Source of the DNA: Nitrospirota bacterium
GTDB taxonomy: Bacteria; Nitrospirota; Thermodesulfovibrionia; Thermodesulfovibrionales; UBA9159
NCBI GenBank assembly: GCA_963699545.1
Contig: CAVOUE010000005.1
Coordinates: 288,001 to 352,000 of the forward strand
Direction: 5' to 3'
Length of the DNA stretch: 64,000 nt
Part shown: piece after piece, positions 1 through 64,000 of the stretch
Numbering within the stretch: position 1 is the first letter of the stretch
Layout of the letters: every line of letters begins with the position of its first letter
Made by a program: the position numbers and the translations under genes
Notes under the pieces: model-generated
Told to the model about the DNA's origin: nothing
Seen by the model: only the letters and a program-made list of their open reading frames with translations
Database searches by the model: none

Positions 1-1
1 G

Positions 2-238
2 GAAGGATATAACGGCTGCAACATGCATGCATACAATGAAAAGGCCGTCGAAGCGGCACTATCGTTACGCCTTCCCTATACCGGCGGGTCCGATGCACAT
101 GCCCCCGAAGAGGTGGGCATGTGCTACACCGAGTTTGACGGCGGCATCGCAGACGATGATCTCGTCGTCTTGCTCAAGAAAGGACGTTACCGGGGCGTTG
201 ATGCACGGTCCCGGTTCAGGCGCTTTTCGCCTTATTGA
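2..238 (+). CDS. PHP-domain protein, C-terminal fragment (5' end outside window)
   Basis: Frame open from window start: EGYNG...N..A...GGSDAH, typical PHP/PHP-associated C-terminal motif. Confidence 0.75.
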   Translation, partial: EGYNGCNMHAYNEKAVEAALSLRLPYTGGSDAHAPEEVGMCYTEFDGGIADDDLVVLLKKGRYRGVDARSRFRRFSPY

Positions 239-1661
239 AGATGCCCCGCCTGGCCCAGAGCCAGAAGAGACTCCTGATGCTTTTGAAAGCGACCCCGAGG
301 TCATGGAGGCTCCTCAGTTCCAGGATCCTCCTGAAGATAAAGGAAGGCCTTGAATAGAATCTCCTGAAAGCCGTCTGCCGAAGTTTCAGTATCTCTTCCC
401 TTGTCATTGTGCGGGGTATGAACGCTGCGCCCTGATAGGTAAAGTCCGTAAGCTCCTGTGACATGGTGCCGTACTTTTCGAGGTTGTCATACAGATAGGT
501 ACCGGGGAAGGGCGTGATGGCGTGAAAATTTGCGATGTCAGGGTTGAGGTCGATCGAGAACTGAATGGTCTGGAGGCCTTCCTCGAACGTCTCCCCAGGG
601 ATACCAAAGATGAACGGCGTGCTGACCCTCAGGCCGACCTCCTTCGCCGCTTTCACCGCCTTCCGTATCTGCGGAAGGGTTGTGCCCTTCCGTATGGTGT
701 TGAGGTTCTTCTGGACGCCGCTCTCCGCACCGAAGAGAATTGCCCAGCAACCCGCCTCCTTAAATGCCTTGAGCAGCGGTTTGTCCACCTGGTTCACACA
801 TGCGGAAGCAAACCATGTGAAATCAAGACGCCTCGCCTTTATCTCCCGAGCAAGGTTCATCGCGCGGTCATAATCTGCGGCCAGGGTATCATCGATGAAC
901 TTGATCTCCCGGTATCCCTCTTTCAGGCAGTGCTCTATCTCTTTCAGGACATTCTCGACACTGCGGTAACGGATCCCGCTCTTCCTCTCTCTGTCCATCT
1001 GGAAACAGTATATGCATCTCCTGTTGCAGCCCCTCGAGGTCATGAGGACGGCTACAGGCTTCCTCCGGTACGTGGCAGGGGGAGGGATATAGCGGTTTGA
1101 ATCCCCCAAAAGTTCCCTGGCAGGAAAGGGGAGGGAATCAAGGTCAGTGATCAACGGCCTGGGAGGGTTCTTCCTGATGTTCTTTCCCTCGCGGTAAACA
1201 ACACCCATGACCCCCTCGAGACCTTTTCCAGACCGGAGCCTGTCGACCATCTCAGGGACCGTAAATTCTCCCTCACCGGTGACCACGGCATCAAGAGATT
1301 CTCCTGCATCCTCAAGACATCGTTCCTGTAGGGCAATGGGATAGGGACCTCCCGCACAGATGAAGGTCTGCCCGCACAGGCTGCTCCTGAAATCGCGGGC
1401 TGCCTGTTTCGCCTTTTCCCAGCCGAAGGTTGTGGAATATATGCCTATGAACTCCGGCTCAAACTCCCTCACACTTCTTAGGATCTCTTCCTTGGTCATG
1501 AATGCGCCGTTCAGGAACCTCACTTCATGACCTGCCTTCCGGAGCATCGCAGCAACATAAAGGGTCCCCAGGGGCTGCCAGTAGTTTATCTGCGAACCTG
1601 CGGTCTTCGAGGCGAATATCTCTTCCGGGACCCATGAAGGTATGACCAGTGCGCATCTCAT
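216..1661 (-). CDS. B12-binding class B radical SAM protein
   Basis: N-terminal cobalamin-binding-like region (PLG.LYVAA, GGPYP, GEGE) plus SRGC-NRR-C-IY-C; start placed at MRCALV (1661). Confidence 0.85.
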   Translation of the reverse strand: MRCALVIPSWVPEEIFASKTAGSQINYWQPLGTLYVAAMLRKAGHEVRFLNGAFMTKEEILRSVREFEPEFIGIYSTTFGWEKAKQAARDFRSSLCGQTFICAGGPYPIALQERCLEDAGESLDAVVTGEGEFTVPEMVDRLRSGKGLEGVMGVVYREGKNIRKNPPRPLITDLDSLPFPARELLGDSNRYIPPPATYRRKPVAVLMTSRGCNRRCIYCFQMDRERKSGIRYRSVENVLKEIEHCLKEGYREIKFIDDTLAADYDRAMNLAREIKARRLDFTWFASACVNQVDKPLLKAFKEAGCWAILFGAESGVQKNLNTIRKGTTLPQIRKAVKAAKEVGLRVSTPFIFGIPGETFEEGLQTIQFSIDLNPDIANFHAITPFPGTYLYDNLEKYGTMSQELTDFTYQGAAFIPRTMTREEILKLRQTAFRRFYSRPSFIFRRILELRSLHDLGVAFKSIRSLFWLWARRGIFNKAKSA

Positions 1662-1683
1662 AAGGGAATGCCTTCCCGTCTTG

Positions 1684-3168
1684 TCACTGCGTTGCCGCAT
1701 CGGCGGAAACAACCTCGTCTTTGCATACCGCTCCATATTTTTCCGGGATTACCTCATCGGTCGCAACCACCTCACCGCAATGACGCTTCCCTTCCCCACT
1801 TGTGTCTGTCTCCCCTATGATGGTCCCTGCCGTGCGTATTCCGGATTCAATGGCATGGTCCATGTTGTAGTATCTGAACATCCCTCCCCTCCCCGCGATA
1901 TGGAGGTTCCTGAACCGTCCCAGATATTCATACAGCTCATCACACGGTCCACTGTATCCCACTTCGAAGAGGGGGTAGGCCTCAGGTACCCTCACCACCA
2001 TGCTGTCCGTGACCTCGTGCCTCTTCATGAACCCGAGCGCCTCGAGGTTCTCAACCGCGATATCGGCCAGCCGTTCATCTCTCTCTCTCCATAAGGTGTC
2101 ACCTTTATAGCTGAAGAATTCAGTAACGAGAACTGTCTCGCCCTCCGGGGCCATCTTTTCGCTCCAGTTCGTCGGCTCATGAATTCTTCCAAAAGGTATC
2201 CTCTTCTCGGGGATGTAGATCCATGTCTGGTCGGTAACTCTCTTCCGCTTCACCATGACCGCAACGACCACCAGGTCTCTGAACCTGAGCTTTGAAGCAG
2301 CGGCCAGGACCCTTTCCGGCGGAGCGGGATCGAGTTTCTGCACGAGCTTTGTCAAAGGCATGCTTGAGATGAATTCCTCTCCGGACACCGTGGTCGCGGT
2401 ACCCCGGCTGTTCACCACGAGACCGTCTATCCTGAAGCCCGTGTGCATAATGCGCTCCACACATGCCCCCGTGACAACATCGCCGCACTTCTCTATCTCC
2501 TCCCTGAGCCTGTCGGAAATCCGCCCGATGCCCAGTGCCGGGTACAAGAACTCATCTGCAAGGGTCGGAAGATCCTTTCCGTTCAATCTGAAGAAGGCAT
2601 TCTTAACGGCTTTACCCAGAGAAAGTCCCTTGATACGCTGAGATACCCATTCCGCGCTTATCCTGCCACAATCGATCCCCCAGACCTTTTCGCTGTATTC
2701 CTTGAAATAGATATCGAACATCTTCCGGCCGAAATTGCTCACTACCCAGTCTTCAAGGGACAGGATGTCGGTCTTCTTCACCATCCTCCTGAGTCTTTCA
2801 GCGGCATAGTCGCTCATTATCCTGACTGTCGTGGGTATGCCCAGACCGAAAACCGCATTGAAAGGTTTCAGGGGATAATCGAAATATTTGCCGCGGAGGA
2901 AGATCTTGCTTTTGCGGGGGACGGAAACCAGCTCATCCTTCATCAGATCCATCACAAACCGGTCCACTGCCGGGTCCTTTGTGAAGAACCGGTGACCACC
3001 AAGATCAAAGCGGAAACCGTTCCGGACAATGGTCTTTGAGAGACCCCCCACAACGCTATCCCGCTCGAAGAGCCTCACCTTGAATCCGGCCCTGGTCAAG
3101 ACATACCCGGCGGAGAGACCGGTGAGCCCTCCCCCTACTATCAGTATCTCTTTTTTTTGATTGGCCAA
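1684..3168 (-). CDS. FAD-dependent oxidoreductase (protoporphyrinogen oxidase/amine oxidase-like)
   Basis: GGGLTGLSAG dinucleotide-binding motif, FDLGGHRF, C-terminal GRGGMFRYYNMDH. Confidence 0.8.
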   Translation of the reverse strand: MANQKKEILIVGGGLTGLSAGYVLTRAGFKVRLFERDSVVGGLSKTIVRNGFRFDLGGHRFFTKDPAVDRFVMDLMKDELVSVPRKSKIFLRGKYFDYPLKPFNAVFGLGIPTTVRIMSDYAAERLRRMVKKTDILSLEDWVVSNFGRKMFDIYFKEYSEKVWGIDCGRISAEWVSQRIKGLSLGKAVKNAFFRLNGKDLPTLADEFLYPALGIGRISDRLREEIEKCGDVVTGACVERIMHTGFRIDGLVVNSRGTATTVSGEEFISSMPLTKLVQKLDPAPPERVLAAASKLRFRDLVVVAVMVKRKRVTDQTWIYIPEKRIPFGRIHEPTNWSEKMAPEGETVLVTEFFSYKGDTLWRERDERLADIAVENLEALGFMKRHEVTDSMVVRVPEAYPLFEVGYSGPCDELYEYLGRFRNLHIAGRGGMFRYYNMDHAIESGIRTAGTIIGETDTSGEGKRHCGEVVATDEVIPEKYGAVCKDEVVSADAATQ

Positions 3169-3306
3169 ACGGTCCCCTGCTCCTGACTAAAGGGTAAATT
3201 TTATTATAGTAGTATTATAAGGTATTTGGGGGTTCGAATGCCCGGGGATTAGCTGATACGCATCTTAAGAATGGAGCATGTCCAAACACTTCGCTTCTTC
3301 ACCACA

Positions 3307-3345
3307 ATGAAAAAGCCCTGCGTAAAGGCCGCAGGGCTTTTTCAT
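3307..3345. terminator. Intrinsic terminator hairpin downstream of the USP gene
   Basis: ATGAAAAAGCCCTGCG-loop-CGCAGGGCTTTTTCAT inverted repeat with T/A tracts on both sides. Confidence 0.8.
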
Positions 3346-3363
3346 AATCATCAAACGATATCT

Positions 3364-3846
3364 TCACTCTACCTTTGCACCGCTTGGTACAAGCAAAACG
3401 GGTATTTCTGAGCTATTTGCCACTTCCCTGCTGACGCTTCCCATGAACAAGTGCGTCGTCCTTCTGCCCCTCGAACCGATAACGATCATATCAGCTCCCT
3501 CTTCCCTGGCGGTTGCGAGTATCTCTTCAGCGGGATGGCCTTTTCTCAATACGGTTCTAACGCCTGTTACGCCCCTCTCCTCCAATGCCTTCTTGTAATA
3601 ATTCAGGATCGTCTGCGCCTTTTTGTCCAACGCCTCCTGGTATTCCGTTCCCTCTAACACTTCCTTCAGGGTCTTCATTTCCGAAACGCTCAGCAGTTGA
3701 TCGTCCATTAAGGATCTGCCTTCAAGTTTCTCCACATAGACCAGAAGAACCGCCTCCGGACGTATGCAGGAACATACATGAGTGCACATTTCAAAGGCAT
3801 TCTTGGTGCCTTTTGTATCGTCTACTGCAATCAGTATTTTTTTCAT
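3364..3846 (-). CDS. Universal stress protein (UspA family)
   Basis: MKKILIAVD start; GHPAEEIL...ADMIVIGSRG...MGSVSREV..IPVLLV. Confidence 0.9.
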   Translation of the reverse strand: MKKILIAVDDTKGTKNAFEMCTHVCSCIRPEAVLLVYVEKLEGRSLMDDQLLSVSEMKTLKEVLEGTEYQEALDKKAQTILNYYKKALEERGVTGVRTVLRKGHPAEEILATAREEGADMIVIGSRGRRTTHLFMGSVSREVANSSEIPVLLVPSGAKVE

Positions 3847-3881
3847 TTTTTCCCCTGCCCTGTTGGTTAGTATGCGCCGGC

Positions 3882-4183
3882 CTACTTGCCCGTAGCCGCC
3901 CGCCGCCGGCTTGGACGGTGCTCCATATCCGCCTGCTGCAGAAGGCTGCCCCGTATCCGCCCGCTTTCGGAGCGGCTCCATACCCACCCGCTGCCGGCGC
4001 CGAGCCGTACCCGCCGGCCGCCGGCGCAGATCCGTAGCCTCCCCCCGCCGGAGCAGACCCATAACCGCCTGCCGCCTGTCCCTGACTGGCCTGTGCAGTC
4101 ACGTCATGCTGCTGGCTGTAAACCAGCAGAAACCCCAGCATTCCCGCAACGATCAATATCAAAACCACCAAAGGTGCTTTCAT
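3882..4183 (-). CDS. Small membrane-anchored protein with 7 (A/G)GGYG repeats; apparent indels near 3945 and 3890
   Basis: RBS GAGGAGG upstream; N-terminal hydrophobic helix; repeats continue in a second frame; probable TAG at 3882-3884. Confidence 0.65.
3889..4075 (-). repeat. Degenerate ~27-bp tandem repeat encoding AAGGYG(S/A)AP
   Basis: Seven units conserved at protein level with varied synonymous codons. Confidence 0.8.
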
Positions 4184-4229
4184 CGTACCCTCCTCGTTGT
4201 TTCATAGAGAGGCAACATTATTATCTCTC

Positions 4230-4481
4230 TTATCCCTTTTTGATCTTCAGATATATTTTGCCGCCTTCTGTCCTCTTATCCACTACCTCATGACCTACCT
4301 GATCACACATCTGGACTATTGTTTCAACAGACGAAGGATTATCAAGGACCACCTCAAGAACGTCACCCTCGGCCATTTTCTCGAGGGATTTTTTGCAGTA
4401 GATCTGGGGATGCGGACAGACATATCCGCAGACATCAAGCATATATGCTCCCTCACCTGTCTTTTCAAATTTCATAGCCAT
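4230..4481 (-). CDS. Sulfurtransferase TusA/YeeD family
   Basis: LDVCGYVCPHP motif, 83 aa, ends IYLKIKK; directly downstream of yeeE-like gene. Confidence 0.9.
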   Translation of the reverse strand: MAMKFEKTGEGAYMLDVCGYVCPHPQIYCKKSLEKMAEGDVLEVVLDNPSSVETIVQMCDQVGHEVVDKRTEGGKIYLKIKKG

Positions 4482-4517
4482 GACAAACTTCCTCCTTTAA
4501 TTTGTTTTTTTGTTATA

Positions 4518-5951
4518 TCAAAACTCGTCCATCTCCTTTGCCATCTTTCTCTCCGACCACCAGTTGAAGAACTTGACCCCGAAAAAAGCTCCGACTACCA
4601 TGCCTCCGCCGTACAACCATCCGCTCGGATCACCTCCGGCCACCCTGATAAAGAAGGCGCCGATATTGCAGCCGAGGGCAGGTCTTGAACCAACTCCCAT
4701 CAATACGCCGCCGATAAGACCCCAGGCAATAAGTTCGCCTTTCGGCAGCTTGAACTTGAATTCATTGTTCATCCGGGCCATGACCATGGCGCCGAAAATA
4801 ATGCCGAACGACATCCAGAGTGCCGGATTACGCCATGGCTCAGGAAGTCCGTTATTGATTCCGAAGAATATGTTGTTGTGCATATTCCAGCCGAATTTCT
4901 CCAGTATCCACGCCCCGAACTGCCCTTCCTGACTGGTGATATACCAGTACCCGGGGTCAAAGACAGTGCCCTTGATCGAGACATCTGCTTTATGACCCAT
5001 CCTTACGAGAAGCTCTCCGAAGTTCGTGACACCGAACTTGATCTGCATTCCCTTCATCACAAAGATATGGAGTCCGGCAACAATACCGATCAGCACACCC
5101 ATCAGAGTGGTCCTCTTGGACGCCGTTATCATATTCCATAAACCGGCAAGTTCGTCGCCGAACCCCATCGTTGCCCCACCCTTCGCCTTCGCCCTCTTCT
5201 TCATAAAACCTTTTCTTATGTAAAAGACATAGATAACAGTAAGGAGTATCGCCGCCGGTATAAGGGCATTCAGCAGCGAGTCAGCAACAAAATACTTTGC
5301 CGCGCCCGGCAGCGCATCAGAAACAGCCTTTGTATGAGACAATTGCAGTGTCGGCTGATCCCATATATAGCCGGCCAGATAGGTGTCAAAGGATGAGGTC
5401 ATTTTATCGGCAGGAAGTCCTTTAGCCAGCGCTGAATCTACCCATTTCTGGGGGATCAGGAAGTTAAACCATTTGACATTAACAAACACCGCCTGTCCGA
5501 TACAGAGTCCAAAAAACGCGGCTAAGAAAGATGTCCCGTTACCCTCACCTATTTTGTAGAGAGAGCCCGATGCGCAACCACCGGCAAGGACCATCCCGAC
5601 GCCGAAGATCATTCCTGCTATCAAGGTATGTATGCCGAACGGAGCAGGATGGAAAGTGCTCATATTGGTTGAAGCAAGGGTTGCCTGAATAGTACTGAAA
5701 AATATAAGCGCCACCAGAATGCCGACCGCCATTCTCGGGACACCGGCAGCAAAAAGGTCTCTCGAAGCCGAGGCAAAACAGAACCTCCCGTATTGAAGCA
5801 TCATTCCGTAGGCAAATCCGAACCAGATGTACGCCACGAGGTACATGTAATACACGTTTGTCTTATAGTACATCACGCTGATAAGGATAAGGATGCCCGT
5901 GATCAAGAAAGCCCAGATTTGTCCTTTTTTGTTATTGTCTTGATCCGCCAC
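4518..5951 (-). CDS. YeeE/YedE sulfur-compound (thiosulfate) transporter family
   Basis: Multi-TM protein with three conserved Cys motifs RFCFAS, GGCASG, GCNIG. Confidence 0.9.
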   Translation of the reverse strand: MADQDNNKKGQIWAFLITGILILISVMYYKTNVYYMYLVAYIWFGFAYGMMLQYGRFCFASASRDLFAAGVPRMAVGILVALIFFSTIQATLASTNMSTFHPAPFGIHTLIAGMIFGVGMVLAGGCASGSLYKIGEGNGTSFLAAFFGLCIGQAVFVNVKWFNFLIPQKWVDSALAKGLPADKMTSSFDTYLAGYIWDQPTLQLSHTKAVSDALPGAAKYFVADSLLNALIPAAILLTVIYVFYIRKGFMKKRAKAKGGATMGFGDELAGLWNMITASKRTTLMGVLIGIVAGLHIFVMKGMQIKFGVTNFGELLVRMGHKADVSIKGTVFDPGYWYITSQEGQFGAWILEKFGWNMHNNIFFGINNGLPEPWRNPALWMSFGIIFGAMVMARMNNEFKFKLPKGELIAWGLIGGVLMGVGSRPALGCNIGAFFIRVAGGDPSGWLYGGGMVVGAFFGVKFFNWWSERKMAKEMDEF

Positions 5952-6128
5952 CTTTAAACCCTCCTCTTGAATAGTGAATGGGATACTTGACCCCGTATTT
6001 CCCTGTATATTTCGACCCCGCTCCCCCTGTTATGTGTAGTGCCTATTGTTATAAAAGGGTCCGGCAAAAGTCAATAAATAGGCCCATAAAAAACTAAAAT
6101 ATATTAACATTTGAAACCTTATACCTCT

Positions 6129-7844
6129 TCACCTCGCCCCGCTTTGGGACGGCGTGGGAGAGTGTGCCATATACAAGGCAACCACGGTCCTGAAACTGAA
6201 TACCCCTTCATAGGTATCCAATTCGCGGAGCAATCGGTATCCCTTCAGTCTGTCCCGCACGTTCCCCGGGAGGGTTTCCACCGGTCCTGCTGAAAGCACT
6301 ACCACAGGGATGTTCCCCTCGGAGCATCCATCGCAGTCACGGTAGTACCGGGGGTTTGCGTATTCCCACGTGAACCGGAGCGGTGAACTCGCAGCCTCTT
6401 CCCCGCGAGGGAAAAGCCCTGGATCATAATCGTAGATGATCCTCTTCCTGGTAAACAGATCAAGGAGAGGTACAGCGACCGCCGGGTTCAATGCGGCGTC
6501 CTGCTGCGGCAGCGTATAGACCCGCGCTGTTCGCCCCTCAAGACCGTCCAGCAATTCACCGGCCTTCGCCAGGTTCACCGTGCTGATCTTGCCCAGAAAA
6601 GGACGGTACGCCATGAGCGAAACGGTAAGAGATGAAATGAGGGCACACACCACGATAAACCGCCGCAGATCACTGTCCCGGATCTGTTGCAGCCCATAGG
6701 AAGCCATTAACGCGACCATCGGGAATATGGGGAGTGTGTAGCGTATGCGTCTCACCTGAAAAACGACCAGGAGGATGACCAGACAGCTTATGATCGTATA
6801 CCTGATGTCCCTTTTCCTGAAGGCCACATAAAGGGAAGAGAGGCTTGCGGCAGCAATAAAAGGATGCATCTGGAACAGGAACGTCGAGATAAAGCTCTCT
6901 CCCCATTTCGCAAGGCCGGGTCTTTGAAAGGTCGTGAGCAGTCTGAGTTGCTTCAAGAAAACTTCATGCTTCAGCAGAACCAGCGATCCTGCCATAAGCA
7001 GACCCACCCCCATGATGAGCACCGACCTCAGAAAATATTTCTTTCTTTCCTGCGAAGGGGCCTGAATCAGATACACCACCCCAATGACCGGAAGCACAGA
7101 GAGCATCGGCCATGCGGAATACTTGGAAAAGATGACGAGGAAAAGAGAAGCGGAGGCAAGTGCCATCATCCACCCTCCCTGTTCAAGGGCTCTCAGGAAG
7201 GTAAAGATCGTCAGTGTCAGGAAGAACATTGTCGGAACGTCCACCAGCATAAGGGGCACCTGGGAGAAGAGGTACGGCATACCCAAAAGAAGTGCTCCAC
7301 CCATCAGCCCGGTTTCCTTGTCCCACAGACATTTTCCGATGAGGTACGTGAGGACAACGGTCATCGAGAAGAGAATGGCTGTAAAGACCTGCGCATACAA
7401 CCTCACCTCACCAAAGATACGGAAGACCATTCCGTAGAGGAAAGGCATAAGGGGCAGGTCCGTCCAGCACTGAATCGCATTCCCCCATTCCCTGAAGAAA
7501 TACCCGACCCCGTACAGCTCCAGATGTTTTGCCTGGGTGAAATACCGGGACGCGTCAACGATGACCTCAGGCGCCTTCCACCAGGACGCAGCGACGATAA
7601 AGGAGGTGAAGAAAAGAACAAGGGACGGAAAGCGGGGGGAATAAGAGACCTTCAGGAAAAAAAGGGCAAGGCCGATGCTGGCAGAAAGAACGGCAAATAC
7701 GATTGCGGGGCTGATTCCGTTGAAGACCCACTGCCAGCTGGTGAGCCTGTTGTCATCCGCAGAGCGTAGTGCAAAAAGGAATATGAAGATCAGGAGGCTC
7801 AGGAGGGAAACAACAAGGAATGGCAGGCGGATAGTGCGGTTCAC
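6129..7844 (-). CDS. ArnT/PMT-like GT-C membrane glycosyltransferase
   Basis: Many TM helices; D..RY..QA loop, P L.P..Y, LVD.P, SKY motifs. Confidence 0.7.
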   Translation of the reverse strand: MNRTIRLPFLVVSLLSLLIFIFLFALRSADDNRLTSWQWVFNGISPAIVFAVLSASIGLALFFLKVSYSPRFPSLVLFFTSFIVAASWWKAPEVIVDASRYFTQAKHLELYGVGYFFREWGNAIQCWTDLPLMPFLYGMVFRIFGEVRLYAQVFTAILFSMTVVLTYLIGKCLWDKETGLMGGALLLGMPYLFSQVPLMLVDVPTMFFLTLTIFTFLRALEQGGWMMALASASLFLVIFSKYSAWPMLSVLPVIGVVYLIQAPSQERKKYFLRSVLIMGVGLLMAGSLVLLKHEVFLKQLRLLTTFQRPGLAKWGESFISTFLFQMHPFIAAASLSSLYVAFRKRDIRYTIISCLVILLVVFQVRRIRYTLPIFPMVALMASYGLQQIRDSDLRRFIVVCALISSLTVSLMAYRPFLGKISTVNLAKAGELLDGLEGRTARVYTLPQQDAALNPAVAVPLLDLFTRKRIIYDYDPGLFPRGEEAASSPLRFTWEYANPRYYRDCDGCSEGNIPVVVLSAGPVETLPGNVRDRLKGYRLLRELDTYEGVFSFRTVVALYMAHSPTPSQSGAR

Positions 7845-7974
7845 AAAGATTAGATTATATGAAACCCCGCCCTCTTTTCAACATCCTGCCGATATTCGCA
7901 CGTTCACCTCTCTTTGGAAGGATTCCCGTGAATTCCAGGAGGCACCGCGTGATGCCTCCTGGAAAGGAAGACAG

Positions 7975-8472
7975 TTATTTTTCCACCGGGAAGTTCTTTG
8001 TGCCTGCGTTCTGTATCGCCTGCTGCATTATGTTGGCGCCAAGGTAGCCTTTGATCCATGCCGAATGACCAAACTGCATGGTGCGCGCATCATATCCGAG
8101 CACTCTCAAGGCAACAATAGGGAGGTTCTGGGTCTGGCCGGTGACGCACACGAGGATGATCTTCTTGTCCTTCGGAAGCTTCTTGAGGTTTTCGGCCTTC
8201 AGAAGTTCACTGTAGGGGATATAGACCGCGCCCGGCATCTTGCCGCCCTGCTGTCCAGGGGGGGTCGGTCTCACATCCACGATAAGGAAATCCGTCTTCT
8301 TCGCCTTGATCCAGGCATCCACATCATCAGGCTTGACCTGCCAGTGTCCCTCCGCAGGCCCCTTCATCAGGACATCATTGAATTTTTTCACCCACTCGTC
8401 CGCTGCGTAGGCAGGCGCGACCAGCGACAACGCCAGGAACAGACCCATGACAGCAATAAAACCTTTTTTCAT
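7975..8472 (-). CDS. Exported rhodanese-like sulfurtransferase
   Basis: Signal peptide (AYA-A); IVDVR, PGAVYIP, active-site loop CVTGQT. Confidence 0.85.
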   Translation of the reverse strand: MKKGFIAVMGLFLALSLVAPAYAADEWVKKFNDVLMKGPAEGHWQVKPDDVDAWIKAKKTDFLIVDVRPTPPGQQGGKMPGAVYIPYSELLKAENLKKLPKDKKIILVCVTGQTQNLPIVALRVLGYDARTMQFGHSAWIKGYLGANIMQQAIQNAGTKNFPVEK

Positions 8473-8543
8473 CTCTTGCCCCTCCTCATATCAGATTCGA
8501 GATTAACCCTTCTATAAAGGGATGGAACCGGTTGCGCTCAGCG

Positions 8544-8714
8544 TTACCAGGAAATGACCCTGTCGCTGGAGAATATCTCGTCGATGATCGCCTCATATGA
8601 CATCTCTTTCCTGGACAGGTCTACCACCTTCACGTCGTTCTCCTTGGACTGTACTGCTGTGATCTTTGTGGATAATTCTGTCGGGCCGTCATTCAGTATA
8701 TGAAGAATCTTCAT
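8544..8714 (-). CDS. 56-aa DsrH/TusB-like mini-protein (below ORF-track cutoff)
   Basis: MKILHILNDGPTELSTKITAVQSKENDVKVVDLSRKEMSYEAIIDEIFSSDRVISW; RBS AAGGAGG; directly after dsrE-like gene. Confidence 0.7.
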   Translation of the reverse strand: MKILHILNDGPTELSTKITAVQSKENDVKVVDLSRKEMSYEAIIDEIFSSDRVISW

Positions 8715-8729
8715 TTCGTTCCTCCTTTC

Positions 8730-9032
8730 TTACAGGACGATCACCCTGTCGGCGTCGTGCATCATTACGGCGTTGTTATACTGGCTGCCGCAGACGACCT
8801 CCTGGGGAAGACCCTCGGTGGCAACACCCATATGTTTGGCGCTGTGGTCACAGAAACTCGTGCTCACGCCCTGCATCCCGCAGAGCATCCCGAACTCCGG
8901 GGTGCCGAGAAGCTTTGTGCCGTCATCCATATTGAACAGGACCACCTCGTGCCCCTTTGCAACGGCCGCTTTGACAAGGCCCACCACATCGGCGAGATGC
9001 CTGTTGGTATTCACAAAAATGCCGAGCTTCAT
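8730..9032 (-). CDS. DsrE-family sulfur relay protein
   Basis: A...GHEV.LF.MDDG, FCDHSA, C-terminal ADRVIVL. Confidence 0.8.
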   Translation of the reverse strand: MKLGIFVNTNRHLADVVGLVKAAVAKGHEVVLFNMDDGTKLLGTPEFGMLCGMQGVSTSFCDHSAKHMGVATEGLPQEVVCGSQYNNAVMMHDADRVIVL

Positions 9033-9223
9033 AGAATTACCTCCTTTTTCGATCCTTTATGCAATAGCAGAGATTCACGACAGGAACCATTTCCGTGATA
9101 TATACCATACCCTGTCTGCCAAAGTAAAGCGGGAACCGGTCATAGCGGATAAGAAAATCTTATACACTCTTAAGCAGACAATACCGCCGGATGAACAGCC
9201 GTGCTGAGGGTGCAACAAGAGAA

Positions 9224-9679
9224 TTATTTCTGCTGTTTCTTTACCGTATCAAGGTATTTGATGAACACGTCCGGCTCCACGTTGTCAACAAAGCAGAGCC
9301 TCTTGCCGGAAGGGTCCTTGATGATGGTGCCGCCGGGTCCAAGAAAGAGAAGGAGGCAATCATTCTTGTAGTCGTACTGGTTGCCCAGTTTCTCCTCTTC
9401 AGCAGTGAGTTTCTTTGTGAGATCCACCCGGATAGGGATAAAATCGTCCATGATCTTCTTTGCTATGGCGGGATTTTTATACACTCCCTCCTCGAGCTTT
9501 TCACATCGAGGGCATCCCTTTCCAAAAAAGAAATCTACGATCATAGGCTTCTTTTCGGTCTTTGCCTTTTCCATCCCTTCCTGGAGGGAGAGCCATTTTA
9601 CCCCCGCCGCCCCGAAGGTCTGGGAAGATATGACCAGCACAGCAATGACCGCCAAAAAGACATATATTCTTTTGTTCAT
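9224..9679 (-). CDS. Exported thioredoxin-fold protein
   Basis: Signal peptide; W.SL.EG...AK..KKP..VDF, CPRC. Confidence 0.8.
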   Translation of the reverse strand: MNKRIYVFLAVIAVLVISSQTFGAAGVKWLSLQEGMEKAKTEKKPMIVDFFFGKGCPRCEKLEEGVYKNPAIAKKIMDDFIPIRVDLTKKLTAEEEKLGNQYDYKNDCLLLFLGPGGTIIKDPSGKRLCFVDNVEPDVFIKYLDTVKKQQK

Positions 9680-10692
9680 CGTTCTTTCCTCCTGAGAAAA
9701 TCACTGATGACCCCAGCGACCTCTTCTACTGTTATCATATCCATGCAGAGGGGACTTTTGCAAGACCTCTTATAGCAGGGAGAGCATGCCATTTCCTTCC
9801 GGATCACCGTATGCCCTCTTCCGTAAGGCCCTGTCCTTGCCGGGTTGGCAGGTCCGAACAGGGCAAAGACGGGAACATCGAGAGCAGCGGCAATATGCAT
9901 GGGACCGGTATCGTTGCTCACCATGAATCGGGCGTCCTTTATGACCGACGCCAACCCCTTCAGGTCCGTCCTGCCTGCCAGGGACAATGCCTTCCCCTTT
10001 GACACTCTGACCACCGCCTCCGCAAGGAGCCTGTCGCCCCTGCTGCCGACAACAACAGTTCTCAGGGGCAGCCGTGCAGCCAGTTCACCGAACCTCTCTG
10101 CCGACCAGCGGTTCACCGGCTTTCTCGCGCCCGGAGCCATCACCGCATACTCCCCGGGGACGAACAATCCTTCCTTCACCCCGTCGGCGAGCTGGGGAAG
10201 AGGGAACCGGACCCCGGATACATCGCATCCGAGATACGCCGCGATCTTCAGGTACCGGTCCACAGCGTGAACATCCTTGCCCCCGGCGACCCGGTGAGTG
10301 TAAAAAAGACTGCTGCCCTCTCTCGCCTCCTCAAAGCCTATGCGCATGGGCGCTCCGGTGGCCTTTGCGATAAGGCCGCTCCTGAAAAGCCCCTGGAGGT
10401 CAATGACGCAGTCAAAGCGCGCGGCCCTGAGACCCCTGAAAAGTGTGCGTAACTCTGCAACGGTGGAATAAACCCTTGTTATCTTCTTCCACTCATCCTT
10501 GCGAATGACCCATACTTTCTTGAGCATGGGGTGGCCGTCAAGGATCCCTTCCAGTCCTTTTGCAACGAGCCAGTGGATCTCCGAACCGGAGAAACACCGG
10601 TGGAGAGCATCAAGGACCGCAAGGCTGTGAACGATATCACCAAGGGAGCTTGGTTTTATGATGAGGATCTTTTTAGGAGCGAGCTTCGACAT
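9676..10692 (-). CDS. waaC: LPS heptosyltransferase (GT9), WaaC-like
   Basis: KILIIKPSSLGDIVH, DLQGLFRS, SNDTGPMHIA. Confidence 0.75.
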   Translation of the reverse strand: MSKLAPKKILIIKPSSLGDIVHSLAVLDALHRCFSGSEIHWLVAKGLEGILDGHPMLKKVWVIRKDEWKKITRVYSTVAELRTLFRGLRAARFDCVIDLQGLFRSGLIAKATGAPMRIGFEEAREGSSLFYTHRVAGGKDVHAVDRYLKIAAYLGCDVSGVRFPLPQLADGVKEGLFVPGEYAVMAPGARKPVNRWSAERFGELAARLPLRTVVVGSRGDRLLAEAVVRVSKGKALSLAGRTDLKGLASVIKDARFMVSNDTGPMHIAAALDVPVFALFGPANPARTGPYGRGHTVIRKEMACSPCYKRSCKSPLCMDMITVEEVAGVISDFLRRKER

Positions 10693-12241
10693 CTCCGGTC
10701 CTTACAGCGTTCATTATGAGATCCACCGCCTCTTTCAATCCTTCCACCACATGATCCGCGTGGGCTGAATCCCTCTGCTGGCCTGTCTTCACAAACAGCG
10801 CCTTTGCCCCCACCGCCTTCGCCAGCATCATATCGGCGTCCTTGTCCCCTACGACATACGATCTCTTGAGGTCGATACCATGTTTATTGCGTGCGTCATG
10901 CAGCATCCCCGGCTCCGGTTTCCTGCAGGAGCAGTTATCCTCCGGAAGATGGGGGCAGTAAAAGAAATCATCGAACCCGTATCGTTCCACAAAGACATTG
11001 TTTATCTCCCGTGCAAACCCTTCCTCCACCAGCCCTCTCGCTATTCCTGACTGGTTTGTGACGCCGACGAGCCTGAACCCAAGGTCCTTCAGCGCAGCCA
11101 GGTCATCAATGCCGGGGAGAAGCCTGAAATCATCTCGTCTGCTGAGGTAATGCACATCCTCACAAAGGGTTCCGTCCCTGTCAAAAAAGACTGCAGGCAT
11201 GCCGGGCAAGAGTTGCTTTACCGCCAGATACACGTCGTCCGACAGAATATCATGCATGCACTGTATATAATCGTTCGTACAGCTGCGTTCAAAACACGGG
11301 CTGCAGGGGAGTTTCGGATGTATCACCCTATTGCCCTCTCCCACCGGACCGGTGAGGTCGGGAGAAGTGGAACCGAAGAGCGCCACCAGCGGCGTTCCCG
11401 CTGCGTATGCGATATGCATGGGTCCGGAATCATTCGAGAGAAAGACATCGCACTCCGAGATGAAGCCTATAAGCTCCCTCAGAGAGGTGGCGCCCGCCAG
11501 GTTCAGCAGCGTCCCCTCAGATCCATGAAAGCGCCCTTCAGAACGACGCTGCTCAATCGTGATCAGCCGTTCGATCTCCTGCGCGATAGCGCCCTCATTC
11601 GGTCCGCCGAACATCACCACGCTCCCTTTTGTATCTCGCATGAACCAGCACGCAACTTCTGCGAACCGCGCAGGAAGCCATCTCTTCGCAGAACCGTAGG
11701 CAGCGCCGGGGTTCATCCCGAGGACCGGCCTCCTTAACCCCTTTAAGCTGTCCCGTGCGGCAAGGCGTTCTTCGAGGGAGAGAAATATCCAGGGTTTCGA
11801 AAAGGCTGCAGATATCCCTGCTGCCTTCAGGAGGTTAAGGTAGTAATCGATGTGGTGGGCCTTCCTGTCGTTATTGTCATACGGGATCCGTTTCGTGAGA
11901 AATCTCCCCCTGCCGTCCCTGTCATACCCCACCCTTTCGGGGATACCCGAAAGATAGGAAATCAGCGCTGCGTCAAAGGCGTTTTGAAAGAGAAAAGCCG
12001 TGGAGAACCCCGCCTTCCTCAATCTGCCCGCAAGTTTCAGTTTCCCGGTGATCCCTTTTTCTTCATAGAGAATGACCTCGTCAACAAACGGGTTCTTATC
12101 GAAGATAGCTGCGACAGAAGGCCTGACGAGCAGGCTCAGGTGTGAGTCCGGATACGCCTTCTTCAGCGCCCTCAGCGCAGGCAGGGTCATCACGGCATCC
12201 CCGATCCAGTTCACGCCCCTCACGAGAATGTTTTCGTTCAT
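10673..12241 (-). CDS. waaF: Heptosyltransferase II (WaaF) fused to GmhB-like heptose-bisphosphate phosphatase
   Basis: N-term RGVNWIGDAVM, NPGAAYGSAKRW; C-term HAD FDRDGT, VTNQSG, CPH..C.CRKP, VGD. Confidence 0.85.
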   Translation of the reverse strand: MNENILVRGVNWIGDAVMTLPALRALKKAYPDSHLSLLVRPSVAAIFDKNPFVDEVILYEEKGITGKLKLAGRLRKAGFSTAFLFQNAFDAALISYLSGIPERVGYDRDGRGRFLTKRIPYDNNDRKAHHIDYYLNLLKAAGISAAFSKPWIFLSLEERLAARDSLKGLRRPVLGMNPGAAYGSAKRWLPARFAEVACWFMRDTKGSVVMFGGPNEGAIAQEIERLITIEQRRSEGRFHGSEGTLLNLAGATSLRELIGFISECDVFLSNDSGPMHIAYAAGTPLVALFGSTSPDLTGPVGEGNRVIHPKLPCSPCFERSCTNDYIQCMHDILSDDVYLAVKQLLPGMPAVFFDRDGTLCEDVHYLSRRDDFRLLPGIDDLAALKDLGFRLVGVTNQSGIARGLVEEGFAREINNVFVERYGFDDFFYCPHLPEDNCSCRKPEPGMLHDARNKHGIDLKRSYVVGDKDADMMLAKAVGAKALFVKTGQQRDSAHADHVVEGLKEAVDLIMNAVRTGDVEARS

Positions 12242-12327
12242 CGTTTAATTTACCATAAAGAGAAAGCCAGATGGTTTAATCGTTCGTGATCGGGCAGCCG
12301 GTCCGGCAGAAGAGTGACGAGGGCGTA

Positions 12328-12609
12328 TTATCGGTAGCTGTCCTTACGGGAATCGACAGCCAGCATATATACAATGCGCTCTCTTTCGTCGATTTCATAA
12401 AAGAACCGATACCTGTCGATTCTGTATCGCCACGTGTCAGGCTCGTAGTGCTTCAGTTTCTTAATGTTTTTCCCAAAGAAAGGGTTCATCCTGAGTTGAG
12501 GATAGACATATTCTGAAAGTTTCTTCCTGATCCGTACCCCTCGCCCCTCGAAATCCCTGGTCAGGTCTTCAATGAACTGCTCGGTCTCAAAGATCCTGAA
12601 TTTAACCAA
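12328..12609 (-). CDS. RelE/ParE-family toxin
   Basis: 93 aa basic protein, NIKKL...WRYRI..YR.FYEID; overlaps upstream small gene. Confidence 0.8.
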   Translation of the reverse strand: MVKFRIFETEQFIEDLTRDFEGRGVRIRKKLSEYVYPQLRMNPFFGKNIKKLKHYEPDTWRYRIDRYRFFYEIDERERIVYMLAVDSRKDSYR

Positions 12610-12850
12610 CCATCCGTCCCTTCTTCAATGTGGCGTGACTATGGCCCCGTTCGAGTTTCTTGAGCAACCGGGTATTCGAAAATATTTCCTCCATTTCAAA
12701 ATCACCGGCCAGCGTTTCTTCATCGAGCTTCTTCAAGGCAAGCGTTTCTATCAGGTTCGCGACGCTCCGGTTGTCTTCAGCCGCCGCTTGATTGAGTTTC
12801 TCATACGTCCTGTCACTCAGCCGCAATGTTATGGTTTTTGGCATTTGCAT
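12602..12850 (-). CDS. Ribbon-helix-helix antitoxin
   Basis: KTITLRLSD..YEKL..AA..DNRS..NLIE; upstream of relE-like gene. Confidence 0.75.
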   Translation of the reverse strand: MQMPKTITLRLSDRTYEKLNQAAAEDNRSVANLIETLALKKLDEETLAGDFEMEEIFSNTRLLKKLERGHSHATLKKGRMVG

Positions 12851-12878
12851 TCACCTTCTTTCTTTTTACTTCAGTGTT

Positions 12879-12907
12879 ATTCTAATTCATTCCATCCGGA
12901 TTTTCAA
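12879..12907 (-). promoter_or_regulatory. Sigma70-type promoter of the TA pair
   Basis: TTGAAA-17 bp-TAGAAT on minus strand. Confidence 0.6.
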
Positions 12908-12990
12908 GTCATTATAGGTCTTTTGACAGGTTTCACCGACATGACAGGTATGGCGAAATGAAACAAATGCGGGTTTCCGAAAAAAGTCTG

Positions 12991-13081
12991 GCTTAACGCT
13001 TGCCTTAACCAGCGCGGGCGACCAGCAAAAATGAAAAAAGGAGCAGGCTTATTCCGCGTCTGGTTGAAGGCGTTGTTCGAC
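12991..13081 (-). mobile_element. Integron attC site (91 bp)
   Basis: Minus strand GTCGAAC...GCCTT[C]AACCAG[A]CGCGG...CCGCGCTGGTTAAGGC...GTTAAGC, starting right after the stop codon; two extrahelical bases; GTTRRRY core. Confidence 0.85.
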
Positions 13082-14026
13082 TCAGTTTTTATTGAATTCC
13101 TTTAATTGCCTGTATTGTTCGTGCGTTAAATTTCTGTATGGCGATCTTTCTTTGGAGAAATTACCAAATCCATCCAGTCCTTGTATAGCGTCAATGGTGA
13201 TAGGTTTTTTCATAATCACCATTGTGTCAGGCGCAAAGTAATTACTCCAAGGATAATTAGGCTCTTCATTAGTTCGTTCGACTCTCTCAATTTCAACTTC
13301 AATAGTAATCGCCTTTAGGTTCTTGTCATACAATAATAATTTTCTGCCAGTTCCATCGAGGTTTTTATATTCGCGCGGTGTATTCCACCGTGTCCATAAT
13401 CCTCTCCTCATCTCATCAATGTATTTGTCATGGTATACCTCTGATTTGTTGCCGAAAGCGACTTTTGAGATAATTCCAACGATATCCTGTTCAAAAATTG
13501 AGTCTCTAATGAGGTCTAAATATTGCTCAATAATTGATTTAAAAACTCCATGTTTGTCGCTAATGTACTGTCTCAAATAATCATAAACCTTCTTCCATTC
13601 CAAGTGGCGTATAATTTTGCCATTAATCTGCAAAAACTTATGGATATAACTGCTATTTGAATCATCCGGCGTCAACAAGACCAGCACCTGCTGTTTATGA
13701 GCATCGTCAGCAAATACTTCCAAATGTTTATTGATTTGATCATCCCTCAATGTAGCTGAAACAATTTTTGTCTCAAATTGAATGGATGACAACTTTCCAA
13801 TAAGTTTTGCATCAGCCGTACTCTTGGTTTCATATCCCTCTAATACTTGAAAGTATTCATAATCATCAGGCGTATCTAACCCAAGCAAGCGATTCAAGAA
13901 ATGATTCACGAAATTAGCGTCATGAATATTGCCGAGGCTTAGAATTGAAATTAGGCCATTTGTAAAATGGTTTTCTTTTTGGCTATAGCTACTAAAAATA
14001 TTCACCGTTTTATTTGTCTTTATCAT
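13082..14026 (-). CDS. Cassette gene: PD-(D/E)XK nuclease-like N-terminus plus EVE/PUA-like C-terminus
   Basis: AT-rich; ENH.T, STADA...FETK...DQ..KHL; C-term W...LLLY...I...YPW...PI...LT.EQY. Confidence 0.6.
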   Translation of the reverse strand: MIKTNKTVNIFSSYSQKENHFTNGLISILSLGNIHDANFVNHFLNRLLGLDTPDDYEYFQVLEGYETKSTADAKLIGKLSSIQFETKIVSATLRDDQINKHLEVFADDAHKQQVLVLLTPDDSNSSYIHKFLQINGKIIRHLEWKKVYDYLRQYISDKHGVFKSIIEQYLDLIRDSIFEQDIVGIISKVAFGNKSEVYHDKYIDEMRRGLWTRWNTPREYKNLDGTGRKLLLYDKNLKAITIEVEIERVERTNEEPNYPWSNYFAPDTMVIMKKPITIDAIQGLDGFGNFSKERSPYRNLTHEQYRQLKEFNKN

Positions 14027-14050
14027 TTTTGCCTTATTTTATTTATGGCT

Positions 14051-14070
14051 GTCGAACCAGTTATTAGATA
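14051..14070 (-). mobile_element. attI-like recombination site / cassette core site
   Basis: Minus strand TATCTAAT-AACTG-GTTCGAC; GTTCGAC is the exact complement of the GTCGAAC inverse core of the attC. Confidence 0.55.
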
Positions 14071-14401
14071 GTTTCTCGATAACTCCGGAATTTTCCAGTC
14101 TCCGCAATCTGCCACAGACATCACTCCCGGAATAACTGATTGTTTTATTGTGTCATTGTGATTGGCTAATATTACTTTTGTGATGTTATCGAGTTTTCTG
14201 TCTAACACGCAACCCCCCGGTGGCAAGTTTGTTATACCCCACCAGAAGTGTCCGAGTCAAGAGCGGAGAGCCCGTTGATTTCCAGTCGTAAGCCATGGCA
14301 AATGACAAGCTGCAGGAAAGCAAGATTCCAGGAAGCACATCGCCCTGCATGTTTTGAGGTGAAGCCGGTTCTTTCCCTGGCACGGTGCACTCCGTCATAT
14401 C

Positions 14402-15076
14402 TTACGCCCTTTCATCATAATGCACGATCCACGGACTGTATCCCTCTTCGGCCATCGCCTTCGCGCGGACAAAGGCCTCCTCCTTGCCCTGGAATTTCCC
14501 TATCCTGACCCGATAGTAAACGGTACTGTTCACGGATGCTTCGACGATATACACATCTCTGTGTTTCAGATCCAGTCCTGACTTCAGACGGAGGGCATTC
14601 TCCCTCTCCCGGAAAGCGCCCACTTGAATGGTATAGGGACCGCCCGATGCCGAATACTTCACTTCCTTTCTATATCCCGAATCGCGGCCGACATAAGAGA
14701 TCCTGACGGCAGCGGTGCCCGGACCGATAAGGCCGATCTCCCTCGCAGCAGCATACGACAGGTCGATATCCCTCCCGGAAACAAGGGGACCCCTGTCGTT
14801 CACTACGCACCGCACTGTCTTTCCATTGGAGGTATTCGTCACCTGGAGCAGCGTGCCGAAGGGAAGCTCTCTGTGGGCGCAGGTGAGACCGTACATGTCG
14901 AATTTTTCTCCCGATGCCGTCGGTCTTCCGTGAAATTCGGCGCCGTACCACGAGGCGACAGCAGTGCGAGGGTCATCATAGGTTTCGAAGCGGGAAGACG
15001 CACAGGATACCAAAGAGATAACAGTGACAAGCAACAAGCAACGAGTAACAAGTGATAGTGGATAGAGCCTGTCCAT
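14402..15076 (-). CDS. rlpA: Septal lytic transglycosylase RlpA lipoprotein with SPOR domain
   Basis: Lipobox LVSC; ASWYG..FHGR.TASGE, VNDRGP, IDLS; SPOR IQVGAF...YRVRIG. Confidence 0.9.
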   Translation of the reverse strand: MDRLYPLSLVTRCLLLVTVISLVSCASSRFETYDDPRTAVASWYGAEFHGRPTASGEKFDMYGLTCAHRELPFGTLLQVTNTSNGKTVRCVVNDRGPLVSGRDIDLSYAAAREIGLIGPGTAAVRISYVGRDSGYRKEVKYSASGGPYTIQVGAFRERENALRLKSGLDLKHRDVYIVEASVNSTVYYRVRIGKFQGKEEAFVRAKAMAEEGYSPWIVHYDERA

Positions 15077-15147
15077 AAAATCGTTATAGTCAGGCAAGAT
15101 GCCCGGCTTACAAATTACCACTAAATGCAATCGATACTATTTACTAC

Positions 15148-16482
15148 TTACAGGATATATCTGCTGAGGTCTTCGTCTTTCACGATTTCCGAGAGCTGCG
15201 CACGGACATACTGTCTGTCGATGACCAGTTCACCGTCTTTCCTCTCCGGGGCCTCAAAGGACACATCCTCAAGGAGCTTCTCGAGCACCGTATGGAGCCT
15301 CCGCGCTCCGATGTTCTCGGTCTTCTCATTGACCAGCGCCGCGATATCCGCTATCTCATCAATGGCATCGTCGGTGAACTCAATCTTCATATCCTCGGTT
15401 GCCAGCAACGCGATATACTGCTTTGTGAGGGCATTGTTCGGTTCCTTAAGGATGCGTATGAACTCATCCTTGCCCAGATGCTCCAGTTCCACTCGTATGG
15501 GAAATCTTCCCTGCAGCTCCGGAATGAGGTCCGAAGGCTTTGTCATATGAAACGCGCCCGCCGCAATAAAAAGGATGTGGTCGGTGTGGACAGGGCCGTG
15601 CTTCGTCGTCACGGTGGAGCCTTCCACTATGGGCAGGAGGTCCCTCTGCACCCCTTCCCGCGATACGTCAGGACCGTAGCTTGACCCCTTGCTGGCGATC
15701 TTGTCGATCTCATCAAGAAAGACGATCCCTGCCTGTTCCACTCTCCCGATCGCTTCCCTGGTCACCCTGTCCATGTCGATAAGTTTGCCCGCCTCCTCCT
15801 GGACAAGCATGACCAACGCCTCCGGCACCCTGACCTTCTTCCTCTTCTGTTTCTCGGGAAGAAAGTTGCCGAGCATCTCTTTCAGATTGATCTCCAGGTC
15901 TTCAAGCCCGACATTGGACACGACGCCGAAGGGCATCGCCCTTTCCTTCACCTCGATGTCAACGTACCGGGAATCGAGCTTGCCCTCGCGGAGTTGCTGC
16001 CTCAGCCGTTCTCTCGTCTGGCGGTGTTTCTCCTTCTCCTCTTCAATATCGACCCCCCTAGCAGACCGGGGGGGAAGAAGGTAATCGAGCAGCCTTTCTT
16101 CGGCCAGGGCCCTTGCCCTTTCCTGGACCTTTTCCATATGCTCGGTCTTGACCATGTTCAGCGACAGTTCCGTGAGGTCCCTGATCATGGACTCAACGTC
16201 ACGGCCCACATATCCCACTTCGGTGAACTTTGACGCCTCGATCTTCAGGAAAGGCGCATTGGCAAGCCGTGCAAGTCTCCTGGCGATCTCGGTCTTACCG
16301 ACACCGGTGGGTCCTATCATGATGATATTTTTTGGAAGCACTTCATCCCTGATGTCGGCGGAGAGCCGCTGCCTCCTCCACCGGTTCCGTAACGCGACGG
16401 CGACCGCCTTCTTGGCCTTATGCTGGCCTATGATATAACGGTCCAGCTCTTCCACTATCCTCTTCGGTGTAAGATTATCCAT
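15148..16482 (-). CDS. hslU: ATP-dependent protease ATPase subunit HslU
   Basis: [43 protein letters not shown]. Confidence 0.97.
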
Positions 16483-17008
16483 GCAACTCCTCTACCGTGA
16501 TCACGCTGTTGGTATAGATGCAAATGGATGCAGCGATCTGCATCGCCCTGTCAACGATCTCCTTCGCCGACAGGGGGGTGTTCTCATACAACGCTGTCGC
16601 GGCTGCCTGCGCAAAAGGTCCTCCTGAACCGATCGCCGCAACGCCGCTTTCCGGCTCTATTACATCCCCGTTGCCGGAGATGATGAACGTATGTTCCGTA
16701 TCGGCGATGATCAGGAGCGCCTCGAGCCTGCGGAGCACCTTGTCCGTCCTCCAGTCCTTTGCAAGCTCCACCGCCGCCCTCGTAATATTGCCCCTGTACG
16801 ATTCGATCTTCGCCTCGAATTTCTCAAAAAGGGTAAAGGCGTCCGCAGTCGCGCCGGAGAATCCTGCGACGATCTTGTCGTTATACATCCTCCGGATCTT
16901 CTTCGCATTGTGCTTCAGCACGGTAGTGCCGAACGTGACCTGACCGTCTCCGCCTATCGCTACCTTCCCGTCCCTTCTGACACAGAGTATCGTCGTCCCT
17001 TTAAACAT
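16475..17008 (-). CDS. hslV: ATP-dependent protease peptidase subunit HslV
   Basis: TTIL..RR, GDGQVT, DWRTD..LRRLEA, IGSGG, ICIYTN. Confidence 0.97.
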
Positions 17009-17080
17009 CTCCGGGCATCCTCCTTCTTCCACTCCGGATTAATGAGGTCGGCCACGTATCCCGTCTCACCTCGCTCCCTG

Positions 17081-17973
17081 TCATTCTTCTCCCTCTTTCG
17101 ACAGGGGGTGCGCCTTATCATACACATCCATCAGATGAGTGATATCAAGATGGGTGTATCTCTGGGTTGTTGAAAGGGATGAATGACCAAGCAGTTCCTG
17201 GATCACCCTCAGGTCCGCGCCGCCCTGGAGCAGGTGGGTCGCAAAGGTATGCCTGAGGGTATGGGGCCCTATCCTGCTGTCAAGCAAAACCGCCCTCGCA
17301 TACTTTACTACTATACGTCTTACCCCCCTGTCTGTCAACCGTGTTCCGCTCCGGTTCAGGAAAAGGGCCCGGTCCTTTTTCTTCAGAAGAACTCTCTCGA
17401 TCGTATAGGTCTTCAGGGCCTCCACCGCTTTTTTTCCCATGGGAACGATCCGTCTCCTTCTTTCCCTTTCCCCCTCACCTTCACAAAACCCTCCCTTACA
17501 TTCAGGTCATCGCTGTTCAGACCCGCCAGTTCGCTCACCCTGAGACCGCTGGAATAGAGCAGTTCAAGGATCGCCCTGTCCCTTGCAGGGGAAAACCCTA
17601 TCCCTTCGGGCTTCTCGATAAGTGAGAAGACGTCATCAACGGTGAGGAATTTCGGGAGGAGCTTCGGCAGTTTCGGCGTATTCACCAGCTTTGCGGGATT
17701 CGATTTGATATAGCCTTCCCTCACGAGGAACCTGAAGAAGGACCTGATGCTCGCCAGTCTCCTGCCCGCCGTGCTCTTCTTCAGTCCGTCATTTATCTGC
17801 CCGGCAACGAACCCTCTCACGTCCAGCATCTCGATGTCCTCCGGGCGGGACTTTGTGTATGCAAAGAAGGCGTCTATGTCTTTCCCGTATGACCTGATCG
17901 TATGCTCCGACGCACCACGCTCTGTGGAAAGATATCTCAGGAACTCGTCCCTGTAAGCCGTATAGTCCTTCAC
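17081..17973 (-). CDS. xerC: Tyrosine recombinase XerC (one frameshift near 17460)
   Basis: [43 protein letters not shown]...TTQRYT; trmFO-xerC-hslVU synteny. Confidence 0.9.
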
Positions 17974-19292
17974 AGCCGGATCCTTTCGAGATACTCTTCC
18001 CAGTCCTTTGCCGCCCTCTCCACGAGCATTTTTTTCCTCAGCTCCTTCTTCCTGCCGGAATTCACCGGAGGGAAAAGGCCGAAGTTTATATTGCTCGGCT
18101 GGAAATTTCGGGCCGGTGTGGTGATATGCCGGATGAGAGCGCCGTGGGCAGTGGTGTCGGGTACTGAAACGGCTTCCCTCCGGAGAATGCCCCTTGCGGC
18201 ATTTATCCCGGCCGCAAGTCCCATCGCGGTTGACTCTATATACCCTTCAACACCGGTTATCTGCCCGGCGAGGTATACGCCCTCTTTGGCTTTAAAGGTC
18301 AGGTCCGCGTTTAACATGAGCGGTGCATTGATGAAGGTATTCCGGTGCAGACTGCCGAACCTGAGGAATTCAGCCTTCCCGAGCCCGGGTATCATCCTGA
18401 AGACCCGCTGCTGCTCCGGCCATTTCAACCGCGTCTGAAATCCGACCATATTATATGCCGAACCGTCCCTGTTCTCGGGCCGCAGCTGGACAACAGCATG
18501 GGGTTCCCTCCCTGTCTTCGGGTCACGGAGCCCGACGGGCTTCATGGGACCGAACCGTAATGTATCCCTTCCCCTGGAGGCCATAACTTCCACAGGCATG
18601 CACCCTTCAAAGACCTTTTGGCTTTCAAAGTCCCTGACGTTCACCCGGTCGGATTCGATCAGGGCATCGAAGAATTTCCCGTATTCCTCCGGTGTCATGG
18701 GGCAATTGATATAATCATCGCCGCCTTTGCCGTATCTCGAAGCAAAATAGACCTTGTCGAGCTCGATGCTCGCGGCGTCGATGATGGGAGAAATGGCGTC
18801 ATAAAAATAGAGGTGTTCATTCCCCGTGATCCCGCCCAGGGCGTCTGCCATTCGGGCCGACGTCAGGGGACCGGTGGCGATGATGCACGGGGCACGAGGT
18901 ATCTCCCTCACCTCTTCCCTCACCACTTCTATGTTCGGGTTGCCGGAAACAGTGTCGGTCAGAAACCCGGAAAAGAGCGCCCTGTCCACCGCAACGGCGC
19001 TCCCTGCGGGAACCCTTGCCGCCTCTGCCGCCTGCATTATCAGGGAACCGGCCGCTTCCAGTTCCTTCTTCAGCAGACCCGGTGCGCTCATGACATCACC
19101 GGAACGCAGGGAATTTGAGCAGACCAGTTCTCCCAGAAACCCGGTCTTATGGGCCTCGGTGAGTTTGAGCGGCCTCATCTCAAAGAGCGTCACCTTTATG
19201 CCCCGAATAGCGGCCTGCCACGCGGCCTCGCTCCCTGCGAGGCCTCCCCCGACGATGATCAATTCGTTCATTGAACTATTCTCGATTTCCAT
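17970..19292 (-). CDS. trmFO: tRNA (uracil-5-)-methyltransferase TrmFO/Gid
   Basis: GGGLAGSEAA, ELVCSNS, FEGCMP, GFQTRLK, AGQITGVEGY; start may be 19271. Confidence 0.95.
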   Translation of the reverse strand: MEIENSSMNELIIVGGGLAGSEAAWQAAIRGIKVTLFEMRPLKLTEAHKTGFLGELVCSNSLRSGDVMSAPGLLKKELEAAGSLIMQAAEAARVPAGSAVAVDRALFSGFLTDTVSGNPNIEVVREEVREIPRAPCIIATGPLTSARMADALGGITGNEHLYFYDAISPIIDAASIELDKVYFASRYGKGGDDYINCPMTPEEYGKFFDALIESDRVNVRDFESQKVFEGCMPVEVMASRGRDTLRFGPMKPVGLRDPKTGREPHAVVQLRPENRDGSAYNMVGFQTRLKWPEQQRVFRMIPGLGKAEFLRFGSLHRNTFINAPLMLNADLTFKAKEGVYLAGQITGVEGYIESTAMGLAAGINAARGILRREAVSVPDTTAHGALIRHITTPARNFQPSNINFGLFPPVNSGRKKELRKKMLVERAAKDWEEYLERIRL

Positions 19293-19371
19293 GCGGGTTC
19301 TATCAAGGGAATATGATGCAACGTTTCATCCACTTCATTGTGAGAGGCAAGCAACAACGAGCCTTGATCGC

Positions 19372-19974
19372 TCACCTGATAAACTTTTTTTTCCAGTAGA
19401 TATAGACCGCCACGATGATCGCCGATCCTATGAGAAGCCCGATGGTGATCTGGGTGAGATATCTCTTGATCAGCTCTTCCTCTTGTCCGATGAGATAGCC
19501 GAGTCCGAGGAGAACGGTCACCCAGAAACCGGCGCCAAGCGCAGTATAGGACGTAAATTTCAGATGGTTCATCCTCCCGAGACCGGCGGGAAATGATATA
19601 AGGTGCCGCACAACAGGGATAAGCCTCCCTATGAACGTGGTGATCTCACCATGGTTATGGAAATACTCGTCGACCTTCAGGAACTTCTCCTTTGACACCC
19701 CGGCATATTTGCCGTATCTGAGGATGAATGGTCTCCCGAGCCAGAGGGCGATGAAATAGTTGAAATAGGCCCCGGCGACACTGCCCGTCACGCCGCATAA
19801 AAGACTGAGAGGAAAATTCATCCTGCCCTGCTGCACAAGATATCCGGCAGGGATCATCACCGCCTCGCTGGGTATCGGCACAAAGGTGCTCTCCAGGGCC
19901 ATCATGATGAAGATCCCGGGATAGCCGAGGTCGCCCACTGTCTGAACAAGCCATCTCAGAGCCTCTTGAATCAT
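19372..19974 (-). CDS. DedA family membrane protein
   Basis: ES...PIPSE..M..AG, F.GRLIP.VRHLIS.PAG. Confidence 0.9.
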   Translation of the reverse strand: MIQEALRWLVQTVGDLGYPGIFIMMALESTFVPIPSEAVMIPAGYLVQQGRMNFPLSLLCGVTGSVAGAYFNYFIALWLGRPFILRYGKYAGVSKEKFLKVDEYFHNHGEITTFIGRLIPVVRHLISFPAGLGRMNHLKFTSYTALGAGFWVTVLLGLGYLIGQEEELIKRYLTQITIGLLIGSAIIVAVYIYWKKKFIR

Positions 19975-20320
19975 CGCATCTTAATAATAGCATTAGGCTC
20001 AGGAATGTTTCAAAACTTTTGGAATGAGCACGATTGCTGAAGTGGATGTTTAGTTATCGAGAATGGATGAGTCCTCACAGGAATCTTCAGTGTAGAGCAT
20101 CTTGATTATTGTGAGGGGTACGAGGGAACTCATTACATATGTAACCTTAAAATCATAGATCCCCATCGCTTGTCCCGCGCCTTGCGGGGAGTGCGAGCTT
20201 CAGCAACGCTGAAAATGGGACCTGTTGTTTTTCTTTTTCTCGCAGACTCTCAACATTACTATCGGAAATAGAAACACTTCGGCAAATAGCTGACGTGCGT
20301 GTTTTCAGGTGCACACCGCT

Positions 20321-20665
20321 CTAATCTGCTCTACCCACTAATCGTGTTATCCCGACGAAGATGACAAACCACCCAATCAGCAGAACCAGTATATTTACTG
20401 CCAACCACAAAACAGCGGACCAGCTCGACGAAAACTGACGTTGCACACCTCGCTCAAAAAAGAACATATCCAAAAAATTGGCAGCTGGCCGCGAGCAGAT
20501 GTACAGACCGAGCATCACGCCGATGATACCATCCACCTTATCCGTACCGGTTAGCGTACGCAGGTAATAGAGCAAACCGCTATAGACAATACCGAGCGCT
20601 GATGCGCACAGAGTCTCGATATTACGTCTGCTCAGATGCTGATCCATAAGGCTTCTTGGTGGCAT
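20321..20665 (-). CDS. Hypothetical membrane protein (3 TM)
   Basis: 114-aa ORF with three hydrophobic segments. Confidence 0.55.
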   Translation of the reverse strand: MPPRSLMDQHLSRRNIETLCASALGIVYSGLLYYLRTLTGTDKVDGIIGVMLGLYICSRPAANFLDMFFFERGVQRQFSSSWSAVLWLAVNILVLLIGWFVIFVGITRLVGRAD

Positions 20666-20836
20666 AATTCGTAGGGGGATAGCCTTTTAGCCTCCACGTC
20701 ATCCTCCAGGGAACAACACCCTGCTCCAGAAGCTGAATTATCTGATTTGTTATCTGATCGAACAGGGGGCGCGGAGGTTATCCCTTTTGAATCTCTGATG
20801 CAGGGCGCAGAGGATCACCCTGCATCAGATCGGGAA

Positions 20837-21400
20837 TTAATCAGGATGTATCTTGGTGAATTTCGCACCCTTAATAGACACTCCGCCCATCAAGCCCTTC
20901 TGACTGAAAATGAAACCGGCAATCGGGTGCTGGCTCCGCAGTGTCTCAACAGAGACTTCTGCGCCTGTGGTAATAAGGGTGATCTCCGCGTCGACGCCTG
21001 CCACCCAGTTCTCACTGCTGCGGAACTTCCTGAGTACCTCATCGGTCATAAACAGGATGACCATATCGTATTTCTCGGCACCGATCTGCCATCCCACCGA
21101 ACCCTCCGCAAGGCTGTAATAGCCCACAGTCTTGCCGCCGACCAGCAGCGCGCCCTGACCGTACTTCCCTCCGACCACGAACCCGGCCTTGGTTATGCCT
21201 GGCATGACGAGCACTCCCTTGGCGCCCTTGAGATATTCGGTGCCTCCCTTGATTTTCTGCTTAAAGCGGCTCATCCCTGCCTTGACGCTAGCGTTGATCT
21301 CTCCTTTCGTCTTCGCATACGACACGGCTGCAAGCAGAGATAACGCAAACGTAAAACCTAAAACCAGTGCAAGCACTCTGCAATAATCACGCATCTTCAT
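20837..21400 (-). CDS. Exported Ysc84/SYLF lipid-binding domain protein
   Basis: Signal peptide; AKGVLV.P...KAGF.VGG.YG.G, S.G.Q.G, GLM.GVS..G.K. Confidence 0.85.
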   Translation of the reverse strand: MKMRDYCRVLALVLGFTFALSLLAAVSYAKTKGEINASVKAGMSRFKQKIKGGTEYLKGAKGVLVMPGITKAGFVVGGKYGQGALLVGGKTVGYYSLAEGSVGWQIGAEKYDMVILFMTDEVLRKFRSSENWVAGVDAEITLITTGAEVSVETLRSQHPIAGFIFSQKGLMGGVSIKGAKFTKIHPD

Positions 21401-21770
21401 CGTCGCTCCTCCTTCCTGCTTGTTTTCCGACCTGCGTCCTCTGTTAACCCATTATAATAAAGTATATCAATTCCTTAGCGTGCTTGCACGTCAGCTTGGC
21501 GTTATCGATTTCCAATAATAATCCGAAGTAAGCGACTACAGTCAACTGTTGCGGTTTTCAGGAAGGACATCAGCCTTCTGCGGATAACAACTCATACTCC
21601 GCACTTTTGTTCAGTATACCACTGGTGCGGACCACAGGAAGGATTTGAGACTTGTTACCAGTTAAACTAAGCAATCGAAATCTTGTTCTTCACAAACTCC
21701 TGATACTCGGTTGAAGAAAAATCGATCCCTACGCCAACAGTTTGGACACAGTTAACAAAGCACCTTGGTC

Positions 21771-21881
21771 TCACTTCTTTGGTCCGTCCTTTTTGCTGTT
21801 GCGAACCATTTGCAACACCGCAAAGATCCCCATTGCAATAACGGCAATACAGAAAACCAGTATGACAATGTTCAGGAACAT
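21771..21881 (-). CDS. Putative 36-aa single-TM small protein
   Basis: MFLNIVILVFCIAVIAMGIFAVLQMVRNSKKDGPKK with AGGAGG RBS. Confidence 0.5.
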   Translation of the reverse strand: MFLNIVILVFCIAVIAMGIFAVLQMVRNSKKDGPKK

Positions 21882-22074
21882 CCTCTTTTTCCTCCTTTCA
21901 AGGTATTTGGGAGCACCATACAAAATAACCATACCTTCTATTGTTGGCTTTGTCAAATTCACAAACGCATCGTTGCCGTACGCTTTGAAAATACTGGGGA
22001 CAACACATCCCAATTTCTTAATACCTTCCCCACGATCAGCCTGACGTCCAACGGGGTTATTCACGCCCGTGCTC

Positions 22075-23058
22075 CTATGGCACCTTATTCCGCACCTCAA
22101 ACAGCATCGCGTCCGGGCTTCCTCCCCTCTGGTACGTGAGCGCCAGTTTACCGAGCAGAAAGCCGAATTTCTTTATTGCGCCCAGCTGGTTAAAAAAGCG
22201 GCCCTCCAGCACCATGGTCTGCTCGCTGCATGCCATTCGCGTCGAGCCGATCTGACCAACCGAGATATCGCCCGCCATGTCACTATCGCTCGCGCTGGCA
22301 AAGTAGCGGTTACACCCCCCGCTGCCGGTGAACTGCCCGTTCAGGTAACGGAGGGTAATGAGCGGCTCGGCCGGCGCCGGCTCGTTCCCACCCCATTGCC
22401 TGAGCACCCACTCTGTTGCCGCAATGCTCTGGAGTGAGAGCCTGCCCGGCTTGTCCTCGGTGACAACCGGATCCAGCACTCCTCCCGGCTCAAGCACCCA
22501 GCCGACGGTCGCAACCTCGCCCGGGCAGCAGGCAAAGTCTGAGGGACCGCCTCTTACCACTTCGAGAATAATAGACCGTCCCTTGATCCTTCCACCGCGA
22601 ACCTGCACACGGTCACCGATAAACTTTGTGGCGATGTTTTGCGGCTCACCACCACGCCGACTGACGACCGCAACATAGAGGAATTGACCGGTGCCGCCAG
22701 TGCCGAGCTTGAGCAGAGTGACCGCTTCATCGAAGCCGTCACCATCGAGGTCCCCGGTGACAATAAAATCTGAGAGGAGACTGAGTATCGGTCTTACCGC
22801 ACCGCCCTCGCTGTAGGCGGGACCTTCCCACCTGCCGCCAATGAGGCGCACGGAGCCTTTGATCCCTTCACAACCGTCAAATCCAGTATAGACGGCGTTC
22901 TCCAGCTCTGCACGGGTGGGAGCCGTGGATACGCTCACCGCTCCTCCGGCCGTCTCGCTCCCGGCGGCAAAGGATTCAACGTAACTGCCGAAGGCAAGAA
23001 AGACAAGAAGGGACAGCAGAACACAGGGCCCTATCCGATACCGACCGGCACATTCCAT
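22075..23058 (-). CDS. Exported protein with C-terminal META (HslJ) domain
   Basis: Signal peptide; GDLDGDG; TEW.L...G.GGCNRY...STRMAC...E..F...L. Confidence 0.8.
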   Translation of the reverse strand: MECAGRYRIGPCVLLSLLVFLAFGSYVESFAAGSETAGGAVSVSTAPTRAELENAVYTGFDGCEGIKGSVRLIGGRWEGPAYSEGGAVRPILSLLSDFIVTGDLDGDGFDEAVTLLKLGTGGTGQFLYVAVVSRRGGEPQNIATKFIGDRVQVRGGRIKGRSIILEVVRGGPSDFACCPGEVATVGWVLEPGGVLDPVVTEDKPGRLSLQSIAATEWVLRQWGGNEPAPAEPLITLRYLNGQFTGSGGCNRYFASASDSDMAGDISVGQIGSTRMACSEQTMVLEGRFFNQLGAIKKFGFLLGKLALTYQRGGSPDAMLFEVRNKVP

Positions 23059-23164
23059 CTTCCGTCAACCTCCTCCCACGGTCTGTTGATCACATGCAGA
23101 CTAAAATAAAGGCACGGCCTGAACGCCTACCCCACTTCACTGCGGGTTCCCTCTCAGCCGATCA

Positions 23165-23740
23165 CTACCTTCGGATACTCTTCCCGATAGAGAAAGCCTC
23201 TCCGAGATAGTCGCCGACTTTATGATAGTGACGTACGTCCGGGCTAAAGATGATAGGTCTCACTTTTTCGATGTCAGGAACTCCTTTTTCGCTGAGCACG
23301 GATTCATCTGCCTTGACATCAAAGATCTCTCCGATAAATTGGGTGTGAAGTCCAATTTCTATGACATGAATGACTTTACACTCCAGGACCAAGGGAAATT
23401 CTTTCAAATAAGGGGCATCGACCAGCTCACTTTTTACAGGGGTAAATCCGGTGGCGGCAAACTTGTCCTCATTCCTGCCCGAAACCGATCCAAAATAATC
23501 GGCTTCCCTGGCATACACTTCAGACGGAATGTTCAGAGTAAATGCCTTTCGTTCCACAATGTTGCCGTAACTATATGTCGCTTTCCTGAGAGAAATCGCC
23601 ACACAGGGAGGCTGAGAACAGCAAATCCCTCCCCATGCAATAGTCATAACGTTCGGTTTCCCTTCCTTATCGTATGTTCCGACAACCCATACCGGTGTCG
23701 GGTACACTAGTGTTTTCGCACCCAATGACTTCTTTATCAT
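23165..23740 (-). CDS. Flavin reductase family protein (flavoredoxin-like)
   Basis: P.PV.VVGTY...PN.M..AWGG, ADYFG..SG, ECKV, H.QFIGEI. Confidence 0.9.
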
Positions 23741-23928
23741 AGTATCCTCCCAGGCCGTGTTGAGAATTGTCGCATTTCTCCCGCCATTCTTCCCATTTTA
23801 GCAGATAGAATGAATGAATGTTGGAGCAGGAGGGCGTGGCTGTTGCGGCATTATGAAATTTGACTATGCCGCTCAGCGGTGCTAAAGTGTTCCTGGATAT
23901 AAGAAAAACAAGAACAGGGAGTGATCGT

Positions 23929-24536
23929 GTGAAAAAGTGTGCGTTTCTCATTGTACCTGTGATGATCACGTTTGCAATGCTTGCGGGGTCCTGTGAGGGC
24001 GGTGATTCTGCCATTAAGGTCGGGCTGATAGTAGAATTGACCGGCGATATCCCGGCTGTCGGCGCATCCTGCAAGGATTCAGCCGAAATGGCCGTCAGGG
24101 AAATAAACGAAGCAGGCCCATCGTCCTGAGATCAAGGCCCCGTTCCTCGGCAGCGATTCATGGGGCAGCCACGACCTCGTCAAACTCTGTGGCGGAGATT
24201 GCGGGGGGGTACTATTTCAGCACCCACTATTCCGCCGGGTCTCCGGCCCCTGCGGCGAGAAAATTCGTCCGGGCGTATACTACGGCATACGGAAAGACCC
24301 CTGATGACGTGGCCGCGCTGACCTACGACTCCTTCGGACTGCTGGGGCAGGCCTTCATGAGAGCAGAAAGGCTCGACCGGCAAGCAGTGCGGGATGCGCT
24401 GGCAAGGATACGGGGATATGAAGGAGTAACGGGCAGAATGCAGTTTCGCGACGACTCCGGGGATCCGATCAAAAGCGCCGTTATCCTCCAGATAAAGGAT
24501 GGGCAGTTCATCTGGTTTGCTGACGCCCAGCCCTGA
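23929..24536 (+). pseudogene. Internally deleted LivJ-type ABC substrate-binding lipoprotein
   Basis: N-term IKVGL..ELTG...EINEA joined out of frame to ...FLGSDSW...AALTYD...GVTG.M.F...GDPIKS; central part missing. Confidence 0.75.
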
Positions 24537-24644
24537 GCCCGCAGAGAATAAGCGGGCCGCGCGTAGCGCGATTGAAGACTGTTGGAAGGTTGACGGGGCC
24601 GCTACGCTTCGCTATCATATGATCAAGAGGAGACCCTGAGGGAA

Positions 24645-25547
24645 ATGTCAATGCGATCTTTCAAGGAAATCAAGCACGATTACCGCTTTGCCGAGGACGA
24701 CGAAAAACGACTCGCGGCGCTCCAACCCCTCATGGAAGAGCACGCTGATGAGATCATGAGCACGCTCAACCTCTGGTTCATCGGAACCAAGGGCGCCTCC
24801 ACGTTTTTTACGGCCGAGACGCTGAAGACCCACGTCTTTAATACGCAGAGGATGTGGTTTGCGAAGCTCTTTTCCGGAACCTATGATAACCGGTTTTATG
24901 AGCAACTGATCAAGATAGGCTCCGCGCATGTGCGCCGCAATGTCGATGTCCACTATCTGCAGCGTGCAGCAAATATCATCAAGAACTCCTGCACCGGGAT
25001 CCTCTCGAAGGTGGAAGTGCCGGTGGCGGAGATCACCAGCAACATCATCAGTGTCGGGAAGATCATCGAAATCAGCATGAGCGTGATCGTGAGCGCTTAC
25101 ATCGAGGAAGAGATGCGCCTCTACTCTCCTGTCTACAAAGTGAAGAGCGTCCTCATCAGCTTTTCGGAGCGGTTCTCCCAGGCCACCAATTTCATGCTGG
25201 TGTTTGCGCTCATCGGTCTGACGATTGGCGTTGTCTGGCTCTTCCTCCGGGATGTGGTCCATATCTTCTCGGGGGATATCGAGAAGGGCGTTATCTCTGC
25301 CCTCGGGTCGATGCTTCTCCTCTGGCTCATGATAGAACTTATGAACACGGAGATCTCTCACCTCAAAGGAGGCAAATTTCATGTAAGCATATTCGTAGGC
25401 GTTGCACTGGTGACGATGATCCGGGAGACGATGATCGCAACTCTCCGCCATGAACAACCGGAGTTCATTTACTACCTTATTGCCGGGATACTCGTCATAG
25501 GCTTCGTATACTGGATCGTCACGAAGACCGAAGACCGGCAGAAATAA
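24645..25547 (+). CDS. Protoglobin-domain protein with C-terminal PsiE-like membrane domain
   Basis: F...D..RL, W...LF.G.YD..Y...L..IG..HV; four C-terminal TM helices with L...EL..T and VAL...IRE. Confidence 0.75.
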   Translation: MSMRSFKEIKHDYRFAEDDEKRLAALQPLMEEHADEIMSTLNLWFIGTKGASTFFTAETLKTHVFNTQRMWFAKLFSGTYDNRFYEQLIKIGSAHVRRNVDVHYLQRAANIIKNSCTGILSKVEVPVAEITSNIISVGKIIEISMSVIVSAYIEEEMRLYSPVYKVKSVLISFSERFSQATNFMLVFALIGLTIGVVWLFLRDVVHIFSGDIEKGVISALGSMLLLWLMIELMNTEISHLKGGKFHVSIFVGVALVTMIRETMIATLRHEQPEFIYYLIAGILVIGFVYWIVTKTEDRQK

Positions 25548-25807
25548 AATAATGGTAAAATAATGGGGACACATCCCCTTTCCAGATGAGATGGTAACGT
25601 ACAAAAAATTAAGCGTGAAAAGTAACGGCAACATGGCCTCATCTCCACGACACTCAACCGTTCCTATTTTCCCCGGTATCCATTAAGAATTTCAATGCAT
25701 TCTGCGTGTGAAGTTTCAGCTGTTCTTTGCTGGAGGCAGCTTTAAATAGAAGTTGCCGCAAAGAAACACTTTAGAAATATGATTTTTGGATAGCGTAAAC
25801 TAAAAGG

Positions 25808-26485
25808 ATGAACGATCTCAACATTCGAGCACTCCGCTCAACTCTCTTTGGCACTATCGTCATGGCGGCACTTCTCTTTATTCCCGCGGGGACGCTCGAC
25901 TACTGGCAGGGATGGGCCTTTATGGCCGTCTTTGTGGGAGCGTCTGCCGCTATCACGGTGTTTCTCGCGATAAAGGATCCGAAGCTCCTCGAGCGGCGCA
26001 TGAGGGCGGGACCAACGGCGGAAAAAGAACCGACGCAAAAAATCATAATGTTTTTTGCGATGGCAGGATTTATCGCCTTGATCGTTTTTCCCCCACTTGA
26101 TCATCGCTTTGGATGGTCTCCTGTGCCGTCGTATATATCCTTTGCGGGAGACGCACTCATCGCGCTCGGATTTCTTCTCATCTTCTTTGTGGTCCGGGTA
26201 AATACCTACGGCGCTTCCACGATTCAGATAGCCGAGGGCCAGAAGGTCATCTCTACGGGCCCGTACGCCCTCGTGCGGCATCCTATGTATGCCGGAGCGC
26301 TTCCTTTACTTGCAGGAGTGCCGCTTGCTCTTGGTTCCTGGTGGGGATTGTCCGGGCTTGTCCTGTTCCTGCCTGCGCTCGTATGGCGGCTTCTTGATGA
26401 AGAGAAGTTCTTGAAGAAGAATCTGCCCGGATATGCGGAATATTGTGAGAAAGTACGTTACAGGCTCATTCCTTTTGTTTGGTAA
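25808..26485 (+). CDS. Isoprenylcysteine carboxyl methyltransferase (ICMT/PEMT) family membrane protein
   Basis: VISTGPY..VRHPMY, EE..L...LPGY.EY...VRYRLIPFVW. Confidence 0.9.
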   Translation: MNDLNIRALRSTLFGTIVMAALLFIPAGTLDYWQGWAFMAVFVGASAAITVFLAIKDPKLLERRMRAGPTAEKEPTQKIIMFFAMAGFIALIVFPPLDHRFGWSPVPSYISFAGDALIALGFLLIFFVVRVNTYGASTIQIAEGQKVISTGPYALVRHPMYAGALPLLAGVPLALGSWWGLSGLVLFLPALVWRLLDEEKFLKKNLPGYAEYCEKVRYRLIPFVW

Positions 26486-26498
26486 AGAATTCAAAGTG

Positions 26499-26740
26499 GA
26501 AAATACCGGGGAACATCCTTTTTCTCAATCGCCTTCCCCGACGTCAAACGGGGTTATTCGCGCCCGCGCTCCCAGGGCAACTTATTTCGCACCTCAAACA
26601 GCATCACGTCCTGACTTCCTCCCCTCTGGTACGTAAACGCCAGGTTACCGAGCAGAAAGCCGAATTTCTTTATTGCGCCCAGTTGGTAACCTCCTCCCAC
26701 GGTCTTCGGATTTTTCGGACCCAATGACTTCTTCATCATA
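26499..26740. repeat. Diverged, doubly deleted copy of segment 21987-23741
   Basis: 26499-26687 resembles 21987-22190; 26688-26705 equals 23067-23084; 26712-26740 resembles 23713-23741. Confidence 0.8.
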
Positions 26741-27842
26741 TCACCGCGCCTGACCGGTAATATCCGTGATCACTTCAGGTGTTCCGAACATCGGGATTCG
26801 CTTCACCACGGTCCCCGAAAAATCGAGCGCATTCAGATCGATCTTCCGGAGATTCTGGTTCTCGTATGTTTTAAAGTAGAAAATACGATGAGTAATATCC
26901 CGGAAAGAGGCCCACTGGGTCGATTCTTTAAGAACGGTTTTCTTGTCCGCCGAAGTATCGGTCACCATGCCGATAGGGATATCGAACGTGTTCATGATAT
27001 GCAGGGCAAGATTCAGATTTCCCGCCGCATCAGGAGCTTTATCGGATAACAGGGTCAGAACGGCAAGCCGCACGAACCTGCTCGGCGGGGTGAGGTCTCC
27101 CCGGGAGGCCGAACATTCCGGACCCATGGCCCGTTGGCAGAAGGGTGCGCCCGAATATACGATACGGTTCGGGACTCTCGGTCTTTATGTCGAGATACTG
27201 CCGCAGGTTCGTCAGGTGCCAGGGGAATGACGGGGCATTCGTCATGATCCCGAGGGGATTGTCGTAGATGTTACACGTGCCGTTTTCATATTCAATAACG
27301 ATACAACCGCCGCTTGCATCATACACGATGAAATGCACGGGCGACGATATTTTCGTCACGGGGTCCGTATACTTGAAGACCTTCAGTTTCCTGATCTCAC
27401 GCCTCACCTCTTCCACACTTGCGAAGTTGCCGAGTATCCAATCTCCGACCATGCCCTGCGCGAGAGAGCGGCTCATCTCGCCCGGGGCAACATCTTGCCA
27501 TATCGTGTCTATCTCGAACCACAGCATACCGATGGCAAGCCCTTTCTCGTTCATACCGTCTGATACGCCGTAGTCCATTCCGAAGGCTGCTACGCCGACG
27601 TACCCATAGCGCGTGTTCCAGATCACTCCTTCTTTCCCATCAGGGGAAGGACTTGCATAGGCCTTGTTCCGGGGAACTACAATAGCATCGTATTTCATAT
27701 CCACCCCAAACTCCAATGAACGTCCTATGATCATCGATCCGTCGCCTGCTTTCAGCCGAAACACGGTGCAAGAGTCCGCAGGCAGAGGGGACAATCCCAA
27801 TAAGAACAAACCACCTATAAGCATCACCATTATTCTTTGCAT
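26741..27842 (-). CDS. Exported linear amide C-N hydrolase (choloylglycine hydrolase/penicillin V acylase family), frameshift near 27100
   Basis: Signal peptide then N-terminal nucleophile CT; GR.LEF, DGMNEKGL, MTNAP.F.WH..NL, PGD..PPSRFVR. Confidence 0.85.
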
Positions 27843-27995
27843 GGCACGCTCCTTTTGCATACTATTTCCTGATGCTCCCGGCGGGCGACCTCCCCTTTCC
27901 TGCCAGACTATAGCACAGGGGGACAGGCTTCGCAAGAATTTGTTCCTGCCTTGAAGGTTTGGCTCGTGAGTCCAAAGAAAAAGGTATAATAGTTC

Positions 27996-28169
27996 ATGGA
28001 AACCTGTCCTGTTTGCGAGCAACCTGTCGCTGCATGCATCTGCTGTCCCGAATGAGGGCATGTCTGCCTCCTGGATCTTGGAGAGCCCTACTGCCCGGTC
28101 TGTAAACCCGCGCCTGCATCGAACGACGATACAACCACCGGCACGCGGGAGCGGGAAGCCGGGCCATAA
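27996..28169 (+). CDS. Putative 57-aa Cys-rich zinc-ribbon-like protein with in-frame TGA (candidate selenoprotein)
   Basis: METCPVCEQPVAACICCPE*GHVCLLDLGEPYCPVCKP...; TGA at 28053-28055 in CPE(C) position; hairpin follows; TATAAT 5 nt upstream of ATG. Confidence 0.6.
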
Positions 28170-28231
28170 GCCTTGCGCAGGGAAGCCCTTCCAAGCTGAA
28201 TAAGAGGAGAACTTTTGTGGTATAATCTTTT

Positions 28232-29543
28232 ATGCATAGCAGGCGCATCTTACCCTTACTGCTTGTTACCTTTCTTCTCTCAATTGTCCCCCCTCTTTCT
28301 TCAAATGAAACTCCACGGGAGGTGATGGTCATCACCGTGGACGGCGTCATCAACCCTGTCTCATCGGAATATATCGGAAAAAGCATCAGGAAGGCAGTCA
28401 GCAAAGGGATGGAAGCGCTGGTGATAGAACTGGATACCCCGGGAGGTCTGGACACGTCGATGAGGAGGATTGTGAAAGACATTGTGAGCAGTGAAGTGCC
28501 GGTGGCGGTGTACGTTGCACCCAGCGGCGCACGGGCGGCATCTGCAGGGCGTATTCTTGACGCTTGCGGCCCATGTGGCCGCCATGGCCCCGGGGACCAA
28601 TATCGGCGCCGCACACCCCGTAGGCCTTGGTGAGAAAATGGACAAGACCATCGCCGAGAAGGCCACCAATGACGCGGCCGCGTATATCAAATCCCTGGCA
28701 GAAAGCAGGGGAAGGAACGCGCAGTGGGCCGAGAAGGCGGTACGGGAGAGCATATCCGCTACAGAAGGCGAGGCGTTGAAGGAACATGTGATCGACCTGG
28801 TGGAGAAGGATATCGCTTCTCTCCTTTCGGATATTGATGGCAGGAAGGTCAGGACCCCCTTTGGAGAGCGGACCCTCAGGACAAAGGACGCGAAGGTGGT
28901 CAGGGAAGAGATAAGCCTGAGACTGAGGATACTGAATTTCATCAGCGACCCCAATGTTGCCTATATCCTCATGCTCCTGGGGTTCTACGGTCTTTTCTTT
29001 GAGCTCACCAGCCCGGGCGCCATTTTCCCCGGCAGTGATGCAGGGGGCATATGCCTCATTCTCGCCTTTTACGCATTCCAGACATTGCCGGTCAATTACG
29101 CAGGTCTCCTCCTCATCATCCTGGCGGTCGTGCTCTTCATACTGGAGATGAAGATCGTCTCCCACGGGGTTCTGACCATCGGCGGGATCATTGCCATGAC
29201 CATCGGCTCCCTTATGCTCTTTGAATCTCCCGGACCCTTTGTGCGGCTCTCCCTTTATCTGGTCCTGCCCGCCGTCTTTATTACCGCCCTTTTCTTTTCG
29301 CCTCACCATCAGCCTTGCACTGAAGGCCCACAGGAGAAGACCTGTCACGGGAAAAGAAGAGCTCACCGGCATGGAAGGGGTCGCAAGAACGGACATCACC
29401 AGGGAGGGAGGCACGGTATCCCTTCACGGAGAGCTCTGGTCCGCCTTTTCAGATGATGCCATCGCAAGAAATGCAATAAGATAGTGGTCGAAGAAGTGAG
29501 GGATCTAAAATTGAAGGTACGCAAACAAAGGAGGGTAGTATGA
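28232..29543 (+). CDS. nfeD: NfeD membrane-bound ClpP-class serine protease (several frameshifts)
   Basis: LDTPGGL, PSGARAASAG, MAPGTNIGAAHPV, OB-fold tail G.V.LHGELWSA. Confidence 0.85.
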
Positions 29544-30318
29544 TGCCTTGTTAGACCACCATTTCTCATGACGGTGCTTTTTGCATTTTTCTTTGCCGCC
29601 TATATTCCTGTCGAGCGCGATCAAGATCCTCAAGGAATACGAGCGGGGGGTCGTCTTCAGGCTGGGCAGGATCATCCCTATCAAAGGACCGGGTCTTGTG
29701 ATCATCTGGCCCATCATCGACAAGCTCGTGAGGGTCAGTCTCAGAACAGTGACCTTCGACGTCCCGGCACAGGACATCATCACGAAAGACAATATCACGG
29801 TGAAGGTCAATGCGGTTGTCTACTTCAGGGTCATCGATCCTATAAAGGCGATCACTGCTGTCGAGGATTTTTTCTACGCAACGTCTCAGATTGCACAGAC
29901 CACTCTTCGCTCCATCCTGGGACAGAGCCAGCTTGACGACCTCCTCACCAAGAGGGACGAACTCAATTCAGAGCTCCAGAAGGTCATCGATTTCCAGACA
30001 GAGCCCTGGGGGATAAAGGTGTCTACCGTTGAGGTGAAGAACGTTGACCTTCCTGTTGAGATGCAGCGGGCCATCGCAAAACAGGCAGAGGCTGAGAGGG
30101 AAAGAAGGGCAAAGGTCATCCATGCAGACGGCGAATATCAGGCATCACAGAAGCTTGCAGATGCAGCACAGATAATGGCAACACAGCCGATGGCGATGCA
30201 GTTGAGGTACCTTGGGACCCTGACTGAAATTGCGAGTGAAAAGAATTCAACGATAATATTCCCTTTGCCCATCGACCTGATTAAACCATTGTTCGACAGG
30301 CTGGAGAAGAAGGACTGA
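29540..30318 (+). CDS. SPFH/stomatin (slipin) family protein (5' end disturbed by indels)
   Basis: [37 protein letters not shown]. Confidence 0.9.
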
Positions 30319-30359
30319 ACGCGGAAGAGAAGGCATAGTCATTGACCACCCGGACGAGG

Positions 30360-31126
30360 ATGAAAAACCATTAACAAGCGCGAGAAGCTAAAGCTCAGAT
30401 TGGAGCTCAGGCTCCTGATCTTCTGTTTCTCCTCATGGGCAGGGTTTACCTGGGACTCGTGTATGAGCTCGGGCATGATCCAAATTCTTTCTCGACAAGA
30501 AAAGAATGGTTGCGTTCCTGGACTCCCTGGGCCCTCTTTCCTTTATAGCATTCATCCTCCTCCAGGTGATACAGGTGGTTGCCGCTCCCATACCCGGTGA
30601 GGTCACCGGACTTCTGGGGGGCTTTCTCTACGGACCGGTGCTCGGAGTGGCCCTTTCCACCGTAGGCCTGACCATCGGTTCCTATGCCGCCTTTGCTCTC
30701 GCAAGGTCCTTCGGAAGACCCTTCGTGGAATGGTTTGTGGATAAAAGGGTCATGAAGAGATTCGACTATCTTCTCCATCACAAAGGGGCGTTCCTGGTCT
30801 TCCTGCTCTTTCTTATCCCGGGGTTTCCGAAGGACTATCTCTGTTATATCCTCGGCCTCGGACATCTCTCCACCGCCGAATTCCTCGTCATAGGCGGTGC
30901 CGGCAGGCTCTTCGGCACCATATTGCTGACCCTGGGAGGCAGCTACATACGCCATCATCAGTACCTGCGGTTCTTCGTTCTCGCAGGCGTCGCAATTATC
31001 GTTGTGTTCATTGCCATGGCTTACCGTGACAAGATAGAGAGGCTCCTCAGGAAATGGCACATCATGAAATACAGACAGCATAAAGCAAGAAAGTCAGCGC
31101 AGAAGAACGTTTTGCCGGGAGGATGA
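30360..31126 (+). CDS. TVP38/TMEM64 (VTT/SNARE-associated) membrane protein; start uncertain
   Basis: LQV..APIPGE.....GG..YG, FLIPGFPKD.L.Y..GL. Confidence 0.8.
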
Positions 31127-32611
31127 GTATGCTCAAGGACCTCAGTCCAAAGAAGACATTTGGTCTGATGCTCATTGCCGTGTATATCGTATCTCTCCCC
31201 ATCCTATCCTCCCTCACCTACGTTATCCTGAAGAACCAGGCTGTCAGAACCGCCTATAATGTGGGAAGAGTGCGACTCGTTAGCATGGAAGCGGTGAAGA
31301 CGTTTGTCGACGAGGAACTGAGGCCCATATTGTATCGCGAGTTGCCGGGAAGGTTCATTGTGGAGGGGATGTCCCGTTCCTATGTGGCGGGAGCTATCGC
31401 CCGCAGGGTTCAGAAGGAATATCCGGGGTATGTATACAAAAATGCATCCACTGCTCCCAAGAACATCGGTAATTCAGCCGACGACTTCGAGGCAAAGATC
31501 ATAAGCAGCTTTATAAAAGACCGCACGGTGAAGGAATGGAGCGGATTCAGAACAAGGTCTGATGGGGAGTATTACGTTATTGCAAAGGCGGGCGAAGCGT
31601 TCACTGAGCGTTGTCTCCCTCTGTCACGGTAATCCTGCCGGGGCACCCGTCGAGCTCCTGGAAAAGTACGGCGACCGTGCGGGGTTTCATATGACCATCG
31701 GTCAGCTCGTAGATGCAAAATTCGTTTATATCCCCATTGGTGTCCCCCTTGCAGAAGCGAGGAGGATCGTGGCGATCTTCATAGGAATGTACACCGTGTT
31801 CTTCGGTGCCGTTCTCGTCATCATCAACGTGGATTTTACCCGCCTTTATGATCAGACCGCATCTGACAAAAGGAGGATCGAAGAGATCAACCTCGAACTC
31901 ATGAACCTGAACCACGACATGGAATCCATCATCTCCGAGAGGACGATGAACCTGATCGCCCTGAGCGTTGCGGACCGTGTCAGGAACCCGGCGGCGGCCA
32001 TCGCCGGGACCTTCAACCGTATTCTCAAGAAGGAAGCCCTCTCCGACCCTCTGAGGGAAAGGCTGAATGACCTGATGCTTGAGGCGGAGAAACTCGACAT
32101 CATTGTGAAGGACTATGAGACCATCCTGAAGGGCAGACAGGTCATGTTCAGGGTAGAGGACCTGAACGAGATTGTGAAGAGCGTTCTTCCGCTGGTGGAA
32201 AGCGAACGGAAAGATAAGGGCATCGCAATAAGACTGCTCCTCTCCGATACGTCTTCACAGTGCGTGGTGAACAGGCAGCTCATCAGGGTTGCAGTGCTCC
32301 ATGTGTTGAAAAACGCCGTCGAAGCCACGCCTGCCGGTGGCACCATACTCATAACGACGTCCTCTGACGAGGACACCATATCCCTCAGCATCTCAGATAC
32401 GGGCAAGGGGATCCCGGGGGAGGAAATACCGAAGATATTCAGTCTCTTTTACAGCACCAAGAAGCACCGGATAGGAATGGGATTGCCTCTGGTGAAGCAG
32501 ATACTTGAGGAACACAAAGGCGCTATCACCGTGGAAAGTGTCCTCGGAAAAGGGAGCACCTTCCGGATCGCCCTCCCGGTCAGGTGGTCGGAGCAGGAAC
32601 TCAAAGGGTGA
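31123..32611 (+). CDS. DUF3365/Tll0287-like heme-c sensor histidine-kinase-like protein (frameshift near 31620)
   Basis: TM-periplasmic domain P.N..N.AD.FE...CxxCHG.P..AP-TM; HATPase N, G1, F, G2 boxes; H-box reads ADRVRNP. Confidence 0.75.
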
Positions 32612-32859
32612 GAAGAATGATATGAGGATATGCTGCAAGGCAGAGGGCGGAAAAACACAGGCCCGGCCTGAGAAAGGAGGAACGTACAGACTAGGGCACT
32701 ATGACCACGACCTATACGCAAATCGCTCGGCATCAGGAAGGCCTTTCGACGATCTACCGGGAACCGTCTTCTCCCACGTCACGGAAGACCGCCTCTCAAA
32801 AGAAACCGGCAGTCTACTGTCGATCCTTAAAACCCATGTAATGCCAAAAGGAGGATGCA

Positions 32860-33924
32860 ATGGAACCGATGTCAGTTCATTATGATTTTTCGTTCCCTAC
32901 TGAAAAGACCAGGAAAACCGCTCACGTCCGTGAGGAAACAGACCGCTATTTTACTCTTCTGGAGATCGCCACTGCCCGGCTCAACAGAGAACTGGAGGCC
33001 CTCGAAAAACGGTGCTCTGACCCGTCAGAGCATGCCGAGGAACTTCTCCGCGCCACAGAAAAGGCGATCGACACTGCACTCGCTTCCTGTGCAGCATTTG
33101 AGGAAGGGGTAAAGGATGGGGACGTCATCCGCAATGCGCGAATTACCTTCCGTGAAAGAACGAATCGTCTCCTTTCAAAAAGTTATTGCCTGAACCGGAC
33201 AAGAACCTGGCCTCAGGGATCACAGGGTGACTACAAAACGCTGGATATCATCTACAGAAACACACCGATGTCCGACGGCATAGGATATTATCTTGACAGA
33301 TACATGCTTTCTGCGCCGCTCGCCACTGGAGTGCGAGAGAGAATCGCAAAACTGGAAGAACTCCTCAGGGAGGAACTCGTTTGCAGACAGGCCCCAAAGA
33401 TCCTTGACGTAGCATGTGGCTCATGCCGCGAGGTTTTAGGGTTAGTCCCGGAAATCGAGGCGTCAGGAGCTCAGTTTACCTGCATCGATCTGGATTCGGA
33501 AGCCCTTGATTTTGCGATGAATCGCCTTTCATACGCCGGTTTCCGGGAAGGACAGGTCGAATTCCTCAGATACAACGCGCTCAGGATGTTCGATCACGAA
33601 ATGAACATGCAGGAATTCGGGATGCAGGACATCATTTACAGTGTGGGCTTCTTTGATTACCTTCCCGATGACTTCCTCACAAAATTGCTCAGTGCTCTCT
33701 ATCTGCTCCTCAAGCCAGGGGGAAAACTCATAGCTTCCTTTAAGGATGCAAACCGTTACAAGTCCCAGCCATATCATTGGCTGGGTGACTGGGATGGTTT
33801 CCTGCAGAGGAATGAGACTGACTTTAAGCGCATCCTCTCTGATGCCGGGATTCCGCACTTTGCACGAGCAGAGGCACGTGTAGAATCGGGAACGATAATC
33901 TTTTACACAGTGACCAAACAGTAA
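32860..33924 (+). CDS. Class I SAM methyltransferase, PhcB-like
   Basis: WPQGSQGDY..L..IY.N.P...G.G..LD.Y; ILDVACGSCRE; YSVG.FDYL. Confidence 0.7.
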   Translation: MEPMSVHYDFSFPTEKTRKTAHVREETDRYFTLLEIATARLNRELEALEKRCSDPSEHAEELLRATEKAIDTALASCAAFEEGVKDGDVIRNARITFRERTNRLLSKSYCLNRTRTWPQGSQGDYKTLDIIYRNTPMSDGIGYYLDRYMLSAPLATGVRERIAKLEELLREELVCRQAPKILDVACGSCREVLGLVPEIEASGAQFTCIDLDSEALDFAMNRLSYAGFREGQVEFLRYNALRMFDHEMNMQEFGMQDIIYSVGFFDYLPDDFLTKLLSALYLLLKPGGKLIASFKDANRYKSQPYHWLGDWDGFLQRNETDFKRILSDAGIPHFARAEARVESGTIIFYTVTKQ

Positions 33925-33955
33925 GAGTTTATTGCGGATTATACTATAATACCTC

Positions 33956-34717
33956 ATGGCAGACAGGGGATTGCTCTCTGATAGGGTAGCCATCGTCACC
34001 GGAGGAACGCGGGGCATAGGACGCGCGGTCGTCCGCGCGCTCTGCGGAGAAGGCGCAGACTGTGCGTTCACCTATACGAAGAGCCACCAGCTTGCGGAAT
34101 CTCTGGTTCAGGAGATGCAGCTCACGGGCAGGCGCATGCGCGCCGTGCAACTTGATGTGAGGGATTTTGAAGGCGCCAAGCTACTCGTCGAACAGGTGAA
34201 AAAGGAACTTGGAAGGCTTGATATTCTTGTGAACAACGCCGGGATTACGCGGGACAGGTCCCTCATGACGATGACGAGGGAGGAATGGACCGAGGTGATC
34301 GATACGGACCTCACTGGGGTCTTCAACATCACCCGCGCCTGCATCATCACCTTTTTGAAACAGAAGAGCGGGAACATAGCGAACATTTCATCGGTGGGCG
34401 GGATTCATCCCCTTCCGGGACAGGTAAATTATGCTGCGGCAAAGGCAGGGGTGATCGGTTTCACGAAATCACTTGCGAAGGAGGTGGCGCGTTACAATAT
34501 CAGGGTAAATGCGGTTGCCCCCGGCTTTATCGAGTCAGATATGACAGCAGCCCTCGACGGGAAATACCGGAGGCGTCTCCATGAATCGATACCCGCCGGA
34601 AGGTTCGGAACACCCAATGAGGTCGCAGAGGCGGTGCTCTTTCTGCTCAGCGATGAATCCGGGTATGTTACGGGAGAGGTAATAGAGATCGACGGAGGAC
34701 TGGGACTTTCAGGTTAG
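33956..34717 (+). CDS. fabG: 3-oxoacyl-ACP reductase (SDR)
   Basis: TGGTRGIG, NNAGITRD, Y.AAK, VAPGFI. Confidence 0.85.
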   Translation: MADRGLLSDRVAIVTGGTRGIGRAVVRALCGEGADCAFTYTKSHQLAESLVQEMQLTGRRMRAVQLDVRDFEGAKLLVEQVKKELGRLDILVNNAGITRDRSLMTMTREEWTEVIDTDLTGVFNITRACIITFLKQKSGNIANISSVGGIHPLPGQVNYAAAKAGVIGFTKSLAKEVARYNIRVNAVAPGFIESDMTAALDGKYRRRLHESIPAGRFGTPNEVAEAVLFLLSDESGYVTGEVIEIDGGLGLSG

Positions 34718-34718
34718 C

Positions 34719-35955
34719 ATGGAGAAAAAGATCGTTGTCACGGGCATAGGAGTTTTATCGCCTATCGGCATAGGCAGGAATAGTTACTGGGAAGCCCTGC
34801 TGCTGGGGAAACCAGGATTTAATCCTATCACCCTCTTTGACACATCGCCGTTTAATGTGCGTATCGCGGGCGAAATAGGCGATTTCGATCCTGCTGAATT
34901 CCTCGGCAAGAAAGGACTTCGCGAACTGGACAGGAGCGCGAGGCTGATATGCTCGGCCGCAAAGCTTGCCATTGATGATGCCCATCTCCAGGTGACGGCT
35001 GAAAATACCCATTCTGTGGGAGTCTCTATTGGAACAACCTTCGGGAGTCTCCACAGCATCTCAGAGTTTGACCGATCCGGTCTCATTGAAGGCCCGAGGT
35101 ATGTAAACCCGTCCCATTTCCCCAATACGGTCCTTAACTCGCCCGCGAGCCGGGTATCGATACGTTTTCAAATAAGGGGCTTTAATACGACCATTTCCAC
35201 GGGATTCTGCGCTGCCCTTGACGCCGTCTCCTATGCGTGTGACTTCATCAAATTGGAGAGGGCGAACGTCGTTCTCGCTGGGGGAGTTGAAGAGCTTTGC
35301 GAGGAAACCTTCCTCGGTTTTTATACCCTCGGGTATCTCTCGGGGATTGATGCCTCACCTCCTGTGAGCTGTCCGTTTGATGCGAGGAGGAATGGGATAA
35401 TTCTTTCCGAGGGTGCAGCGATACTGGTGCTCGAAGAAGTTCAGCATGCTCTGAACAGAGGTGCGGAAATCCTGGCAGCAGTAAAGGGTTGTGGAAACGC
35501 CTTTGACGCTTCGGCGAACGGGGATTTCGGGCACGGGAGAAGAGGTCTGAGAAACGCCGTCACTCGTGCACTGAGCGATGCAGCCCTTTCTCCAGAGGAT
35601 ATAGACTATATTTGCGCCGGTGCCAATTCCACAAAAGAACTTGACAGAGCGGAGAACTGCGGTGATCAAAGAGGTCTTCGGCAACCATGCCTATTCGCTG
35701 CCTGTGAGTTCGATAAAATCCATGGTGGGAGAGTCCTTCTCCGCCTCAGGTGGGCTGTCCCTGGCAGCTGCGGCGGGGGTCCTGCACAGCGGATTCATTC
35801 CTCCCACGATACATTATGAGCAGAGTGACCCTGAATGCGACCTCGATTATGTCCCCGGTGCTGCGAGACGGAAAGAGGTCAAGAATGTTCTTGTGCTCGC
35901 GTCCGATCCTTACGGGAATAACTCAGCCATCGTGCTGGGCAGATATGAACGGTGA
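34719..35955 (+). CDS. Ketosynthase-like protein lacking catalytic His residues (CLF-like); frameshift near 35650
   Basis: FabF fold; TGFCAA Cys region; HGTST replaced by GANST; GH replaced by GE. Confidence 0.8.
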
Positions 35956-35958
35956 ACC

Positions 35959-36402
35959 ATGCAACTTGACTTCGAAGAGATAAAAAGACTGATACCACAG
36001 AGATTCCCTTTCATTATGATCGATAAAGTGCTGGAACTCGAGCCCGGCAGGAAGGCGGTATCGGTAAAAAACATTTCGGGCAATGACATCTTCTTCCTCG
36101 GTCATTTCCCCGACAAGGCGATTATGCCCGGTGCCGCGATCATAGAGGCCATGGCACAGACAGCGATAGTCCTTTTTGCAGCCGCAAAGGGGAACGAAGG
36201 GACTGATGCGAAACCCCTCTACTATTTTGGGTCTGTGAAGGCACGTTTTCTCCATCCTGTAGTTCCGGGCGATCAATTAAAAATAACCGTAGTGAATGTT
36301 AAAACACTCCCGCACGGCGCATATGTCTCGGCAGAGGCATTTGTCGATGGGAAAAAGGTCTCAGAAGCTGAACTTGTGTTTAGCACGAAGGGAGAAGCGT
36401 AA
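35959..36402 (+). CDS. fabZ: 3-hydroxyacyl-ACP dehydratase
   Basis: P.RFPF.MID, F.GHFP...MPG..IIEAMAQ, PV.PGD. Confidence 0.85.
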   Translation: MQLDFEEIKRLIPQRFPFIMIDKVLELEPGRKAVSVKNISGNDIFFLGHFPDKAIMPGAAIIEAMAQTAIVLFAAAKGNEGTDAKPLYYFGSVKARFLHPVVPGDQLKITVVNVKTLPHGAYVSAEAFVDGKKVSEAELVFSTKGEA

Positions 36403-36432
36403 TCTTTTTTGCACCTTTTTCAGGAGGAGATT

Positions 36433-37293
36433 ATGTCGGATGAAAACAAAGTAGCGCGCAATATAATAAAAAGCTATTCTGAGAACATAGGATTCATGGT
36501 CTATACAGCAGAAGAACTTCAAAAATTGTACCAGACCCTGGGGATAGATCCCAAAAGCACGAACAGAAGCATCTTCGACCTCGAGAGCATGTCACACCAC
36601 CTGCAATCGGAAGTTATAAAGTTGATCAAAATGATGAATATCACGAAAGATGATGTAGTCTTGGACGCGGGATGTGGGAATGGAGCCCCGACAAGGCTCA
36701 TCGCCAAGACCTGTGGTTGCAAAATCAGGGGATTCGATATCAATCCTGATCAGATCAAAAAAGCGGCGGCATGTAACCGTTTCCAGGGTGTGGACCATCT
36801 CATAGCACTGTCGGTCAAAGATGTGCATGAAGTGGATTACCCCCACTGCACATTCGATAAGGTTTTTCACAACGAAACGATCTGTCACTGGATGGACAAA
36901 CGGACCGCATTATCAGGGCTGTTCAATGTGCTGAAAAAAGGCGGCATTATGGGTTTTCATGACTGGGCAAAAGGAGAAAAAGGAGATCTTAATGAGGCCG
37001 GCGGCGACTTTCCCGGGACGTACGCTGAAAGTGTGTGGTTTCAGCACAGCATTGAAGAGACGCGGCGATTATTAGAAGAAGCGGGATTTTCCCTGCTTCG
37101 CTCTGAAGATACAACTGATATCGTGGATCGAGGACTACGGGCCAAATTAAGAGAATTGGAGATGTCAAAAGATTATTACATAAGAAGCGGTTATGAGGAA
37201 TATTTCTTAAAATCAGTGCGCTATTGCAACATCATGCTTAAAACCCACTATGACTATCTGAAATATGGAAGATTTTTGTGTATGAAAAATTAG
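36433..37293 (+). CDS. Class I SAM methyltransferase
   Basis: VLDAGCGNG, GFDI, FD.V...E..CH, LKKGG. Confidence 0.85.
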   Translation: MSDENKVARNIIKSYSENIGFMVYTAEELQKLYQTLGIDPKSTNRSIFDLESMSHHLQSEVIKLIKMMNITKDDVVLDAGCGNGAPTRLIAKTCGCKIRGFDINPDQIKKAAACNRFQGVDHLIALSVKDVHEVDYPHCTFDKVFHNETICHWMDKRTALSGLFNVLKKGGIMGFHDWAKGEKGDLNEAGGDFPGTYAESVWFQHSIEETRRLLEEAGFSLLRSEDTTDIVDRGLRAKLRELEMSKDYYIRSGYEEYFLKSVRYCNIMLKTHYDYLKYGRFLCMKN

Positions 37294-37313
37294 AACATAA
37301 CGATGACCAAATC

Positions 37314-38525
37314 ATGATAAAAACTCGACGAATAGTGATAACAGGATTAGGGGTCATATCTTCAATCGGTATCGGTTGGAAGGAATTCTGGAATAGTCTT
37401 TTGAAGGGTACCTCAGGCATAAGTCCCGTGTCCTCATTCGACACTTCACTGTATCCCACACATTTCGGCGGCGAGGTCAAAATCTTCAAACCCGAGGAGT
37501 TTATCGCTAAAGAACGCTTAAACGTCATGAACCGCGCTACCCAGATGGCGCTGGCTGCTACAAAACTCGCATTAAAGGATGCTGCCCTGGCCCCCGAAGA
37601 GTTGGCAAACTACAACGTTGGGGTCTCTCACGGAACGACACTCGGTGCTGCGCAGACCATAGAAGAGGTAGATGTGCTCCTCATTGATAAGAAACCGATA
37701 GATAAGCGGGTCTTCTGTCAGATGCCGACACATGCGCCGCCCTCCGTGATAGCCACCGAATTTAAATGTGGCGGACCGAATTTCATGTTCTCTACAGCCT
37801 GCGCAGCAGGAAATTATGCGATCGCTTATGGCTTTGACCTCATCAGATTGAATAAGGCCGACATCGTGATTGCGGGAGCGTCAGATCCTTTTTCGCGGAT
37901 TGAATACACAGGCTTTAATCAATTCTCCGCGGTCGCTCCTGAAAAATGCCAGCCCTTTGACAAGAACAGAAAAGGCATGATGCTGGCGGAAGGAGCTGGG
38001 ATACTTGTCCTCGAACCTCTCGAGAGTGCCGCAAAGAGAAACGCGCCTATCTATGCCGAAATTCTGGGATATGGCCTGAGCTGCGACGCCTTCCATATGA
38101 CGACTGCCACTGTTGAAGGAATTGCGGAGTGCATGCGAAAGGCAATGAGAGAGGCGGGCATCGCGGTCGGGGACGTCGACTATATAAGTGCCCATGGTAC
38201 GGGAACAGTGGCAAACGACAGAGTTGAATGCGCAGCGATTAAAGAGGTCTTCGGACCTCGTTCTCAACAGGTACCAGTGAGCTCTATCAAATCCATGCTC
38301 GGCCATACAATGGGAGCGGCATCAGCAATCGAAGCAATCACCTGTGCCCTCGTTGTAAAGCATGACGTCATTCCACCGACCATAAACTTTGAGACTCCCG
38401 ATCCCGAATGTGACATCGACTGCGTTCCGAACAAGGCACGGCACCACACCGCCCATATAGCCCTGAACAACTCTTATGCGTTTGGAGGGAATAACGCTTG
38501 TCTGGTAATAAAAAAACTTGTATAA
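37314..38525 (+). CDS. fabF: Beta-ketoacyl-ACP synthase II (active KS)
   Basis: TACAAG, HGTGT, KSMLGH, N.YAFGGNN: complete Cys-His-His triad. Confidence 0.85.
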   Translation: MIKTRRIVITGLGVISSIGIGWKEFWNSLLKGTSGISPVSSFDTSLYPTHFGGEVKIFKPEEFIAKERLNVMNRATQMALAATKLALKDAALAPEELANYNVGVSHGTTLGAAQTIEEVDVLLIDKKPIDKRVFCQMPTHAPPSVIATEFKCGGPNFMFSTACAAGNYAIAYGFDLIRLNKADIVIAGASDPFSRIEYTGFNQFSAVAPEKCQPFDKNRKGMMLAEGAGILVLEPLESAAKRNAPIYAEILGYGLSCDAFHMTTATVEGIAECMRKAMREAGIAVGDVDYISAHGTGTVANDRVECAAIKEVFGPRSQQVPVSSIKSMLGHTMGAASAIEAITCALVVKHDVIPPTINFETPDPECDIDCVPNKARHHTAHIALNNSYAFGGNNACLVIKKLV

Positions 38526-38613
38526 TAGGTCAGTTATAAAGTTCATTATAAGGTTTTGTTAAACATTTATCTGGTAACATTTTAAAATTACAGGGATTCA
38601 GGAGGATACGCTG

Positions 38614-38850
38614 ATGGCTGACGTCGAAAGTGAGATCATCTCGATAATATCCGAGGTCTCAGGGGTAGATGTTGAAGAAATTTCGCTTGATTCCGACCTG
38701 GCGAGTGACCTGGAGATCGACTCGATCAAGGCCATCGAGATTGTCGTGGCGATCGAAAAAAAATTTAAGATTTCGATTCGTGATGAAGATATCCGCAACA
38801 TCACCACGACAAGGCAAATAGTGGACCTAACAAGAACTTTGTTTCCCTAG
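38614..38850 (+). CDS. acpP: Acyl carrier protein
   Basis: 78 aa acidic; DL.IDSI...EI...IE..F.I.I. Confidence 0.85.
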   Translation: MADVESEIISIISEVSGVDVEEISLDSDLASDLEIDSIKAIEIVVAIEKKFKISIRDEDIRNITTTRQIVDLTRTLFP

Positions 38851-38970
38851 GGAAGGTCTCATTGAATTCTCACAAGGAGAGCTTGCATGAGCACGGTGAT
38901 ACCCGTATACTGACCTCTGTACCGAAAGAGATTTTTTGACAACGTAGCTTAACAGAATAATCATTATGGT

Positions 38971-41139
38971 ATGGGAAAAGATACCTACATAAAGCAGGAA
39001 CTTCTCAATTTGACAAGATTCTGGCTGACCTTCGGTCTCATTGGAGGGGCCCTCGTCTTTGCCTTGCTCAGCGCCCTCGATTATTTGGTCACCCCGGAGA
39101 ATTTCTTGAGATTCTTGCTTTATAGAATAACCTGTGTCTGCTTAATGATTGTTCTCCATTTCATCAATAGAAAAGTCTCGCGGGAACTCACCCAAAAGAT
39201 ATTAATTGCCTTAACCGTTATTCTCGTGTCATCGACAGTAGAGCTTATGATTCTCTTTTTTGGAGGTCATCAGTCAACGTACTATGCAGGCATTATCATC
39301 ACGGTCGTTTTTTTACTTGGGATTCTCCCCCTTCATTTTAAAATGTCCTTTTTTTTGGTATCCATTGCTTATTCTATTTACCTTTTTCCGATCTTGCTCT
39401 TTGACCGTATTACGAATGTCGAATTATTTATTAGCAACAATGCATTCTTGCTGGCTATTGTTATGATCGCCCTTACATGGAGATTCCTTAGCCAGAGAAG
39501 CCTCATAAATGAACTTGGCCTCCAATACGAACTTGATAAAGATAAACGCGAACTCGAAAAGTATTCCACCAACCTCCAAGAATTAGTCAGTGAGCGGACA
39601 AAGGAACTGAACAAATCCGAGACCATGCTGAAGGCGCTCTTCGAAAATGCAAATGACGGGATCATGATCATGAACAGGGACGGTATAATACTCGACGTGA
39701 ACCAGAAGGCATGCGACATCCACGGGTTCGACAGGGCCGCTCTCATCGGAACGAATATCAAGCTTCTCGAGACCCAGGAAAACCAGCATTCATACAGGGA
39801 CCGTATGGAACGCATCGTGAACGGTGAGTCGCTGCTCTTCGAAACCCAGCACTACCGGAGGGACGGGACCAGGATCTCGCTCGAGATCAGTTCCAAGGCG
39901 GTAGAGGTCGAAGGCAACACGTATATCCAGTCATTCCACAGGGACATCACCGAAAAAAAGAGGCTCCATCAACAGCTTTTCCAGTCTCAGAAAATGGAAT
40001 CCATCGGGGTCCTCGCAGGCGGCATCGCCCATGACTTCAACAATATCCTGTCCGCCATCCTCGGTCACGCTGAGCTGTTGCATGAATTCAGCACTCTTGA
40101 CGCCCAGGGGAAAGAGAGGGTCAGGATCATAGAGAATTCGGCGCGCAAGGCCGGCCAGATGATATCGAAGCTCCTCAGTTTTGCCCGCAAGGGAACCTTC
40201 GAAAGCGTGCCCATAGATCTCAATGACATCGTAAAGGATACCGCCGAGCTTCTGGAGCGTATGATGACAAAGAGAAACGTTGCGATCAGAATGGACATCA
40301 GCGGCACCCTGCCTCCTGTTGAAGGTGATGCAAACCAGTTGGAGCAGGTCGTCATGAATATCATCGTGAATGCAGGGGATGTAATGCCGAACGGTGGCGT
40401 TATCACCGTTGCGACCTCCTCAGTGGACCTTCAGAGGGATGCCCGCCAGGTTCATCCCCTCCTGGAGCCGGGGAAATATGTGGTCATCAAGATCACGGAC
40501 ACGGGCCCCGGCATCCCTGAGGAAATACGGGACAAGATCTTCGACCCGTTCTTCACGACCAAGGGTCCGGGAAAAGGCACCGGCCTTGGGCTCGCCATGG
40601 TGTACGGCATCGTGAAAGAGCATCGGGGAGTGATCAACGTGAGGACAAAGCTGGGAAGAGGCACCACGTTCGAGATCTATCTGCCGGCGTCCGGCAAGCT
40701 CATCCCGCGTCTGGAACGTCCTCTTGTCTCTTCCGTGGCGGGACGCGAAAAGATACTGGTGGTGGATGACGAAGAAGACATTGTCAGTTTCATAAAGGAT
40801 GTCCTGGAATCGCAGGGATATAAGGTGCTGGCCACGACAAATCCGGTGTATGCGCTGGATATCTTCAAGGAAATAAACGATACCATAGACTTGGTCATCT
40901 CCGACATAATCATGCCCCTGGTGAACGGAAGAGAGCTCATCGGGCATTTTAAATTGATCAAGCCTGCCGTCAGAATATTGGCGATCTCGGGCTACGAAGC
41001 GGGAACCATCGGTAAGAACGACCGGGACATCAACGGATTTATCAGAAAACCCTTCGAGGGCACTTACCTCCTCACTGTGGTGAGAAGGGTGCTCGATACA
41101 GCGGGTGCTTCTTCCTCACCACGGCGCATGCCTCTCTAA
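38971..41139 (+). CDS. Hybrid sensor histidine kinase: multi-TM sensor (PhcS-like), PAS, HisKA, HATPase, REC
   Basis: LDY.V.PE....FL.YR and GG..S.YYAG in TM region; AGGIAHDFNN; FFTTK..GKGTGLGL; VVDDE...D..MP...KP. Confidence 0.9.
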   Translation: MGKDTYIKQELLNLTRFWLTFGLIGGALVFALLSALDYLVTPENFLRFLLYRITCVCLMIVLHFINRKVSRELTQKILIALTVILVSSTVELMILFFGGHQSTYYAGIIITVVFLLGILPLHFKMSFFLVSIAYSIYLFPILLFDRITNVELFISNNAFLLAIVMIALTWRFLSQRSLINELGLQYELDKDKRELEKYSTNLQELVSERTKELNKSETMLKALFENANDGIMIMNRDGIILDVNQKACDIHGFDRAALIGTNIKLLETQENQHSYRDRMERIVNGESLLFETQHYRRDGTRISLEISSKAVEVEGNTYIQSFHRDITEKKRLHQQLFQSQKMESIGVLAGGIAHDFNNILSAILGHAELLHEFSTLDAQGKERVRIIENSARKAGQMISKLLSFARKGTFESVPIDLNDIVKDTAELLERMMTKRNVAIRMDISGTLPPVEGDANQLEQVVMNIIVNAGDVMPNGGVITVATSSVDLQRDARQVHPLLEPGKYVVIKITDTGPGIPEEIRDKIFDPFFTTKGPGKGTGLGLAMVYGIVKEHRGVINVRTKLGRGTTFEIYLPASGKLIPRLERPLVSSVAGREKILVVDDEEDIVSFIKDVLESQGYKVLATTNPVYALDIFKEINDTIDLVISDIIMPLVNGRELIGHFKLIKPAVRILAISGYEAGTIGKNDRDINGFIRKPFEGTYLLTVVRRVLDTAGASSSPRRMPL

Positions 41140-41158
41140 ACGGGGGGACCCAGGGAGT

Positions 41159-42461
41159 TTAGAGTTTTCTCCTGTCGACAACGCGCTTCGCCTTCCCCTC
41201 AAACCGGTCGAGGGTCTTCTTCTCGACCAGTTTCACGTCAACGGCAATGCCGAGTTCCGAAGAGAGCCTCCTCCTGATGAGGCCAACCAGTTCGCTCTGT
41301 TTCTTCATCTCGTCAAAGAATATGGACTCCGACACCTCAACAAGCACCGTCACATCGTCAAGGGCTCCCCTCCTGTCCACGATGATCTGGTAGTGGGGCT
41401 CCGTTCCTTCGATATCGCAGAGCACGGTCTCGATCTGGGAGGGGAAGACATTCACTCCCCGTATGATGAGCATGTCATCAGTCCTCCCCATCACCCTGGA
41501 CATCCTCATGAACTTCCTGCCGCAGGCACATGGGTCGGGCATCAGCCTCGTGAGATCCCTCGTCCTGAACCGTATAACAGGGAACGCCTCTTTTGTGAGC
41601 GTCGTGATGACCAATTCACCGATTTCCCCCGGGGCCACAGGTTCCAGGGTGTTGCGGATCAACCACCTCCACAAGGAAGTGGTCTTCGTTGATGTGAAGT
41701 CCGTTACGCTCAAGGCATTCGCCTGCCACGCCCGGACCCATGACCTCGCTCAGGCCATAGTTGTCCGTTGCCATGATCTTCAGTCTTGCCTGTATCTCCT
41801 GCCGCATCCCCTCGGACCATGGCTCTGCTCCGAAAAGTCCGTACTTCAGGGAAAGCGAATTCACATTGATCCCCATGTCCTGTATGGTATCGGCGATCAG
41901 GAGGGCGTAACTGGGGGTGCAGATCAGGGCCGTGGTCTTGAAGTCCTGCATGATCTTCACCTGCCGCCTCGTGTTGCCGCTGGAAATGGGGATGACCGAT
42001 GCACCGACTCTCTCTGCGCCGTAATGCAGGCCGAACCCGCCGGTGAAAAGACCGTACACCGAAGGCTATCTGGACCACATCGTCCTTTGTGATCCCTCCG
42101 GCAGTGAGGACCCTCGCCACAAGGTTCGACCATGTCTTTATATCGTTTTTCGTATATCCGACCACCGTCGACATCCCGGTGGTGCCGGAGGAGGCATGGA
42201 TCCGTACCACTTCCCTTAAGGGTACTGCAAACAAACCGTAGGGATAGTTGTCCCTCAGGTCGTCCTTCTGTGGTGAACGGAAGATTCCTGAGGTCGCTTG
42301 AGCGATGTGAAGTCATCGGGGTCTATCTCCAGCTCGTCAAACTTCTTCCTGTAGAAGGGAACGTTCAGATACACCCGGTGCAATGTGGATTGGAGCCTTT
42401 CCAGCTGGAGCTGTTCGAGTTCTTCCCGTCCTATGGTCTCATATTCAGGTTCCCAATACAT
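41159..42461 (-). CDS. paaK: Phenylacetate-CoA ligase family (split by three frameshifts)
   Basis: [50 protein letters not shown]. Confidence 0.85.
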
Positions 42462-42496
42462 GATAGCCTCCGTTCACAAAAAATTTCAGGGCAACT

Positions 42497-43234
42497 TTAT
42501 AGCTTCGTTTCCGCATCAAGATCTCTGCCGAGATATGCCCTCTGCACATCCCTGTTCGCGAGTAAATCCTCCGCCGGTCCCTCAAGAATGACCCTGCCGG
42601 TCTCGAGCACATATCCGCGGTCTGCAATGCCGAGTGCGGCTTTGGCGTTCTGCTCGACGAGCAAGACCGTGTTGCCCTCGTCCCTGAGCCTTGTAATGAT
42701 GGCAAAGATATCTTTGACAATCAGCGGCGCGAGCCCCATCGAAGGCTCGTCCATCATGATCAGCTTTGGCCGCGCCATGAGCGCTCGTGCGATAGCAAGC
42801 ATCTGCTGTTCGCCGCCCGAGAGGGTGCCGGCGTACTGGCGTTCCCGCTCCTTCAATATCGGGAAGAGACCATAGATACGCTCTAAGTCCTGCTGCACTT
42901 CCGCTTGCCTTTTCCTCCGGTACTGTACATACGCCCCGAGACCGAGATTCTCCCGCACGGTCATCGGCGCAAACACCTGCCTGCCTTCCGGCACGAGCGA
43001 ACATCCGAGCATCACGATCTTTTCCGGCGGATACCTCTTAATCTCCAGCTTGTCAAAGAGTATCTCACCATCGCGAGCACGCAGCAGCCCTGAGATGGTC
43101 TTCAGAAGGGTCGTCTTCCCGGCACCGTTGGCACCGATGATCGTGACAATCTCGGCGGTACTTACGTGCATCGTCACCTTTCGCAGGACTTTAAGCCTGC
43201 CGTAGCCCGCCTCCAGGTTCTTAATTCTCAGCAT
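42497..43234 (-). CDS. livF: Branched-chain amino acid-type ABC transporter ATPase
   Basis: GANGAGKT, VPEGR..F, LSGGEQQM, DEPSMGLAP. Confidence 0.9.
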   Translation of the reverse strand: MLRIKNLEAGYGRLKVLRKVTMHVSTAEIVTIIGANGAGKTTLLKTISGLLRARDGEILFDKLEIKRYPPEKIVMLGCSLVPEGRQVFAPMTVRENLGLGAYVQYRRKRQAEVQQDLERIYGLFPILKERERQYAGTLSGGEQQMLAIARALMARPKLIMMDEPSMGLAPLIVKDIFAIITRLRDEGNTVLLVEQNAKAALGIADRGYVLETGRVILEGPAEDLLANRDVQRAYLGRDLDAETKL

Positions 43235-43991
43235 CTTCCTCCCCGAGATACACTCTGACTACTTCAGGGTTCTTCTGGATGGCGAGAGGTCTGTCGTCGG
43301 CAATCTTCTGGCCGTAGCTCAGCACGATGATCTCATCCGAGATGTTCATGACGAGCGACATGTCGTGCTCGACGAGAAGAACGGTAATTCCCATGCCGCG
43401 GATCCTGCTTATCAGTCTTCCCATTTCAGTGGTCTCGCGCATGTTCAGTCCGGCAGCAGGCTCATCCAGAAGCAAGAGCTTCGGCTCGCAGGCCAGGGCC
43501 CTCCCGAGTTCAACTATCCGCTGCTGACCATAGGCAATGCTTGTTGCCTCTATATGGGCAAAGCTGGCAATACCAAGAAACTGCATGATTTCAAGACTCT
43601 TCTTCCTTATTCTCTGTTCCTCCTTCCACGTGAAGGGGAGATTCAGCATCCCTGCAACGAACCCGGCTTTGCTGTGAACGTGACGGCCAACCATGATGTT
43701 TTCAAGGACCGTCATCTTCGGGAAAAGCCTGATGTGCTGAAAGGTCCGAGCCATCCCTCTGGCTGCAATCTGATGGGGCTTGAGCCCTTGCACAGGGATA
43801 CCGCTGAAGACAACCGATCCACTGTCAGGCTGCATGAGACCAGAGACAAGGTTGAAAAGCGTCGTTTTCCCTGCGCCATTCGGACCAATCAGCGCCTTGA
43901 CTGTTCCCTCGGCAACGTCGAACGACACGTCGCTCACGGCCTGGAGGCCACCAAAACGTTTGCTGAGGCCCTGCACGGAAAGGACCGTCAC
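43221..43991 (-). CDS. livG: Branched-chain amino acid-type ABC transporter ATPase
   Basis: GPNGAGKTT, RTFQ, LDEPAAG, EHDM, YLG. Confidence 0.9.
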   Translation of the reverse strand: MTVLSVQGLSKRFGGLQAVSDVSFDVAEGTVKALIGPNGAGKTTLFNLVSGLMQPDSGSVVFSGIPVQGLKPHQIAARGMARTFQHIRLFPKMTVLENIMVGRHVHSKAGFVAGMLNLPFTWKEEQRIRKKSLEIMQFLGIASFAHIEATSIAYGQQRIVELGRALACEPKLLLLDEPAAGLNMRETTEMGRLISRIRGMGITVLLVEHDMSLVMNISDEIIVLSYGQKIADDRPLAIQKNPEVVRVYLGEEDAEN

Positions 43992-44009
43992 AAAACCTCC
44001 TCTTCGCTA

Positions 44010-45065
44010 TCATTTGGGCTGAAGAATCCGCCTGATATCCCCGAGGATATGCCGTCTGAGCAGTCCACCGGGTGCAAAGAGCATAATGAGGATAAGGATC
44101 CCTCCGAAGACCGCGTCGTCGAAGGAACCGAAGTAGCCGCGCAGCGAGAGGTAGTTGAGAACAAGGCTCATGACAAGGGCCCCCCAGAGGTTCGCCATAC
44201 CGCCGACCGCAACAATCGCAACGTAGCGCACCGATTTCATGACAGAGGCTTCGGAAGGACCAATACCTCCGTTATAATGTGTTAAAAGCACGCCCGCAAG
44301 CGCGGCGAACGCCGCGCTCAGCACAAAGGTCTTTAGCTTATACCGTGCCGTCGGGATTCCCACGGCATCAGCCGCATCCTCTGCACCATGAATTGATGCG
44401 AGGGCCCTTCCCACGCGCGAGCGGATCAGATTGAGCAGAAGGGCAACGCCCGCGGTCACGAGCCCCCATGCGATGTAGTAATTCATCACCCGGGATGAGG
44501 AACTGCCCGTGATTTCGACACCGGACAGCAGCCTGAAGGCGGGGACGTCGGAGATCCCGTCAGCTGCACCGAAGAGTTCAGAGGCGAGGACAATCCGGTA
44601 GACGATAATGCCGAAGCCGAGGGTGGCCATCGCAAGATAATGACCCTTTAACTTGAGCACGGGGCCACCAATGATATAGGCGATTATGATGGTTACGCAA
44701 AGCGCGACGATGCAAGAAGCCCAGGGGTTGACGGTGAGAAGGTCTCCCCCGTAGAGGTTGGGCCTTGTCGCGAGAACACCGCTCTTCGCCAGGATCATAA
44801 CAATGCTTTTACTCCTGTAGAGGGAAAAGTCATGTGTCGTCAAAAAAGCAGAGAGATAGCCACCTATGGCGAAGAACCCTGCGTGACCCAGTGAAATCTG
44901 GCCTGCATAGCCAATGAGCATGCAGAGGCCTATGATGAGCAGGGAATAGTAAGCCGTCATCGTAAGTTGCGTCAGATGGTAGCCACTGTCAGTGAACTGC
45001 GTCAGAAGTTGGATCGCGACGATAAGCGAGGAAAAGCCGAGGAGATGAAGGTGTTTCTCCTTCAT
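44010..45065 (-). CDS. livM: ABC transporter permease
   Basis: GYAGQISLGHAGF, L.G.YLAMATLGF, S..GRAL. Confidence 0.9.
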   Translation of the reverse strand: MKEKHLHLLGFSSLIVAIQLLTQFTDSGYHLTQLTMTAYYSLLIIGLCMLIGYAGQISLGHAGFFAIGGYLSAFLTTHDFSLYRSKSIVMILAKSGVLATRPNLYGGDLLTVNPWASCIVALCVTIIIAYIIGGPVLKLKGHYLAMATLGFGIIVYRIVLASELFGAADGISDVPAFRLLSGVEITGSSSSRVMNYYIAWGLVTAGVALLLNLIRSRVGRALASIHGAEDAADAVGIPTARYKLKTFVLSAAFAALAGVLLTHYNGGIGPSEASVMKSVRYVAIVAVGGMANLWGALVMSLVLNYLSLRGYFGSFDDAVFGGILILIMLFAPGGLLRRHILGDIRRILQPK

Positions 45066-45955
45066 CAGAATTCCTTCAGTCCGGCCGTCTCGGCACTGCC
45101 GAAGATGCCGCTCGGCTTTACGAAAAGGATCACGAGAAGTATGGAAATGGAGATGACGTCCTTATAAGCAGCGGGCAACACCCAGATGCTGAAAGATTCA
45201 AGGATCCCGAGGATCATACCTGCCGCTACGGCCGCCGTGCTATTGCCGAGGCCACCGAGAATGGCAACCGTGAAGCCCTTGATTGCCAGAGGCGTGCCGC
45301 TGTCGTATTGCACATAGGTTATCGGGGAAACGACGCAGCCGCCCAGCGCGCCGATAGCTGCGCTCAGTATGAACGACAGGGTCACCATGTTCTTTGCGTT
45401 GACCCCGCACAGCCTCGCCGCATCCCGATTCGCTGCGCACGCACGCATCTGCCTGCCAAGGAGCGTATGATTGAAGAAGACCGCAAGAAATGTAACAGTG
45501 ATGGCGCTGATTCCAACGACCCAGAGGACTTGAGGCGAAACATACACACCACCCAGGTTGAGAGAGCTCACTGAGGTGCCTGTAAAATAGGGCAAGGCCC
45601 TCACACTCGTACCCCAGATGTGAAGAGCACCCTCCCGGATGAGGATCGAGATACCGATGGTGATGATGATCAGACGCAACACCGACGGCCCGCGAAGCCA
45701 TCGAATAAAAACCATCTCGATGAGCGCTCCGATGGTCATCGTAATGAGCACCGCCGACAGGATAGCCGCAGGAAGTGGCATGAGATGATGGAGCGTTACA
45801 GCAATCATACCGCCGAGCATAACGAACTCGCCCTGGGCGAAATTGATGATGCCCGTCGCGTTGTAAATGATGTTAAACCCTATCGCCACGATCGCATAGA
45901 TCGTACCGTAGGTTATGCCCGCGACGATATACTGGGAAAAAAGTTCGATGCTCAT
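45065..45955 (-). CDS. livH: ABC transporter permease
   Basis: INFAQGEF.M, G..MRA.A.N..AA.L.G, KGF..AILGGLG. Confidence 0.9.
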   Translation of the reverse strand: MSIELFSQYIVAGITYGTIYAIVAIGFNIIYNATGIINFAQGEFVMLGGMIAVTLHHLMPLPAAILSAVLITMTIGALIEMVFIRWLRGPSVLRLIIITIGISILIREGALHIWGTSVRALPYFTGTSVSSLNLGGVYVSPQVLWVVGISAITVTFLAVFFNHTLLGRQMRACAANRDAARLCGVNAKNMVTLSFILSAAIGALGGCVVSPITYVQYDSGTPLAIKGFTVAILGGLGNSTAAVAAGMILGILESFSIWVLPAAYKDVISISILLVILFVKPSGIFGSAETAGLKEF

Positions 45956-45971
45956 ACCCTTCTCTCAAAGA

Positions 45972-46006
45972 ATCGGGAGTATCCGCGCAGAGCGGATACT
46001 CCCGAT
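45972..46006. terminator. Intergenic hairpin after the substrate-binding protein gene (terminator or mRNA stabiliser)
   Basis: ATCGGGAGTATCCGC-loop-GCGGATACTCCCGAT inverted repeat. Confidence 0.6.
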
Positions 46007-46027
46007 CAATAATACCTTGGAATTCGT

Positions 46028-47176
46028 TTACTTGCCGAGAACGGCGAACTTGCCGTTCTTTACCGTGAGCATCTCAAAGGAGCTCATGTCAAGGCCGTTG
46101 TGGTCTTCGGGAGAGAAGTTGAAGATGCCGGCGGTCCCGACAACGCCCTTCAGCCCCTCGATGGCCGTTCTGACCGCCTCCTTGTCTGTGCTGTTGGCCT
46201 TCTCGATAGCCTTGGTGAGGATCAGCATGGCGTCATAAGCGTGGCCGCCGAAGGTGCTGCATTCTTCCCCACGGTTTTTAAGTTCATACTCTTTCTTGTA
46301 CTTCATCAGGACAGCCTTCTGTTTGTTGTCTTTCGGAAGCGTCTCGGCAATGAGGAGCCTGCCCGCCGGGAAGATGACGCCTTCAGCGGCTGGTAATGCG
46401 GCTTCGACGTATTTGATGTTGCCGAATCCGTGGCTCTGGAATATCTGGCCATTGAAGCCGATTTGGCGGGCGTTCTTTATTACTATGGACTGGGCCGGTT
46501 CGATCGACCAGTTGATGATCGCTTCGGCGCCGGACGCCTTCACCTTCGTCACCTCGGCCGTCAGATCGGTGGCGGCCTTGTCATACACCTCATTGGCCAC
46601 TATCCGGATGCCGTGCTCAGCAGCAAGTTTCTCGATCTGCTCCTTCCCTGCCTTTCCGAAGCCGGTGTTGCTCGAAAGCACGCCCGTTTTGGAAAGCTTC
46701 ATCTTCTTCATCTGCTCAAATATCTTTATGACCGCATAGCTGTCTTTCTGAGGAGTCTTGAATACATACTTGGCTACGGGATTTACAATCGTCTCTGCCG
46801 CGGCGCAGGAAAGCAGGATGGTTTTACCTTCTTCGGCAACGTTCTTGATCTTCATCGTCTCCCCGCTTGTCGAGGGGCCGATAATTGCGAGCACCTTGTG
46901 CTCCTCGATCAGCTGCTTTGCGAAAGAGAACGCCTTCTCAGGGCTGGCCCCAGAATCCTTGACAATCAGCTCGATCTTCTTGCCCTTGATGCCGCCATTC
47001 TTGTTGATATCATCGACCATCATCACGAGCGTTTTCTCCTCGGGCGCACCAAGGAACGAGGCAGGCCCGGTCACCGCAAGAATCGCACCGACCTTAATCG
47101 TGTCAGCCGCGAACGCGGGAGCAACCGCGAACGCAACAAGGACTACTGCTGCAACATACTTCCATGCCTTCATCAT
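46028..47176 (-). CDS. LivJ/LivK-type ABC substrate-binding protein
   Basis: Signal peptide AFA-A; IKVG.I...TGPAS.LG, IN..GGI.G, DHNGL. Confidence 0.9.
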   Translation of the reverse strand: MMKAWKYVAAVVLVAFAVAPAFAADTIKVGAILAVTGPASFLGAPEEKTLVMMVDDINKNGGIKGKKIELIVKDSGASPEKAFSFAKQLIEEHKVLAIIGPSTSGETMKIKNVAEEGKTILLSCAAAETIVNPVAKYVFKTPQKDSYAVIKIFEQMKKMKLSKTGVLSSNTGFGKAGKEQIEKLAAEHGIRIVANEVYDKAATDLTAEVTKVKASGAEAIINWSIEPAQSIVIKNARQIGFNGQIFQSHGFGNIKYVEAALPAAEGVIFPAGRLLIAETLPKDNKQKAVLMKYKKEYELKNRGEECSTFGGHAYDAMLILTKAIEKANSTDKEAVRTAIEGLKGVVGTAGIFNFSPEDHNGLDMSSFEMLTVKNGKFAVLGK

Positions 47177-47210
47177 ATTACCTCCTTTTTGTGACAGGTT
47201 TTGTGATAGC

Positions 47211-47645
47211 TTATAGTGCATGAACCTCCTCCCCTCTCAGCATCCTGACGCCGGCCTTCTGGAGCACGGTGATGGCCTTTTCGATGTCGTCAAAACGGAA
47301 AATAATGATCGCATTTTCACCGCTTTTCTGGACAAAGGCATACATGTACTCGACATTGATCCTTTCGCCCTTTAGCGCGTTCAGCATCCCGGCAAGCCCG
47401 CCCGGTCGGTCAGAAACCTCGATGGCGACCACTTCGGTCTTCCCCACCGTGAACGCATTCTCCTTCAGTACCGCCTTTGCCTTTTCCGTATTATTCACGA
47501 TCAGTCTCAGTATCCCGAAATCGGCGGTATCGGCAAGAGAGAGAGCCCTGATGTTGATCCCCGCCTTCGCCAGGACTTCCGTCACCTCAGCAAGCCTCCC
47601 TGACTTGTTCTCAAGAAATATCGATATCTGCTCAACCTTCATCAT
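47211..47645 (-). CDS. ACT domain pair protein
   Basis: [27 protein letters not shown]. Confidence 0.9.
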
Positions 47646-47701
47646 GACCTCCTGTTAACTCCTCTCTGTCCCCCCCCTAGCTAAAGGAGGGATGAAGGGG
47701 G

Positions 47702-49003
47702 TTAGAGTTTCCTCTTATCGATAACGCGCTTTGCCTTTCCTTCGCTTCTTTCGATGGTCTTGGGCTCAACGAGCTTCACTCTCGCGCTTATGCCAAGAAT
47801 GGAGCTGATCTCCCTTCTTATCCTATCAGCAAGCGTTTGCATTTTCTTGACCTCATCGGAAAATATCTTCTCCTCCACCTCAACGAGGATCTCGAGCTCG
47901 TCCAGTTCCCCTGCCTTTCTGTCAACAATGAGCTGATAATGGGGTTGCGTCCCTTCAATGCTGAGGAGCACATGTTCTATCTGGGACGGGAAGACATTGA
48001 TCCCCCTTACGACGATCATGTCATCGGTCCTTCCCCTGATCTTGCTTATCCTCGGGGTGGTTCTGCCGCAGCGGCACTTCTCATAGGTGATGCTCACATT
48101 ATCCCTCGTGCGGTACCGTATGAGAGGGATTCCCTTCTTAGTGAGGGTGGTGATCACGAGTTCTCCGACCTCCCCTTCACCCAGGGCCTTCCCCGTTTCA
48201 GGGTGAATCACCTCAGGGTAGAACACATCCCACCATATATGCAGGCCCGCCTTGTGTGTACACTCCTGGGCCACTCCCGGTCCGATGATCTCGGAAAGAC
48301 CGTACACATCGGTCGCGATCATGTTCCAAGTGGCCTCGATCTCCTTCCTCATCGATTCGCTCCAGGGTTCGGCGCCGAAGATCCCGATCTCCCAGCTGCT
48401 CTCCCGGGGGTCGAGCCCCATCTCCCGCGCTTCATCAGCCATATAGAGGGCGTAGCTCGGCGTACAGGCAAGTATCCTCGGTTTGAAATCCGTCATGAGC
48501 TTCAGCTGGCGTTTTGTCTGGCCGGAGGATGCCGGGATGATCGTCAGTCCCGCCTCAAGGGCGCCGTAATGAAACCCGAGCCCCCCGGTGAAAAGTCCAT
48601 AGCCATATCCGATCTGGATCTTGTCCCGCGGTTCAGCGCCTGCGCAGCAGATGGCCCTCGCCATCACCTCTGACCATAGTTTTATATCCTCCCTTGTATA
48701 TCCCACCACCGTAGGGTTTCCCGTGGTGCCGCTGGAAACATGTATCTCCTTGATCTTGTCCACAGGCACGGAAAAGAGGCCGAAGGGATAGCTGTCCCGC
48801 ATATCATCCTTTACGGTGAAAGGCAATTTCTGGATATCCGCTATGCCCCTGATGTCCCGCGGTCTCACTCCGAGGGCGTCAAACTTGGTCTTGTACGGGG
48901 GGCAGTTCTTACAGACATAGGAAACGATCCTGCGCAGTCTCTCTGACTGGACATCCTTCATCTCCCTCCGTCTCATGCATTCCATCTTTTCATTCCATAT
49001 CAT
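47702..49003 (-). CDS. paaK: Phenylacetate-CoA ligase family (second copy)
   Basis: SSGTTG, GYGLFTGGLG, YGLSEI.GPGV, RSEGKAKRVID.R. Confidence 0.9.
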   Translation of the reverse strand: MIWNEKMECMRRREMKDVQSERLRRIVSYVCKNCPPYKTKFDALGVRPRDIRGIADIQKLPFTVKDDMRDSYPFGLFSVPVDKIKEIHVSSGTTGNPTVVGYTREDIKLWSEVMARAICCAGAEPRDKIQIGYGYGLFTGGLGFHYGALEAGLTIIPASSGQTKRQLKLMTDFKPRILACTPSYALYMADEAREMGLDPRESSWEIGIFGAEPWSESMRKEIEATWNMIATDVYGLSEIIGPGVAQECTHKAGLHIWWDVFYPEVIHPETGKALGEGEVGELVITTLTKKGIPLIRYRTRDNVSITYEKCRCGRTTPRISKIRGRTDDMIVVRGINVFPSQIEHVLLSIEGTQPHYQLIVDRKAGELDELEILVEVEEKIFSDEVKKMQTLADRIRREISSILGISARVKLVEPKTIERSEGKAKRVIDKRKL

Positions 49004-49021
49004 GACTGCAAACTCACCTCC

Positions 49022-49642
49022 TCAATTGGATCGCGACTGCTCTGTTCTCTTTTCCTGAAGCGCGCTCACTGTCTCTCTTCCCCTGAGAAACGCCTCAGTA
49101 TTGACCTTGCGGACTTTTTCAGCCATCCGTTCACTGATCACCTGCAGGAATACCTTCTCATCCAAAGGCAGGAACGCCGACAACGCACCGACGAGGACCA
49201 TGTTGACCGCCCTTGTCTCCCCCATAGCCCTGGCGATCTCAAAGCCATCGACAGGAAAGACTGCGAGGTCCCGCTGTCGAAGCTGGTCAAGTATATCTTG
49301 TGGGTATTTTTCGATCCCCGTTGCAACAGGCGCGGGCAGGATCTGCTGCGTATTCACAATTACTCTGGTGTTCTTGTTCATGTAAGGGAGATACCTCAAC
49401 GCTTCCAGCATCTCGAAGGATACGACGATGTCGGCACTCCCCGGCTCGATGAGCGGCGAGTATACCCTGTTGCCGAAGCGGATGTGAGATACGACGGAAC
49501 CCCCCCGCTGCGCCATGCCGTGGACCTCGCTCTGCTTTACGTCAAAGCCGGCCTTCATGCAAGCCGCTGATAGGACTTCGCTCGCCAGCAGGATGCCCTG
49601 TCCCCCGACACCGCAGAGAAGGATGTTCACCGTCTTATCCAT
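49022..49642 (-). CDS. iorB: Indolepyruvate:ferredoxin oxidoreductase beta subunit
   Basis: GVGGQG, SEVHGMAQRGGSV. Confidence 0.92.
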   Translation of the reverse strand: MDKTVNILLCGVGGQGILLASEVLSAACMKAGFDVKQSEVHGMAQRGGSVVSHIRFGNRVYSPLIEPGSADIVVSFEMLEALRYLPYMNKNTRVIVNTQQILPAPVATGIEKYPQDILDQLRQRDLAVFPVDGFEIARAMGETRAVNMVLVGALSAFLPLDEKVFLQVISERMAEKVRKVNTEAFLRGRETVSALQEKRTEQSRSN

Positions 49643-51470
49643 CGTCCTCCCCTGCAACGACAATGGCCGTGAACTTGCAGAGCGGAGCGCATTGACCGCA
49701 GCCGTCGCACAACGCCGCATTGATCCTTGAATACCCCTTCTGGCTCACCTTGTACCCGAGCTGTTTCGCCTCCGCAGCGGTGAGCGGCACCCACTCAATT
49801 GCCGGACACCCGAGCTTGAGGCACGTCTGGCATCCGGTGCATTTCTCCGGTACAACGACATAGAGCTTCCTGCCCTTTCTCTTCTTCATTTCGGGCAGAA
49901 GGACGCACGGAGCTCTTGCGATAATGACCGAGGGTTCGGGACGTCCGATCTCCTGCTTCACGATCTTCTGTGTCGCCTCGATATCGTTCGGGTTGACGGT
50001 GCGGACATGTCGTACGCCGATGGCCCTGCAGAGCGCCTCGATGTCCACCGGTGTTACGGTATCACCCCTGATCGTCATGCCCGAGGAGGGATGGGGCTGA
50101 TGGCCGGTCATGCCGGTCGTCCTGTTGTCAAGAATGACCACGGTCGTAAAACCCCGGTTATGGACAATGTCAATGAGGCCTGTTATCCCTGAATGGAAGA
50201 AGGTAGAGTCGCCGATGACGGCGACGATCTTGCCGAGGCTGTCCTCACCGAGAGCCTTCTCCATGCCGAAAGCATTGCCGATGCCCGCGCCCATGCAGAC
50301 ACAGGAGTCCATTGCCGAAAGGGGCCTGAGCGCAGCAAGGGTATAACAGCCTATGTCGCCGGCGACAAAGACCTTGAGCTTTGAGATCGCATAGAATATA
50401 CCCCTGTGCGGGCAGCCCGGGCAGAGGTTGGGCGGCCTAAGCGGGATCGGCGCAGCCCCGAACAGGTCCTGTCTCGACTCGCCGGTGATCGCCTTTCTCA
50501 CTATATGCGGGTTCAACTCCCCGATGGAAGGGACCAGTTCCTTGCCTCTGCATGCAATGCCCATAGCCTTGACATGCGTCTCGATAAAGGGATCAAGCTC
50601 CTCGACAATAAAGAGCTCCCCGACCTTTGAGGCAAATTCCCTGATAATCCTGTCAGGAAAGGGGTATGCCATGCCGAGCTTCAGTACGGACGCTTCAGGA
50701 AATGCTTCTTTGACATAAAGAGAGGAGACGCCGGCAGTGATGAAGCCCTTCCTGTTGTTTCGCCATTCGATGGTATTCCCCGGGAATGTCTCTGCGAATT
50801 CCTTCAGCCTTGCCATCCGTTTTTCGAGCTCGACCCTCCGTTTCCGGGCATGCGCAGGGAGCATCACGAACTTCTCAGGCATCTTTTCAATGCCAAGGGT
50901 TGCTGAAGAGCGTTCCCTTTCGCCGAGGGTCACCACGCCCTTCACATGGGCAACCCTTGTAGTGGTGCGCAAGAGCACCGGGGTATCGAATTCCTCACTT
51001 ATCCTGTAGGCTGCCTTCAGAAATTCCTTTGCTTCCGAAGCATCTGCAGGCTCAAGCATCGGGACCTTTGCCGCGTATGCGTAGTTCCTGTTGTCCTGTT
51101 CGTTCTGCGAGCTGTGCATCTCGGGGTCGTCCGCTGTCACAATAACAAGCCCGCCTTTGACGCCGGTGTATGCAGCAGTAAAGAGCGGGTCAGCAGCAAC
51201 GTTCAGGCCGACATGCTTCATGGTCGCCAGCGCTCGGGCCCCGGCAAAGCAGGCACCCAGCGCAACTTCCACAGCGACCTTTTCATTCGGCGCCCACTCC
51301 GTGTATATCCCTTCATAGGCGGACAGGCTCTCCAGTATTTCTGTAGAGGGGGTTCCGGGATATGCAGAAGCGACCTTTACTCCCGCCTCGTAGGCTCCGC
51401 GGGCGATAGCCTCATTCCCCGAGAGCAGCATTCTTTCCTCTGTGGCGACTCTTGATTTCATTTTTCCCAT
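49635..51470 (-). CDS. iorA: Indolepyruvate:ferredoxin oxidoreductase alpha subunit
   Basis: YPGTPSTE, MKHVGLNVA.D, CPGCPHR, GDIGCY, GDSTF.HSG, C-terminal ferredoxin motifs. Confidence 0.93.
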   Translation of the reverse strand: MGKMKSRVATEERMLLSGNEAIARGAYEAGVKVASAYPGTPSTEILESLSAYEGIYTEWAPNEKVAVEVALGACFAGARALATMKHVGLNVAADPLFTAAYTGVKGGLVIVTADDPEMHSSQNEQDNRNYAYAAKVPMLEPADASEAKEFLKAAYRISEEFDTPVLLRTTTRVAHVKGVVTLGERERSSATLGIEKMPEKFVMLPAHARKRRVELEKRMARLKEFAETFPGNTIEWRNNRKGFITAGVSSLYVKEAFPEASVLKLGMAYPFPDRIIREFASKVGELFIVEELDPFIETHVKAMGIACRGKELVPSIGELNPHIVRKAITGESRQDLFGAAPIPLRPPNLCPGCPHRGIFYAISKLKVFVAGDIGCYTLAALRPLSAMDSCVCMGAGIGNAFGMEKALGEDSLGKIVAVIGDSTFFHSGITGLIDIVHNRGFTTVVILDNRTTGMTGHQPHPSSGMTIRGDTVTPVDIEALCRAIGVRHVRTVNPNDIEATQKIVKQEIGRPEPSVIIARAPCVLLPEMKKRKGRKLYVVVPEKCTGCQTCLKLGCPAIEWVPLTAAEAKQLGYKVSQKGYSRINAALCDGCGQCAPLCKFTAIVVAGEDDG

Positions 51471-51487
51471 AAGAAATACAGTTTTTT

Positions 51488-51516
51488 AGGTTATCACACC
51501 ATTGTCTTATTTTCAA
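51488..51516 (-). promoter_or_regulatory. Sigma70-type promoter for iorA operon
   Basis: TTGAAA-17 bp-TAACCT with extended -10 TG. Confidence 0.5.
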
Positions 51517-51681
51517 CAGCCACGTGCCAGAAGCTTTCCTGTGCTACTTCGCTTCCGCCTTGCTGAATTGACTTCAGCATCCAGAGGAGGCAACATCTGT
51601 GGGACCTTTCCGTCTCGGTGAGGCCGCAGTGGCGGAGGAATACGTTCAGGGTGAGAACAGCACGGTCTTACCCCGCTGCGA

Positions 51682-52491
51682 TCAGACAGAATTCAGGAGG
51701 CCGAGGGCATTCTCCCGCAGGATGAGTTTTTCCCTTTCCGGGCCGAGGTCAAGTCCTTTAAGGAGCGCCAGGGTACCACCCTGGTCGGTCCATGGTGAAT
51801 CCGTGCCAAAGAGCACATGGTCCGGCGGATGGTTCAGGATGATCTTCCGTGCGACCTCTTTCCCAAGGTATTCGAGGGAAAAGGATATCTCCATATATAT
51901 CTTCTTCCCTGCGATGTGCTTCTCCACCTCATCCCAGTCGTCCCAGGCGCCGAGATGCGTCGTTACGAGCTTGATGTCAGGAAACCGCCGGAGAACCCGC
52001 ATGATCCTTACCGGGTCTGCCTTCCGGACCTTCTCAAAGGCAAAGTCAAAGCCGGTGTGCACCACCATGATAAGGTTCTCTCTGCATATCCTTTCGTAGA
52101 CAGGGAAGAGCCGTTCGTCGTCGACATTGAAGTCCTGGTAATAGGGATGGAACTTTATCCCCTTGAACCCCTCCCCCTTGATATGCGATACTTGTTCCGC
52201 TGCCTCAGGGTCGAGAGGGTGGAGGGAGGGAAGCGGTATGATCCGGTCTGTACCGATCGTCCGTGACCACCTGAGTATCGTATCGAACTGGGAAGGCTTT
52301 GTGGCTATTGAGCAGACGATGCTTTTCTCGATGCCGTTCTTGTCCATCGACCGGAGAAGAGAAGAGACCCTGCCGTCAAGGCTTGCCTGAATGCCCCCTT
52401 CTTCCGCCAGCATCTTCATCGCTCTTTCTGCCAGTTCATCAGGAAAGGCATGGGCATGGAAATCCACAATTCCTGTCATATCAGGTGACAT
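51682..52491 (-). CDS. Amidohydrolase family (Amidohydro_2) protein
   Basis: DFHAH, GIKFHP, HTG, HLG, FGTDSPW. Confidence 0.9.
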   Translation of the reverse strand: MSPDMTGIVDFHAHAFPDELAERAMKMLAEEGGIQASLDGRVSSLLRSMDKNGIEKSIVCSIATKPSQFDTILRWSRTIGTDRIIPLPSLHPLDPEAAEQVSHIKGEGFKGIKFHPYYQDFNVDDERLFPVYERICRENLIMVVHTGFDFAFEKVRKADPVRIMRVLRRFPDIKLVTTHLGAWDDWDEVEKHIAGKKIYMEISFSLEYLGKEVARKIILNHPPDHVLFGTDSPWTDQGGTLALLKGLDLGPEREKLILRENALGLLNSV

Positions 52492-52794
52492 ATTATAAAG
52501 GAATCATTCACGCGGAGTAAAAGGGTCGTCCCCGGAAGCAGCTCATTTGATCACCGGCAGGGCAAGAAAGACGAGTCATTATCATTACTTATCAACGTAT
52601 TAGCATATTTTATTTGAACTGCCCCTCACAGAAAGCTTATTATGTCGCTGATCGCTGAATTTCCAGACAAAACAGGCTCTTACACGACAACTACGGAGGT
52701 ATGTTTTCAGCGGCATCTATAGGGGCTAAACCGGGATTTCAGGACTTATAGAGATAACGTCCGATCAACAAATCTGAAAAGGGAGGTAGTAATT

Positions 52795-54165
52795 ATGAGA
52801 AAGCATTTGGTCAGAGTTCTTTTGCCGCTGGCAGCCAGCATCCTGTTCGCCTCTGTAGTCCATGCGGAAACCAAGTTCGACTACGGCGCAGACTTCAGGC
52901 TCAGGCAGGAGATCTGGGACGACGTGGTGACCCTCGGTGCAACCACATCAGGAAGCGGTGCTGACAGGAACTTCCTTCGCCTCAGGACACGACTTTGGGG
53001 GAAGGCAGACTTCAGTAATGATCTTGGCTCCTATTTGAGACTCACGAATGAAATGAAATGGTACGGATTTGGGCCATATAAGGCCTTCAAGACCAATCCC
53101 AACAACGATGACTTTGATCCCGATGAGCTCATCGTCGACAACTTTTATTTTGACGTGAAGAATCTCTTCGGCGCTGTTGACATCAGGATCGGGCGGCAGG
53201 ACTTCATCGGTTCCTATGGCGAGGGGTTCCTGATCATGGACGGCACACCAGGCGACGGCTCAAGGTCGTTCTACTTTAACGCCGCAAAGGTGAATGTGAA
53301 GGTGAGCCAGAACTTCAATTTCGATCTGACCTATATCACCGACCCGAGCACGGATATCTACATGCCTTCGATTCACCCGTCGGTCACAGGCGGGTCGTAT
53401 GTCGACAACAAGAAGCTGCTCAACGCTTCCAACGAACAGGCCTTTGTCCTCTATGGGAGGGGAAAGATCGACAACCTCGTCGTCGAACCGTACTATATTT
53501 ACAAAACGGAAAAGGCCTTTGCTGCAAATCCGAAGCTCAAATTGAATACCGTCGGTGCCAGAGCGGTCTACTCCTTTGATTCATGGAAAGTGGGCGGTGA
53601 ATTTGCCCACCAGTTCGGAGAATACTCGGGCGGCGTGGACAGGACCGGCAACGGCGGATATATCTTTGTGGGCCGGAAATATGAACAGACAACGTGGAAG
53701 CCTGAGTTCGACCTGAGATTTGTGTACCTCTCCGGCGATGACGCGGGCACCAGCAAGAACGAAACATGGAACCCGCTCTTTTCTAGGAACCCATACTGGA
53801 ATGAGCTCATCATTTATACCCTCATACCGGAAACAGGCAAGTTCGGCGGCGCCATCCCCGGCTACTGGACGAATATGGAGATACTCAAGGCAACTGCCAA
53901 GCTGAACTTCACGCCGGCCACGAACCTTGCCCTGGCGCTGCAGTACCTCTGGGCTCCGGAGAAGACGGTCGGCCTTGCCCCGGCGGCCATGTTCTCGAAC
54001 GACGGCACTGACCGTGGCTTTCTCCCCACGGCAATCTTGAGCCACAAGTTCACAAAGAACCTCGATGGTATGGTGCAGCTTGAATACTTTATGCCGGGAA
54101 ATTTCTATGCTGACAGCGCTCACAACGCTCTCTTCTTCAGGTGGCAGCTCAACTACAAGCTCTAA
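52795..54165 (+). CDS. Outer-membrane beta-barrel, alginate export (AlgE-like) family
   Basis: Signal peptide; FRLRQE, LRLRTR, GRQD, YLSGDD, aromatic-rich C-terminal strand. Confidence 0.7.
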   Translation: MRKHLVRVLLPLAASILFASVVHAETKFDYGADFRLRQEIWDDVVTLGATTSGSGADRNFLRLRTRLWGKADFSNDLGSYLRLTNEMKWYGFGPYKAFKTNPNNDDFDPDELIVDNFYFDVKNLFGAVDIRIGRQDFIGSYGEGFLIMDGTPGDGSRSFYFNAAKVNVKVSQNFNFDLTYITDPSTDIYMPSIHPSVTGGSYVDNKKLLNASNEQAFVLYGRGKIDNLVVEPYYIYKTEKAFAANPKLKLNTVGARAVYSFDSWKVGGEFAHQFGEYSGGVDRTGNGGYIFVGRKYEQTTWKPEFDLRFVYLSGDDAGTSKNETWNPLFSRNPYWNELIIYTLIPETGKFGGAIPGYWTNMEILKATAKLNFTPATNLALALQYLWAPEKTVGLAPAAMFSNDGTDRGFLPTAILSHKFTKNLDGMVQLEYFMPGNFYADSAHNALFFRWQLNYKL

Positions 54166-54189
54166 GATCTCATTCTTAAAGAAGTGTAA

Positions 54190-54222
54190 TAAAAACCCCT
54201 GCCGAACCGGCGGGGGTTTTTA
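54190..54222 (+). terminator. Intrinsic terminator
   Basis: AAAAACCCCTGCCG-loop-CGGCGGGGGTTTTT. Confidence 0.8.
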
Positions 54223-54261
54223 TTTATGGTAAGATAGAATCAAAACTTGAGGAGGATATTC

Positions 54262-54621
54262 ATGAAGCTACTCAGCGTCGTGACAGCCGCCTTTGCCGTA
54301 TCGGTCCTTCTTTCGTCTTCTTCCCTCTTTGCAAAAGATGCTCCCGTGGAACAATCAGGCGAGCAGTTATTTAAGGAGCATTGCTCCGCGTGCCATCCGA
54401 ACGGCGGGAATATCCTGAGTCCGCAAAAAACCCTGTCCAGGAAAGACCGCGAAGCGAACAACATTAAAACATCCGACGATATCATAAGGAAGATGAGGAA
54501 CCCGGGGCCCTCCCCCACCCATCCCCAGGAGTGGGCAGGCATGAAGATATTTGACCAGAAGACAGTATCAGATGGGGATGCCCGGAAGATCGCCGACTAC
54601 ATTCTTAAGACTTTTCAGTAA
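54262..54621 (+). CDS. Monoheme cytochrome c, c6-like
   Basis: Signal peptide; G..LF...CSACH..GGNI..P.KTL; distal Met in AGMKIF. Confidence 0.85.
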   Translation: MKLLSVVTAAFAVSVLLSSSSLFAKDAPVEQSGEQLFKEHCSACHPNGGNILSPQKTLSRKDREANNIKTSDDIIRKMRNPGPSPTHPQEWAGMKIFDQKTVSDGDARKIADYILKTFQ

Positions 54622-54648
54622 GATGGTCCTCTGAAGAAAGCGCAGAGA

Positions 54649-55629
54649 CTACCACCTGATCAGCGCGGAGGCCCAGGTGAGACCGCCGCCGAAGGCCTCC
54701 AGAAGCAGGTAATCGCCATTCCTGACCTTCCCGCCCTTCACCGCCTCATCGAGGGCAATGGGAATAGAAGCCGCTGACGTATTCCCGTATCTGTCGAGGT
54801 TGATCATCACTTTTTCCATGGGGAGACCCAGCCTCCTGGCCGTGGCCTGTATTATCCGGAGATTGGCCTGGTGGGGTATGAGGAGGGCGATGTCCGAGGC
54901 CTTCAGTTTGTTCTCCTTCAGGCTTTCCACCACAAGACTCTCCAGAGTCCTCACCGCCACCTTGAAGGTCTCGTTCCCCTTCATCTTGATAAAGTGAAGC
55001 CTTTTCTTCACTGTCTCCTTCGAAGCGGGATTCCTGGACCCGCCGCCGGGTGTGTGAAGCAGCTCCCACAAACTTCCGTCAGAATGGATCTTTGTCGAGA
55101 CGATGCCACGGTCTTCTTCCGTTGCCTCAAGCACAACAGCACCTGCGCCGTCCCCGAACAGAACACAGGTAGTCCTCTCTTCCCAGTCAGTGAACTTCGT
55201 GAGCACCTCGGCCCCCACTACAAGGATCCTCCGGTATGTCCCGCTCAGTATATAGGCATTGGCAACGGAAAGACCGAAGATGAAACCTGAGCATGCAGCA
55301 TTCACGTCAAAGGCGGCCGCCTTTTTCGCCTCCAGTTTATCCTGAAGGATACAGGCAGTTGCAGGCAACGGCATATCCCCCGAAACCGAGGCAACAATGA
55401 TGAGCTCTATATCCTTCGCCTTGAGGCCGGCGCTCTTCAGAGCCGCTCTTGATGCTCCAAACGCGAGATCTGACGCGGCCTGTTTTTCGGTAGAGATCCT
55501 CCGTTCCTTGATCCCTGTCCTCTCGATAATCCAATCGTCCGACGTGTCCACCATCTTTTCGAGGTCATGATTGCTGAGGATGGTCTCCGGCACGTATGAA
55601 CCTGTTCCGATTATCCTAGCCCTGAGCAC
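54649..55629 (-). CDS. fabH: Beta-ketoacyl-ACP synthase III
   Basis: AACSGF, FGDGAGA, HQAN.RI, GNTSAASIP, FGGGLTW. Confidence 0.95.
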   Translation of the reverse strand: MLRARIIGTGSYVPETILSNHDLEKMVDTSDDWIIERTGIKERRISTEKQAASDLAFGASRAALKSAGLKAKDIELIIVASVSGDMPLPATACILQDKLEAKKAAAFDVNAACSGFIFGLSVANAYILSGTYRRILVVGAEVLTKFTDWEERTTCVLFGDGAGAVVLEATEEDRGIVSTKIHSDGSLWELLHTPGGGSRNPASKETVKKRLHFIKMKGNETFKVAVRTLESLVVESLKENKLKASDIALLIPHQANLRIIQATARRLGLPMEKVMINLDRYGNTSAASIPIALDEAVKGGKVRNGDYLLLEAFGGGLTWASALIRW

Positions 55630-56626
55630 TCTTCCCTCCGCTCTTTATTCCCTCCCTGATGATCTCATGCACCTTCTTTCTCGAGAACTCCGCGGCAGCC
55701 TTTATCGCATTCCTGATGGCCTTCGCGGAAGACCTCCCGTGACTGATAATACAGGTTCCATTGATCCCGAGCAACGGCGCGCCCCCGTATTCGGCATAAT
55801 CTGTCTTCCTCCTGAAATTCCTGAGGGCAGGTTTCATCAGGAGATACCCTATACGACCGGTCGTTATGTCTGCGATCTCCCTCTTCAGCATCTTCAGGAT
55901 CACCTCGGCAAGACCCTCGCTTGTCTTAAGCACGATATTTCCGATGAAACCATCGCAAACCACCACATCGGCGTGCCCCGTGAAGATATCCTTGCCTTCG
56001 ATGTTCCCTATGAACCGTATCCCGCCATCTCTGAGCAGCTTGAACGCCTCTTTCGTGAGCACGTTGCCCTTGGTATCCTCTTCCCCGATGCTCAGGAGCG
56101 CGATCTTCGGCTGAGGATTGTTCAGCATGGTCTTGCAGTATGCATCACCCATGAGTGCGAACTGGAGGAGGTTCTCGGGACTGCAGTCCACATTGGCGCC
56201 TGCATCGATCAGCACAAAGGGGCCTTTGATGGTGGGCATCATGGTAGCAATAGCGGGTCGGTGGACGCCCTCGGAAGTGCCGAGCATGAAAAGGGCCATC
56301 GCCATAGCAACCCCTGAATGGCCTGCGCTCACCACGGCGTCGGCCTCACGGTTCTTTACCAGCTCGATCGCCCTTTTGATGGAAGAATCCTTCTTTTTTC
56401 TTATGGCGGCGACGGCAGGTTCATCCATCCCCACAACCTGCGACGCATGCCGGATATAAAGCCTGGTCGGCGGGTACCTCTTACCGGAAAGTTCCCTCTT
56501 TATCGAAGGTTCATCGCCCACAAGGGCGATTTCGATATCTTCACTTTCATTGACCGTCTCAACTGCGCCCTCGACAGTAACCGCAGGGGCAAAGTCACCC
56601 CCCATCGCATCAAGAGCAATTCTCAT
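55616..56626 (-). CDS. plsX: Phosphate acyltransferase PlsX
   Basis: IALDAMGGD.AP, D.GAN.D, GEE..KG, DGF.GN..LK..EG, HGRS. Confidence 0.96.
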   Translation of the reverse strand: MRIALDAMGGDFAPAVTVEGAVETVNESEDIEIALVGDEPSIKRELSGKRYPPTRLYIRHASQVVGMDEPAVAAIRKKKDSSIKRAIELVKNREADAVVSAGHSGVAMAMALFMLGTSEGVHRPAIATMMPTIKGPFVLIDAGANVDCSPENLLQFALMGDAYCKTMLNNPQPKIALLSIGEEDTKGNVLTKEAFKLLRDGGIRFIGNIEGKDIFTGHADVVVCDGFIGNIVLKTSEGLAEVILKMLKREIADITTGRIGYLLMKPALRNFRRKTDYAEYGGAPLLGINGTCIISHGRSSAKAIRNAIKAAAEFSRKKVHEIIREGIKSGGKSAQG

Positions 56627-56808
56627 CCCTTCTCGACTATTTCAAGAACCTTGCGTCCGTCATAAGAGCCGCAACTCAAACAGACCCTGTGGGACTCCTT
56701 CGTCTCTTTGCACTGAGGGCATACACTGAGATTCGGCATCTGGCCCTTCCAGTTCGCCCTTCTCTTGTCTCTCCTTGTCCTCGTATGTCTGTGCGTTGGA
56801 TTTGCCAC
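56623..56808 (-). CDS. rpmF: 50S ribosomal protein L32
   Basis: A.P...TR.RRDKRR, CPQC...HRVC..CG.Y; yceD-rpmF-plsX-fabH synteny. Confidence 0.95.
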   Translation of the reverse strand: MANPTHRHTRTRRDKRRANWKGQMPNLSVCPQCKETKESHRVCLSCGSYDGRKVLEIVEKG

Positions 56809-56811
56809 GTC

Positions 56812-57321
56812 TTACTCCTTTCTCTCCAGAAGTTTTTTCAATACTTCAAGCCTTGGATCCGGTTCCCTGTGCTCACAATTGCATGCCTTCGCGTTCAGAT
56901 CGGCACCGCATTTCGGGCATATGCCCTTGCATGCATCGCTGCAGAGGGGTTTCATCGGCACATTCAAGAGTATCTGCTCCATAACAAGATCATCCACGTC
57001 AAGTTCATCCCCCTGATAGAACCCCAGGTCAAGCTCGTCATCCTTGATCTCATGCCTTTCATCACCCTTGAGTTCCTCAGCCGGATGGTAGACCACATTG
57101 ACCATGACATCCATATCCTGAGGGAAACTCTTCAGGCATCTGCTGCACTGAAGCTCAACCCTGGTCTTTACCTCCCCTTTCGCAAGCACTTCCGCGCCGA
57201 ACTTGTCGACCCTGAGGGCTGCCCTGACAGGGGAGAGAAGGGACAATGACTCAGACCGGACGGTCTCTTCAAATTCCAGGTCAAGTCCCTCCTCGGTGAT
57301 GTCAGATACCAGTATCTTCAT
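56812..57321 (-). CDS. yceD: YceD/DUF177 family protein
   Basis: CSRCL, PMKPLC...CKG.C..CG.DLN...C.C, DPR. Confidence 0.9.
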   Translation of the reverse strand: MKILVSDITEEGLDLEFEETVRSESLSLLSPVRAALRVDKFGAEVLAKGEVKTRVELQCSRCLKSFPQDMDVMVNVVYHPAEELKGDERHEIKDDELDLGFYQGDELDVDDLVMEQILLNVPMKPLCSDACKGICPKCGADLNAKACNCEHREPDPRLEVLKKLLERKE

Positions 57322-57511
57322 TTTAAGAGACCATATTAAGCTGGGTATTATAACAAAATCCATCGCAGTCTTGTCAATCGATGAAGGAGCGAAAGCCGCG
57401 AAGGGCAAATATTTTTTTTGTGTTTCCACGGGAAACGGGGCAAGTCGGGAAAAGGGTTCGGCTGCCGCAAGAACAGACAATAAGGTTTCCTGATAGCTGC
57501 ATAATATTTCC

Positions 57512-57540
57512 TTGACATGCCCCATATGTTCTGATACCAT
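57512..57540 (+). promoter_or_regulatory. Sigma70-type promoter of hydrogenase operon
   Basis: TTGACA-17 bp-TACCAT with extended -10 TG. Confidence 0.6.
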
Positions 57541-57653
57541 TTGCCATATGGGAGGAGAGGGGGTTTTTCTTTCGGTACACAACGTTTTCCCGGCATAATA
57601 ACAAGATCCCCTCTTATGGTTTAAAAATCTTATTTAATGGAGGTGAGTCACCT

Positions 57654-58739
57654 ATGAGTAAGATCAAGGATGACACAGACAGTATCTGGACCAGTCTGGC
57701 GAAAAAGGGGGTAACCAGAAGGGACTTCGTCAAGTTCTGCACGGCCATGGCCGCCACCCTGGCCCTTCCCTCGAGCTTTGTCCCGAGGATCGTCGAAGCC
57801 CTCGAGAAGAAGCAGAAACCCTATGCGGTCTGGCTTGAGTTCCAGGATTGCTGCGGGGATTCCGAATCCATGCTTCGGGCAACGAAGCCGACCATCGCAG
57901 AGGTCGTTTTGGACGTCATCTCCCTTGAGTACCACGAGACCATCATGGCGGGTTCAGGAAAACAGGCGGAAAAGGCCCTCATGGACGTGGTCAAGAACCA
58001 GAAAGGCAAGTATATCGCCATCGTCGAGGGAGCGATCCCCATGAAGGACGGAGGGATTTACTGCACCATCGGCGGCAGATCCGCACTTGACATTGCCAAG
58101 GAAGTCTGCGGGAATGCGGCCATGACACTGGCCGTGGGATCATGCTCCAGCTGGGGAGGAATTGCCAGCGCAAAACCTAATCCCACAGGTGCGGTCGGAA
58201 TAGGGGCTGCGGTCCCCGGCATCACCTATGTGAACCTGCCCGGCTGCCCGATGAACGTCGAGAACGTGACTGCCACCGTGGTCCACTACCTCACGTTCGG
58301 CTCTCTGCCCGCCCTTGATGGCGAGCACCGTCCGCTTTTCGCCCATGGAAAGATCATTCATAATAATTGCGAGAGAAGGCCGCACTTTGATGCAGGCCAG
58401 TTTGTGAGGAAATGGGGCGACGAAGGGCACAGAAAAGGCTGGTGCCTCTATGAGATGGGCTGCAAGGGGCCCGAGGCGCACTTTAATTGCCCCACGATAC
58501 GGTGGAACGGAGGAACGAGTTGGCCTGTACAGGCAGGACATCCCTGCTTTGCATGTGCCAGCACCAACAACTGGGATGCCTTCGGACCTATTTACAGCAG
58601 GCTTGAGAACGTGCCGGGAGCCGGATATCAGACCACTGCCGACAAGATCGGGGCCACTGTTGCCGCAGTTGCAGCAGCCGGTGTGGCTGCGCATGCGGTG
58701 ATCCGTGCAGCAAAAGGGAAACCGGACAAAGAAGAGTAA
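57654..58739 (+). CDS. Group 1 [NiFe] hydrogenase small subunit
   Basis: Tat motif TRRDFVK; QDCCGDSES, G.C...GG, PGCP, H.NC.RR, CLY..GCKGP, GHPC..C; C-terminal TM anchor. Confidence 0.93.
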   Translation: MSKIKDDTDSIWTSLAKKGVTRRDFVKFCTAMAATLALPSSFVPRIVEALEKKQKPYAVWLEFQDCCGDSESMLRATKPTIAEVVLDVISLEYHETIMAGSGKQAEKALMDVVKNQKGKYIAIVEGAIPMKDGGIYCTIGGRSALDIAKEVCGNAAMTLAVGSCSSWGGIASAKPNPTGAVGIGAAVPGITYVNLPGCPMNVENVTATVVHYLTFGSLPALDGEHRPLFAHGKIIHNNCERRPHFDAGQFVRKWGDEGHRKGWCLYEMGCKGPEAHFNCPTIRWNGGTSWPVQAGHPCFACASTNNWDAFGPIYSRLENVPGAGYQTTADKIGATVAAVAAAGVAAHAVIRAAKGKPDKEE

Positions 58740-58768
58740 GAATAAAAACGATAGAAGGAGGCTAGAGC

Positions 58769-60478
58769 ATGGCAAAAATAGCGATTGATCCCATCACACG
58801 GATTGAAGGACACCTGAGGATCGAGGCACAGGTGGACGGCGGCAAGGTCACTGATGCATGGTCATCCGGCACCATGTGGCGAGGCATCGAGATCATTCTG
58901 AAAGGGAGGGATCCGAGGGAGTGCTGGGCGCTCACCTCGCGAATATGAGGGGTCTGAACAACGGTCCACGCACAGTGCTCCGTGAGAGCCGTGGAAAATG
59001 CCTTAGGGATTACGATAACCGATAACGCAAGGATCATCAGGAACATCATCAATGGTATTCAGTATGTTCAGGACCATGTAATACATTTCTATCACCTGCA
59101 CGCCCTTGACTGGGTCGATGTGGTCAGCGCCCTGAAGGCCGACCCCGCAAAGACAGCGGCCCTTGCCCAGTCCATTTCCGACTGGCCGAACTCTTCACCG
59201 ACTTACTTTAAGGCGGTCCACGGAAAGGTGAAGACGCTTGTAGAGAGCGGTCAGCTCGGCATCTTTGCCAGCGGATACTGGGGACATCCGGCATACAAGC
59301 TTCCGCCTGAGGCGAATCTCATGGCGGTTGCCCATTATCTGGAAGCCCTGGACTGGCAGCGTGATGTAATAAGGATGCAGGCGATGCTCGGCGCCAAGAA
59401 CCCCCACCCGCAGACGTGGCTGGTGGGTGGTATGGCCATCCCCATTGACCCCAATAGTCAGAATGCCATCAACGCAGGAAGCATCGCCCTCATGAAGGAC
59501 CTGGCGAAGAAGGCCCTTGCCTTTGTTGAGAAGGTCTATATCCCCGATCTCCTCGCGGTTGCGTCCTTCTATAAGGATTGGGCGGCGATCGGTGGCGGTG
59601 TGGGGAATTATCTCTCCTACGGCGAGTTCCAGAACGACAATGTGAGCAATACCACAAACGTCTGGCTTCCTGGTGGAGTCATCAGGAACAAGAACCTGGC
59701 CAAGGTCGAGCCCGTTGACCAGAAGCAGGTCACTGAAGACGTTGCACATGCCTGGTATAAATATGCGGACGGTGATGACAAGGCAAAGCATCCATGGGAC
59801 GGCGAGACCACCCCCAACTATACCGGTCCGAAACCGCCCTATGAATTCCTTGATACCAATAAAAAGTACACCTGGGTCAAGGGTATCCGGTACAACGGAA
59901 TGTCCACCGAGGTGGGGCCGCTTTCGAGGATGCTCATCGCGTACGCATCGGGACATAAGCGTGTCAAAGAAGTTGTCGGGCTTGTGCTCAGCAAATTGGG
60001 CGTCGGGCCCGCCGCATTGTTCTCTACCCTTGGCCGCACCGCTGCGAGGGGCATAGAGACCCTTGTGACCGCAGAGATGCTCCCGGTCTGGATCGATGAC
60101 CTGGCGGCCAAGATCAAGAGCGGAGATATTCGTATCCATAATAACGAGAAGTGGGACCCGTCCACCTGGCCGAAGGAGGCAAAAGGGTTCGGCTTCCACG
60201 AGGCACCCCGCGGTGCCCTTGGCCACTGGGTAGTGATAAAGGACGGTAAGGTCGCCAACTACCAGTGTGTCGTCCCGGGCGGGTGGAACTCTTCCCCCAG
60301 AGATGCAAAGGGTCAGAGGGGCCCGTACGAAGCAGCTCTTATGGACACCCCGATCAAGGACCCCAATAAGCCGCTGGAAGTCTTGAGGACGATCCATTCC
60401 TTCGACCCGTGCATGGCGTGTGCGATCCATGTAGTAGACACCAACATGGATGAGATCATAAAAGTCAGGGTGGTATAG
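58769..60478 (+). CDS. Group 1 [NiFe] hydrogenase large subunit with two in-frame TGA codons in the L1 motif
   Basis: [22 protein letters not shown]...RG.E..L.GRDPR...RI*GV*TTVH (TGA 58946 and 58955), in frame with the rest; [11 protein letters not shown]2 [10 protein letters not shown]. Confidence 0.9.
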
Positions 60479-60487
60479 GAGGCAGAC

Positions 60488-61130
60488 ATGTTAAAAAAGG
60501 TGTATGTCTGGGAGTTTCCTGTAAGGTTGACTCACTGGCTTAACTTCGTGACGATCCTGACGTTGGCAACCACCGGTTTTTACATCGGCGCTCCCTTTAT
60601 CCGGGCCATCAACGAGGACCAGTTGATCATGGCGCAATTCCGGTTCGTCCATTTCGTGGCTGCGTATGTCTTTGCGGTGAGCGTCCTGGTGAGGATCTAC
60701 TGGTGGTTTGCCGGTAACCGGTATTCACGCTGGAACCAGTTCTTGCCGGTGAGCTCTGAGCGGTGGGAGAGCTGTATCGAAACGACCAAGTTCTACTGTT
60801 TTGTCCGTCAGAAATTTCCTGACGTTGCGGGACATACCGGGATCGCGGGAATAACCTATTTCGTGATGTTCATGCTCTTCCTCACCGAGATCGTCACGGG
60901 GTTTGCGCTCTACTCACAGAGTCATGTGGGAAGCTTGTGGACGCGTGCTGGGAGGCTGGCTCTTTGTGATACTCAACCAGGGCGCGGTGCGGCTTATCCA
61001 CCACTGCATCATGTGGGTTATCGCTGTTTTCCTTATCCTCCATATCTACATCGGGTGGCACAATGACATGATAGAGAGGAACGGCCTTATGAGTTCGATC
61101 TTCAGCGGATACAAGTCTCTGAAGGAATAA
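60488..61130 (+). CDS. Ni/Fe hydrogenase cytochrome b subunit (frameshift near 60945)
   Basis: VYVWE.PVRL.HW, R.VHF, R..HH..MW, .HIY, SSIFSGYK. Confidence 0.88.
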
Positions 61131-61137
61131 AGGGATA

Positions 61138-61635
61138 TTGACTACTACCGTCTTAGGTCTGGGCAATATCCTGTTACGCGACGAGGGAGTCGGGGTCCAT
61201 GCGGTAAACGCCATCAAGGAACGCTATGCGTTTCCTCCCGATGTGGAGGTCATTGATGGCGGGACACTGGGCCTCGACCTCCTTCCTCTTATCGAAAAAA
61301 GGGACAGGCTCCTCTTTGTGGATGCGGTGGACTTCGGGAAGGAACCCGGCCACGTGGGTGTCATCGATGATGATGCCATCCCCTCTACCCTCATGGCAAA
61401 AATGTCGGTCCACCACATCGGTCTCTCCGACGTGCTCTTTGCCGCAAAACTCCTGGACATAAAACCGGTAAAAGTGCGCCTTATCGGCATTCAGCCGAAG
61501 TCCCTTGAGGTTGGCCTTGATATGACGGAGTGCATCAGTGGTAAAATGGAAGTGATCATCGGCTTGATCCTCGAAACGTTGAAGGAGTGGAACATAGAAT
61601 GTGCCTCGCGGTCCCTTCAGAAATTGTCCGCATAA
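61138..61635 (+). CDS. Hydrogenase maturation protease (HyaD/HybD family)
   Basis: GLGNILL.DEGVGV, IDGGT.G, VDAV, SVH. Confidence 0.92.
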   Translation: MTTTVLGLGNILLRDEGVGVHAVNAIKERYAFPPDVEVIDGGTLGLDLLPLIEKRDRLLFVDAVDFGKEPGHVGVIDDDAIPSTLMAKMSVHHIGLSDVLFAAKLLDIKPVKVRLIGIQPKSLEVGLDMTECISGKMEVIIGLILETLKEWNIECASRSLQKLSA

Positions 61636-61844
61636 CCGACCTCATGGCCACCATTGATGTGAACGGCGCGAGGAGGGATATCAGCCTCATGCTTCTCCCG
61701 GAAGAAGTTCAGGTGGGAGATTTCGTGATCGTTCACGCGGGCTTTGCCATTCAAAAGATCGACAGGGAGGCCGGCCATGAGGCCCTCCGGCTGATTAAAG
61801 AGCTGGTGGAATCCGAAGAGTTCAAGGCAGAATACATGGAGTGA
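61599..61844 (+). CDS. hypC: Hydrogenase chaperone HypC/HybG
   Basis: MCLAVP, GDFVIVHAGFAI. Confidence 0.93.
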   Translation: MCLAVPSEIVRITDLMATIDVNGARRDISLMLLPEEVQVGDFVIVHAGFAIQKIDREAGHEALRLIKELVESEEFKAEYME

Positions 61845-62435
61845 AACGCTATATCCTTGCGATATCGGGAGCCAGCGGCTCTGTGTTCGGCATCAGGGTC
61901 CTCGAATCCCTCATCAGGAAGTCAGAAGTGCATCTCATCATCTCGTCCCAGTCGTTTCCCATCATACACCATGAGACCGGCATTGACTGGTCGGGGAAGA
62001 GCGTCAGAGCAATTCAGGAAAAGATCAGGGCCCACTTCAACTCCCGCGCGATCCACTACCACGCAGAAACCGACCTCGCTGCCCCGCTTTCGAGCGGCTC
62101 GTTCATAACAGACGGCATGCTTGTGGTGCCGTGTTCGATGAAGACCCTCTCCGGCATCGCGCAGGGCTACGCGAACAACCTCACCGAACGGGCAGCGGAC
62201 GTCACGATAAAAGAGGGCAGACCACTGCTCCTTGCTCCCCGGGAAATGCCGTTCAGCGCGATCCATCTTGAGAACATGCTGAAGCTGGCAAGACTCGGGG
62301 TGAAGATAGCGCCACCTGTTCCCGGCGTTCTACCAGAAGCCGAAGAAGCTCGACGATATCGTCGATTTCGTGGCGGGGAAGATACTCGATTCCTTCTCGG
62401 TCGAACACGATCTCTTCAAAAGATGGGGCGGCTGA
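61841..62435 (+). CDS. ubiX: Flavin prenyltransferase UbiX (frameshift near 62325)
   Basis: SGASG, SSGSF, PCSMKTL, RAADV.IKE.R, REMP...HLENM; C-term FY..P...FKRWGG in next frame. Confidence 0.9.
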
Positions 62436-62437
62436 GA
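62424..62437 (+). repeat. Direct repeat copy 1 (TGGGGCGGCTGAGA), 3' end of ubiX
   Basis: Identical to 63199-63212. Confidence 0.7.
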
Positions 62438-62552
62438 CAGCAAACCATCACACGTTTAACGTAGCCGGCCCCCGTTCTTCTCTCCAGTCAGTATGGTGTC
62501 CCGGGAATCAAAGTTGCTCCCTGAATGAAGAAGTTGCCTCACATTTTCGACA

Positions 62553-62581
62553 TTGACAAAAAAGCCATACTGTTTTACGAT
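62553..62581 (+). promoter_or_regulatory. Sigma70-type promoter of vapBC-like pair
   Basis: TTGACA-17 bp-TACGAT. Confidence 0.65.
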
Positions 62582-62611
62582 TGTATTATCGATAGGAGCG
62601 AAGGAGGACAA

Positions 62612-62818
62612 ATGGCAACGACCACGATATCTCCAAAATTTCAGGTAGTCATACCGAAAGAGGTCAGAAAGAAGCTCGATCTGAAATCCGGGCAAAAGAT
62701 GACGGTCATCACCAAGGGAGGCATCGTCTACTTCATCCCCGAGAAGCCCATAGAGGCGTTCAGAGGGTTTCTGAAAGGCATGGCTACGGGGAACGTCAGG
62801 GAGGACGAAGAACGCTGA
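62612..62818 (+). CDS. AbrB/MazE-type antitoxin
   Basis: TISPKFQVVIPKEVR..L....G; RBS AAGGAGG. Confidence 0.88.
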   Translation: MATTTISPKFQVVIPKEVRKKLDLKSGQKMTVITKGGIVYFIPEKPIEAFRGFLKGMATGNVREDEER

Positions 62819-63210
62819 TGCTTCTCATCGATTCCTCCGGATGGATCGAGTTCTTCACCGATGGTCCTCTGGCAAGAGAATATGCAAAGCACCTGAAAGA
62901 TCCGGCAAGAATAATAACGCCCACAGTTGTTCTTTACGAGGTCTACAGGAAGATAAAGCGCGAAAAGACGGAAGAACAGGCCCTCCTGGCTGTTTCCTTC
63001 ATGAACAGGACATCAGTGATCGACCTCAGCGAAAGCATTGCGCTCCTTGCTGCTGACCTCAGTATTCAAAACTCGCTGCCGATGGCCGACGCAATGGTAT
63101 ATGCCACCGCCATGGAAAACAATTGCAGCGTTGTCACCAGTGATGAACATTTCAAGAAGCTTGGTAAGGTAATCTTCGTTCTCCTGAGAATTCGCCATTG
63201 GGGCGGCTGA
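62818..63210 (+). CDS. VapC-family PIN toxin
   Basis: IDSSGWIEFF, .LYEV, L.MADA..YATA, TSD.HF. Confidence 0.88.
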   Translation: MLLIDSSGWIEFFTDGPLAREYAKHLKDPARIITPTVVLYEVYRKIKREKTEEQALLAVSFMNRTSVIDLSESIALLAADLSIQNSLPMADAMVYATAMENNCSVVTSDEHFKKLGKVIFVLLRIRHWGG

Positions 63211-63212
63211 GA
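63199..63212 (+). repeat. Direct repeat copy 2 (TGGGGCGGCTGAGA), 3' end of vapC
   Basis: Identical to 62424-62437. Confidence 0.7.
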
Positions 63213-63331
63213 AACAACGAGCCGTCACACCATTAAAGCAGCCTGTCCCCTTTTCCCTTGCCCTATCTCTTCGTACTTTGGGTTGAGCGGATGAAAGACC
63301 CGCCCATCCACATTCTGATGTTCATATTTAC

Positions 63332-64000
63332 CTAAAACTTCAATGATGAAAGCTTGGGAAAAATGGGACTGTCTCCTTTCCACTTAAAAGACAGCACGTC
63401 AATGCCAAGCTTGCTCAATTTGCCCGCCTGAGCTTTGCATAACATTTCGGGAATAATCAGGACCAGGCGCGGCTGGCTAATTATGTGAATACTATTGAGA
63501 AGGAGCTGGCCTACAGCAGAATATAGGCCCGTTGTACTTGCAGAGGTTTTAATCTCAAATATAGTCGAAATCACTTTCTTTTTGCCTGCAATGAACAGGT
63601 CCCGGTTCTTATCATTACGAACATCATACCCGCGCTTTCGCAAAGTCGATGCCAGCGCATTTACAATTAGGCCGTGATCACATGCCGCCTCGACTTGGCT
63701 GCCAGTGCTGTATTTTTTCTTCCCGGCATACTCTTCAGTAAAGCCTTGTTTATCCTTTTTCTCTTTCTTGACAGAGGCTGCCTTCCGCAATTTCTTGATG
63801 CGTTCAACTTCAAAGACGAATTGTTGCACCTGCTTAGGGAACCGCGGTGAGCTCAGCGCACCAATCAACGCAGCAGAACTTTTGTAAGGCCCGTCCACAA
63901 TATCTGTCCATGAGCCTGTGTAATTATCCTCAAACAAGGTCTTTCCTATTCCCTGCCGCCCACCTCCTATTTTCCCACGGTGGACTACAACTATTTCCCC
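63332..64000 (-). CDS. Hypothetical protein with C-terminal PD-(D/E)XK nuclease-like domain (5' end outside window)
   Basis: Frame open to the window end (HRGKIGGGR.GIGK...); H..I...L, RDLF...FEIKT...LY.AVGQL; AT-richer than flanks. Confidence 0.6.
   Translation of the reverse strand, partial: GEIVVVHRGKIGGGRQGIGKTLFEDNYTGSWTDIVDGPYKSSAALIGALSSPRFPKQVQQFVFEVERIKKLRKAASVKKEKKDKQGFTEEYAGKKKYSTGSQVEAACDHGLIVNALASTLRKRGYDVRNDKNRDLFIAGKKKVISTIFEIKTSASTTGLYSAVGQLLLNSIHIISQPRLVLIIPEMLCKAQAGKLSKLGIDVLSFKWKGDSPIFPKLSSLKF

Follow-up and report, generated by a model that had tools for sequence, protein, structure and literature searches.

Within a 64-kb stretch of Nitrospirota DNA (hereafter, the window), a 389-nt intergenic region contains a Cys-rich reading frame that is interrupted by an in-frame TGA. 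Here, we ask whether this frame is a gene and whether its TGA terminates translation or is decoded, and as which amino acid. Read through the TGA, the frame encodes the 57-residue protein METCPVCEQPVAACICCPE-U-GHVCLLDLGEPYCPVCKPAPASNDDTTTGTREREAGP, which has eight Cys residues (C4, C7, C14, C16, C17, C24, C33, and C36) in addition to the TGA slot. The TGA is the fourth position of the motif C17-P-E-U20 and is followed by Gly-His (Table 1). A preliminary description, made from the nucleotide sequence, had suggested that the frame encodes a small protein of the zinc-ribbon type that is a new selenoprotein (or a UGA-Cys protein). The open reading frame, the eight Cys codons, and the TGA that it listed are all present, and the proposal as a whole is supported by the analyses below and withstood those attempts at refutation that were made. 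We consider it likely that the UGA at codon 20 is decoded as selenocysteine (Sec) by means of a hairpin and SelB, and that the product is a zinc-ribbon-type metal module, synthesized from a leaderless mRNA and partnered with TadA.

Table 1. Positions of the features discussed, counted from the first nucleotide of the window
Feature	Position	Strand	Remarks
Linear-amide C-N hydrolase (choloylglycine hydrolase family)	27039..27842	-	Pfam PF02275, E = 2.2e-45
Promoter-like site	27935..27907	-
-10 box TATAAT	27985..27990	+	5 nt 5' of the ATG; read directly
57-residue Cys-rich CDS, read through the TGA	27996..28169	+	ATG 27996-27998, TAA 28167-28169
Conserved domain of the CDS	27996-28115		Codons 1-40
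In-frame TGA, proposed Sec codon	28053..28055	+	Codon 20
SECIS-like hairpin	28056..28096	+	Directly 3' of the TGA
Hairpin, lower stem	GGGCA 28056-28060 with TGCCC 28092-28096	+
Synonymous-site conservation island	28059..28073	+	Codons +2..+6, CAT GTC TGC CTC CTG
Hairpin, upper stem	28066-28071 with 28080-28086	+	Bulged A at 28084
Hairpin, apical loop	28072-28079	+	8 nt, UGGAUCUU
nfeD, downstream neighbor	28232..29456 (28232-28633, 28491-29456)	+	Split into two frames
SPFH gene, after nfeD	29581-30318

We conclude that the 57-codon gene is a real, independently transcribed small gene. Because only 19 codons precede the TGA and no start codon follows it, gene callers are blind to this gene, as the preliminary description had anticipated. 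The TATAAT that it had noted 5 nt before the ATG was confirmed, and most of the 14 Nitrospirota-type loci inspected have a TATAAT-like hexamer 5-9 nt upstream from the ATG. Since no Shine-Dalgarno sequence is present between the TATAAT and the ATG, we propose that the mRNA is leaderless and that the TATAAT is its probable promoter. A consensus scan detected no full sigma-70 -35/-10 promoter on the plus strand, arguing that the -35 element is weak here; the same scan found no terminator. The C-N hydrolase gene is divergent, marks the left edge of the intergenic region, and lies outside the unit; nfeD is preceded by a TATAAT of its own, likewise 5 nt upstream from the ATG. By neighbor clustering, none of the neighbors in the window is shared with the 49 loci at which homologues of the small gene were found (see below); the hydrolase and the nfeD/SPFH pair were considered as functional partners and dropped, because they are absent beside homologues elsewhere. 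Homologue loci in Thermodesulfobacteriota/"Deltaproteobacteria" have conserved neighbors of their own, mostly on the opposite strand, which among the 49 loci encode a UDG-family protein (16 loci), an HD/OB-fold protein (27 loci), and an epimerase (24 loci). Radical-SAM/DUF3641 proteins are encoded next to 18 loci, on mixed strands, and yajQ follows on the same strand in L006, L007, and L019.

The gene belongs to a family that has no name and no Pfam or NCBIfam model. The first search returned two close homologues, which are conserved on both sides of the TGA slot and one of which has Cys at the slot. Further searches gave 31 profile matches, 99 matches of near-equal length, and 14 longer matches, and the family stands at 120 database proteins and 49 genome loci. 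This settles the check that the preliminary description had named, i.e., homologues with Cys or TGA at the slot that are conserved on both of its sides. The claim that the TGA occupies a position at which Cys is expected (CPE-C-G-H) was likewise borne out: Cys occupies the slot in 113 of the 120 proteins and at 45 of the 49 loci. The remaining four loci (L001, L006, L007, and L019) have TGA at the same codon, a number that understates the share of TGA forms, because one of the two genome-scan patterns could not match them; all four are labelled Nitrospirota/Nitrospirae or Thermodesulfovibrionales. Other residues found at the slot in database proteins are Arg (P0012), Ala (P0033), and Trp (P0002 and P0017); up to RPEPKK, P0002 hardly differs from the TGA form L007. 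As aligned, these sequences show that Cys and TGA alternate at one codon of the family.

Scans of Pfam and NCBIfam identified no family for the 57-residue protein or 30 of its relatives, and gave only weak matches, which fell in the zinc knuckles of MetRS, PolD, and rubrerythrin. One source names P0074 and P0077 as rubredoxin/rubrerythrin; we rejected this assignment, because the corresponding models match two to three of the 30 members with E >= 0.012, far below the cut-offs, and there is no such Pfam match for the 57-residue protein. Some homologues that are fused to TadA (see below) are named tRNA adenosine(34) deaminase TadA by their sources, and all other names given to the domain in the sources inspected read "hypothetical protein". 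The family was not found among the 119 families and subfamilies in Table 1 of a 2026 review, as far as the accessible part of that review extends (PMC13188914), and a literature search found no paper uniting selenoprotein, zinc ribbon, selenocysteine, and UGA.

If the TGA is decoded, selection on the protein should be visible on both of its sides. Among the five TGA forms, i.e., the window and the four loci, substitutions at the first, second, and third codon positions number 35, 12, and 101 upstream from the TGA; 12, 28, and 85 at codons +1..+20 downstream; and 110, 116, and 111 in the tail, which is not conserved. The third-position bias thus continues past the TGA, demonstrating, at the level of these five sequences, that coding constraint persists downstream; conservation that stopped at the TGA would have spoken against the preliminary description. 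In-frame ATG, GTG, and TTG are absent from codons +1..+20 in four of the five TGA forms.

Superimposed on this coding constraint is a constraint at the level of the RNA. At codons +2..+6, the five TGA forms have synonymous differences in 0 of 42 comparable codon pairs as opposed to 104 of 206 at their other conserved codons; because these forms are few (n = 5), related, and of two sequence subtypes, the pair counts are not independent. The Cys forms lack this island, with 1752 of 3142 synonymous differences at the same codons and 8919 of 17268 elsewhere. Moreover, none of 5000 random subsets of five Cys forms, and none of the 252 subsets drawn from 10 Nitrospirota-type Cys forms, was free of synonymous differences. 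Comparison of the two forms therefore shows an RNA-level constraint that, in these sequences, is peculiar to the TGA forms. The island spans the 5' arm of the hairpin and the first two bases of its loop. Neither the island nor the recurrent fusion to TadA (see below) was accessible to the preliminary description.

The hairpin itself presents a mixed picture. In the TGA forms, its common shape is CCUCC-UGGAYCU-GGGGG, which in the window is shifted in register, with 6 bp and a bulge; the loop has 7-8 nt, starts with UGG, and is located 16 nt past the UGA, and the apical hairpin alone has a folding energy of -7.6 to -10.6 kcal/mol. The criteria for bacterial SECIS elements given in the accessible text of the review (PMC13188914) are a loop of 3-9 nt, an upper stem of 4-16 bp, a G in the first two loop positions, a distance of 16-37 nt from the UGA, and an energy of <= -7.5 kcal/mol, and all five TGA forms conform to them. 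The stems and loop reported in the preliminary description are present and agree with these criteria. The stability, in contrast, does not rise above chance: the window hairpin folds at -19.4 kcal/mol with z = -1.51 (18 of 200 shuffles are equal or better), and the z values of the five TGA forms range between -1.51 and +0.29. The covariation that the same description had suggested looking for was not found, as no pair changes on both sides among the five TGA forms. Of the 50 pair cells, 47 form, and this paired fraction is reached by 390 of 500 shuffles. Most of the lower stem follows of necessity from the Gly-His ... Cys-Pro codons, and six Cys forms (L008, L017, L018, L022, L031, and L034) also have all five upper-stem pairs. 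Rfam gave no match in the region (E <= 10) or in the whole window (gathering thresholds). Compared with the bacterial SECIS model (the bSECISearch consensus and the E. coli fdh genes; PMC13188914, as far as accessible), the element is alike in being a hairpin in the coding region directly after the UGA, with a 7-8-nt loop in which G at position 2 is followed by another G and an upper stem of 5-6 bp. It differs in that its spacing is at the lower limit (16 of 16-37 nt), its energy resembles that of shuffles, and its mRNA is apparently leaderless, which puts a mere 57 nt between the 5' end and the UGA.

A second gene in the window points to recoding of UGA. The large subunit of a [NiFe] hydrogenase has TGA in place of both N-terminal Ni-ligand Cys residues (RxCGxC), at 58946 and 58955; both align to the Cys residues of RICGVC in 3myr_B (E = 1.6e-215), and the gene can be read end to end only if both are decoded. 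This agrees with the preliminary description, which had taken the small gene as a second and independent indication that the organism recodes UGA and had noted the shared TGA-GGG context; the TGA at 58946 indeed precedes GGG. Because the subunit keeps Cys in its C-terminal motif DPCMAC, its pattern is the reverse of the classical [NiFeSe] pattern. The hairpins after the two hydrogenase TGAs resemble shuffles (z = 0.04 and 0.30).

Decoding of the UGA leaves the identity of the inserted residue to be considered. In a reading that we regard as unlikely, the UGA is recoded as Cys by a selC* tRNA-Cys with a UCA anticodon, acting through SelB or a SelB paralogue at the same hairpin; the product and its Cys homologues would then not differ in chemistry, leaving the TGA with no role other than that of an expression checkpoint. 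Such recoding by selC* tRNA-Cys and SelB* (Mukai et al., as related in the accessible portions of PMC5389517 and PMC7609411) resembles our case in its lineages and in its UGA-plus-hairpin sites and differs in yielding Cys rather than Sec. According to the same portions, selC* tRNA-Cys occurs in Thermodesulfovibrio and in probable Nitrospirae contigs, in some cases with the UCA (opal) anticodon. Every sequence result reported here is equally compatible with Cys insertion, which would also make the reversed [NiFeSe] pattern of the hydrogenase unremarkable. Nevertheless, the selC*-bearing genomes, Thermodesulfovibrio included, also have the complete Sec machinery (PMC5389517, accessible portion), and a UGA that aligns with Cys and precedes a hairpin is presented as the standard Sec signature in the accessible part of the review (PMC13188914), which also cites selC/selB arrangements in Nitrospirae. 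The window adds nothing positive in favor of Cys, as neither selC* nor any other tRNA gene was found in its 64 kb; SelA, SelB, and SelD domains were not found among the 57 window ORFs scanned.

We regard it as very unlikely that the TGA is a true stop, so that the locus would specify a 19-residue peptide or be a decaying pseudogene with residual similarity downstream. More long ORFs of the window end in TGA than in any other stop codon (29 of 66), and the TGA-form genes at L006, L007, and L019 themselves terminate at a second TGA; TGA is, therefore, not reassigned overall. The window also contains split genes, and damaged copies of the Cys form exist elsewhere (L015 has an internal TAG, L047 has an upstream stop, and L049 has lost the frame). 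A stop at codon 20 is, however, difficult to reconcile with the five TGA-bearing assemblies, which differ at many synonymous sites and maintain the third-position bias for 20 codons past the TGA, and all of which keep the downstream ligand residues H22, C24, C33, and C36; in addition, a synonymous island specific to TGA forms would have no reason to exist. Still more improbable is read-through without a Sec system, in which a near-cognate tRNA (Trp or Cys) or a leaky context would give little full-length protein. The Trp at the slot in P0002 and P0017 might be taken to favor it; this Trp, however, may itself be a TGA translated under the TGA=Trp table of a metagenome pipeline. Moreover, Trp is no substitute for a Cys that ligates metal and is present in 113 of 120 relatives, and the conserved RNA island argues for a dedicated signal. 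Finally, a sequencing or assembly error for TGC or TGT has next to no plausibility: the assembly is not error-free, as at least three window genes are split, but these faults are frame changes and not substitutions, the same TGA occurs in four independent assemblies, and the hydrogenase has two more TGAs at Cys positions.

Returning to Sec insertion as the favored reading, we suggest that the UGA at codon 20 does not act as a stop and that the hairpin right after it, with its loop 16 nt downstream, would recruit SelB carrying Sec-tRNA. Sec would be inserted where the relatives have the second Cys of the knuckle C-P-E-C-G-H. The product would be a two-metal module of the zinc-ribbon type, ~40 residues long, that contains eight Cys residues, one His, and the recoded residue. 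The pattern of two CPxC-type knuckles about 10-15 residues apart is present in the domain. It also gave a marginal profile match to the C-terminal zinc ribbon of the archaeal RNA polymerase subunit B (3qqc_A and 4qiw_B, E = 0.0025 and 0.0061), in which CxxCGH-x(9-11)-YCPVCG aligns with C17-x-x-C/U20-G-H ... Y-C33-P-V-C36. This alignment places the slot as the second ligand in the first knuckle of a Cys4 ribbon; the metal-ligand assignment thereby depends on a marginal match (E = 0.0025), which covers the second half of the domain only, and neither the first CPVC knuckle nor the CxCC cluster has a counterpart in the polymerase ribbon. Most likely, U20 is one of the four ligands of the Cys4 ribbon together with C17, C33, and C36, and the second metal site may be formed by C4, C7, C16 (or C14), and C24. 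The selenolate would probably function as a metal ligand or as the redox-active partner of C17 in the CxxU motif. Structure predictions with AlphaFold2 using 30 and 105 sequences reached only moderate pLDDT values (67.9 and 70.1, respectively) and were almost devoid of secondary structure, and Foldseek searches of the PDB with these models returned no match and one match at E = 2.4, respectively. For the natural Cys homologue P0004, the ESM Atlas gave unnamed clusters only (score <= 0.88).

Among known selenoproteins, the protein can be compared with the FmdB-family putative regulatory protein (TIGR02605, UxxU), which is listed in Table 1 of the review, where the accessible text describes it as predicted only by the Sec/Cys-pair criterion and as having an unknown function (PMC13188914). 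Both are small CxxC-knuckle proteins with Sec in the place of a knuckle Cys. The window protein differs from FmdB in having one Sec rather than two, in the CxxU-G-H context, in its eight Cys residues and His instead of four Cys residues, and in its link to TadA. Our searches revealed no sequence relationship between the two: TIGR02605, the dual-CXXC family NF041197, and the CC/Se-motif family NF041239 gave no match for P0001, P0003, P0004, and P0016 (E <= 1) and were not among the best 25 of 48 families for 30 members (E <= 10).

The link to TadA comes from the longer homologues. All 14 are N-terminal fusions to TadA, with PF00383 following the domain (E 1e-15 to 4.5e-8), and fusions are also present at L003, L004, L011, and L016; as far as these sequences show, the domain is fused to TadA in many Nitrospirota. 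The TadA extensions of Nitrospirota (e.g., P0036-P0048 and P0018) are the same domain as the window protein, with 55-71% identity over 65-96% of its length, and differ in that the fused forms all have Cys at the slot, whereas the small gene of the window stands alone, has TGA there, and is flanked by unrelated genes. At L021, the small gene is translationally coupled to tadA, with an ATGA overlap between the two. From the fusions and the coupling at L021, we infer that the partner of the free-standing protein is probably the tRNA adenosine-34 deaminase or the tRNA on which this enzyme acts. A complex prediction for the L021 TadA and the adjacent small protein gave a score of 0.00, which speaks neither for nor against binding.

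If confirmed, the small gene would add a selenoprotein family without a Pfam or NCBIfam model and would be a case in which Sec resides in a ribbon that probably binds metal and not in a thioredoxin-like redox site. It would also provide independent confirmation that UGA is decoded at Cys positions in this organism, with a bearing on the unusual hydrogenase in the window, and the recurrent fusion to TadA provides a testable functional lead for a domain otherwise known as "hypothetical protein". More speculatively, and with considerable doubt, we can picture the small protein as a free-standing accessory module for TadA, the tRNA wobble deaminase, with a zinc-ribbon site of structural or regulatory function to which Sec contributes a ligand. 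The module would be encoded on a leaderless mRNA with its SECIS element starting ~60 nt from the 5' end and, together with the two-UGA hydrogenase, would point to an unrecognized selenoproteome in Nitrospirota. In that case, tRNA editing would for the first time be connected with a selenoprotein, selenium or redox status would be coupled to the formation of inosine-34, and the selenoproteome of Nitrospirota would have been missed by standard annotation and by the current catalogues of selenoprotein families.

Read through its TGA, the small gene encodes 57 residues with eight Cys (positions 4, 7, 14, 16, 17, 24, 33, and 36), and the TGA lies within C17-P-E-[TGA]-G-H; the ORF, the TATAAT box, the eight Cys, and the TGA in a CxxC-type slot that the preliminary description reported are all present in the sequence (see table). 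The gene occupies a 389-nt intergenic gap. A TATAAT-like box precedes the ATG by 5 to 9 nt in the majority of the 14 displayed Nitrospirota-type loci, too close for a Shine-Dalgarno sequence to fit between, which suggests a leaderless small-gene mRNA; a consensus scan detected no complete promoter on the + strand at the small gene. The directly following nfeD is a second leaderless-looking gene without a Shine-Dalgarno sequence.

Features of the small gene, its relatives, and the window
Feature	Position	Strand	Remark
TATAAT box	27985-27990	+	read from sequence
Small-gene ORF	ATG 27996; TGA 28053-28055 (codon 20); TAA 28167-28169	+	read from sequence
Synonymous-conservation island	28059-28073	+	spans 5' arm and first two loop bases
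Choloylglycine-hydrolase-family gene	27039-27842	-	divergent, flank of small gene
nfeD-SPFH pair	starts 28232		other flank of small gene
TGgTATAAT and ATG of nfeD	28218-28234	+	box ends 5 nt before ATG (28232)
[NiFe] hydrogenase large subunit	58769-60478	+	ATG 58769; TGAs 58946-58948, 58955-58957
XerC/D-type integrase	17081-17970	-	split
nfeD	28232-29456	+	split
Beta-ketoacyl synthase	34719-35955	+	split
YeeE/YedE sulphur-transport protein (PF04143)	4518-5951	-	Cys in GGCASGS
Protoglobin domain fused to PsiE-family membrane domain	24645-25547	+
TGA-form gene region, L006	about 5122-5770	+
TGA-form gene region, L007 and L019	about 6001-6700	+
Cys-form gene, L021	5722-5859	+	45 residues
tadA, L021	5856-6305	+	overlapped by ATGA

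No Pfam or NCBIfam model matched the small protein. A word-indexed search returned two small proteins whose conservation extends over the entire domain, one with Cys and the other with Trp at the slot (codon 20), and profile searches returned 31 matches at E ≤ 0.001 among 1.84 billion cluster representatives and 99 near-length plus 14 longer matches among 90% clusters. In an alignment of 105 small members, C4, C7, C16, C24, and C36 are invariant, and C14, C17, E19, C20, G21, H22, G29, C33, P34, V35, and P38 are at least 90% conserved. Among 120 family proteins, the slot is Cys in 113 (109 by pattern and four by inspection), Trp in two (P0002 and P0017), Arg in P0012, and Ala in P0033; two have a one-residue deletion near the slot (P0027 and P0121), and P0032 is a fragment beginning just past it. 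The Trp of P0002, which matches the TGA form at locus L007 almost exactly up to RPEPKK, may thus stem from a TGA read with a TGA=Trp table.

A genome scan found 49 loci, most of them in MAGs labelled Nitrospirota/Thermodesulfovibrionia or Thermodesulfobacteriota/'Deltaproteobacteria'. Based on in-frame translation, the slot is TGA in four of these (L001, L006, L007, and L019, all labelled Nitrospirae, Nitrospirota, or Thermodesulfovibrionales), a count in which TGA forms are under-sampled because one of the two scan patterns demanded C or W at the slot. The other 45 carry TGC or TGT; three of these Cys forms look damaged, with a TAG inside the conserved domain (L015), a stop just upstream of it (L047), or the frame lost after codon +9, counted from the slot (L049). 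The homologues sought in the preliminary description exist, are conserved on both sides of the slot, and include both Cys and TGA forms. In L006, L007, and L019, the gene precedes yajQ (DUF520) on the same strand; upstream, on the opposite strand, are pyrF and genes for a dCTP-deaminase-like protein and an anthranilate synthase.

The five TGA forms (the window and the four loci) differ at many synonymous sites and are thus independent sequences. Over their 10 pairs, nucleotide differences at codon positions 1/2/3 number 35/12/101 in the 18 codons before the TGA, 12/28/85 in the 20 codons after it, and 110/116/111 in the unconserved tail. By these counts, coding selection acts on one and the same frame before and after the TGA; conservation does not stop there, as the preliminary description had allowed that it might, and third-position bias persists for 20 codons beyond it. 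Moreover, four of the five have no in-frame ATG, GTG, or TTG within 20 codons after the TGA, which precludes a separate ORF for the 3' half. TGA is not reassigned overall: it is the stop codon of 29 of the window's 66 long ORFs, and in L006, L007, and L019 the TGA-form gene itself uses a second TGA as stop, so recoding must be local.

UGA recoding in the [NiFe] hydrogenase large subunit, beside which the preliminary description named the small gene as a second sign for this organism, is borne out by alignment. The protein reads R-I-[TGA]-G-V-[TGA]-T-T-V-H, and with both TGAs taken as Cys, residues 3-554 align to 3myr_B, the Allochromatium vinosum enzyme (E = 1.6e-215), with both TGAs on the Cys of RICGVC. 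Judging from this alignment, two TGAs at exactly both ligand codons of an otherwise intact hydrogenase cannot be accidental. Classical [NiFeSe] hydrogenases have Sec in the C-terminal motif, whereas here the TGAs are in the N-terminal Ni-binding motif and Cys occupies the C-terminal one (DPCMAC). Hairpins after the hydrogenase TGAs are not distinguishable from shuffles. Gene callers would pick the GTG at 58982 as the hydrogenase start. Three genes of the window are split by frame changes (see table); they represent indel errors of the assembly or else pseudogenes, and they bear on the trust to be placed in its single-base calls. Altogether, we consider it highly probable that the small gene is a real gene with a recoded UGA.

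As for the residue inserted, passages of the review PMC13188914 cite selC-selB arrangements in Nitrospirae, parts of PMC5389517 describe selC* tRNA-Cys genes in Thermodesulfovibrio alongside a complete Sec apparatus, and a section of PMC7609411 reports an opal anticodon on some selC* tRNAs. Based on these reports, Sec and Cys decoding are both possible in the lineage, and the window does not discriminate between them; its 64 kb contain no tRNA genes, and the 57 ORFs scanned contain no SelA, SelB, or SelD domains. Decoding as Cys, to which the selC* tRNAs would point, is in our view unlikely, and Sec is the probable residue. The window's YeeE/YedE protein is a Cys form, whereas PMC13188914 includes a Sec form (GUxSG) of the family.

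The hairpin drawn in the preliminary description folds as described: GGGCA pairs with TGCCC, and the upper stem closes an 8-nt loop, UGGAUCUU. Its energy is not remarkable (-19.4 kcal/mol, z = -1.51; 18 of 200 shuffles at least as stable). A common apical hairpin, CCUCC-UGGAYCU-GGGGG, is possible in all five TGA forms; in the window, three synonymous changes shift the register, so that a 6-bp stem containing one bulged A encloses an 8-nt loop. The bacterial SECIS model, as given in the legend to Fig. 2 of PMC13188914, has a loop of 3-9 nt and an upper stem of 4-16 bp, a G in the first two loop positions, a distance of 16-37 nt from the UGA, and an energy of ≤ -7.5 kcal/mol. The TGA-form hairpin agrees with all four criteria of that legend, with a spacing of exactly 16 nt and an apical-part energy of -7.6 to -10.6 kcal/mol. 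Still, several observations weaken the hairpin as evidence: the energies of the TGA-form 48-nt segments do not differ from those of shuffles (z -1.26 to +0.29); covariation, a check proposed in the preliminary description, is absent, with no two-sided changes among the five TGA forms and a paired fraction reached by 390 of 500 shuffles; the codons for Gly-His ... Cys-Pro largely determine the lower stem; and, although upper-stem pairs average 4.6 of 5 in TGA forms versus 3.2 in Cys forms, six Cys forms also have all five.

Synonymous sites are the better evidence for a local signal. At codons +2 to +6, the five TGA forms have 0/42 synonymous differences versus 104/206 at other conserved codons, counts from related sequences whose pairs are not independent. 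The corresponding values are 1752/3142 and 8919/17268 for the 45 Cys forms and 94/160 and 463/822 for the 10 Nitrospirota-type Cys forms. Zero differences occurred in none of 5000 random five-member subsets of Cys forms and in none of the 252 subsets of the Nitrospirota-type ones. We read this island as a putative RNA-level constraint specific to TGA forms.

The Cys pattern offers five candidate ligand pairs (C4/C7, C14/C16, C17/U20, H22/C24, and C33/C36). The best PDB matches of the family profile, both marginal (E = 0.0025 and 0.0061), are to the C-terminal zinc ribbon of archaeal RNA polymerase subunit B, in which CxxCGH ... YCPVCG aligns with C17-x-x-slot-G-H ... Y-C33-P-V-C36 of the family. 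Based on this alignment, the slot residue would be the second ligand in the first knuckle of a Cys4 ribbon, and the remaining invariant Cys may form a second site. AF2 models of the family are only moderate, and no structural neighbours of them were found. All 14 longer homologues carry a TadA deaminase domain (PF00383) after the Cys-rich domain; source names among them include tRNA adenosine(34) deaminase TadA (two) and tRNA(adenine34) deaminase (two). The loci L003, L004, L011, and L016 have in-frame fusions to tadA, and at L021 a Cys-form gene overlaps tadA. Judging from these fusions and the overlap, free-standing forms probably work together with TadA or the tRNA it acts on. No tadA lies near the small gene in the window, and the gene's neighbours there are not conserved at the other loci. 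A PsiE-family gene follows the small gene in L002, and the window has a protoglobin-PsiE fusion (see table).

Among the 119 selenoprotein families and subfamilies in the table of PMC13188914, a review of 2026, the nearest by description are the FmdB-family zinc-ribbon protein (UxxU), the dual-CXXC small protein (NF041197), and the CC/Se-motif family (NF041239); none of these three models matched family members among the NCBIfam matches listed. A full-text search, with incomplete coverage of the literature, found no paper joining 'selenoprotein', 'zinc ribbon', 'selenocysteine', and 'UGA', and absence from print is only as strong as these searches. Overall, our findings support the proposal of a new small selenoprotein or UGA-Cys protein of zinc-ribbon type, and the full explanation, Sec included, is in our judgment likely. 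The small gene would represent an uncatalogued Nitrospirota family of this kind whose link to TadA had not been noticed before.

Follow-up and report, generated by a model that had tools for sequence, protein, structure and literature searches.

A candidate Phc-type signalling pair enclosing a dedicated acyl-chain module in a Nitrospirota genome

Gene order and conservation of the locus

The window, the whole stretch of 64,000 nucleotides of Nitrospirota DNA that was analysed, contains a run of eight genes that starts with a methyltransferase (MT1) and ends with a sensor kinase, and between these two lie genes for FabG, a ketosynthase-like protein (KS1), FabZ, a second methyltransferase (MT2), a FabF-type ketosynthase (KS2) and an acyl carrier protein (Table 1). 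As an earlier note on this DNA had claimed, all eight genes are co-oriented and the housekeeping genes plsX and fabH lie elsewhere, outside the run. Intergenic spacing ranges from a 16-base overlap up to 120 bases. The AT-richer part, which the earlier note had placed at about 36.4 to 39.6 kb, shows up between about 35.9 and 39.8 kb when GC is taken in 600-base windows (0.40-0.48 vs 0.51-0.58 in the flanks). By gene, the GC content is 0.438 for MT2, 0.451 for the ACP and 0.403 for kinase residues 1-195, compared to 0.526 for the whole window; the AT-richness is partly intrinsic to the membrane domain of the kinase. The calls of a KS-like protein, a FabF and a second methyltransferase stand as well, but that KS1 is frameshifted and apparently catalytically dead had been overlooked.

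Table 1. Features of the locus and the separate plsX and fabH genes in the window
Feature	Coordinates	Strand	Remarks
MT1, class I SAM methyltransferase	32860..33924	+	putative PhcB-family, short form, 354 aa
FabG-type 3-oxoacyl-ACP reductase	33956..34717	+	TIGR01830 302.9 bits, cut-off 297.75
KS1, KS-like, predicted dead ketosynthase homolog, amxFabFmut type	34719..35955	+	+1 frameshift near 35654/35655
FabZ, anammox amxFabZ type	35959..36402	+	NF000582 139 bits, cut-off 113
MT2, second class I SAM methyltransferase	36409..37293	+	Pfam Methyltransf_11/31/25
KS2, FabF-type, predicted active ketosynthase, amxFabF2 type	37278..38525	+	PDB 9s5h_B 481.7 bits
ACP, dedicated	38614..38850	+	PF00550 55 bits
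Multi-TM hybrid sensor histidine kinase (membrane domain, PAS, HisKA, HATPase, REC)	38971..41139	+	Pfam domains
Kinase membrane sensor domain, residues 1-195, MASE8-like and PhcS-like	38971..39555	+	
fabH	54649-55629	-	outside MT1-kinase run
plsX	55616-56626	-	outside MT1-kinase run

How conserved is this arrangement? Among 40 related Nitrospirota loci with at least 7.9 kb of downstream sequence (full loci), a kinase with the same membrane domain is found downstream on the same strand in 38, and in 35 the fab genes lie between MT1 and kinase; MT1 identity across Nitrospirota loci with conserved gene order is 47-66%. This synteny survey had been suggested as a check in the earlier note. The arrangement is far beyond chance and recurs in dozens of related genomes. 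In six loci (L063, L071, L074, L075, L076 and L077) MT1 is directly followed by the kinase with no fab genes, indicating that MT1 and the kinase constitute the core pair. Housekeeping genes flank this fab-less pair in L074 and L063, the two loci examined in this respect.

The bracketing methyltransferase and kinase

In the phcBSRQ quorum-sensing system of Ralstonia and Cupriavidus, PhcB makes methyl 3-hydroxymyristate or methyl 3-hydroxypalmitate and the kinase PhcS senses the product. The earlier note had called the first methyltransferase PhcB-like from a sequence motif, and profile comparison bears this out. The MT1 family profile matches the profile of a 14-sequence Burkholderiales PhcB-type group (hhalign probability 99.0%, E 3e-18, 278 columns) and a 468-aa methyltransferase encoded on plasmid pPHS1_P of Paraburkholderia graminis (98.9%, E 1.1e-17, 266 columns), the motif of the note lying inside the group match (TWPQGxQGDY vs TKPLGYAGDY), and BLASTP aligns MT1 with Cupriavidus P0442 at 25% identity over 267 aa (E 5e-15). 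Proteins of 463-468 aa from Cupriavidus, Massilia and Pseudoduganella share 64-92% identity with the pPHS1_P methyltransferase, and some members of the PhcB group carry the source name 'Regulatory protein' or 'EF 3-hydroxypalmitic acid methyl ester biosynthesis protein'. A phcB-type name is given by JGI to 13 of 120 MT1 homologs among the matches listed. Homology to PhcB and PhcS was assessed through Burkholderiaceae relatives of the Ralstonia proteins; for C. taiwanensis, orthologs of phcB, phcS and phcQ are described in the excerpted text of PMC5995829. By these matches MT1 is a putative PhcB-family member and is proposed to be the signal synthase.

MT1 carries class I methyltransferase domains (Pfam), and its AF2 model (pLDDT 87.1) consists of a helical N-domain and a Rossmann methyltransferase. 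In the window it has no N-terminal PilZ-type domain and does not include the N-terminal ~160 aa of PhcB-type proteins; long forms make up 41 of the 75 complete MT1 ORFs in the loci, and PilZ was confirmed in four of eight representatives scanned, while Pfam did not detect PilZ in the Burkholderiales PhcB-type group. Moreover, remote MT1 relatives in Rhizobium and Roseateles adjoin GGDEF-EAL membrane proteins. These PilZ long forms and GGDEF-EAL neighbours link the MT1 family to signalling in other settings. In Foldseek comparisons the only neighbours of MT1 are generic small-molecule methyltransferases, C- and O-methylating alike, and O-methylation by MT1 is proposed by analogy with PhcB.

A PhcS-like TM region in the kinase had likewise been proposed from motifs, and LDY.V.P and S.YYAG do lie inside a match between the profile of the kinase membrane domain and the N-terminus of the Paraburkholderia plasmid kinase (hhalign 97.7%, E 2.5e-12, 163 columns; score 82.9 vs a best of 22.2 in 30 shuffles), at a low identity of 18-21%. 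The gene for this plasmid kinase is directly downstream of the PhcB-group methyltransferase gene, in an operon encoding in order methyltransferase (468 aa), kinase (445 aa) and two response regulators (134 and 344 aa). This operon resembles phcBSRQ and is annotated only generically; no NCBIfam model naming its proteins was found. The window kinase contains PAS and REC domains, both absent from the Paraburkholderia kinase. MASE8 (PF20968) matches the window kinase with 20.2 bits, below the 26.2 cut-off, over model positions 2-145 of 154; the Paraburkholderia kinase is matched just as weakly, and among the matches listed PF20968 is precomputed for most of 120 kinase homologs. A passage retrieved by full-text literature search named no MASE8 ligand. 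Of the same 120 homologs, among the matches listed, none is named PhcS, the JGI names being CckA or PAS proteins. Counterparts of PhcR, PhcQ and PhcA were not found near the locus, nor is a thioesterase or exporter encoded in it. Judged by the profile match, the membrane domain is homologous to that of a kinase encoded beside PhcB-type genes in Burkholderiaceae, and the kinase is the proposed receptor.

The kinase is a mosaic, with its sensor domain from an MT2-carrying lineage and its cytoplasmic part from the closest relative. Compared to the kinase of the closest genome, L018, it is 35-55% identical in residues 1-190 and 80-95% in residues 200-720, and this pattern is reversed relative to L022 and L029, which both carry MT2. 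Alternative groupings were rejected by AU tests (p 5e-40 and 7e-5) for clades picked after the identity profile had been seen. The membrane sensor domain is recombinant relative to the rest of the kinase gene. Within this gene, membrane-part distances are uncorrelated with cytoplasmic-part distances (rho 0.095, a value reached in 146 of 999 permutations), compared to rho 0.366 for MT1 and membrane-domain distances (0 of 999). Tailoring type changes 10 times on the membrane-domain tree vs 15.1 times in shuffles (none of 200 as low), a clustering that could reflect plain physical linkage. MT1 itself has its best match in L018 (64%) and was not co-transferred with the sensor domain in the mosaic of the window.

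The acyl-chain module

The anammox 'Cluster I' (KustE3603-3608), a putative ladderane cluster, comprises amxACP, amxFabZ, amxFabF2, amxFabFmut, a phytoene-dehydrogenase homolog and a B12 radical SAM protein. KS2 resembles the anammox enzymes most (9s5h_B, E 1.5e-143), followed by PDB 6kxd, labelled 'Ketosynthase' (336.8 bits), and a best structure labelled 3-oxoacyl-ACP synthase 2 (FabF) at 322.5 bits. Its Cys-His-Lys-His residues are intact, as in 45 of 49 rows, suggesting an active ketosynthase. KS1 of the window has F-G-(K)-E in the triad columns; none of 52 sequences has His in either His column, the second of these holding Glu throughout, and 48 have Phe in the Cys column. Devoid of the whole Cys-His-His triad, KS1 would be a catalytically dead, chain-length-factor-like partner and not a second synthase. 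Its ortholog in L018 matches PDB 9s5h_C with 412 bits, the next best structure with 283. In the window the true C-terminus of KS1 lies in the frame of 35620-35955, and the listed 366-aa ORF ends in out-of-frame residues.

The five best PDB matches of FabZ are all amxFabZ entries (8AYD, 7QV0, 8AYB, 8AYI and 8AYC), and its Ile70 corresponds to the amxFabZ-specific tunnel residue Ile69, a Gly in canonical FabZ, and is kept in 43 of 43 sequences. The ACP falls below the cut-off of every NCBIfam ACP equivalog, and the anammox-type ACPs 9s5i_E and 7auf rank fourth and fifth among its PDB matches. We presume 9s5h and 9s5i to be the structures of a preprint whose text gives neither code (10.64898/2026.05.19.726425). 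Of 67 loci that extend 1.2 kb or more past MT1, 36 have FabG immediately behind it; 25 have no FabG, and there KS1 comes directly after MT1. MT2, with phosphoethanolamine N-methyltransferases as best solved relatives (68 bits), occurs in 5 of the 40 full loci (L002, L022, L026, L029 and L041) and is a variable tailoring or accessory gene; of 40 relatives, 27 have an intact CrtI-like flavoprotein gene and 3 a B12 radical SAM gene. The fab module has no gene for an enoyl reductase; it is distinct from housekeeping FAS and, on these similarities, appears to be the Nitrospirota counterpart of Cluster I. Both this kinship and the accessory nature of MT2 had escaped the earlier note.

Interpretation and comparison with known systems

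What could such a locus do? With a probability of roughly 0.55, we read it as a Phc-type signalling pair whose two genes are separated by an inserted, dedicated acyl-chain factory. The earlier proposal of a synthase and a receptor bracketing a dedicated acyl-chain pathway is supported by the profile matches at both ends and by the fab genes lying between them in 35 of 40 loci. KS2 and KS1 would assemble an acyl chain bound to the private ACP, and the analogy with the anammox enzymes makes a short or medium chain length probable, with the FabZ tunnel presumably narrowed by the isoleucine; FabG and FabZ, with no enoyl reductase encoded, would leave 3-hydroxy or 2-enoyl intermediates. A variable tailoring enzyme, MT2 in the window and the CrtI-like flavoprotein in most relatives, would then modify the chain, and MT1 would methylate it as PhcB does, giving a neutral methyl ester able to leave the cell. 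The kinase membrane domain would sense the compound and pass the signal on via PAS, HisKA, HATPase and REC to a phosphorelay with a downstream partner outside the locus. Substrate and product, O-methylation, export and a density-dependent or cell-to-cell role are what we infer from this scheme.

Alternatively, the product of the fab module could be a structural lipid or hydrocarbon of a specialised kind, the role proposed for anammox Cluster I and for similar clusters of Desulfotalea, with MT1 and the kinase regulating the module and the membrane domain monitoring lipid or membrane state intracellularly, free of any cell-to-cell role. We consider this possible but rather unlikely. KS2, KS1 and FabZ are closest to Cluster I proteins, other Cluster I components occur in relatives, and where the nearest relatives of the module have been characterised, the link is to bulk membrane lipids and not to signals. 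In addition, the excerpted text of Rattray 2009 (PMC2649909) describes Deltaproteobacteria with similar clusters, unusual polyunsaturated hydrocarbons of Desulfotalea and a syntenic phenylacetyl-CoA ligase, and a paaK-type gene lies just downstream of the locus in the window. NfeD, SPFH and VTT/DedA membrane genes are found upstream in many loci; however, NfeD-SPFH is only one of at least two contexts, an ABC transporter gene lying upstream elsewhere. A purely structural role also fits poorly with the MT1-kinase pairing kept in the six fab-less loci, with the homology of both genes to the Burkholderiaceae phcB/phcS-type pair and with the position of the fab genes inside this pair, not beside it.

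KS1 is frameshifted here, whereas 51 of 51 relatives keep it in one frame. The module may therefore have lost its activity in this genome, in which case at most the MT1-kinase pair would work, as in the fab-less relatives. Such decay seems improbable to us: all other module genes are intact, and frame changes also break up at least two more genes within 10 kb, a Tll0287-type kinase (31123-32611) and the paaK-type gene (41159-42234, in three frames), which looks like assembly error more than selective decay; the same fragmentation affects many genes in the related long-read-style loci L013 and L035. That a second housekeeping or stress-induced FAS operon lies by chance beside an unrelated methyltransferase and kinase is highly implausible and already contradicted by the synteny counts. 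FabG and FabZ do pass or nearly pass housekeeping NCBIfam cut-offs, but gene order is kept despite the divergence of MT1, KS1 appears dead, KS2 scores higher against the anammox-type ketosynthase than against the best structure labelled FabF, and plsX and fabH are found elsewhere in the window.

Of the known systems, MASE8 resembles the sensor domain in that the match spans nearly the whole model and recurs in most of the 120 homologs among the matches listed, albeit below the cut-off in the window. With the KS/CLF pairs of type II PKSs, highly reducing ones included (actinorhodin; ishigamide Iga11/Iga12), the module shares an active KS beside an inactive homolog and KR and DH functions with no enoyl reductase, and the second-best match of KS2, 6kxd, is presumably the ishigamide enzyme; however, no PKS pair comes nearly as close to the KS pair as the anammox pair does, and cyclase, aromatase and other PKS tailoring genes are absent here. 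Cluster I likewise has the dead KS just upstream of the active one, a FabZ with the diagnostic Ile and a private ACP, and its CrtI-like and radical SAM genes recur in relatives. In the window MT2 and FabG are present instead of these two, the module is embedded between signalling genes, and the host is not an anammox bacterium. The Cys position of the dead KS is Phe here but Val or Thr there according to the excerpted preprint (10.64898/2026.05.19.726425), and the anammox enzymes prefer C6-C8 according to excerpts of the same preprint and of PMC10139942.

The phcBSRQ system differs from the locus in its hosts, which here are anaerobic Nitrospirota, and in that six private acyl-ACP pathway genes separate synthase and kinase, MT1 is short whereas long forms in relatives carry PilZ, and the kinase adds PAS and REC in a locus devoid of PhcR, PhcQ and PhcA counterparts. 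It shares with the locus a methyltransferase with homology extending through the helical region, the (T)xPxGxxGDY motif and the Rossmann fold, a kinase whose membrane domain has its homolog in the kinase beside a PhcB-group gene, and a synthase gene upstream of the kinase gene on one strand, adjacent in six relatives. In both, the evolution of synthase and sensor departs from that of the remaining genome, PhcB and PhcS grouping by signal type and not by lineage according to the excerpted text of PMC7694676.

The gene run and its frame changes

Gene calls from the ORF listing and from Pfam and NCBIfam scans of the window give eight genes in one orientation between 32860 and 41139, confirming the co-oriented run of methyltransferase, fab and kinase genes described in the earlier note, which was also right about an AT-richer stretch and about plsX and fabH lying elsewhere. 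In the following, MT1 and MT2 are the first and second SAM methyltransferase, KS1 and KS2 the ketosynthase homologs without and with catalytic residues, and the fab module comprises FabG, KS1, FabZ, KS2 and ACP. Rfam found no RNA family in the entire window and therefore no riboswitch ahead of MT1, and a promoter and terminator scan did not rise above shuffled background (14 versus 7.9±3.1 and 12 versus 8.6±3.3). The window also contains NiFe hydrogenase genes, which fits an anaerobic hydrogen-using host.

Positions of the eight genes and of neighbouring features in the window
Feature	Position	Strand	Description
NfeD, SPFH/stomatin, VTT/DedA	28491-31126	+	membrane genes
Tll0287-type sensor kinase	31123-32611	+	split over two overlapping frames
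MT1	32860-33924	+	SAM methyltransferase, 354 aa
FabG	33956-34717	+	TIGR01830, 302.9 bits (cut-off 297.75)
KS1	34719-35955	+	ketosynthase-like gene
FabZ	35959-36402	+	dehydratase
MT2	36409-37293	+	second methyltransferase
KS2	37278-38525	+	FabF-type ketosynthase
ACP	38614-38850	+	acyl carrier protein
Kinase	38971-41139	+	722 aa: multi-helix N-terminus of about 190 residues, PAS, HisKA, HATPase, REC
paaK-type phenylacetate-CoA ligase	41159-42234	-	split over three frames
plsX and fabH	54649-56626	-	away from the eight-gene run
NiFe hydrogenase	57654-60478	+	small and large subunit genes

KS1 changes frame near 35654/35655, so that its C-terminal 100 residues are in another frame; the gene is in a single frame in 51 of 51 relatives. 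Together with the splits in the Tll0287-type kinase and the paaK-type gene this makes at least four frame changes within about 11 kb, a density that points to errors in the assembly or, with lower probability, to decaying genes. Since two neighbouring genes are also split, the KS1 break itself is read more as an assembly error than as decay. Whether the fab module works in this genome depends on the KS1 frameshift.

The methyltransferase-kinase pair and the Phc system

Among 8000 scored candidates, 743 are relatives of MT1 at E ≤ 1e-3, the best non-self one being 66% identical, and those that are named come from Nitrospirota or Thermodesulfovibrionales MAGs. In an exhaustive HMMER search 3502 representative clusters reached E ≤ 1e-3, of which 163 also passed E ≤ 1e-30. 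The JGI name 'extracellular factor (EF) 3-hydroxypalmitic acid methyl ester biosynthesis protein' stands on 13 of the 120 matches listed for MT1. General resources gave only generic or weak matches from which a function could not be named: in NCBIfam MT1 has generic methyltransferase matches only, all sub-threshold; a PDB sequence search returned two weak matches; Foldseek with a good MT1 model led to generic small-molecule methyltransferases; and the ESM Atlas placed MT1 in unnamed methyltransferase clusters and the kinase N-terminus in MASE-type clusters. MASE8 (PF20968) matches the window kinase weakly, at near full length (20.2 bits, cut-off 26.2), and is precomputed for most of the Nitrospirota kinase homologs listed.

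How do MT1 and the kinase relate to Ralstonia PhcB, the methyltransferase of a lipid signal (a 3-hydroxy fatty acid methyl ester with density-dependent action between cells), and PhcS, the membrane kinase sensing it? In a tblastn search of MT1 against plasmids no Ralstonia or Cupriavidus record was returned, and a weak match was found on the Paraburkholderia graminis plasmid pPHS1_P, where a methyltransferase gene (468 aa) is followed by genes for a kinase (445 aa) and two response regulators (134 and 344 aa). These sizes and this order would correspond to the phcBSRQ layout of Ralstonia, and by gene order and protein length the plasmid kinase is a putative PhcS ortholog; its MASE8 match, likewise near full length, scores 17.6 bits. 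The pPHS1_P methyltransferase is 64-92% identical to proteins of 463-468 aa from Cupriavidus, Massilia, Pseudoduganella and Janthinobacterium, some of which are named 'Regulatory protein' or carry a phcB-type name, and the accessible text of PMC5995829 describes orthologs of phcB, phcS and phcQ in C. taiwanensis.

In hhalign, the MT1-family profile matched the pPHS1_P methyltransferase with 98.9% probability (E 1.1e-17) and the profile of a 14-sequence Burkholderiales PhcB-type group with 99.0% (E 3e-18, 278 columns), the latter match spanning a helical region, the TWPQGxQGDY / TKPLGYAGDY motif and the Rossmann fold. BLASTP of MT1 with Cupriavidus P0442 gave 25% identity over 267 residues (E 5e-15). 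Moreover, a membrane-domain profile built from 20 kinase sequences matched the N-terminus of the pPHS1_P kinase with 97.7% probability (E 2.5e-12, 163 columns), aligning the conserved LDYxVxP and QSxYYAG stretches; thirty target shuffles scored at most 22.2, as compared to 82.9 for the real sequence. Since both profile comparisons match, both resemblances that the earlier note had proposed, of MT1 to PhcB and of the kinase transmembrane region to PhcS, hold, with Burkholderiales relatives of PhcB and a Burkholderiaceae kinase as the reference pair in place of the Ralstonia proteins.

For synteny, species-representative genomes were scanned, and the window proteins were mapped by tblastn onto the loci (numbered with the prefix L) of the best 80 of 169 confirmed MT1 relatives (47-66% identity); the 40 loci reaching at least 7.9 kb downstream of MT1 are called full. 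A kinase with the same membrane domain lies on the same strand in 38 of the 40 full loci, the exceptions being L037, whose sequence stops within the cluster, and L053, and fab genes lie between MT1 and the kinase in 35 of 40, so that the synteny survey called for by the earlier note finds the pair co-occurring with fab genes. The first gene 3' of MT1, in the 67 loci with at least 1.2 kb downstream, is FabG in 36, KS1 in 25 and the kinase in 6. As these six loci (L063, L071, L074, L075, L076 and L077) have MT1 and kinase directly adjacent with no fab genes, the pair constitutes the core and the fab genes the insert. In L074 and L063, the two fab-less loci examined, the surrounding genes are ordinary housekeeping genes.

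The NfeD, SPFH/stomatin and VTT/DedA membrane genes found upstream of MT1 in the window lie directly upstream of it in many relatives (such as L014-L016, L018, L074), whereas other loci have an ABC transporter ATPase gene in that place; the genomic surroundings of the cluster are therefore of two kinds at least. Two relatives, L069 (6772-11049) and L010 (19314-19892), have the kinase or its membrane domain in duplicate, one copy after the other.

The wider MT1 family includes long forms, which make up 41 of the 75 complete MT1 ORFs in the loci. A Pfam scan detected PilZ in four of the eight representatives scanned and in neither of two PhcB-group proteins. Remote family members in Rhizobium and Roseateles adjoin genes for GGDEF-EAL proteins with unannotated multi-helix N-termini (L081 2499-5714; L082 2406-6817), and the Roseateles gene is also next to one for a PAS-GGDEF protein. 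The GGDEF-EAL neighbours and PilZ fusions are further signs that the MT1 family may act in signalling and hint at a link to c-di-GMP; hhalign showed no relation of the GGDEF-EAL membrane N-termini to the kinase domain (E 0.041, probability 1.3%). The best E-value of the plasmid search belongs to a domain inside a type I polyketide synthase on an Enterobacter ludwigii plasmid (L084 1631-4768), matched by MT1 residues 101-291 with 28.6% identity (E 2e-9). A gene of the cyclopropane-fatty-acyl-phospholipid synthase family (L083 3331-4353) precedes the phcB-type operon of Paraburkholderia by about 1 kb.

The acyl-chain module, its tailoring genes and the mosaic kinase

The Cys-His-Lys-His triad of KS2 is kept in 45 of 49 rows, and the remaining four seem to represent KS1-type genes, matched in place of a truncated KS2. 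In KS1 both His columns lack His in all 52 sequences, the second column always being Glu, and its Cys column holds Phe in 48 of the 52, window included; a neighbouring Cys sits one position off the catalytic column. The best PDB match of KS2 is chain B of 9s5h (481.7 bits, E 1.5e-143, about 58% identical by eye; next 336.8), and that of the KS1 ortholog from L018 is chain C of the same entry (412 bits; next 283). For ACP, 9s5i_E (47.4 bits) ranks fourth and 7auf (44.7 bits) fifth, slightly below Streptomyces-type ACPs. From the heterodimer and the ACP chain we infer that 9s5h and 9s5i are the structures of 10.64898/2026.05.19.726425, whose accessible text does not give the codes; a solved heterodimer structure exists for close homologs of KS2 and KS1. 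According to the same accessible text, amxFabF2 and the triad-less amxFabFmut of anammox bacteria form a heterodimer resembling a ketosynthase with its chain-length factor that appears to favour C6 and C8.

The top five PDB matches of FabZ are 8AYD, 7QV0, 8AYB, 8AYI and 8AYC, which the available part of PMC10139942 describes as anammox-specific FabZ of Kuenenia and Scalindua, with Ile at position 69 in place of the Gly of canonical FabZ as diagnostic difference. By alignment to 8AYB together with that part of the paper, the window FabZ has Ile70 at this position, and when the FabZ sequences of the loci are counted with it, 43 of 43 have Ile there.

Between ACP and kinase most relatives carry a gene of about 470 aa, missing in the window, for a CrtI/phytoene-dehydrogenase-like flavoprotein (PF01593; PDB 4dgk, E 7e-26). 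CrtI-like matches occur in 28 of 40 full loci, MT2 in five (L002, L022, L026, L029, L041), and a B12-binding radical SAM enzyme is added in three (L034, L037, L059). As ACP and kinase are only 120 bases apart in the window, both the CrtI-like and the radical SAM gene are absent from it. The CrtI-like match of L035 is only a 159-base remnant between ACP and kinase (15236-15394), and loss of the tailoring gene therefore occurs by deletion in place. In two relatives (L019 6153-8054; L024 15707-17972) an IS110 transposase gene and toxin-antitoxin-type pairs (nucleotidyltransferase/HepT, DUF433/DUF5615) are inserted between ACP and the CrtI-like gene, and the junction ahead of the tailoring gene seems to be an insertion hot spot. 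The anammox enzyme AmxMT1 (8HD2) is not among the PDB matches of MT2 or of the MT1 profile, and therefore neither methyltransferase is AmxMT1.

The kinase of the window is a mosaic. Among the best 80 of 169 relatives the closest genome is L018, with amino-acid identities of 92% for NfeD and SPFH, 89% for paaK and 85% for the cytoplasmic part of the kinase, as against 64% for MT1, 61% for ACP and 44% for the kinase membrane domain. Sliding identity to the L018 kinase is 35-55% over residues 1-190 and 80-95% over residues 200-720, whereas to the kinases of the MT2-type loci L022 and L029 it is 75-85% over residues 80-200 and 35-75% over residues 200-720, and the switch lies near residue 195, at about 39555. 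In separate trees the window groups with L029 and L022 for the membrane domain and with L018 for the rest of the kinase, and the swapped groupings fail in AU tests (p 7e-5 and 5e-40), the groups having been named after the identity profile was seen. In its last 85 residues KS2, too, is slightly closer to L022 and L029. Across 35 kinases membrane and cytoplasmic distances show no correlation (Spearman 0.095, a value reached by 146 of 999 permutations), whereas distances of MT1 and of the membrane part are correlated (0.366; 0 of 999). Loci of one cluster type tend to group together on the membrane-domain tree (10 changes, shuffled mean 15.1; 0 of 200 as low), which could come from physical linkage alone, and not on the cytoplasmic tree (14 changes versus 15.2; 33 of 200). 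The GC content of the membrane domain is 0.30-0.36 in L018, L022 and L029 also, so its low GC is partly intrinsic, and L022 and L029 have a lower GC across their whole loci as well (0.42-0.45). Import would thus fit the AT-rich stretch but is not proven by it.

Readings of the locus and known systems

What does the locus make? The best-supported reading, with a probability of about 0.55, is a Phc-type synthase-sensor pair combined with a private acyl factory of the kind found in Cluster I, the putative ladderane gene cluster of anammox bacteria, and with exchangeable tailoring. Its main rival, which we consider unlikely, sees in the fab module the source of a structural lipid or hydrocarbon, with MT1 and the kinase controlling or monitoring this product within the cell. 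Every characterised relative of the fab module has a lipid context, and the proposed signal is predicted from genes, both of which speak for the rival; MT1-kinase pairs without fab genes and the homology of MT1 and kinase to the Burkholderiaceae pair speak against it. More tentatively, the evidence might be joined into a wider picture, in which Phc-type lipid-ester signalling would be old and widespread in anaerobic Nitrospirota, not a speciality of Ralstonia and Cupriavidus, and every lineage would have a 'dialect' of its own, determined by its private factory for short acyl chains together with an exchangeable tailoring enzyme. If this were true, MT2, the CrtI-like desaturase or the radical SAM enzyme would be the tailoring options, new dialects would arise by joint cassette exchange of tailoring gene, ACP and kinase sensor domain, and Cluster I would be a member of a broader family of pathways for short modified acyl chains, not specific to ladderanes.

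The accessible text of PMC5995829 describes the phc system as intact only in Cupriavidus and Ralstonia; homologs of its synthase and sensor domain now are seen paired, with conserved gene order, in dozens of genomes of uncultured anaerobic Nitrospirota. Full-text search found no literature linking PhcB to Nitrospirota or giving the KEGG name or number of phcB in a Nitrospirota or Thermodesulfovibrionia context, and, among the texts accessible to it, none on quorum sensing in Thermodesulfovibrionia; in the literature on Nitrospirota, ladderane and antiSMASH such loci may be counted as 'ladderane' clusters. If the locus signals, lipid-ester communication would open up in subsurface anaerobes, and the swappable tailoring genes and sensor domains would form a natural series of signal-receptor pairs. 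In addition, close homologs of the Cluster I ketosynthase pair and FabZ, diagnostic residues included, sit between signalling genes in non-anammox bacteria, which bears on the true Cluster I product and gives more tractable enzyme sources.

Cluster I consists, by the accessible text of 10.64898/2026.05.19.726425, of ACP, FabZ, two FabF homologs, a phytoene-dehydrogenase homolog and a B12 radical SAM enzyme, and is there termed 'unique to ladderane-producing bacteria'. As far as that text goes, the Nitrospirota loci share the same kinds of genes. Common to both are also an active FabF homolog with a triad-less homolog just upstream, frameshifted in the window, and a FabZ with Ile replacing the canonical tunnel Gly, whereas the window differs in having neither the phytoene-dehydrogenase homolog nor the B12 radical SAM enzyme. 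The available part of Rattray et al. 2009 (PMC2649909) describes clusters of similar make-up in Desulfotalea, Geobacter and Pelobacter, notes that a phenylacetyl-CoA ligase gene is syntenic with those of anammox bacteria and Desulfotalea, and mentions no kinase for them; the Nitrospirota loci extend this report on Deltaproteobacteria.

With the Phc system the locus shares a SAM methyltransferase of the PhcB family and a sensor kinase with a PhcS-type membrane domain, as compared via Burkholderiales relatives and the Paraburkholderia kinase, respectively, and the synthase and kinase genes lie in a putative operon on the same strand with short gaps, adjacent in six relatives. It differs in the size of the synthase: full-length PhcB has about 465 aa, some 160 of them in an N-terminal domain, and MT1 has 354 aa, the alignment starting at residue 69 of MT1 and residue 169 of the PhcB group, and the long forms among the relatives differ from PhcB in their PilZ N-termini. 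Moreover, in the window no separate response regulator gene adjoins the kinase as counterpart of PhcR, PhcQ or PhcA; the kinase has its own REC domain, and the next gene downstream is the convergent paaK-type gene.

Follow-up and report, generated by a model that had tools for sequence, protein, structure and literature searches.

UGA in place of both N-terminal ligand cysteine codons is already on record, from in silico work, for hydrogenases of Group 4, where Takano, Inoue, Aono, Ochi and Mihara (Front Microbiol 2026, PMC13582414) counted 16 UXXU forms among 47 selenocysteine (Sec) variants, about 0.2% of the group. In the portions of that paper available to us, Groups 1–3 are left out of the survey, and Sec in Groups 1 and 3 is stated to be C-terminal save for three CXXU sequences. 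CXXU has been published for two Group 1 sequences (Baltazar et al. 2011, as cited in PMC13582414), and HydDB gives [NiFeSe] variants for subgroups 1a, 3a and 3c only (Table 1 of PMC5037454). A previous sequence-only reading of the locus described here had placed the Sec of characterised [NiFeSe] enzymes solely in the C-terminal L2 motif, a view now outdated, since PMC13582414 gives in silico cases of CXXU at the N-terminus for Groups 1 and 3 and of UXXU for Group 4. The ligand roles of the two positions of the N-terminal L1 motif are given by Evans et al. (PNAS 2021, PMC8020662), and that work puts E. coli Hyd-1 engineered to C76U or C79U at 3% and 13% of native activity, with no gain in O2 tolerance. 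Published tables of selenoproteins also list UxxU forms, with two UGAs, presumed to encode Sec, and two sense codons between them; these are redox or metal-binding proteins unrelated to hydrogenases, and the hydrogenases listed there are all UxxC. No description of UXXU in a Group 1 hydrogenase was found in the literature, the supplements of PMC13582414 being a place where Group 1 sequences might be listed, and the motif, known for Group 4 only, appears to be new in Group 1.

The gene described here lies at 58769–60478 on the forward strand of the window, by which we mean the whole stretch of 64,000 nucleotides analysed, and its 569 codons specify the complete large subunit of a Group 1 [NiFe] hydrogenase. 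The start at ATG 58769, with AGGAGG upstream, was confirmed as the sequence-only reading had placed it, and not at GTG 58982, where the mechanical ORF (table 11) begins. Translation of the gene gives internal stops solely at codons 60 and 63, both TGA, so that the absence of any other lesion also held on re-reading. The segment 58940–58969 reads cga ata tga ggg gtc tga aca acg gtc cac, which becomes R-I-U-G-V-U-T-T-V-H when TGA is read as U. UGA1 (codon 60, 58946–58948, forward strand) aligns to the first L1 Cys and UGA2 (codon 63, 58955–58957, forward strand) to the second; by homology we take these positions to be the terminal Ni ligand and the Ni–Fe bridging ligand, respectively. With TGA read as a residue, the Pfam model PF00374 matches residues 38–554 at 780 bits, and the alignment to the RICGVCT ligand motif of the solved Group 1 enzymes 3myr_B and 4c3o_A is gapless. 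All four metal-ligand positions (L1 RxCGxCxxxH and L2 DPCxxCxxH) are present, the two L1 positions being UGA. The L2 motif DPCMACAIH (60404–60430, forward strand) is ordinary, as had been claimed, with Cys codons in GAC CCG TGC ATG GCG TGT, and L2 residue His-554 is followed by a C-terminal extension of 15 residues that we read as the substrate of the maturation protease. In the window, the HypC, MazE-like and PIN ORFs end normally at TGA, in agreement with the earlier statement that it is a true stop elsewhere.

The small subunit gene upstream (57654–58739, forward strand) matches PF14720, PF01058 and TIGR00391 (430 bits) and encodes a Tat signal at residues 20–49 (TIGR01409, 24.8 bits against a cut-off of 16.7). 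Downstream on the same strand are genes for a b-type cytochrome subunit (60488–61130; PF01292; TIGR02125 at 116.8 bits, below the cut-off of 121.5), a HyaD/HybD-family maturation endopeptidase (61138–61635; PF01750; TIGR00140 at 154.7 bits) and a HypC/HupF-family maturation chaperone (61587–61844; PF01455; TIGR00074). The operon had been called otherwise complete, which is not entirely accurate for this assembly: the cytochrome b gene is frameshifted near 60948–60952, its two frames aligning to a 214-aa protein of a congener, and is intact (213–219 aa) in 10/10 relatives checked. A protein query gave no second [NiFe] large subunit in the assembly, the sole other match being weak (E 5.2e-4, 27% identity).

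The best solved relatives of the large subunit all belong to Group 1 (3myr_B at 720 bits, Hyd-5 at 677 and E. coli Hyd-1 at 616), and NuoD/Group 4-like models reach at most 36.6 bits. The nearest solved structure, the membrane-bound [NiFe] hydrogenase of Allochromatium vinosum (3myr chain B, aligned over residues 3–554), has four Cys ligands, whereas the present gene has UGA at two of these. A Cys-type homologue, P0036, is 83% identical over the first 200 residues and has the source label 'hydrogenase, group If'; Cys relatives were found also in Geobacter, Roseiflexus and Acidobacteriota, which we take to be taxa typical of subgroup 1f. Membership in the HysA-type [NiFeSe] enzymes was rejected, as L2 is without Sec and both NCBIfam models score under their cut-offs (HysA NF045518, 393.5 versus 780; NF033181, 544.3 versus 600). 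The gene very probably encodes the large subunit of a Tat-exported, membrane-bound periplasmic Group 1 [NiFe] uptake hydrogenase, a reading that we grade jointly with the double-Sec explanation given below.

The proposal that related genomes should alternate between TGA and TGY at the two codons was borne out. TGA/TGA stands at the same two codons in 25/30 loci from related genomes and in 28 of the best 80 loci of a wider contig scan, with TGC/TGT in others, and on this comparison chance is excluded as the origin of the pair because of that recurrence. In a first sample the pair occurs in 25/41 genomes, the present one counted, and a hand count over the 150 rows listed for the order Thermodesulfovibrionales gives about 95 of 317 genomes. 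Carriers include Nitrospirota (Thermodesulfovibrionales), Chloroflexota and other metagenome-assembled genomes. The gene set used for comparison holds 48 UxxU, 4 CxxU and 52 CxxC sequences after removal of four duplicates and with the truncated loci L100 and L106 excluded; among the 108 full-length genes extracted, none has another in-frame stop or lesion. Two chance nonsense changes had been judged unlikely in the earlier note, and the retention of the pair in 48 distinct sequences agrees with that judgement. Both UGAs align to TGC/TGT in the 52 Cys-type homologues, homologues down to 79% identity have TGC/TGT at both codons, and the Cys forms are nested within UxxU clades, genome G003 being an example with a nested Cys-type paralogue. 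Of the 104 sequences in this clade four are CxxU, and the UGA that they retain is UGA2; a further Group 1 clade, seen in four genomes of the order (L142–L145), reads RFCGV-UGA-TTVH. Only the Cys form was seen in the cultured-type genus sampled (18 genomes with a match), and among the 120 database matches listed, the 119 in which the L1 motif was located are all CxxC. Among the UxxU genes both TGAs are invariant and neighbouring synonymous sites are variable. A simple filter for residues co-varying with UxxU passed position 99 alone (Tyr in 96% of UxxU) and showed no clear co-adaptation of the active site.

A putative SECIS hairpin was placed at 58965–58995 on the forward strand from the minimum free energy fold of 58958–59000 and from covariation. 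Its lower stem (58965–58970 with 58990–58995) is specific to this family, its upper stem pairs 58977–58980 with 58986–58989, and its apical loop, CGUGA, occupies 58981–58985, all on the forward strand. The loop follows the consensus (C/G)GUG(A/C), with G37, U38 and G39 (counted from UGA1) invariant. Bacterial SECIS elements have a G in the first or second loop position (as quoted in the part of PMC13582414 available), and a stem-loop with G in such a position lies downstream of the UGA here. In the 52 UGA-type sequences, pairing in the helix 30–35/41–46 nt from UGA1 extends to 84.4% of cells, compared with 35–56% for slid control helices; double changes occur in 23 cells and the covariation score is 0.177 versus 0.094, values attained by 0/500 shuffles. 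The same helix in the 52 Cys-type sequences is paired in 58.7% of cells and is reached by 220/500 shuffles. Scanned in 15-codon windows, the UxxU genes have their lowest synonymous-codon entropy, 0.875 bits against a gene mean of 1.40, in the one that begins at codon 59, at the hairpin; the CxxC genes show no minimum at that place. Counted from the U of each codon, the loop begins 27 nt after UGA2 and 36 nt after UGA1, which leaves 23 and 32 nt in between. UGA–loop distances in bacteria reportedly range from 16 to 37 nt in the usual bSECISearch setting, and in four other genes of this genome with an in-frame TGA (two FdhA-like, one Fdh-like and FlpD/MvhD) the loop lies at 22–27 nt.

Several observations count against this hairpin as an element serving both codons. 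The distance of 36 nt from UGA1 exceeds that in any other Sec gene checked in the genome, the folding energy is ordinary (z = −0.91, with 35/200 shuffles folding equally well), and the pairs 31/45 and 32/44 are broken in 21 and 13 of 47 distinct rows, which belong to two sequence variants that we interpret as having either a bulge in the stem or a displaced lower stem. With the 52 UGA-type sequences as input, RNAalifold returned three consensus pairs only (33–35/41–43), and Rfam gave no match to the hairpin region at E up to 10. The hairpin that the sequence-only reading had drawn at 58961–58992 (16–20/43–47 and 22–25/36–39 nt from UGA1) can indeed form, being pairable in 89.1% of cells, and is an alternative fold, the centroid of 58958–59000. 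As a conserved element it was rejected: it shows no covariation, with one double change and 479/500 shuffles scoring as high, and it is the overlapping hairpin that covaries instead. A short UGAAC/GUUCA hairpin that takes in UGA2 was rejected too; it occurs in many sequences outside the family, is broken in this family, in Chloroflexota and at locus L064, and a palindrome like it arises from the Cys-Thr…Val-His codons of the Cys types.

The genome was searched for Sec machinery. One tRNA-SeC(UCA) with a G discriminator (72.9 bits), selA (521 bits) and selB were found, the last as N-terminal and winged-helix parts in two overlapping frames. The selB frame break is probably an assembly indel, since splits affect an EF-Tu-like gene and the cytochrome b gene as well, which accords with the earlier remark that the other apparent errors are indels. 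The component that the search did not recover is selD, absent from the 87%-complete assembly (best match 66.9 bits against a cut-off of 125), which counts against Sec insertion here; selD, itself with an in-frame TGA, is present in 38/41 sampled genomes, including both congeners. A Cys-type tRNA with a UCA anticodon, raised earlier as a possible route, does not occur in this assembly, and neither does a tRNA-ReC-like gene: 15 sub-threshold matches to the tRNA-Sec model are all ordinary tRNAs, the sole tRNA-Cys is of normal length (76 nt), and blastn with the tRNA-ReC-like genes of two relatives hit only selC, weakly. The flanks syntenic to the tRNA-ReC-like gene of a congener lie on contig C7, and the gene is absent from between them. 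Such genes were found in 6/10 UxxU carriers inspected (G001 and G002 of the same genus, G003, G014, G020 and G025); they measure 95–101 nt and have a GCA anticodon, a long variable arm and 55.6–66.7 bits on the tRNA-Sec model. That of G020 has an 8-bp acceptor stem and a U discriminator in its drawn fold, and the others have a U discriminator by sequence. Three carriers at 100% estimated completeness (G013, G023 and G034) have UxxU and no second tRNA-Sec-like gene. Enrichment of the tRNA-ReC-like gene among UxxU carriers was considered and rejected: by a hand tally of the order, in which second matches were inspected in six genomes only, a second tRNA-Sec-like match occurs in 24/65 genomes with UxxU and 25/86 without, no clear enrichment.

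Programmed, context-dependent recoding of UGA, as the sequence-only reading had proposed, is strongly supported by the conserved pair, by the Sec/Cys alternation, by a hairpin whose covariation is confined to the UGA forms, and by a genome with tRNA-Sec, selA and selB. In the very probable explanation both L1 cysteines are replaced by Sec, R-I-U-G-V-U, with one SECIS serving both UGAs of a functional enzyme. Sec-tRNA(Sec) would be brought by SelB bound to that one hairpin, both UGAs being recoded by the ordinary bacterial route, and in the mature enzyme Ni would be ligated by one terminal and one bridging L1 selenolate together with two L2 thiolates. We infer Sec rather than Cys at both codons and a single hairpin for both; the metal bound by each L1 residue is assigned by homology. 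It is unlikely that one or both UGAs are instead read as Cys, with tRNA-ReC/SelC* delivered by SelB to the same SECIS and giving an ordinary four-Cys enzyme or a mixture. Cys insertion is possible in the lineage, because the congeners and 6/10 inspected UxxU carriers have the tRNA-ReC-like gene, and PMC13582414, which makes this caveat too, finds such a tRNA in about 56% of the genomes that carry UXXU Group 4 hydrogenases. For this genome double Sec is favoured over UGA-to-Cys reading, because the assembly holds no second tRNA-Sec-like gene with a UCA or GCA anticodon; the gene-free syntenic flanks, the three carriers of 100% estimated completeness and the failure of the second match to track the motif point the same way, and under Cys reading nothing would keep TGA over TGY at both codons across about 30% protein divergence. 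A selenium-dependent switch is unlikely, though conceivable: Sec-tRNA(Sec) would be used with selenium and Cys-tRNA-ReC without it, through the same SECIS and SelB, so that one gene could yield a Ni–Fe site with 0, 1 or 2 Se ligands, including the bridging one, depending on supply. Its counterpart for genomes without tRNA-ReC, as here, would be an obligate two-selenium enzyme, for which SelB on one hairpin would deliver twice in succession, to UGAs 9 nt apart.

Readings in which the gene is broken or misread fare worse. Termination at UGA1 would leave a pseudogene, or at most a 498-residue fragment from GTG 58982 that lacks L1, and a table 11 ORF at 58982–60478, the frameshift in the adjoining cytochrome b gene and the missing selD can be cited for it. 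This is highly improbable, as the 59 codons before UGA1 and all later codons are intact, the 48 distinct UxxU genes keep 100% of the protein length and contain no further stop, the two TGAs stay invariant while nearby synonymous sites vary, and the genome offers no other [NiFe] large subunit by protein query beyond the weak match noted above. The frameshifts look like assembly indels, because the EF-Tu-like gene and selB are hit too. The same indel-type breaks might suggest that the TGAs are themselves sequencing or assembly errors for TGC/TGT, which is barely credible: the assembly's other errors are indels and not substitutions, and dozens of assemblies made independently, across several studies and phyla, have the same TGAs. 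Contigs over 58931–58972 from four unrelated metagenome runs, which come from relatives and not from the source organism and share only a small part (0.05–0.06) of words, had no difference at either codon among the differences listed, a listing that left out 25. The expression search listed four DNA runs and no RNA run containing this sequence, and no run from the source organism was found.

Should the double-Sec explanation be correct, Ni in a naturally occurring Group 1 enzyme would be bound by two selenolates, one terminal and one bridging, which would amount to new active-site chemistry on a tractable scaffold, Group 1 containing the structurally and electrochemically best-studied [NiFe] hydrogenases. 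The locus would also provide a natural test of the reach of one SECIS, given its two UGAs at loop distances of 27 and 36 nt and the CxxU relatives as single-site controls. Gene callers split the UGA form, and the motif-bearing database homologues among the 120 listed are all CxxC, so that the H2-oxidising capacity of these widespread anaerobes is probably under-annotated.

Like the classical [NiFeSe] enzymes of Group 1a (1cc1, 2wpn and 3ze6), the present enzyme would have a selenolate Ni ligand, SelB/SECIS recoding and a Tat-exported small subunit. Those enzymes, in contrast, have Sec at the head of the C-terminal L2 motif (DPUxxC), where the present gene has DPCMAC, and the similarity is low (about 300 bits versus 720 for 3myr_B). 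The Group 1 CXXU sequences share Sec at the second L1 position, the bridging ligand, as do 4/104 sequences of the present clade, but have one Sec, whereas the present gene has UGA at the first L1 position too. The variants of Hyd-1, itself a Group 1 enzyme with cytochrome b, concern the same two ligand positions; as described in the available sections of PMC8020662, they are single, artificial and made via UAG/EF-Tu. Their reduced activity counts against a benefit of Sec, and none is evident here; engineering made a worse enzyme, yet selection has kept the natural pair, at both positions, in about a third of Thermodesulfovibrionales species-level genomes. There is likeness also to the Group 4 UXXU hydrogenases, for which PMC13582414 describes both N-terminal ligand cysteines as UGA-encoded, a single downstream SECIS-like hairpin with a conserved G as the first or second residue of its loop, co-occurring Sec machinery and frequent tRNA-ReC-like genes, both systems being known in silico only. 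The Group 4 enzymes are energy-converting, cytoplasm-facing and NuoD-like, whereas the present one would be a Tat-exported Group 1 uptake hydrogenase with cytochrome b. The motif is also common in this lineage, at the hand-counted share of the order given above.

The hydrogenase large subunit gene (58769–60478, plus strand) translates as a 569-residue protein with internal stops at codons 60 and 63 only, the TGAs UGA1 (58946–58948) and UGA2 (58955–58957), so the sequence-only reading of two TGAs and no other lesion was confirmed. The sequence at 58940–58969 is cga ata tga ggg gtc tga aca acg gtc cac, and the L1 motif as translated reads R-I-*-G-V-*-T-T-V-H. The start had been placed at 58769 rather than 58982, and indeed AGGAGG precedes the ATG at 58769, whereas the table-11 ORF begins only at the GTG at 58982. 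The C-terminal L2 motif, DPCMACAIH (60404–60430, plus strand), is the ordinary DPCMAC type as first read and is followed by a 15-residue extension. The read-through protein scores 780 bits against PF00374, and no gaps interrupt its alignment with the RICGVCT ligand motif in solved Group 1 enzymes. Among solved chains, A. vinosum 3myr_B (720 bits), Salmonella Hyd-5 and E. coli Hyd-1 are the nearest, with classical [NiFeSe] enzymes reaching only about 300 bits. TGA is a normal stop here, as had been claimed, because HypC and two further ORFs of the window end in it.

Of 41 genomes sampled first (the source genome and 40 relatives from the same order, Thermodesulfovibrionales), 25 carry an orthologue that has two and only two in-frame TGAs. 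A script check found the same two codons to be TGA in all 25, and five other loci have TGC or TGT there, which is the TGA/TGY alternation proposed as a check. A wider scan covered one genome per species across bacteria, and its best 80 loci comprise 28 with both UGAs (UxxU), 4 with the second only (CxxU) and 48 with neither (CxxC). By record title, the UxxU hosts are Nitrospirota/Thermodesulfovibrionales, Chloroflexota (Anaerolineae, Thermoflexus), a Methylomirabilia MAG, and MAGs labelled Thermodesulfobacteriota or Proteobacteria. A full-length gene was obtained from 108 of 110 loci (L100 and L106 being truncated), and none of the 108 contains another in-frame stop; this recurrence of the pair at the same codons bears out the argument that two chance nonsense changes are unlikely. 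Within the order, a close orthologue (E at most 1e-200) is present in 143 of 317 genomes. Among the 150 matches listed (3 more exist), a hand count gave the two-TGA form in 95 genomes, the other rows having one TGA (19) or no stop or a non-TGA stop only (36). On the sequence evidence, the double UGA of this Group 1 [NiFe] hydrogenase gene is genuine and conserved, and it is a site of programmed recoding. The L1 motif was seen in 119 of 120 listed homologues from a protein collection, all CxxC, since the UGA form escapes gene callers. That form may have been overlooked because the genus f10/g22, with several single-contig genomes, has the Cys form only. Many relatives' contigs from four unrelated sediment or soil metagenome runs match just 58931–58972, the L1 codons and the start of the SECIS region, and these matches give a depth peak and "skip" joints.

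Removal of four duplicates left 104 sequences (48 UxxU, 4 CxxU, 52 CxxC) for a quick maximum-likelihood tree under LG+G4, in which both L1 positions were masked, branch support came from SH-aLRT only and the root was placed at the midpoint. Every UxxU form sits in one 65-row group (support 92). A 49-row Nitrospirota group holds 40 UxxU, 7 CxxC and 2 CxxU rows, with a six-row Cys clade nested among the UxxU rows, and at least 10 changes of L1 state are required on the tree. The nesting of Cys forms under this midpoint root, which does not fix the ancestral state, suggests reversions from Sec to Cys. No selD was found in three of the sampled genomes, and two of these, the family members G004 and G017 (loci L022 and L023), have the hydrogenase in Cys form only; at 77% and 79% completeness, they give only a hint that loss of Sec use is linked to Cys reversion.

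In numbering from the U of UGA1, the putative SECIS hairpin (58965–58995) pairs positions 30–35 with 41–46 and encloses a five-base loop, (C/G)GUG(A/C), whose G37, U38 and G39 are invariant in 52 UGA-type sequences. The stem covaries (A-U, G-C and U-A at 31/45; G-C and C-G at 32/44; C-G and U-A at 33/43). In the UGA types 84.4% of stem cells are paired and 23 cells carry both-side changes, values reached by 0 of 500 shuffles, with slid controls at 35–56%; the equivalent helix in 52 Cys-type sequences is paired in 58.7% of cells, no better than shuffles (220/500). The unpaired cells of the UGA set trace to two sequence variants, a CCGCCUC...GAGCGG form that we interpret as a stem in which one C is bulged, and the form of the source genome's family, in which a 4-bp upper stem GCUC/GAGC stands above a lower stem UCCACG/CGUGGA (58965–58970 with 58990–58995). 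Another compensated stem variant, CUGCUC CGUGC GAGCAG, occurs on one loose contig end among the metagenome matches. The stem constrains the protein, with codons 70 and 74 changing together (Ser/Ala, Ala/Gly, Ala/Ser, Cys/Ala). In UxxU genes, synonymous-codon entropy reaches its gene-wide minimum in the 15-codon window that begins at codon 59 (0.875 bits versus a mean of 1.40), which is not among the lowest windows in Cys types; Thr65 has 0.25 versus 1.66 and Val72 0.0 versus 0.86 in UxxU and Cys types, respectively. Thermodynamically the hairpin is unremarkable (z = -0.91), the centroid fold being the alternative at 58961–58992 that had been proposed from the sequence. That alternative is foldable, with 89% of cells pairable, but shows no covariation and was rejected, the overlapping hairpin being the one that covaries. 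RNAalifold kept three consensus pairs and no more, and no Rfam family matching the hairpin region was found.

At least four other genes of the source genome have an in-frame TGA at known Sec positions, namely FdhA (1546 bits), a second, fragmented FdhA-like gene, an Fdh-like gene and FlpD/MvhD, and their predicted apical loops start 22–27 nt from the U of UGA. In the hydrogenase gene the distance to the loop start is 27 nt for UGA2 and 36 nt for UGA1; the hairpin is therefore in the usual place for UGA2, and it lies 9 nt beyond the usual distance for UGA1. UGA2 is the codon that is still UGA in the CxxU relatives, which share the hairpin. We infer that one SECIS serves both UGAs, as Takano et al. 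suggest for both codons of Group 4 UXXU genes (PMC13582414). Predicted UxxU selenoproteins of other families are on record.

The source genome encodes one tRNA-SeC(UCA) (98 nt, G discriminator), selA, and selB, which is spread over two overlapping frames of 358 and 312 aa (G000:C3:318131–320007, L148). A proposed search for sel genes thus succeeded for these three, but selD was not found in the 87%-complete assembly; selD, itself with an in-frame TGA, is present in 38 of the 41 sampled genomes, including both congeners. The only serious rival, which we regard as improbable, is that the UGAs are read as Cys through a tRNA resembling tRNA-ReC (SelC*), a tRNA-Sec-shaped tRNA-Cys. Of 10 UxxU carriers inspected, 6 have such genes (95–101 nt, GCA anticodon, U discriminator, 55.6–66.7 bits on the tRNA-Sec model), both congeners among them (L149 2291–2386, L150 2–97, L151 1934–2029, L152 3164–3258, L137 1501–1595 and L138 about 1501–1601). 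In the source assembly, however, all 15 sub-threshold tRNA-Sec-model matches are ordinary tRNAs, and neither a tRNA-ReC-like gene nor the suggested Cys-type tRNA with a UCA anticodon was found among them. Blastn of this assembly with two relatives' genes returned selC alone, weakly, and the flanks of the congener locus lie on source contig C7 with other DNA in between. Three UxxU carriers at 100% estimated completeness also lack such a gene. A second tRNA-Sec-like match is present in 24 of 65 UxxU carriers versus 25 of 86 others (hand tally of 151 genomes, six inspected), and is common in the order without tracking the UxxU motif. The earlier proposal of programmed recoding, as either double Sec or Cys, is upheld by the conserved pair and covarying hairpin, and a predicted two-selenocysteine enzyme served by one SECIS is, with good confidence, the most likely outcome. 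In G003 (L151), the tRNA-ReC-like gene (G003:C8:3433–3528) lies about 0.9 kb downstream of a Cys-type hydrogenase paralogue (G003:C8:4407–6095) on the same strand; this genome also has a UxxU copy on a different contig.

The large subunit gene is accompanied by genes for a Tat-signal small subunit, a b-type cytochrome, a HyaD/HybD-type protease and HypC. The operon, described earlier as otherwise complete, has these genes, but its cytochrome b gene (60488–61130) changes frame near 60948–60952 in the source assembly, where residues 1–156 and 155–214 of a congener's protein align in two separate frames. All 10 relatives checked have an intact copy of the gene, and the frame change is probably an assembly indel. 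EF-Tu-like matches (G000:C12:46281–47161) and the second FdhA-like gene (G000:C3:431250–434420) are also divided between frames. Since the cytochrome b, selB and EF-Tu-like genes are frame-split, indel errors seem to occur across the source assembly, in agreement with the view that the other apparent errors are indels; both TGAs are substitutions, not indels. Directly after hypC, and overlapping its stop, lies a UbiX-family flavin prenyltransferase ORF (region 61841–63210), followed by a MazE-like/PIN toxin-antitoxin pair (62525–62818 and 62818–63210). At G000:C9:215527–215602 ARAGORN reports a tRNA of 76 nt whose anticodon has four bases (tttg; "Lys|Gln"); either an indel error or a tRNA-Gln with an unusual loop may explain it.

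The single Sec of classical [NiFeSe] enzymes is in L2, whereas the present gene has an ordinary L2, and its product scores below the cut-offs of the curated HysA/NiFeSe models. One Cys homologue is labelled "group If" by its source, which does not fix the hydrogenase subgroup. In a second Group 1 clade, about 53% identical (L142–L145, from G031, G019, G035 and G024), a single in-frame TGA stands at the bridging position of L1 (RFCGV-TGA-TTVH), and L2 is ordinary. Two genomes of the order that carry the Cys form of the window's hydrogenase also encode a shorter, apparently cytoplasmic [NiFe] large subunit with a CxxU L1 (STICGV-TGA-RGVH) and L2 DLCFAC, at G027:C1:1016411–1018500 (L146) and G039:C1:1930850–1932950 (L147). 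HydDB gives [NiFeSe] variants for subgroups 1a, 3a and 3c only (PMC5037454). [quoted passage not shown] The earlier generalization that characterized [NiFeSe] enzymes have a single Sec, in L2, has accordingly been overtaken by these N-terminal forms predicted in silico. The UXXU type in Group 4 and single-Sec CXXU in Group 1 are already known; no description of UXXU in Group 1 was found in full-text literature searches, a coverage outside which Baltazar et al. 2011 and the supplements of PMC13582414 fall, and we did not find in print the predicted double-Sec Group 1 form or its abundance in Thermodesulfovibrionales and Chloroflexota. Evans et al. (2021) swapped each ligand of E. coli Hyd-1 for Sec; at the two L1 positions this left 3% and 13% of the native activity and did not improve O2 tolerance (PMC8020662), which makes the natural keeping of both UGAs more notable.
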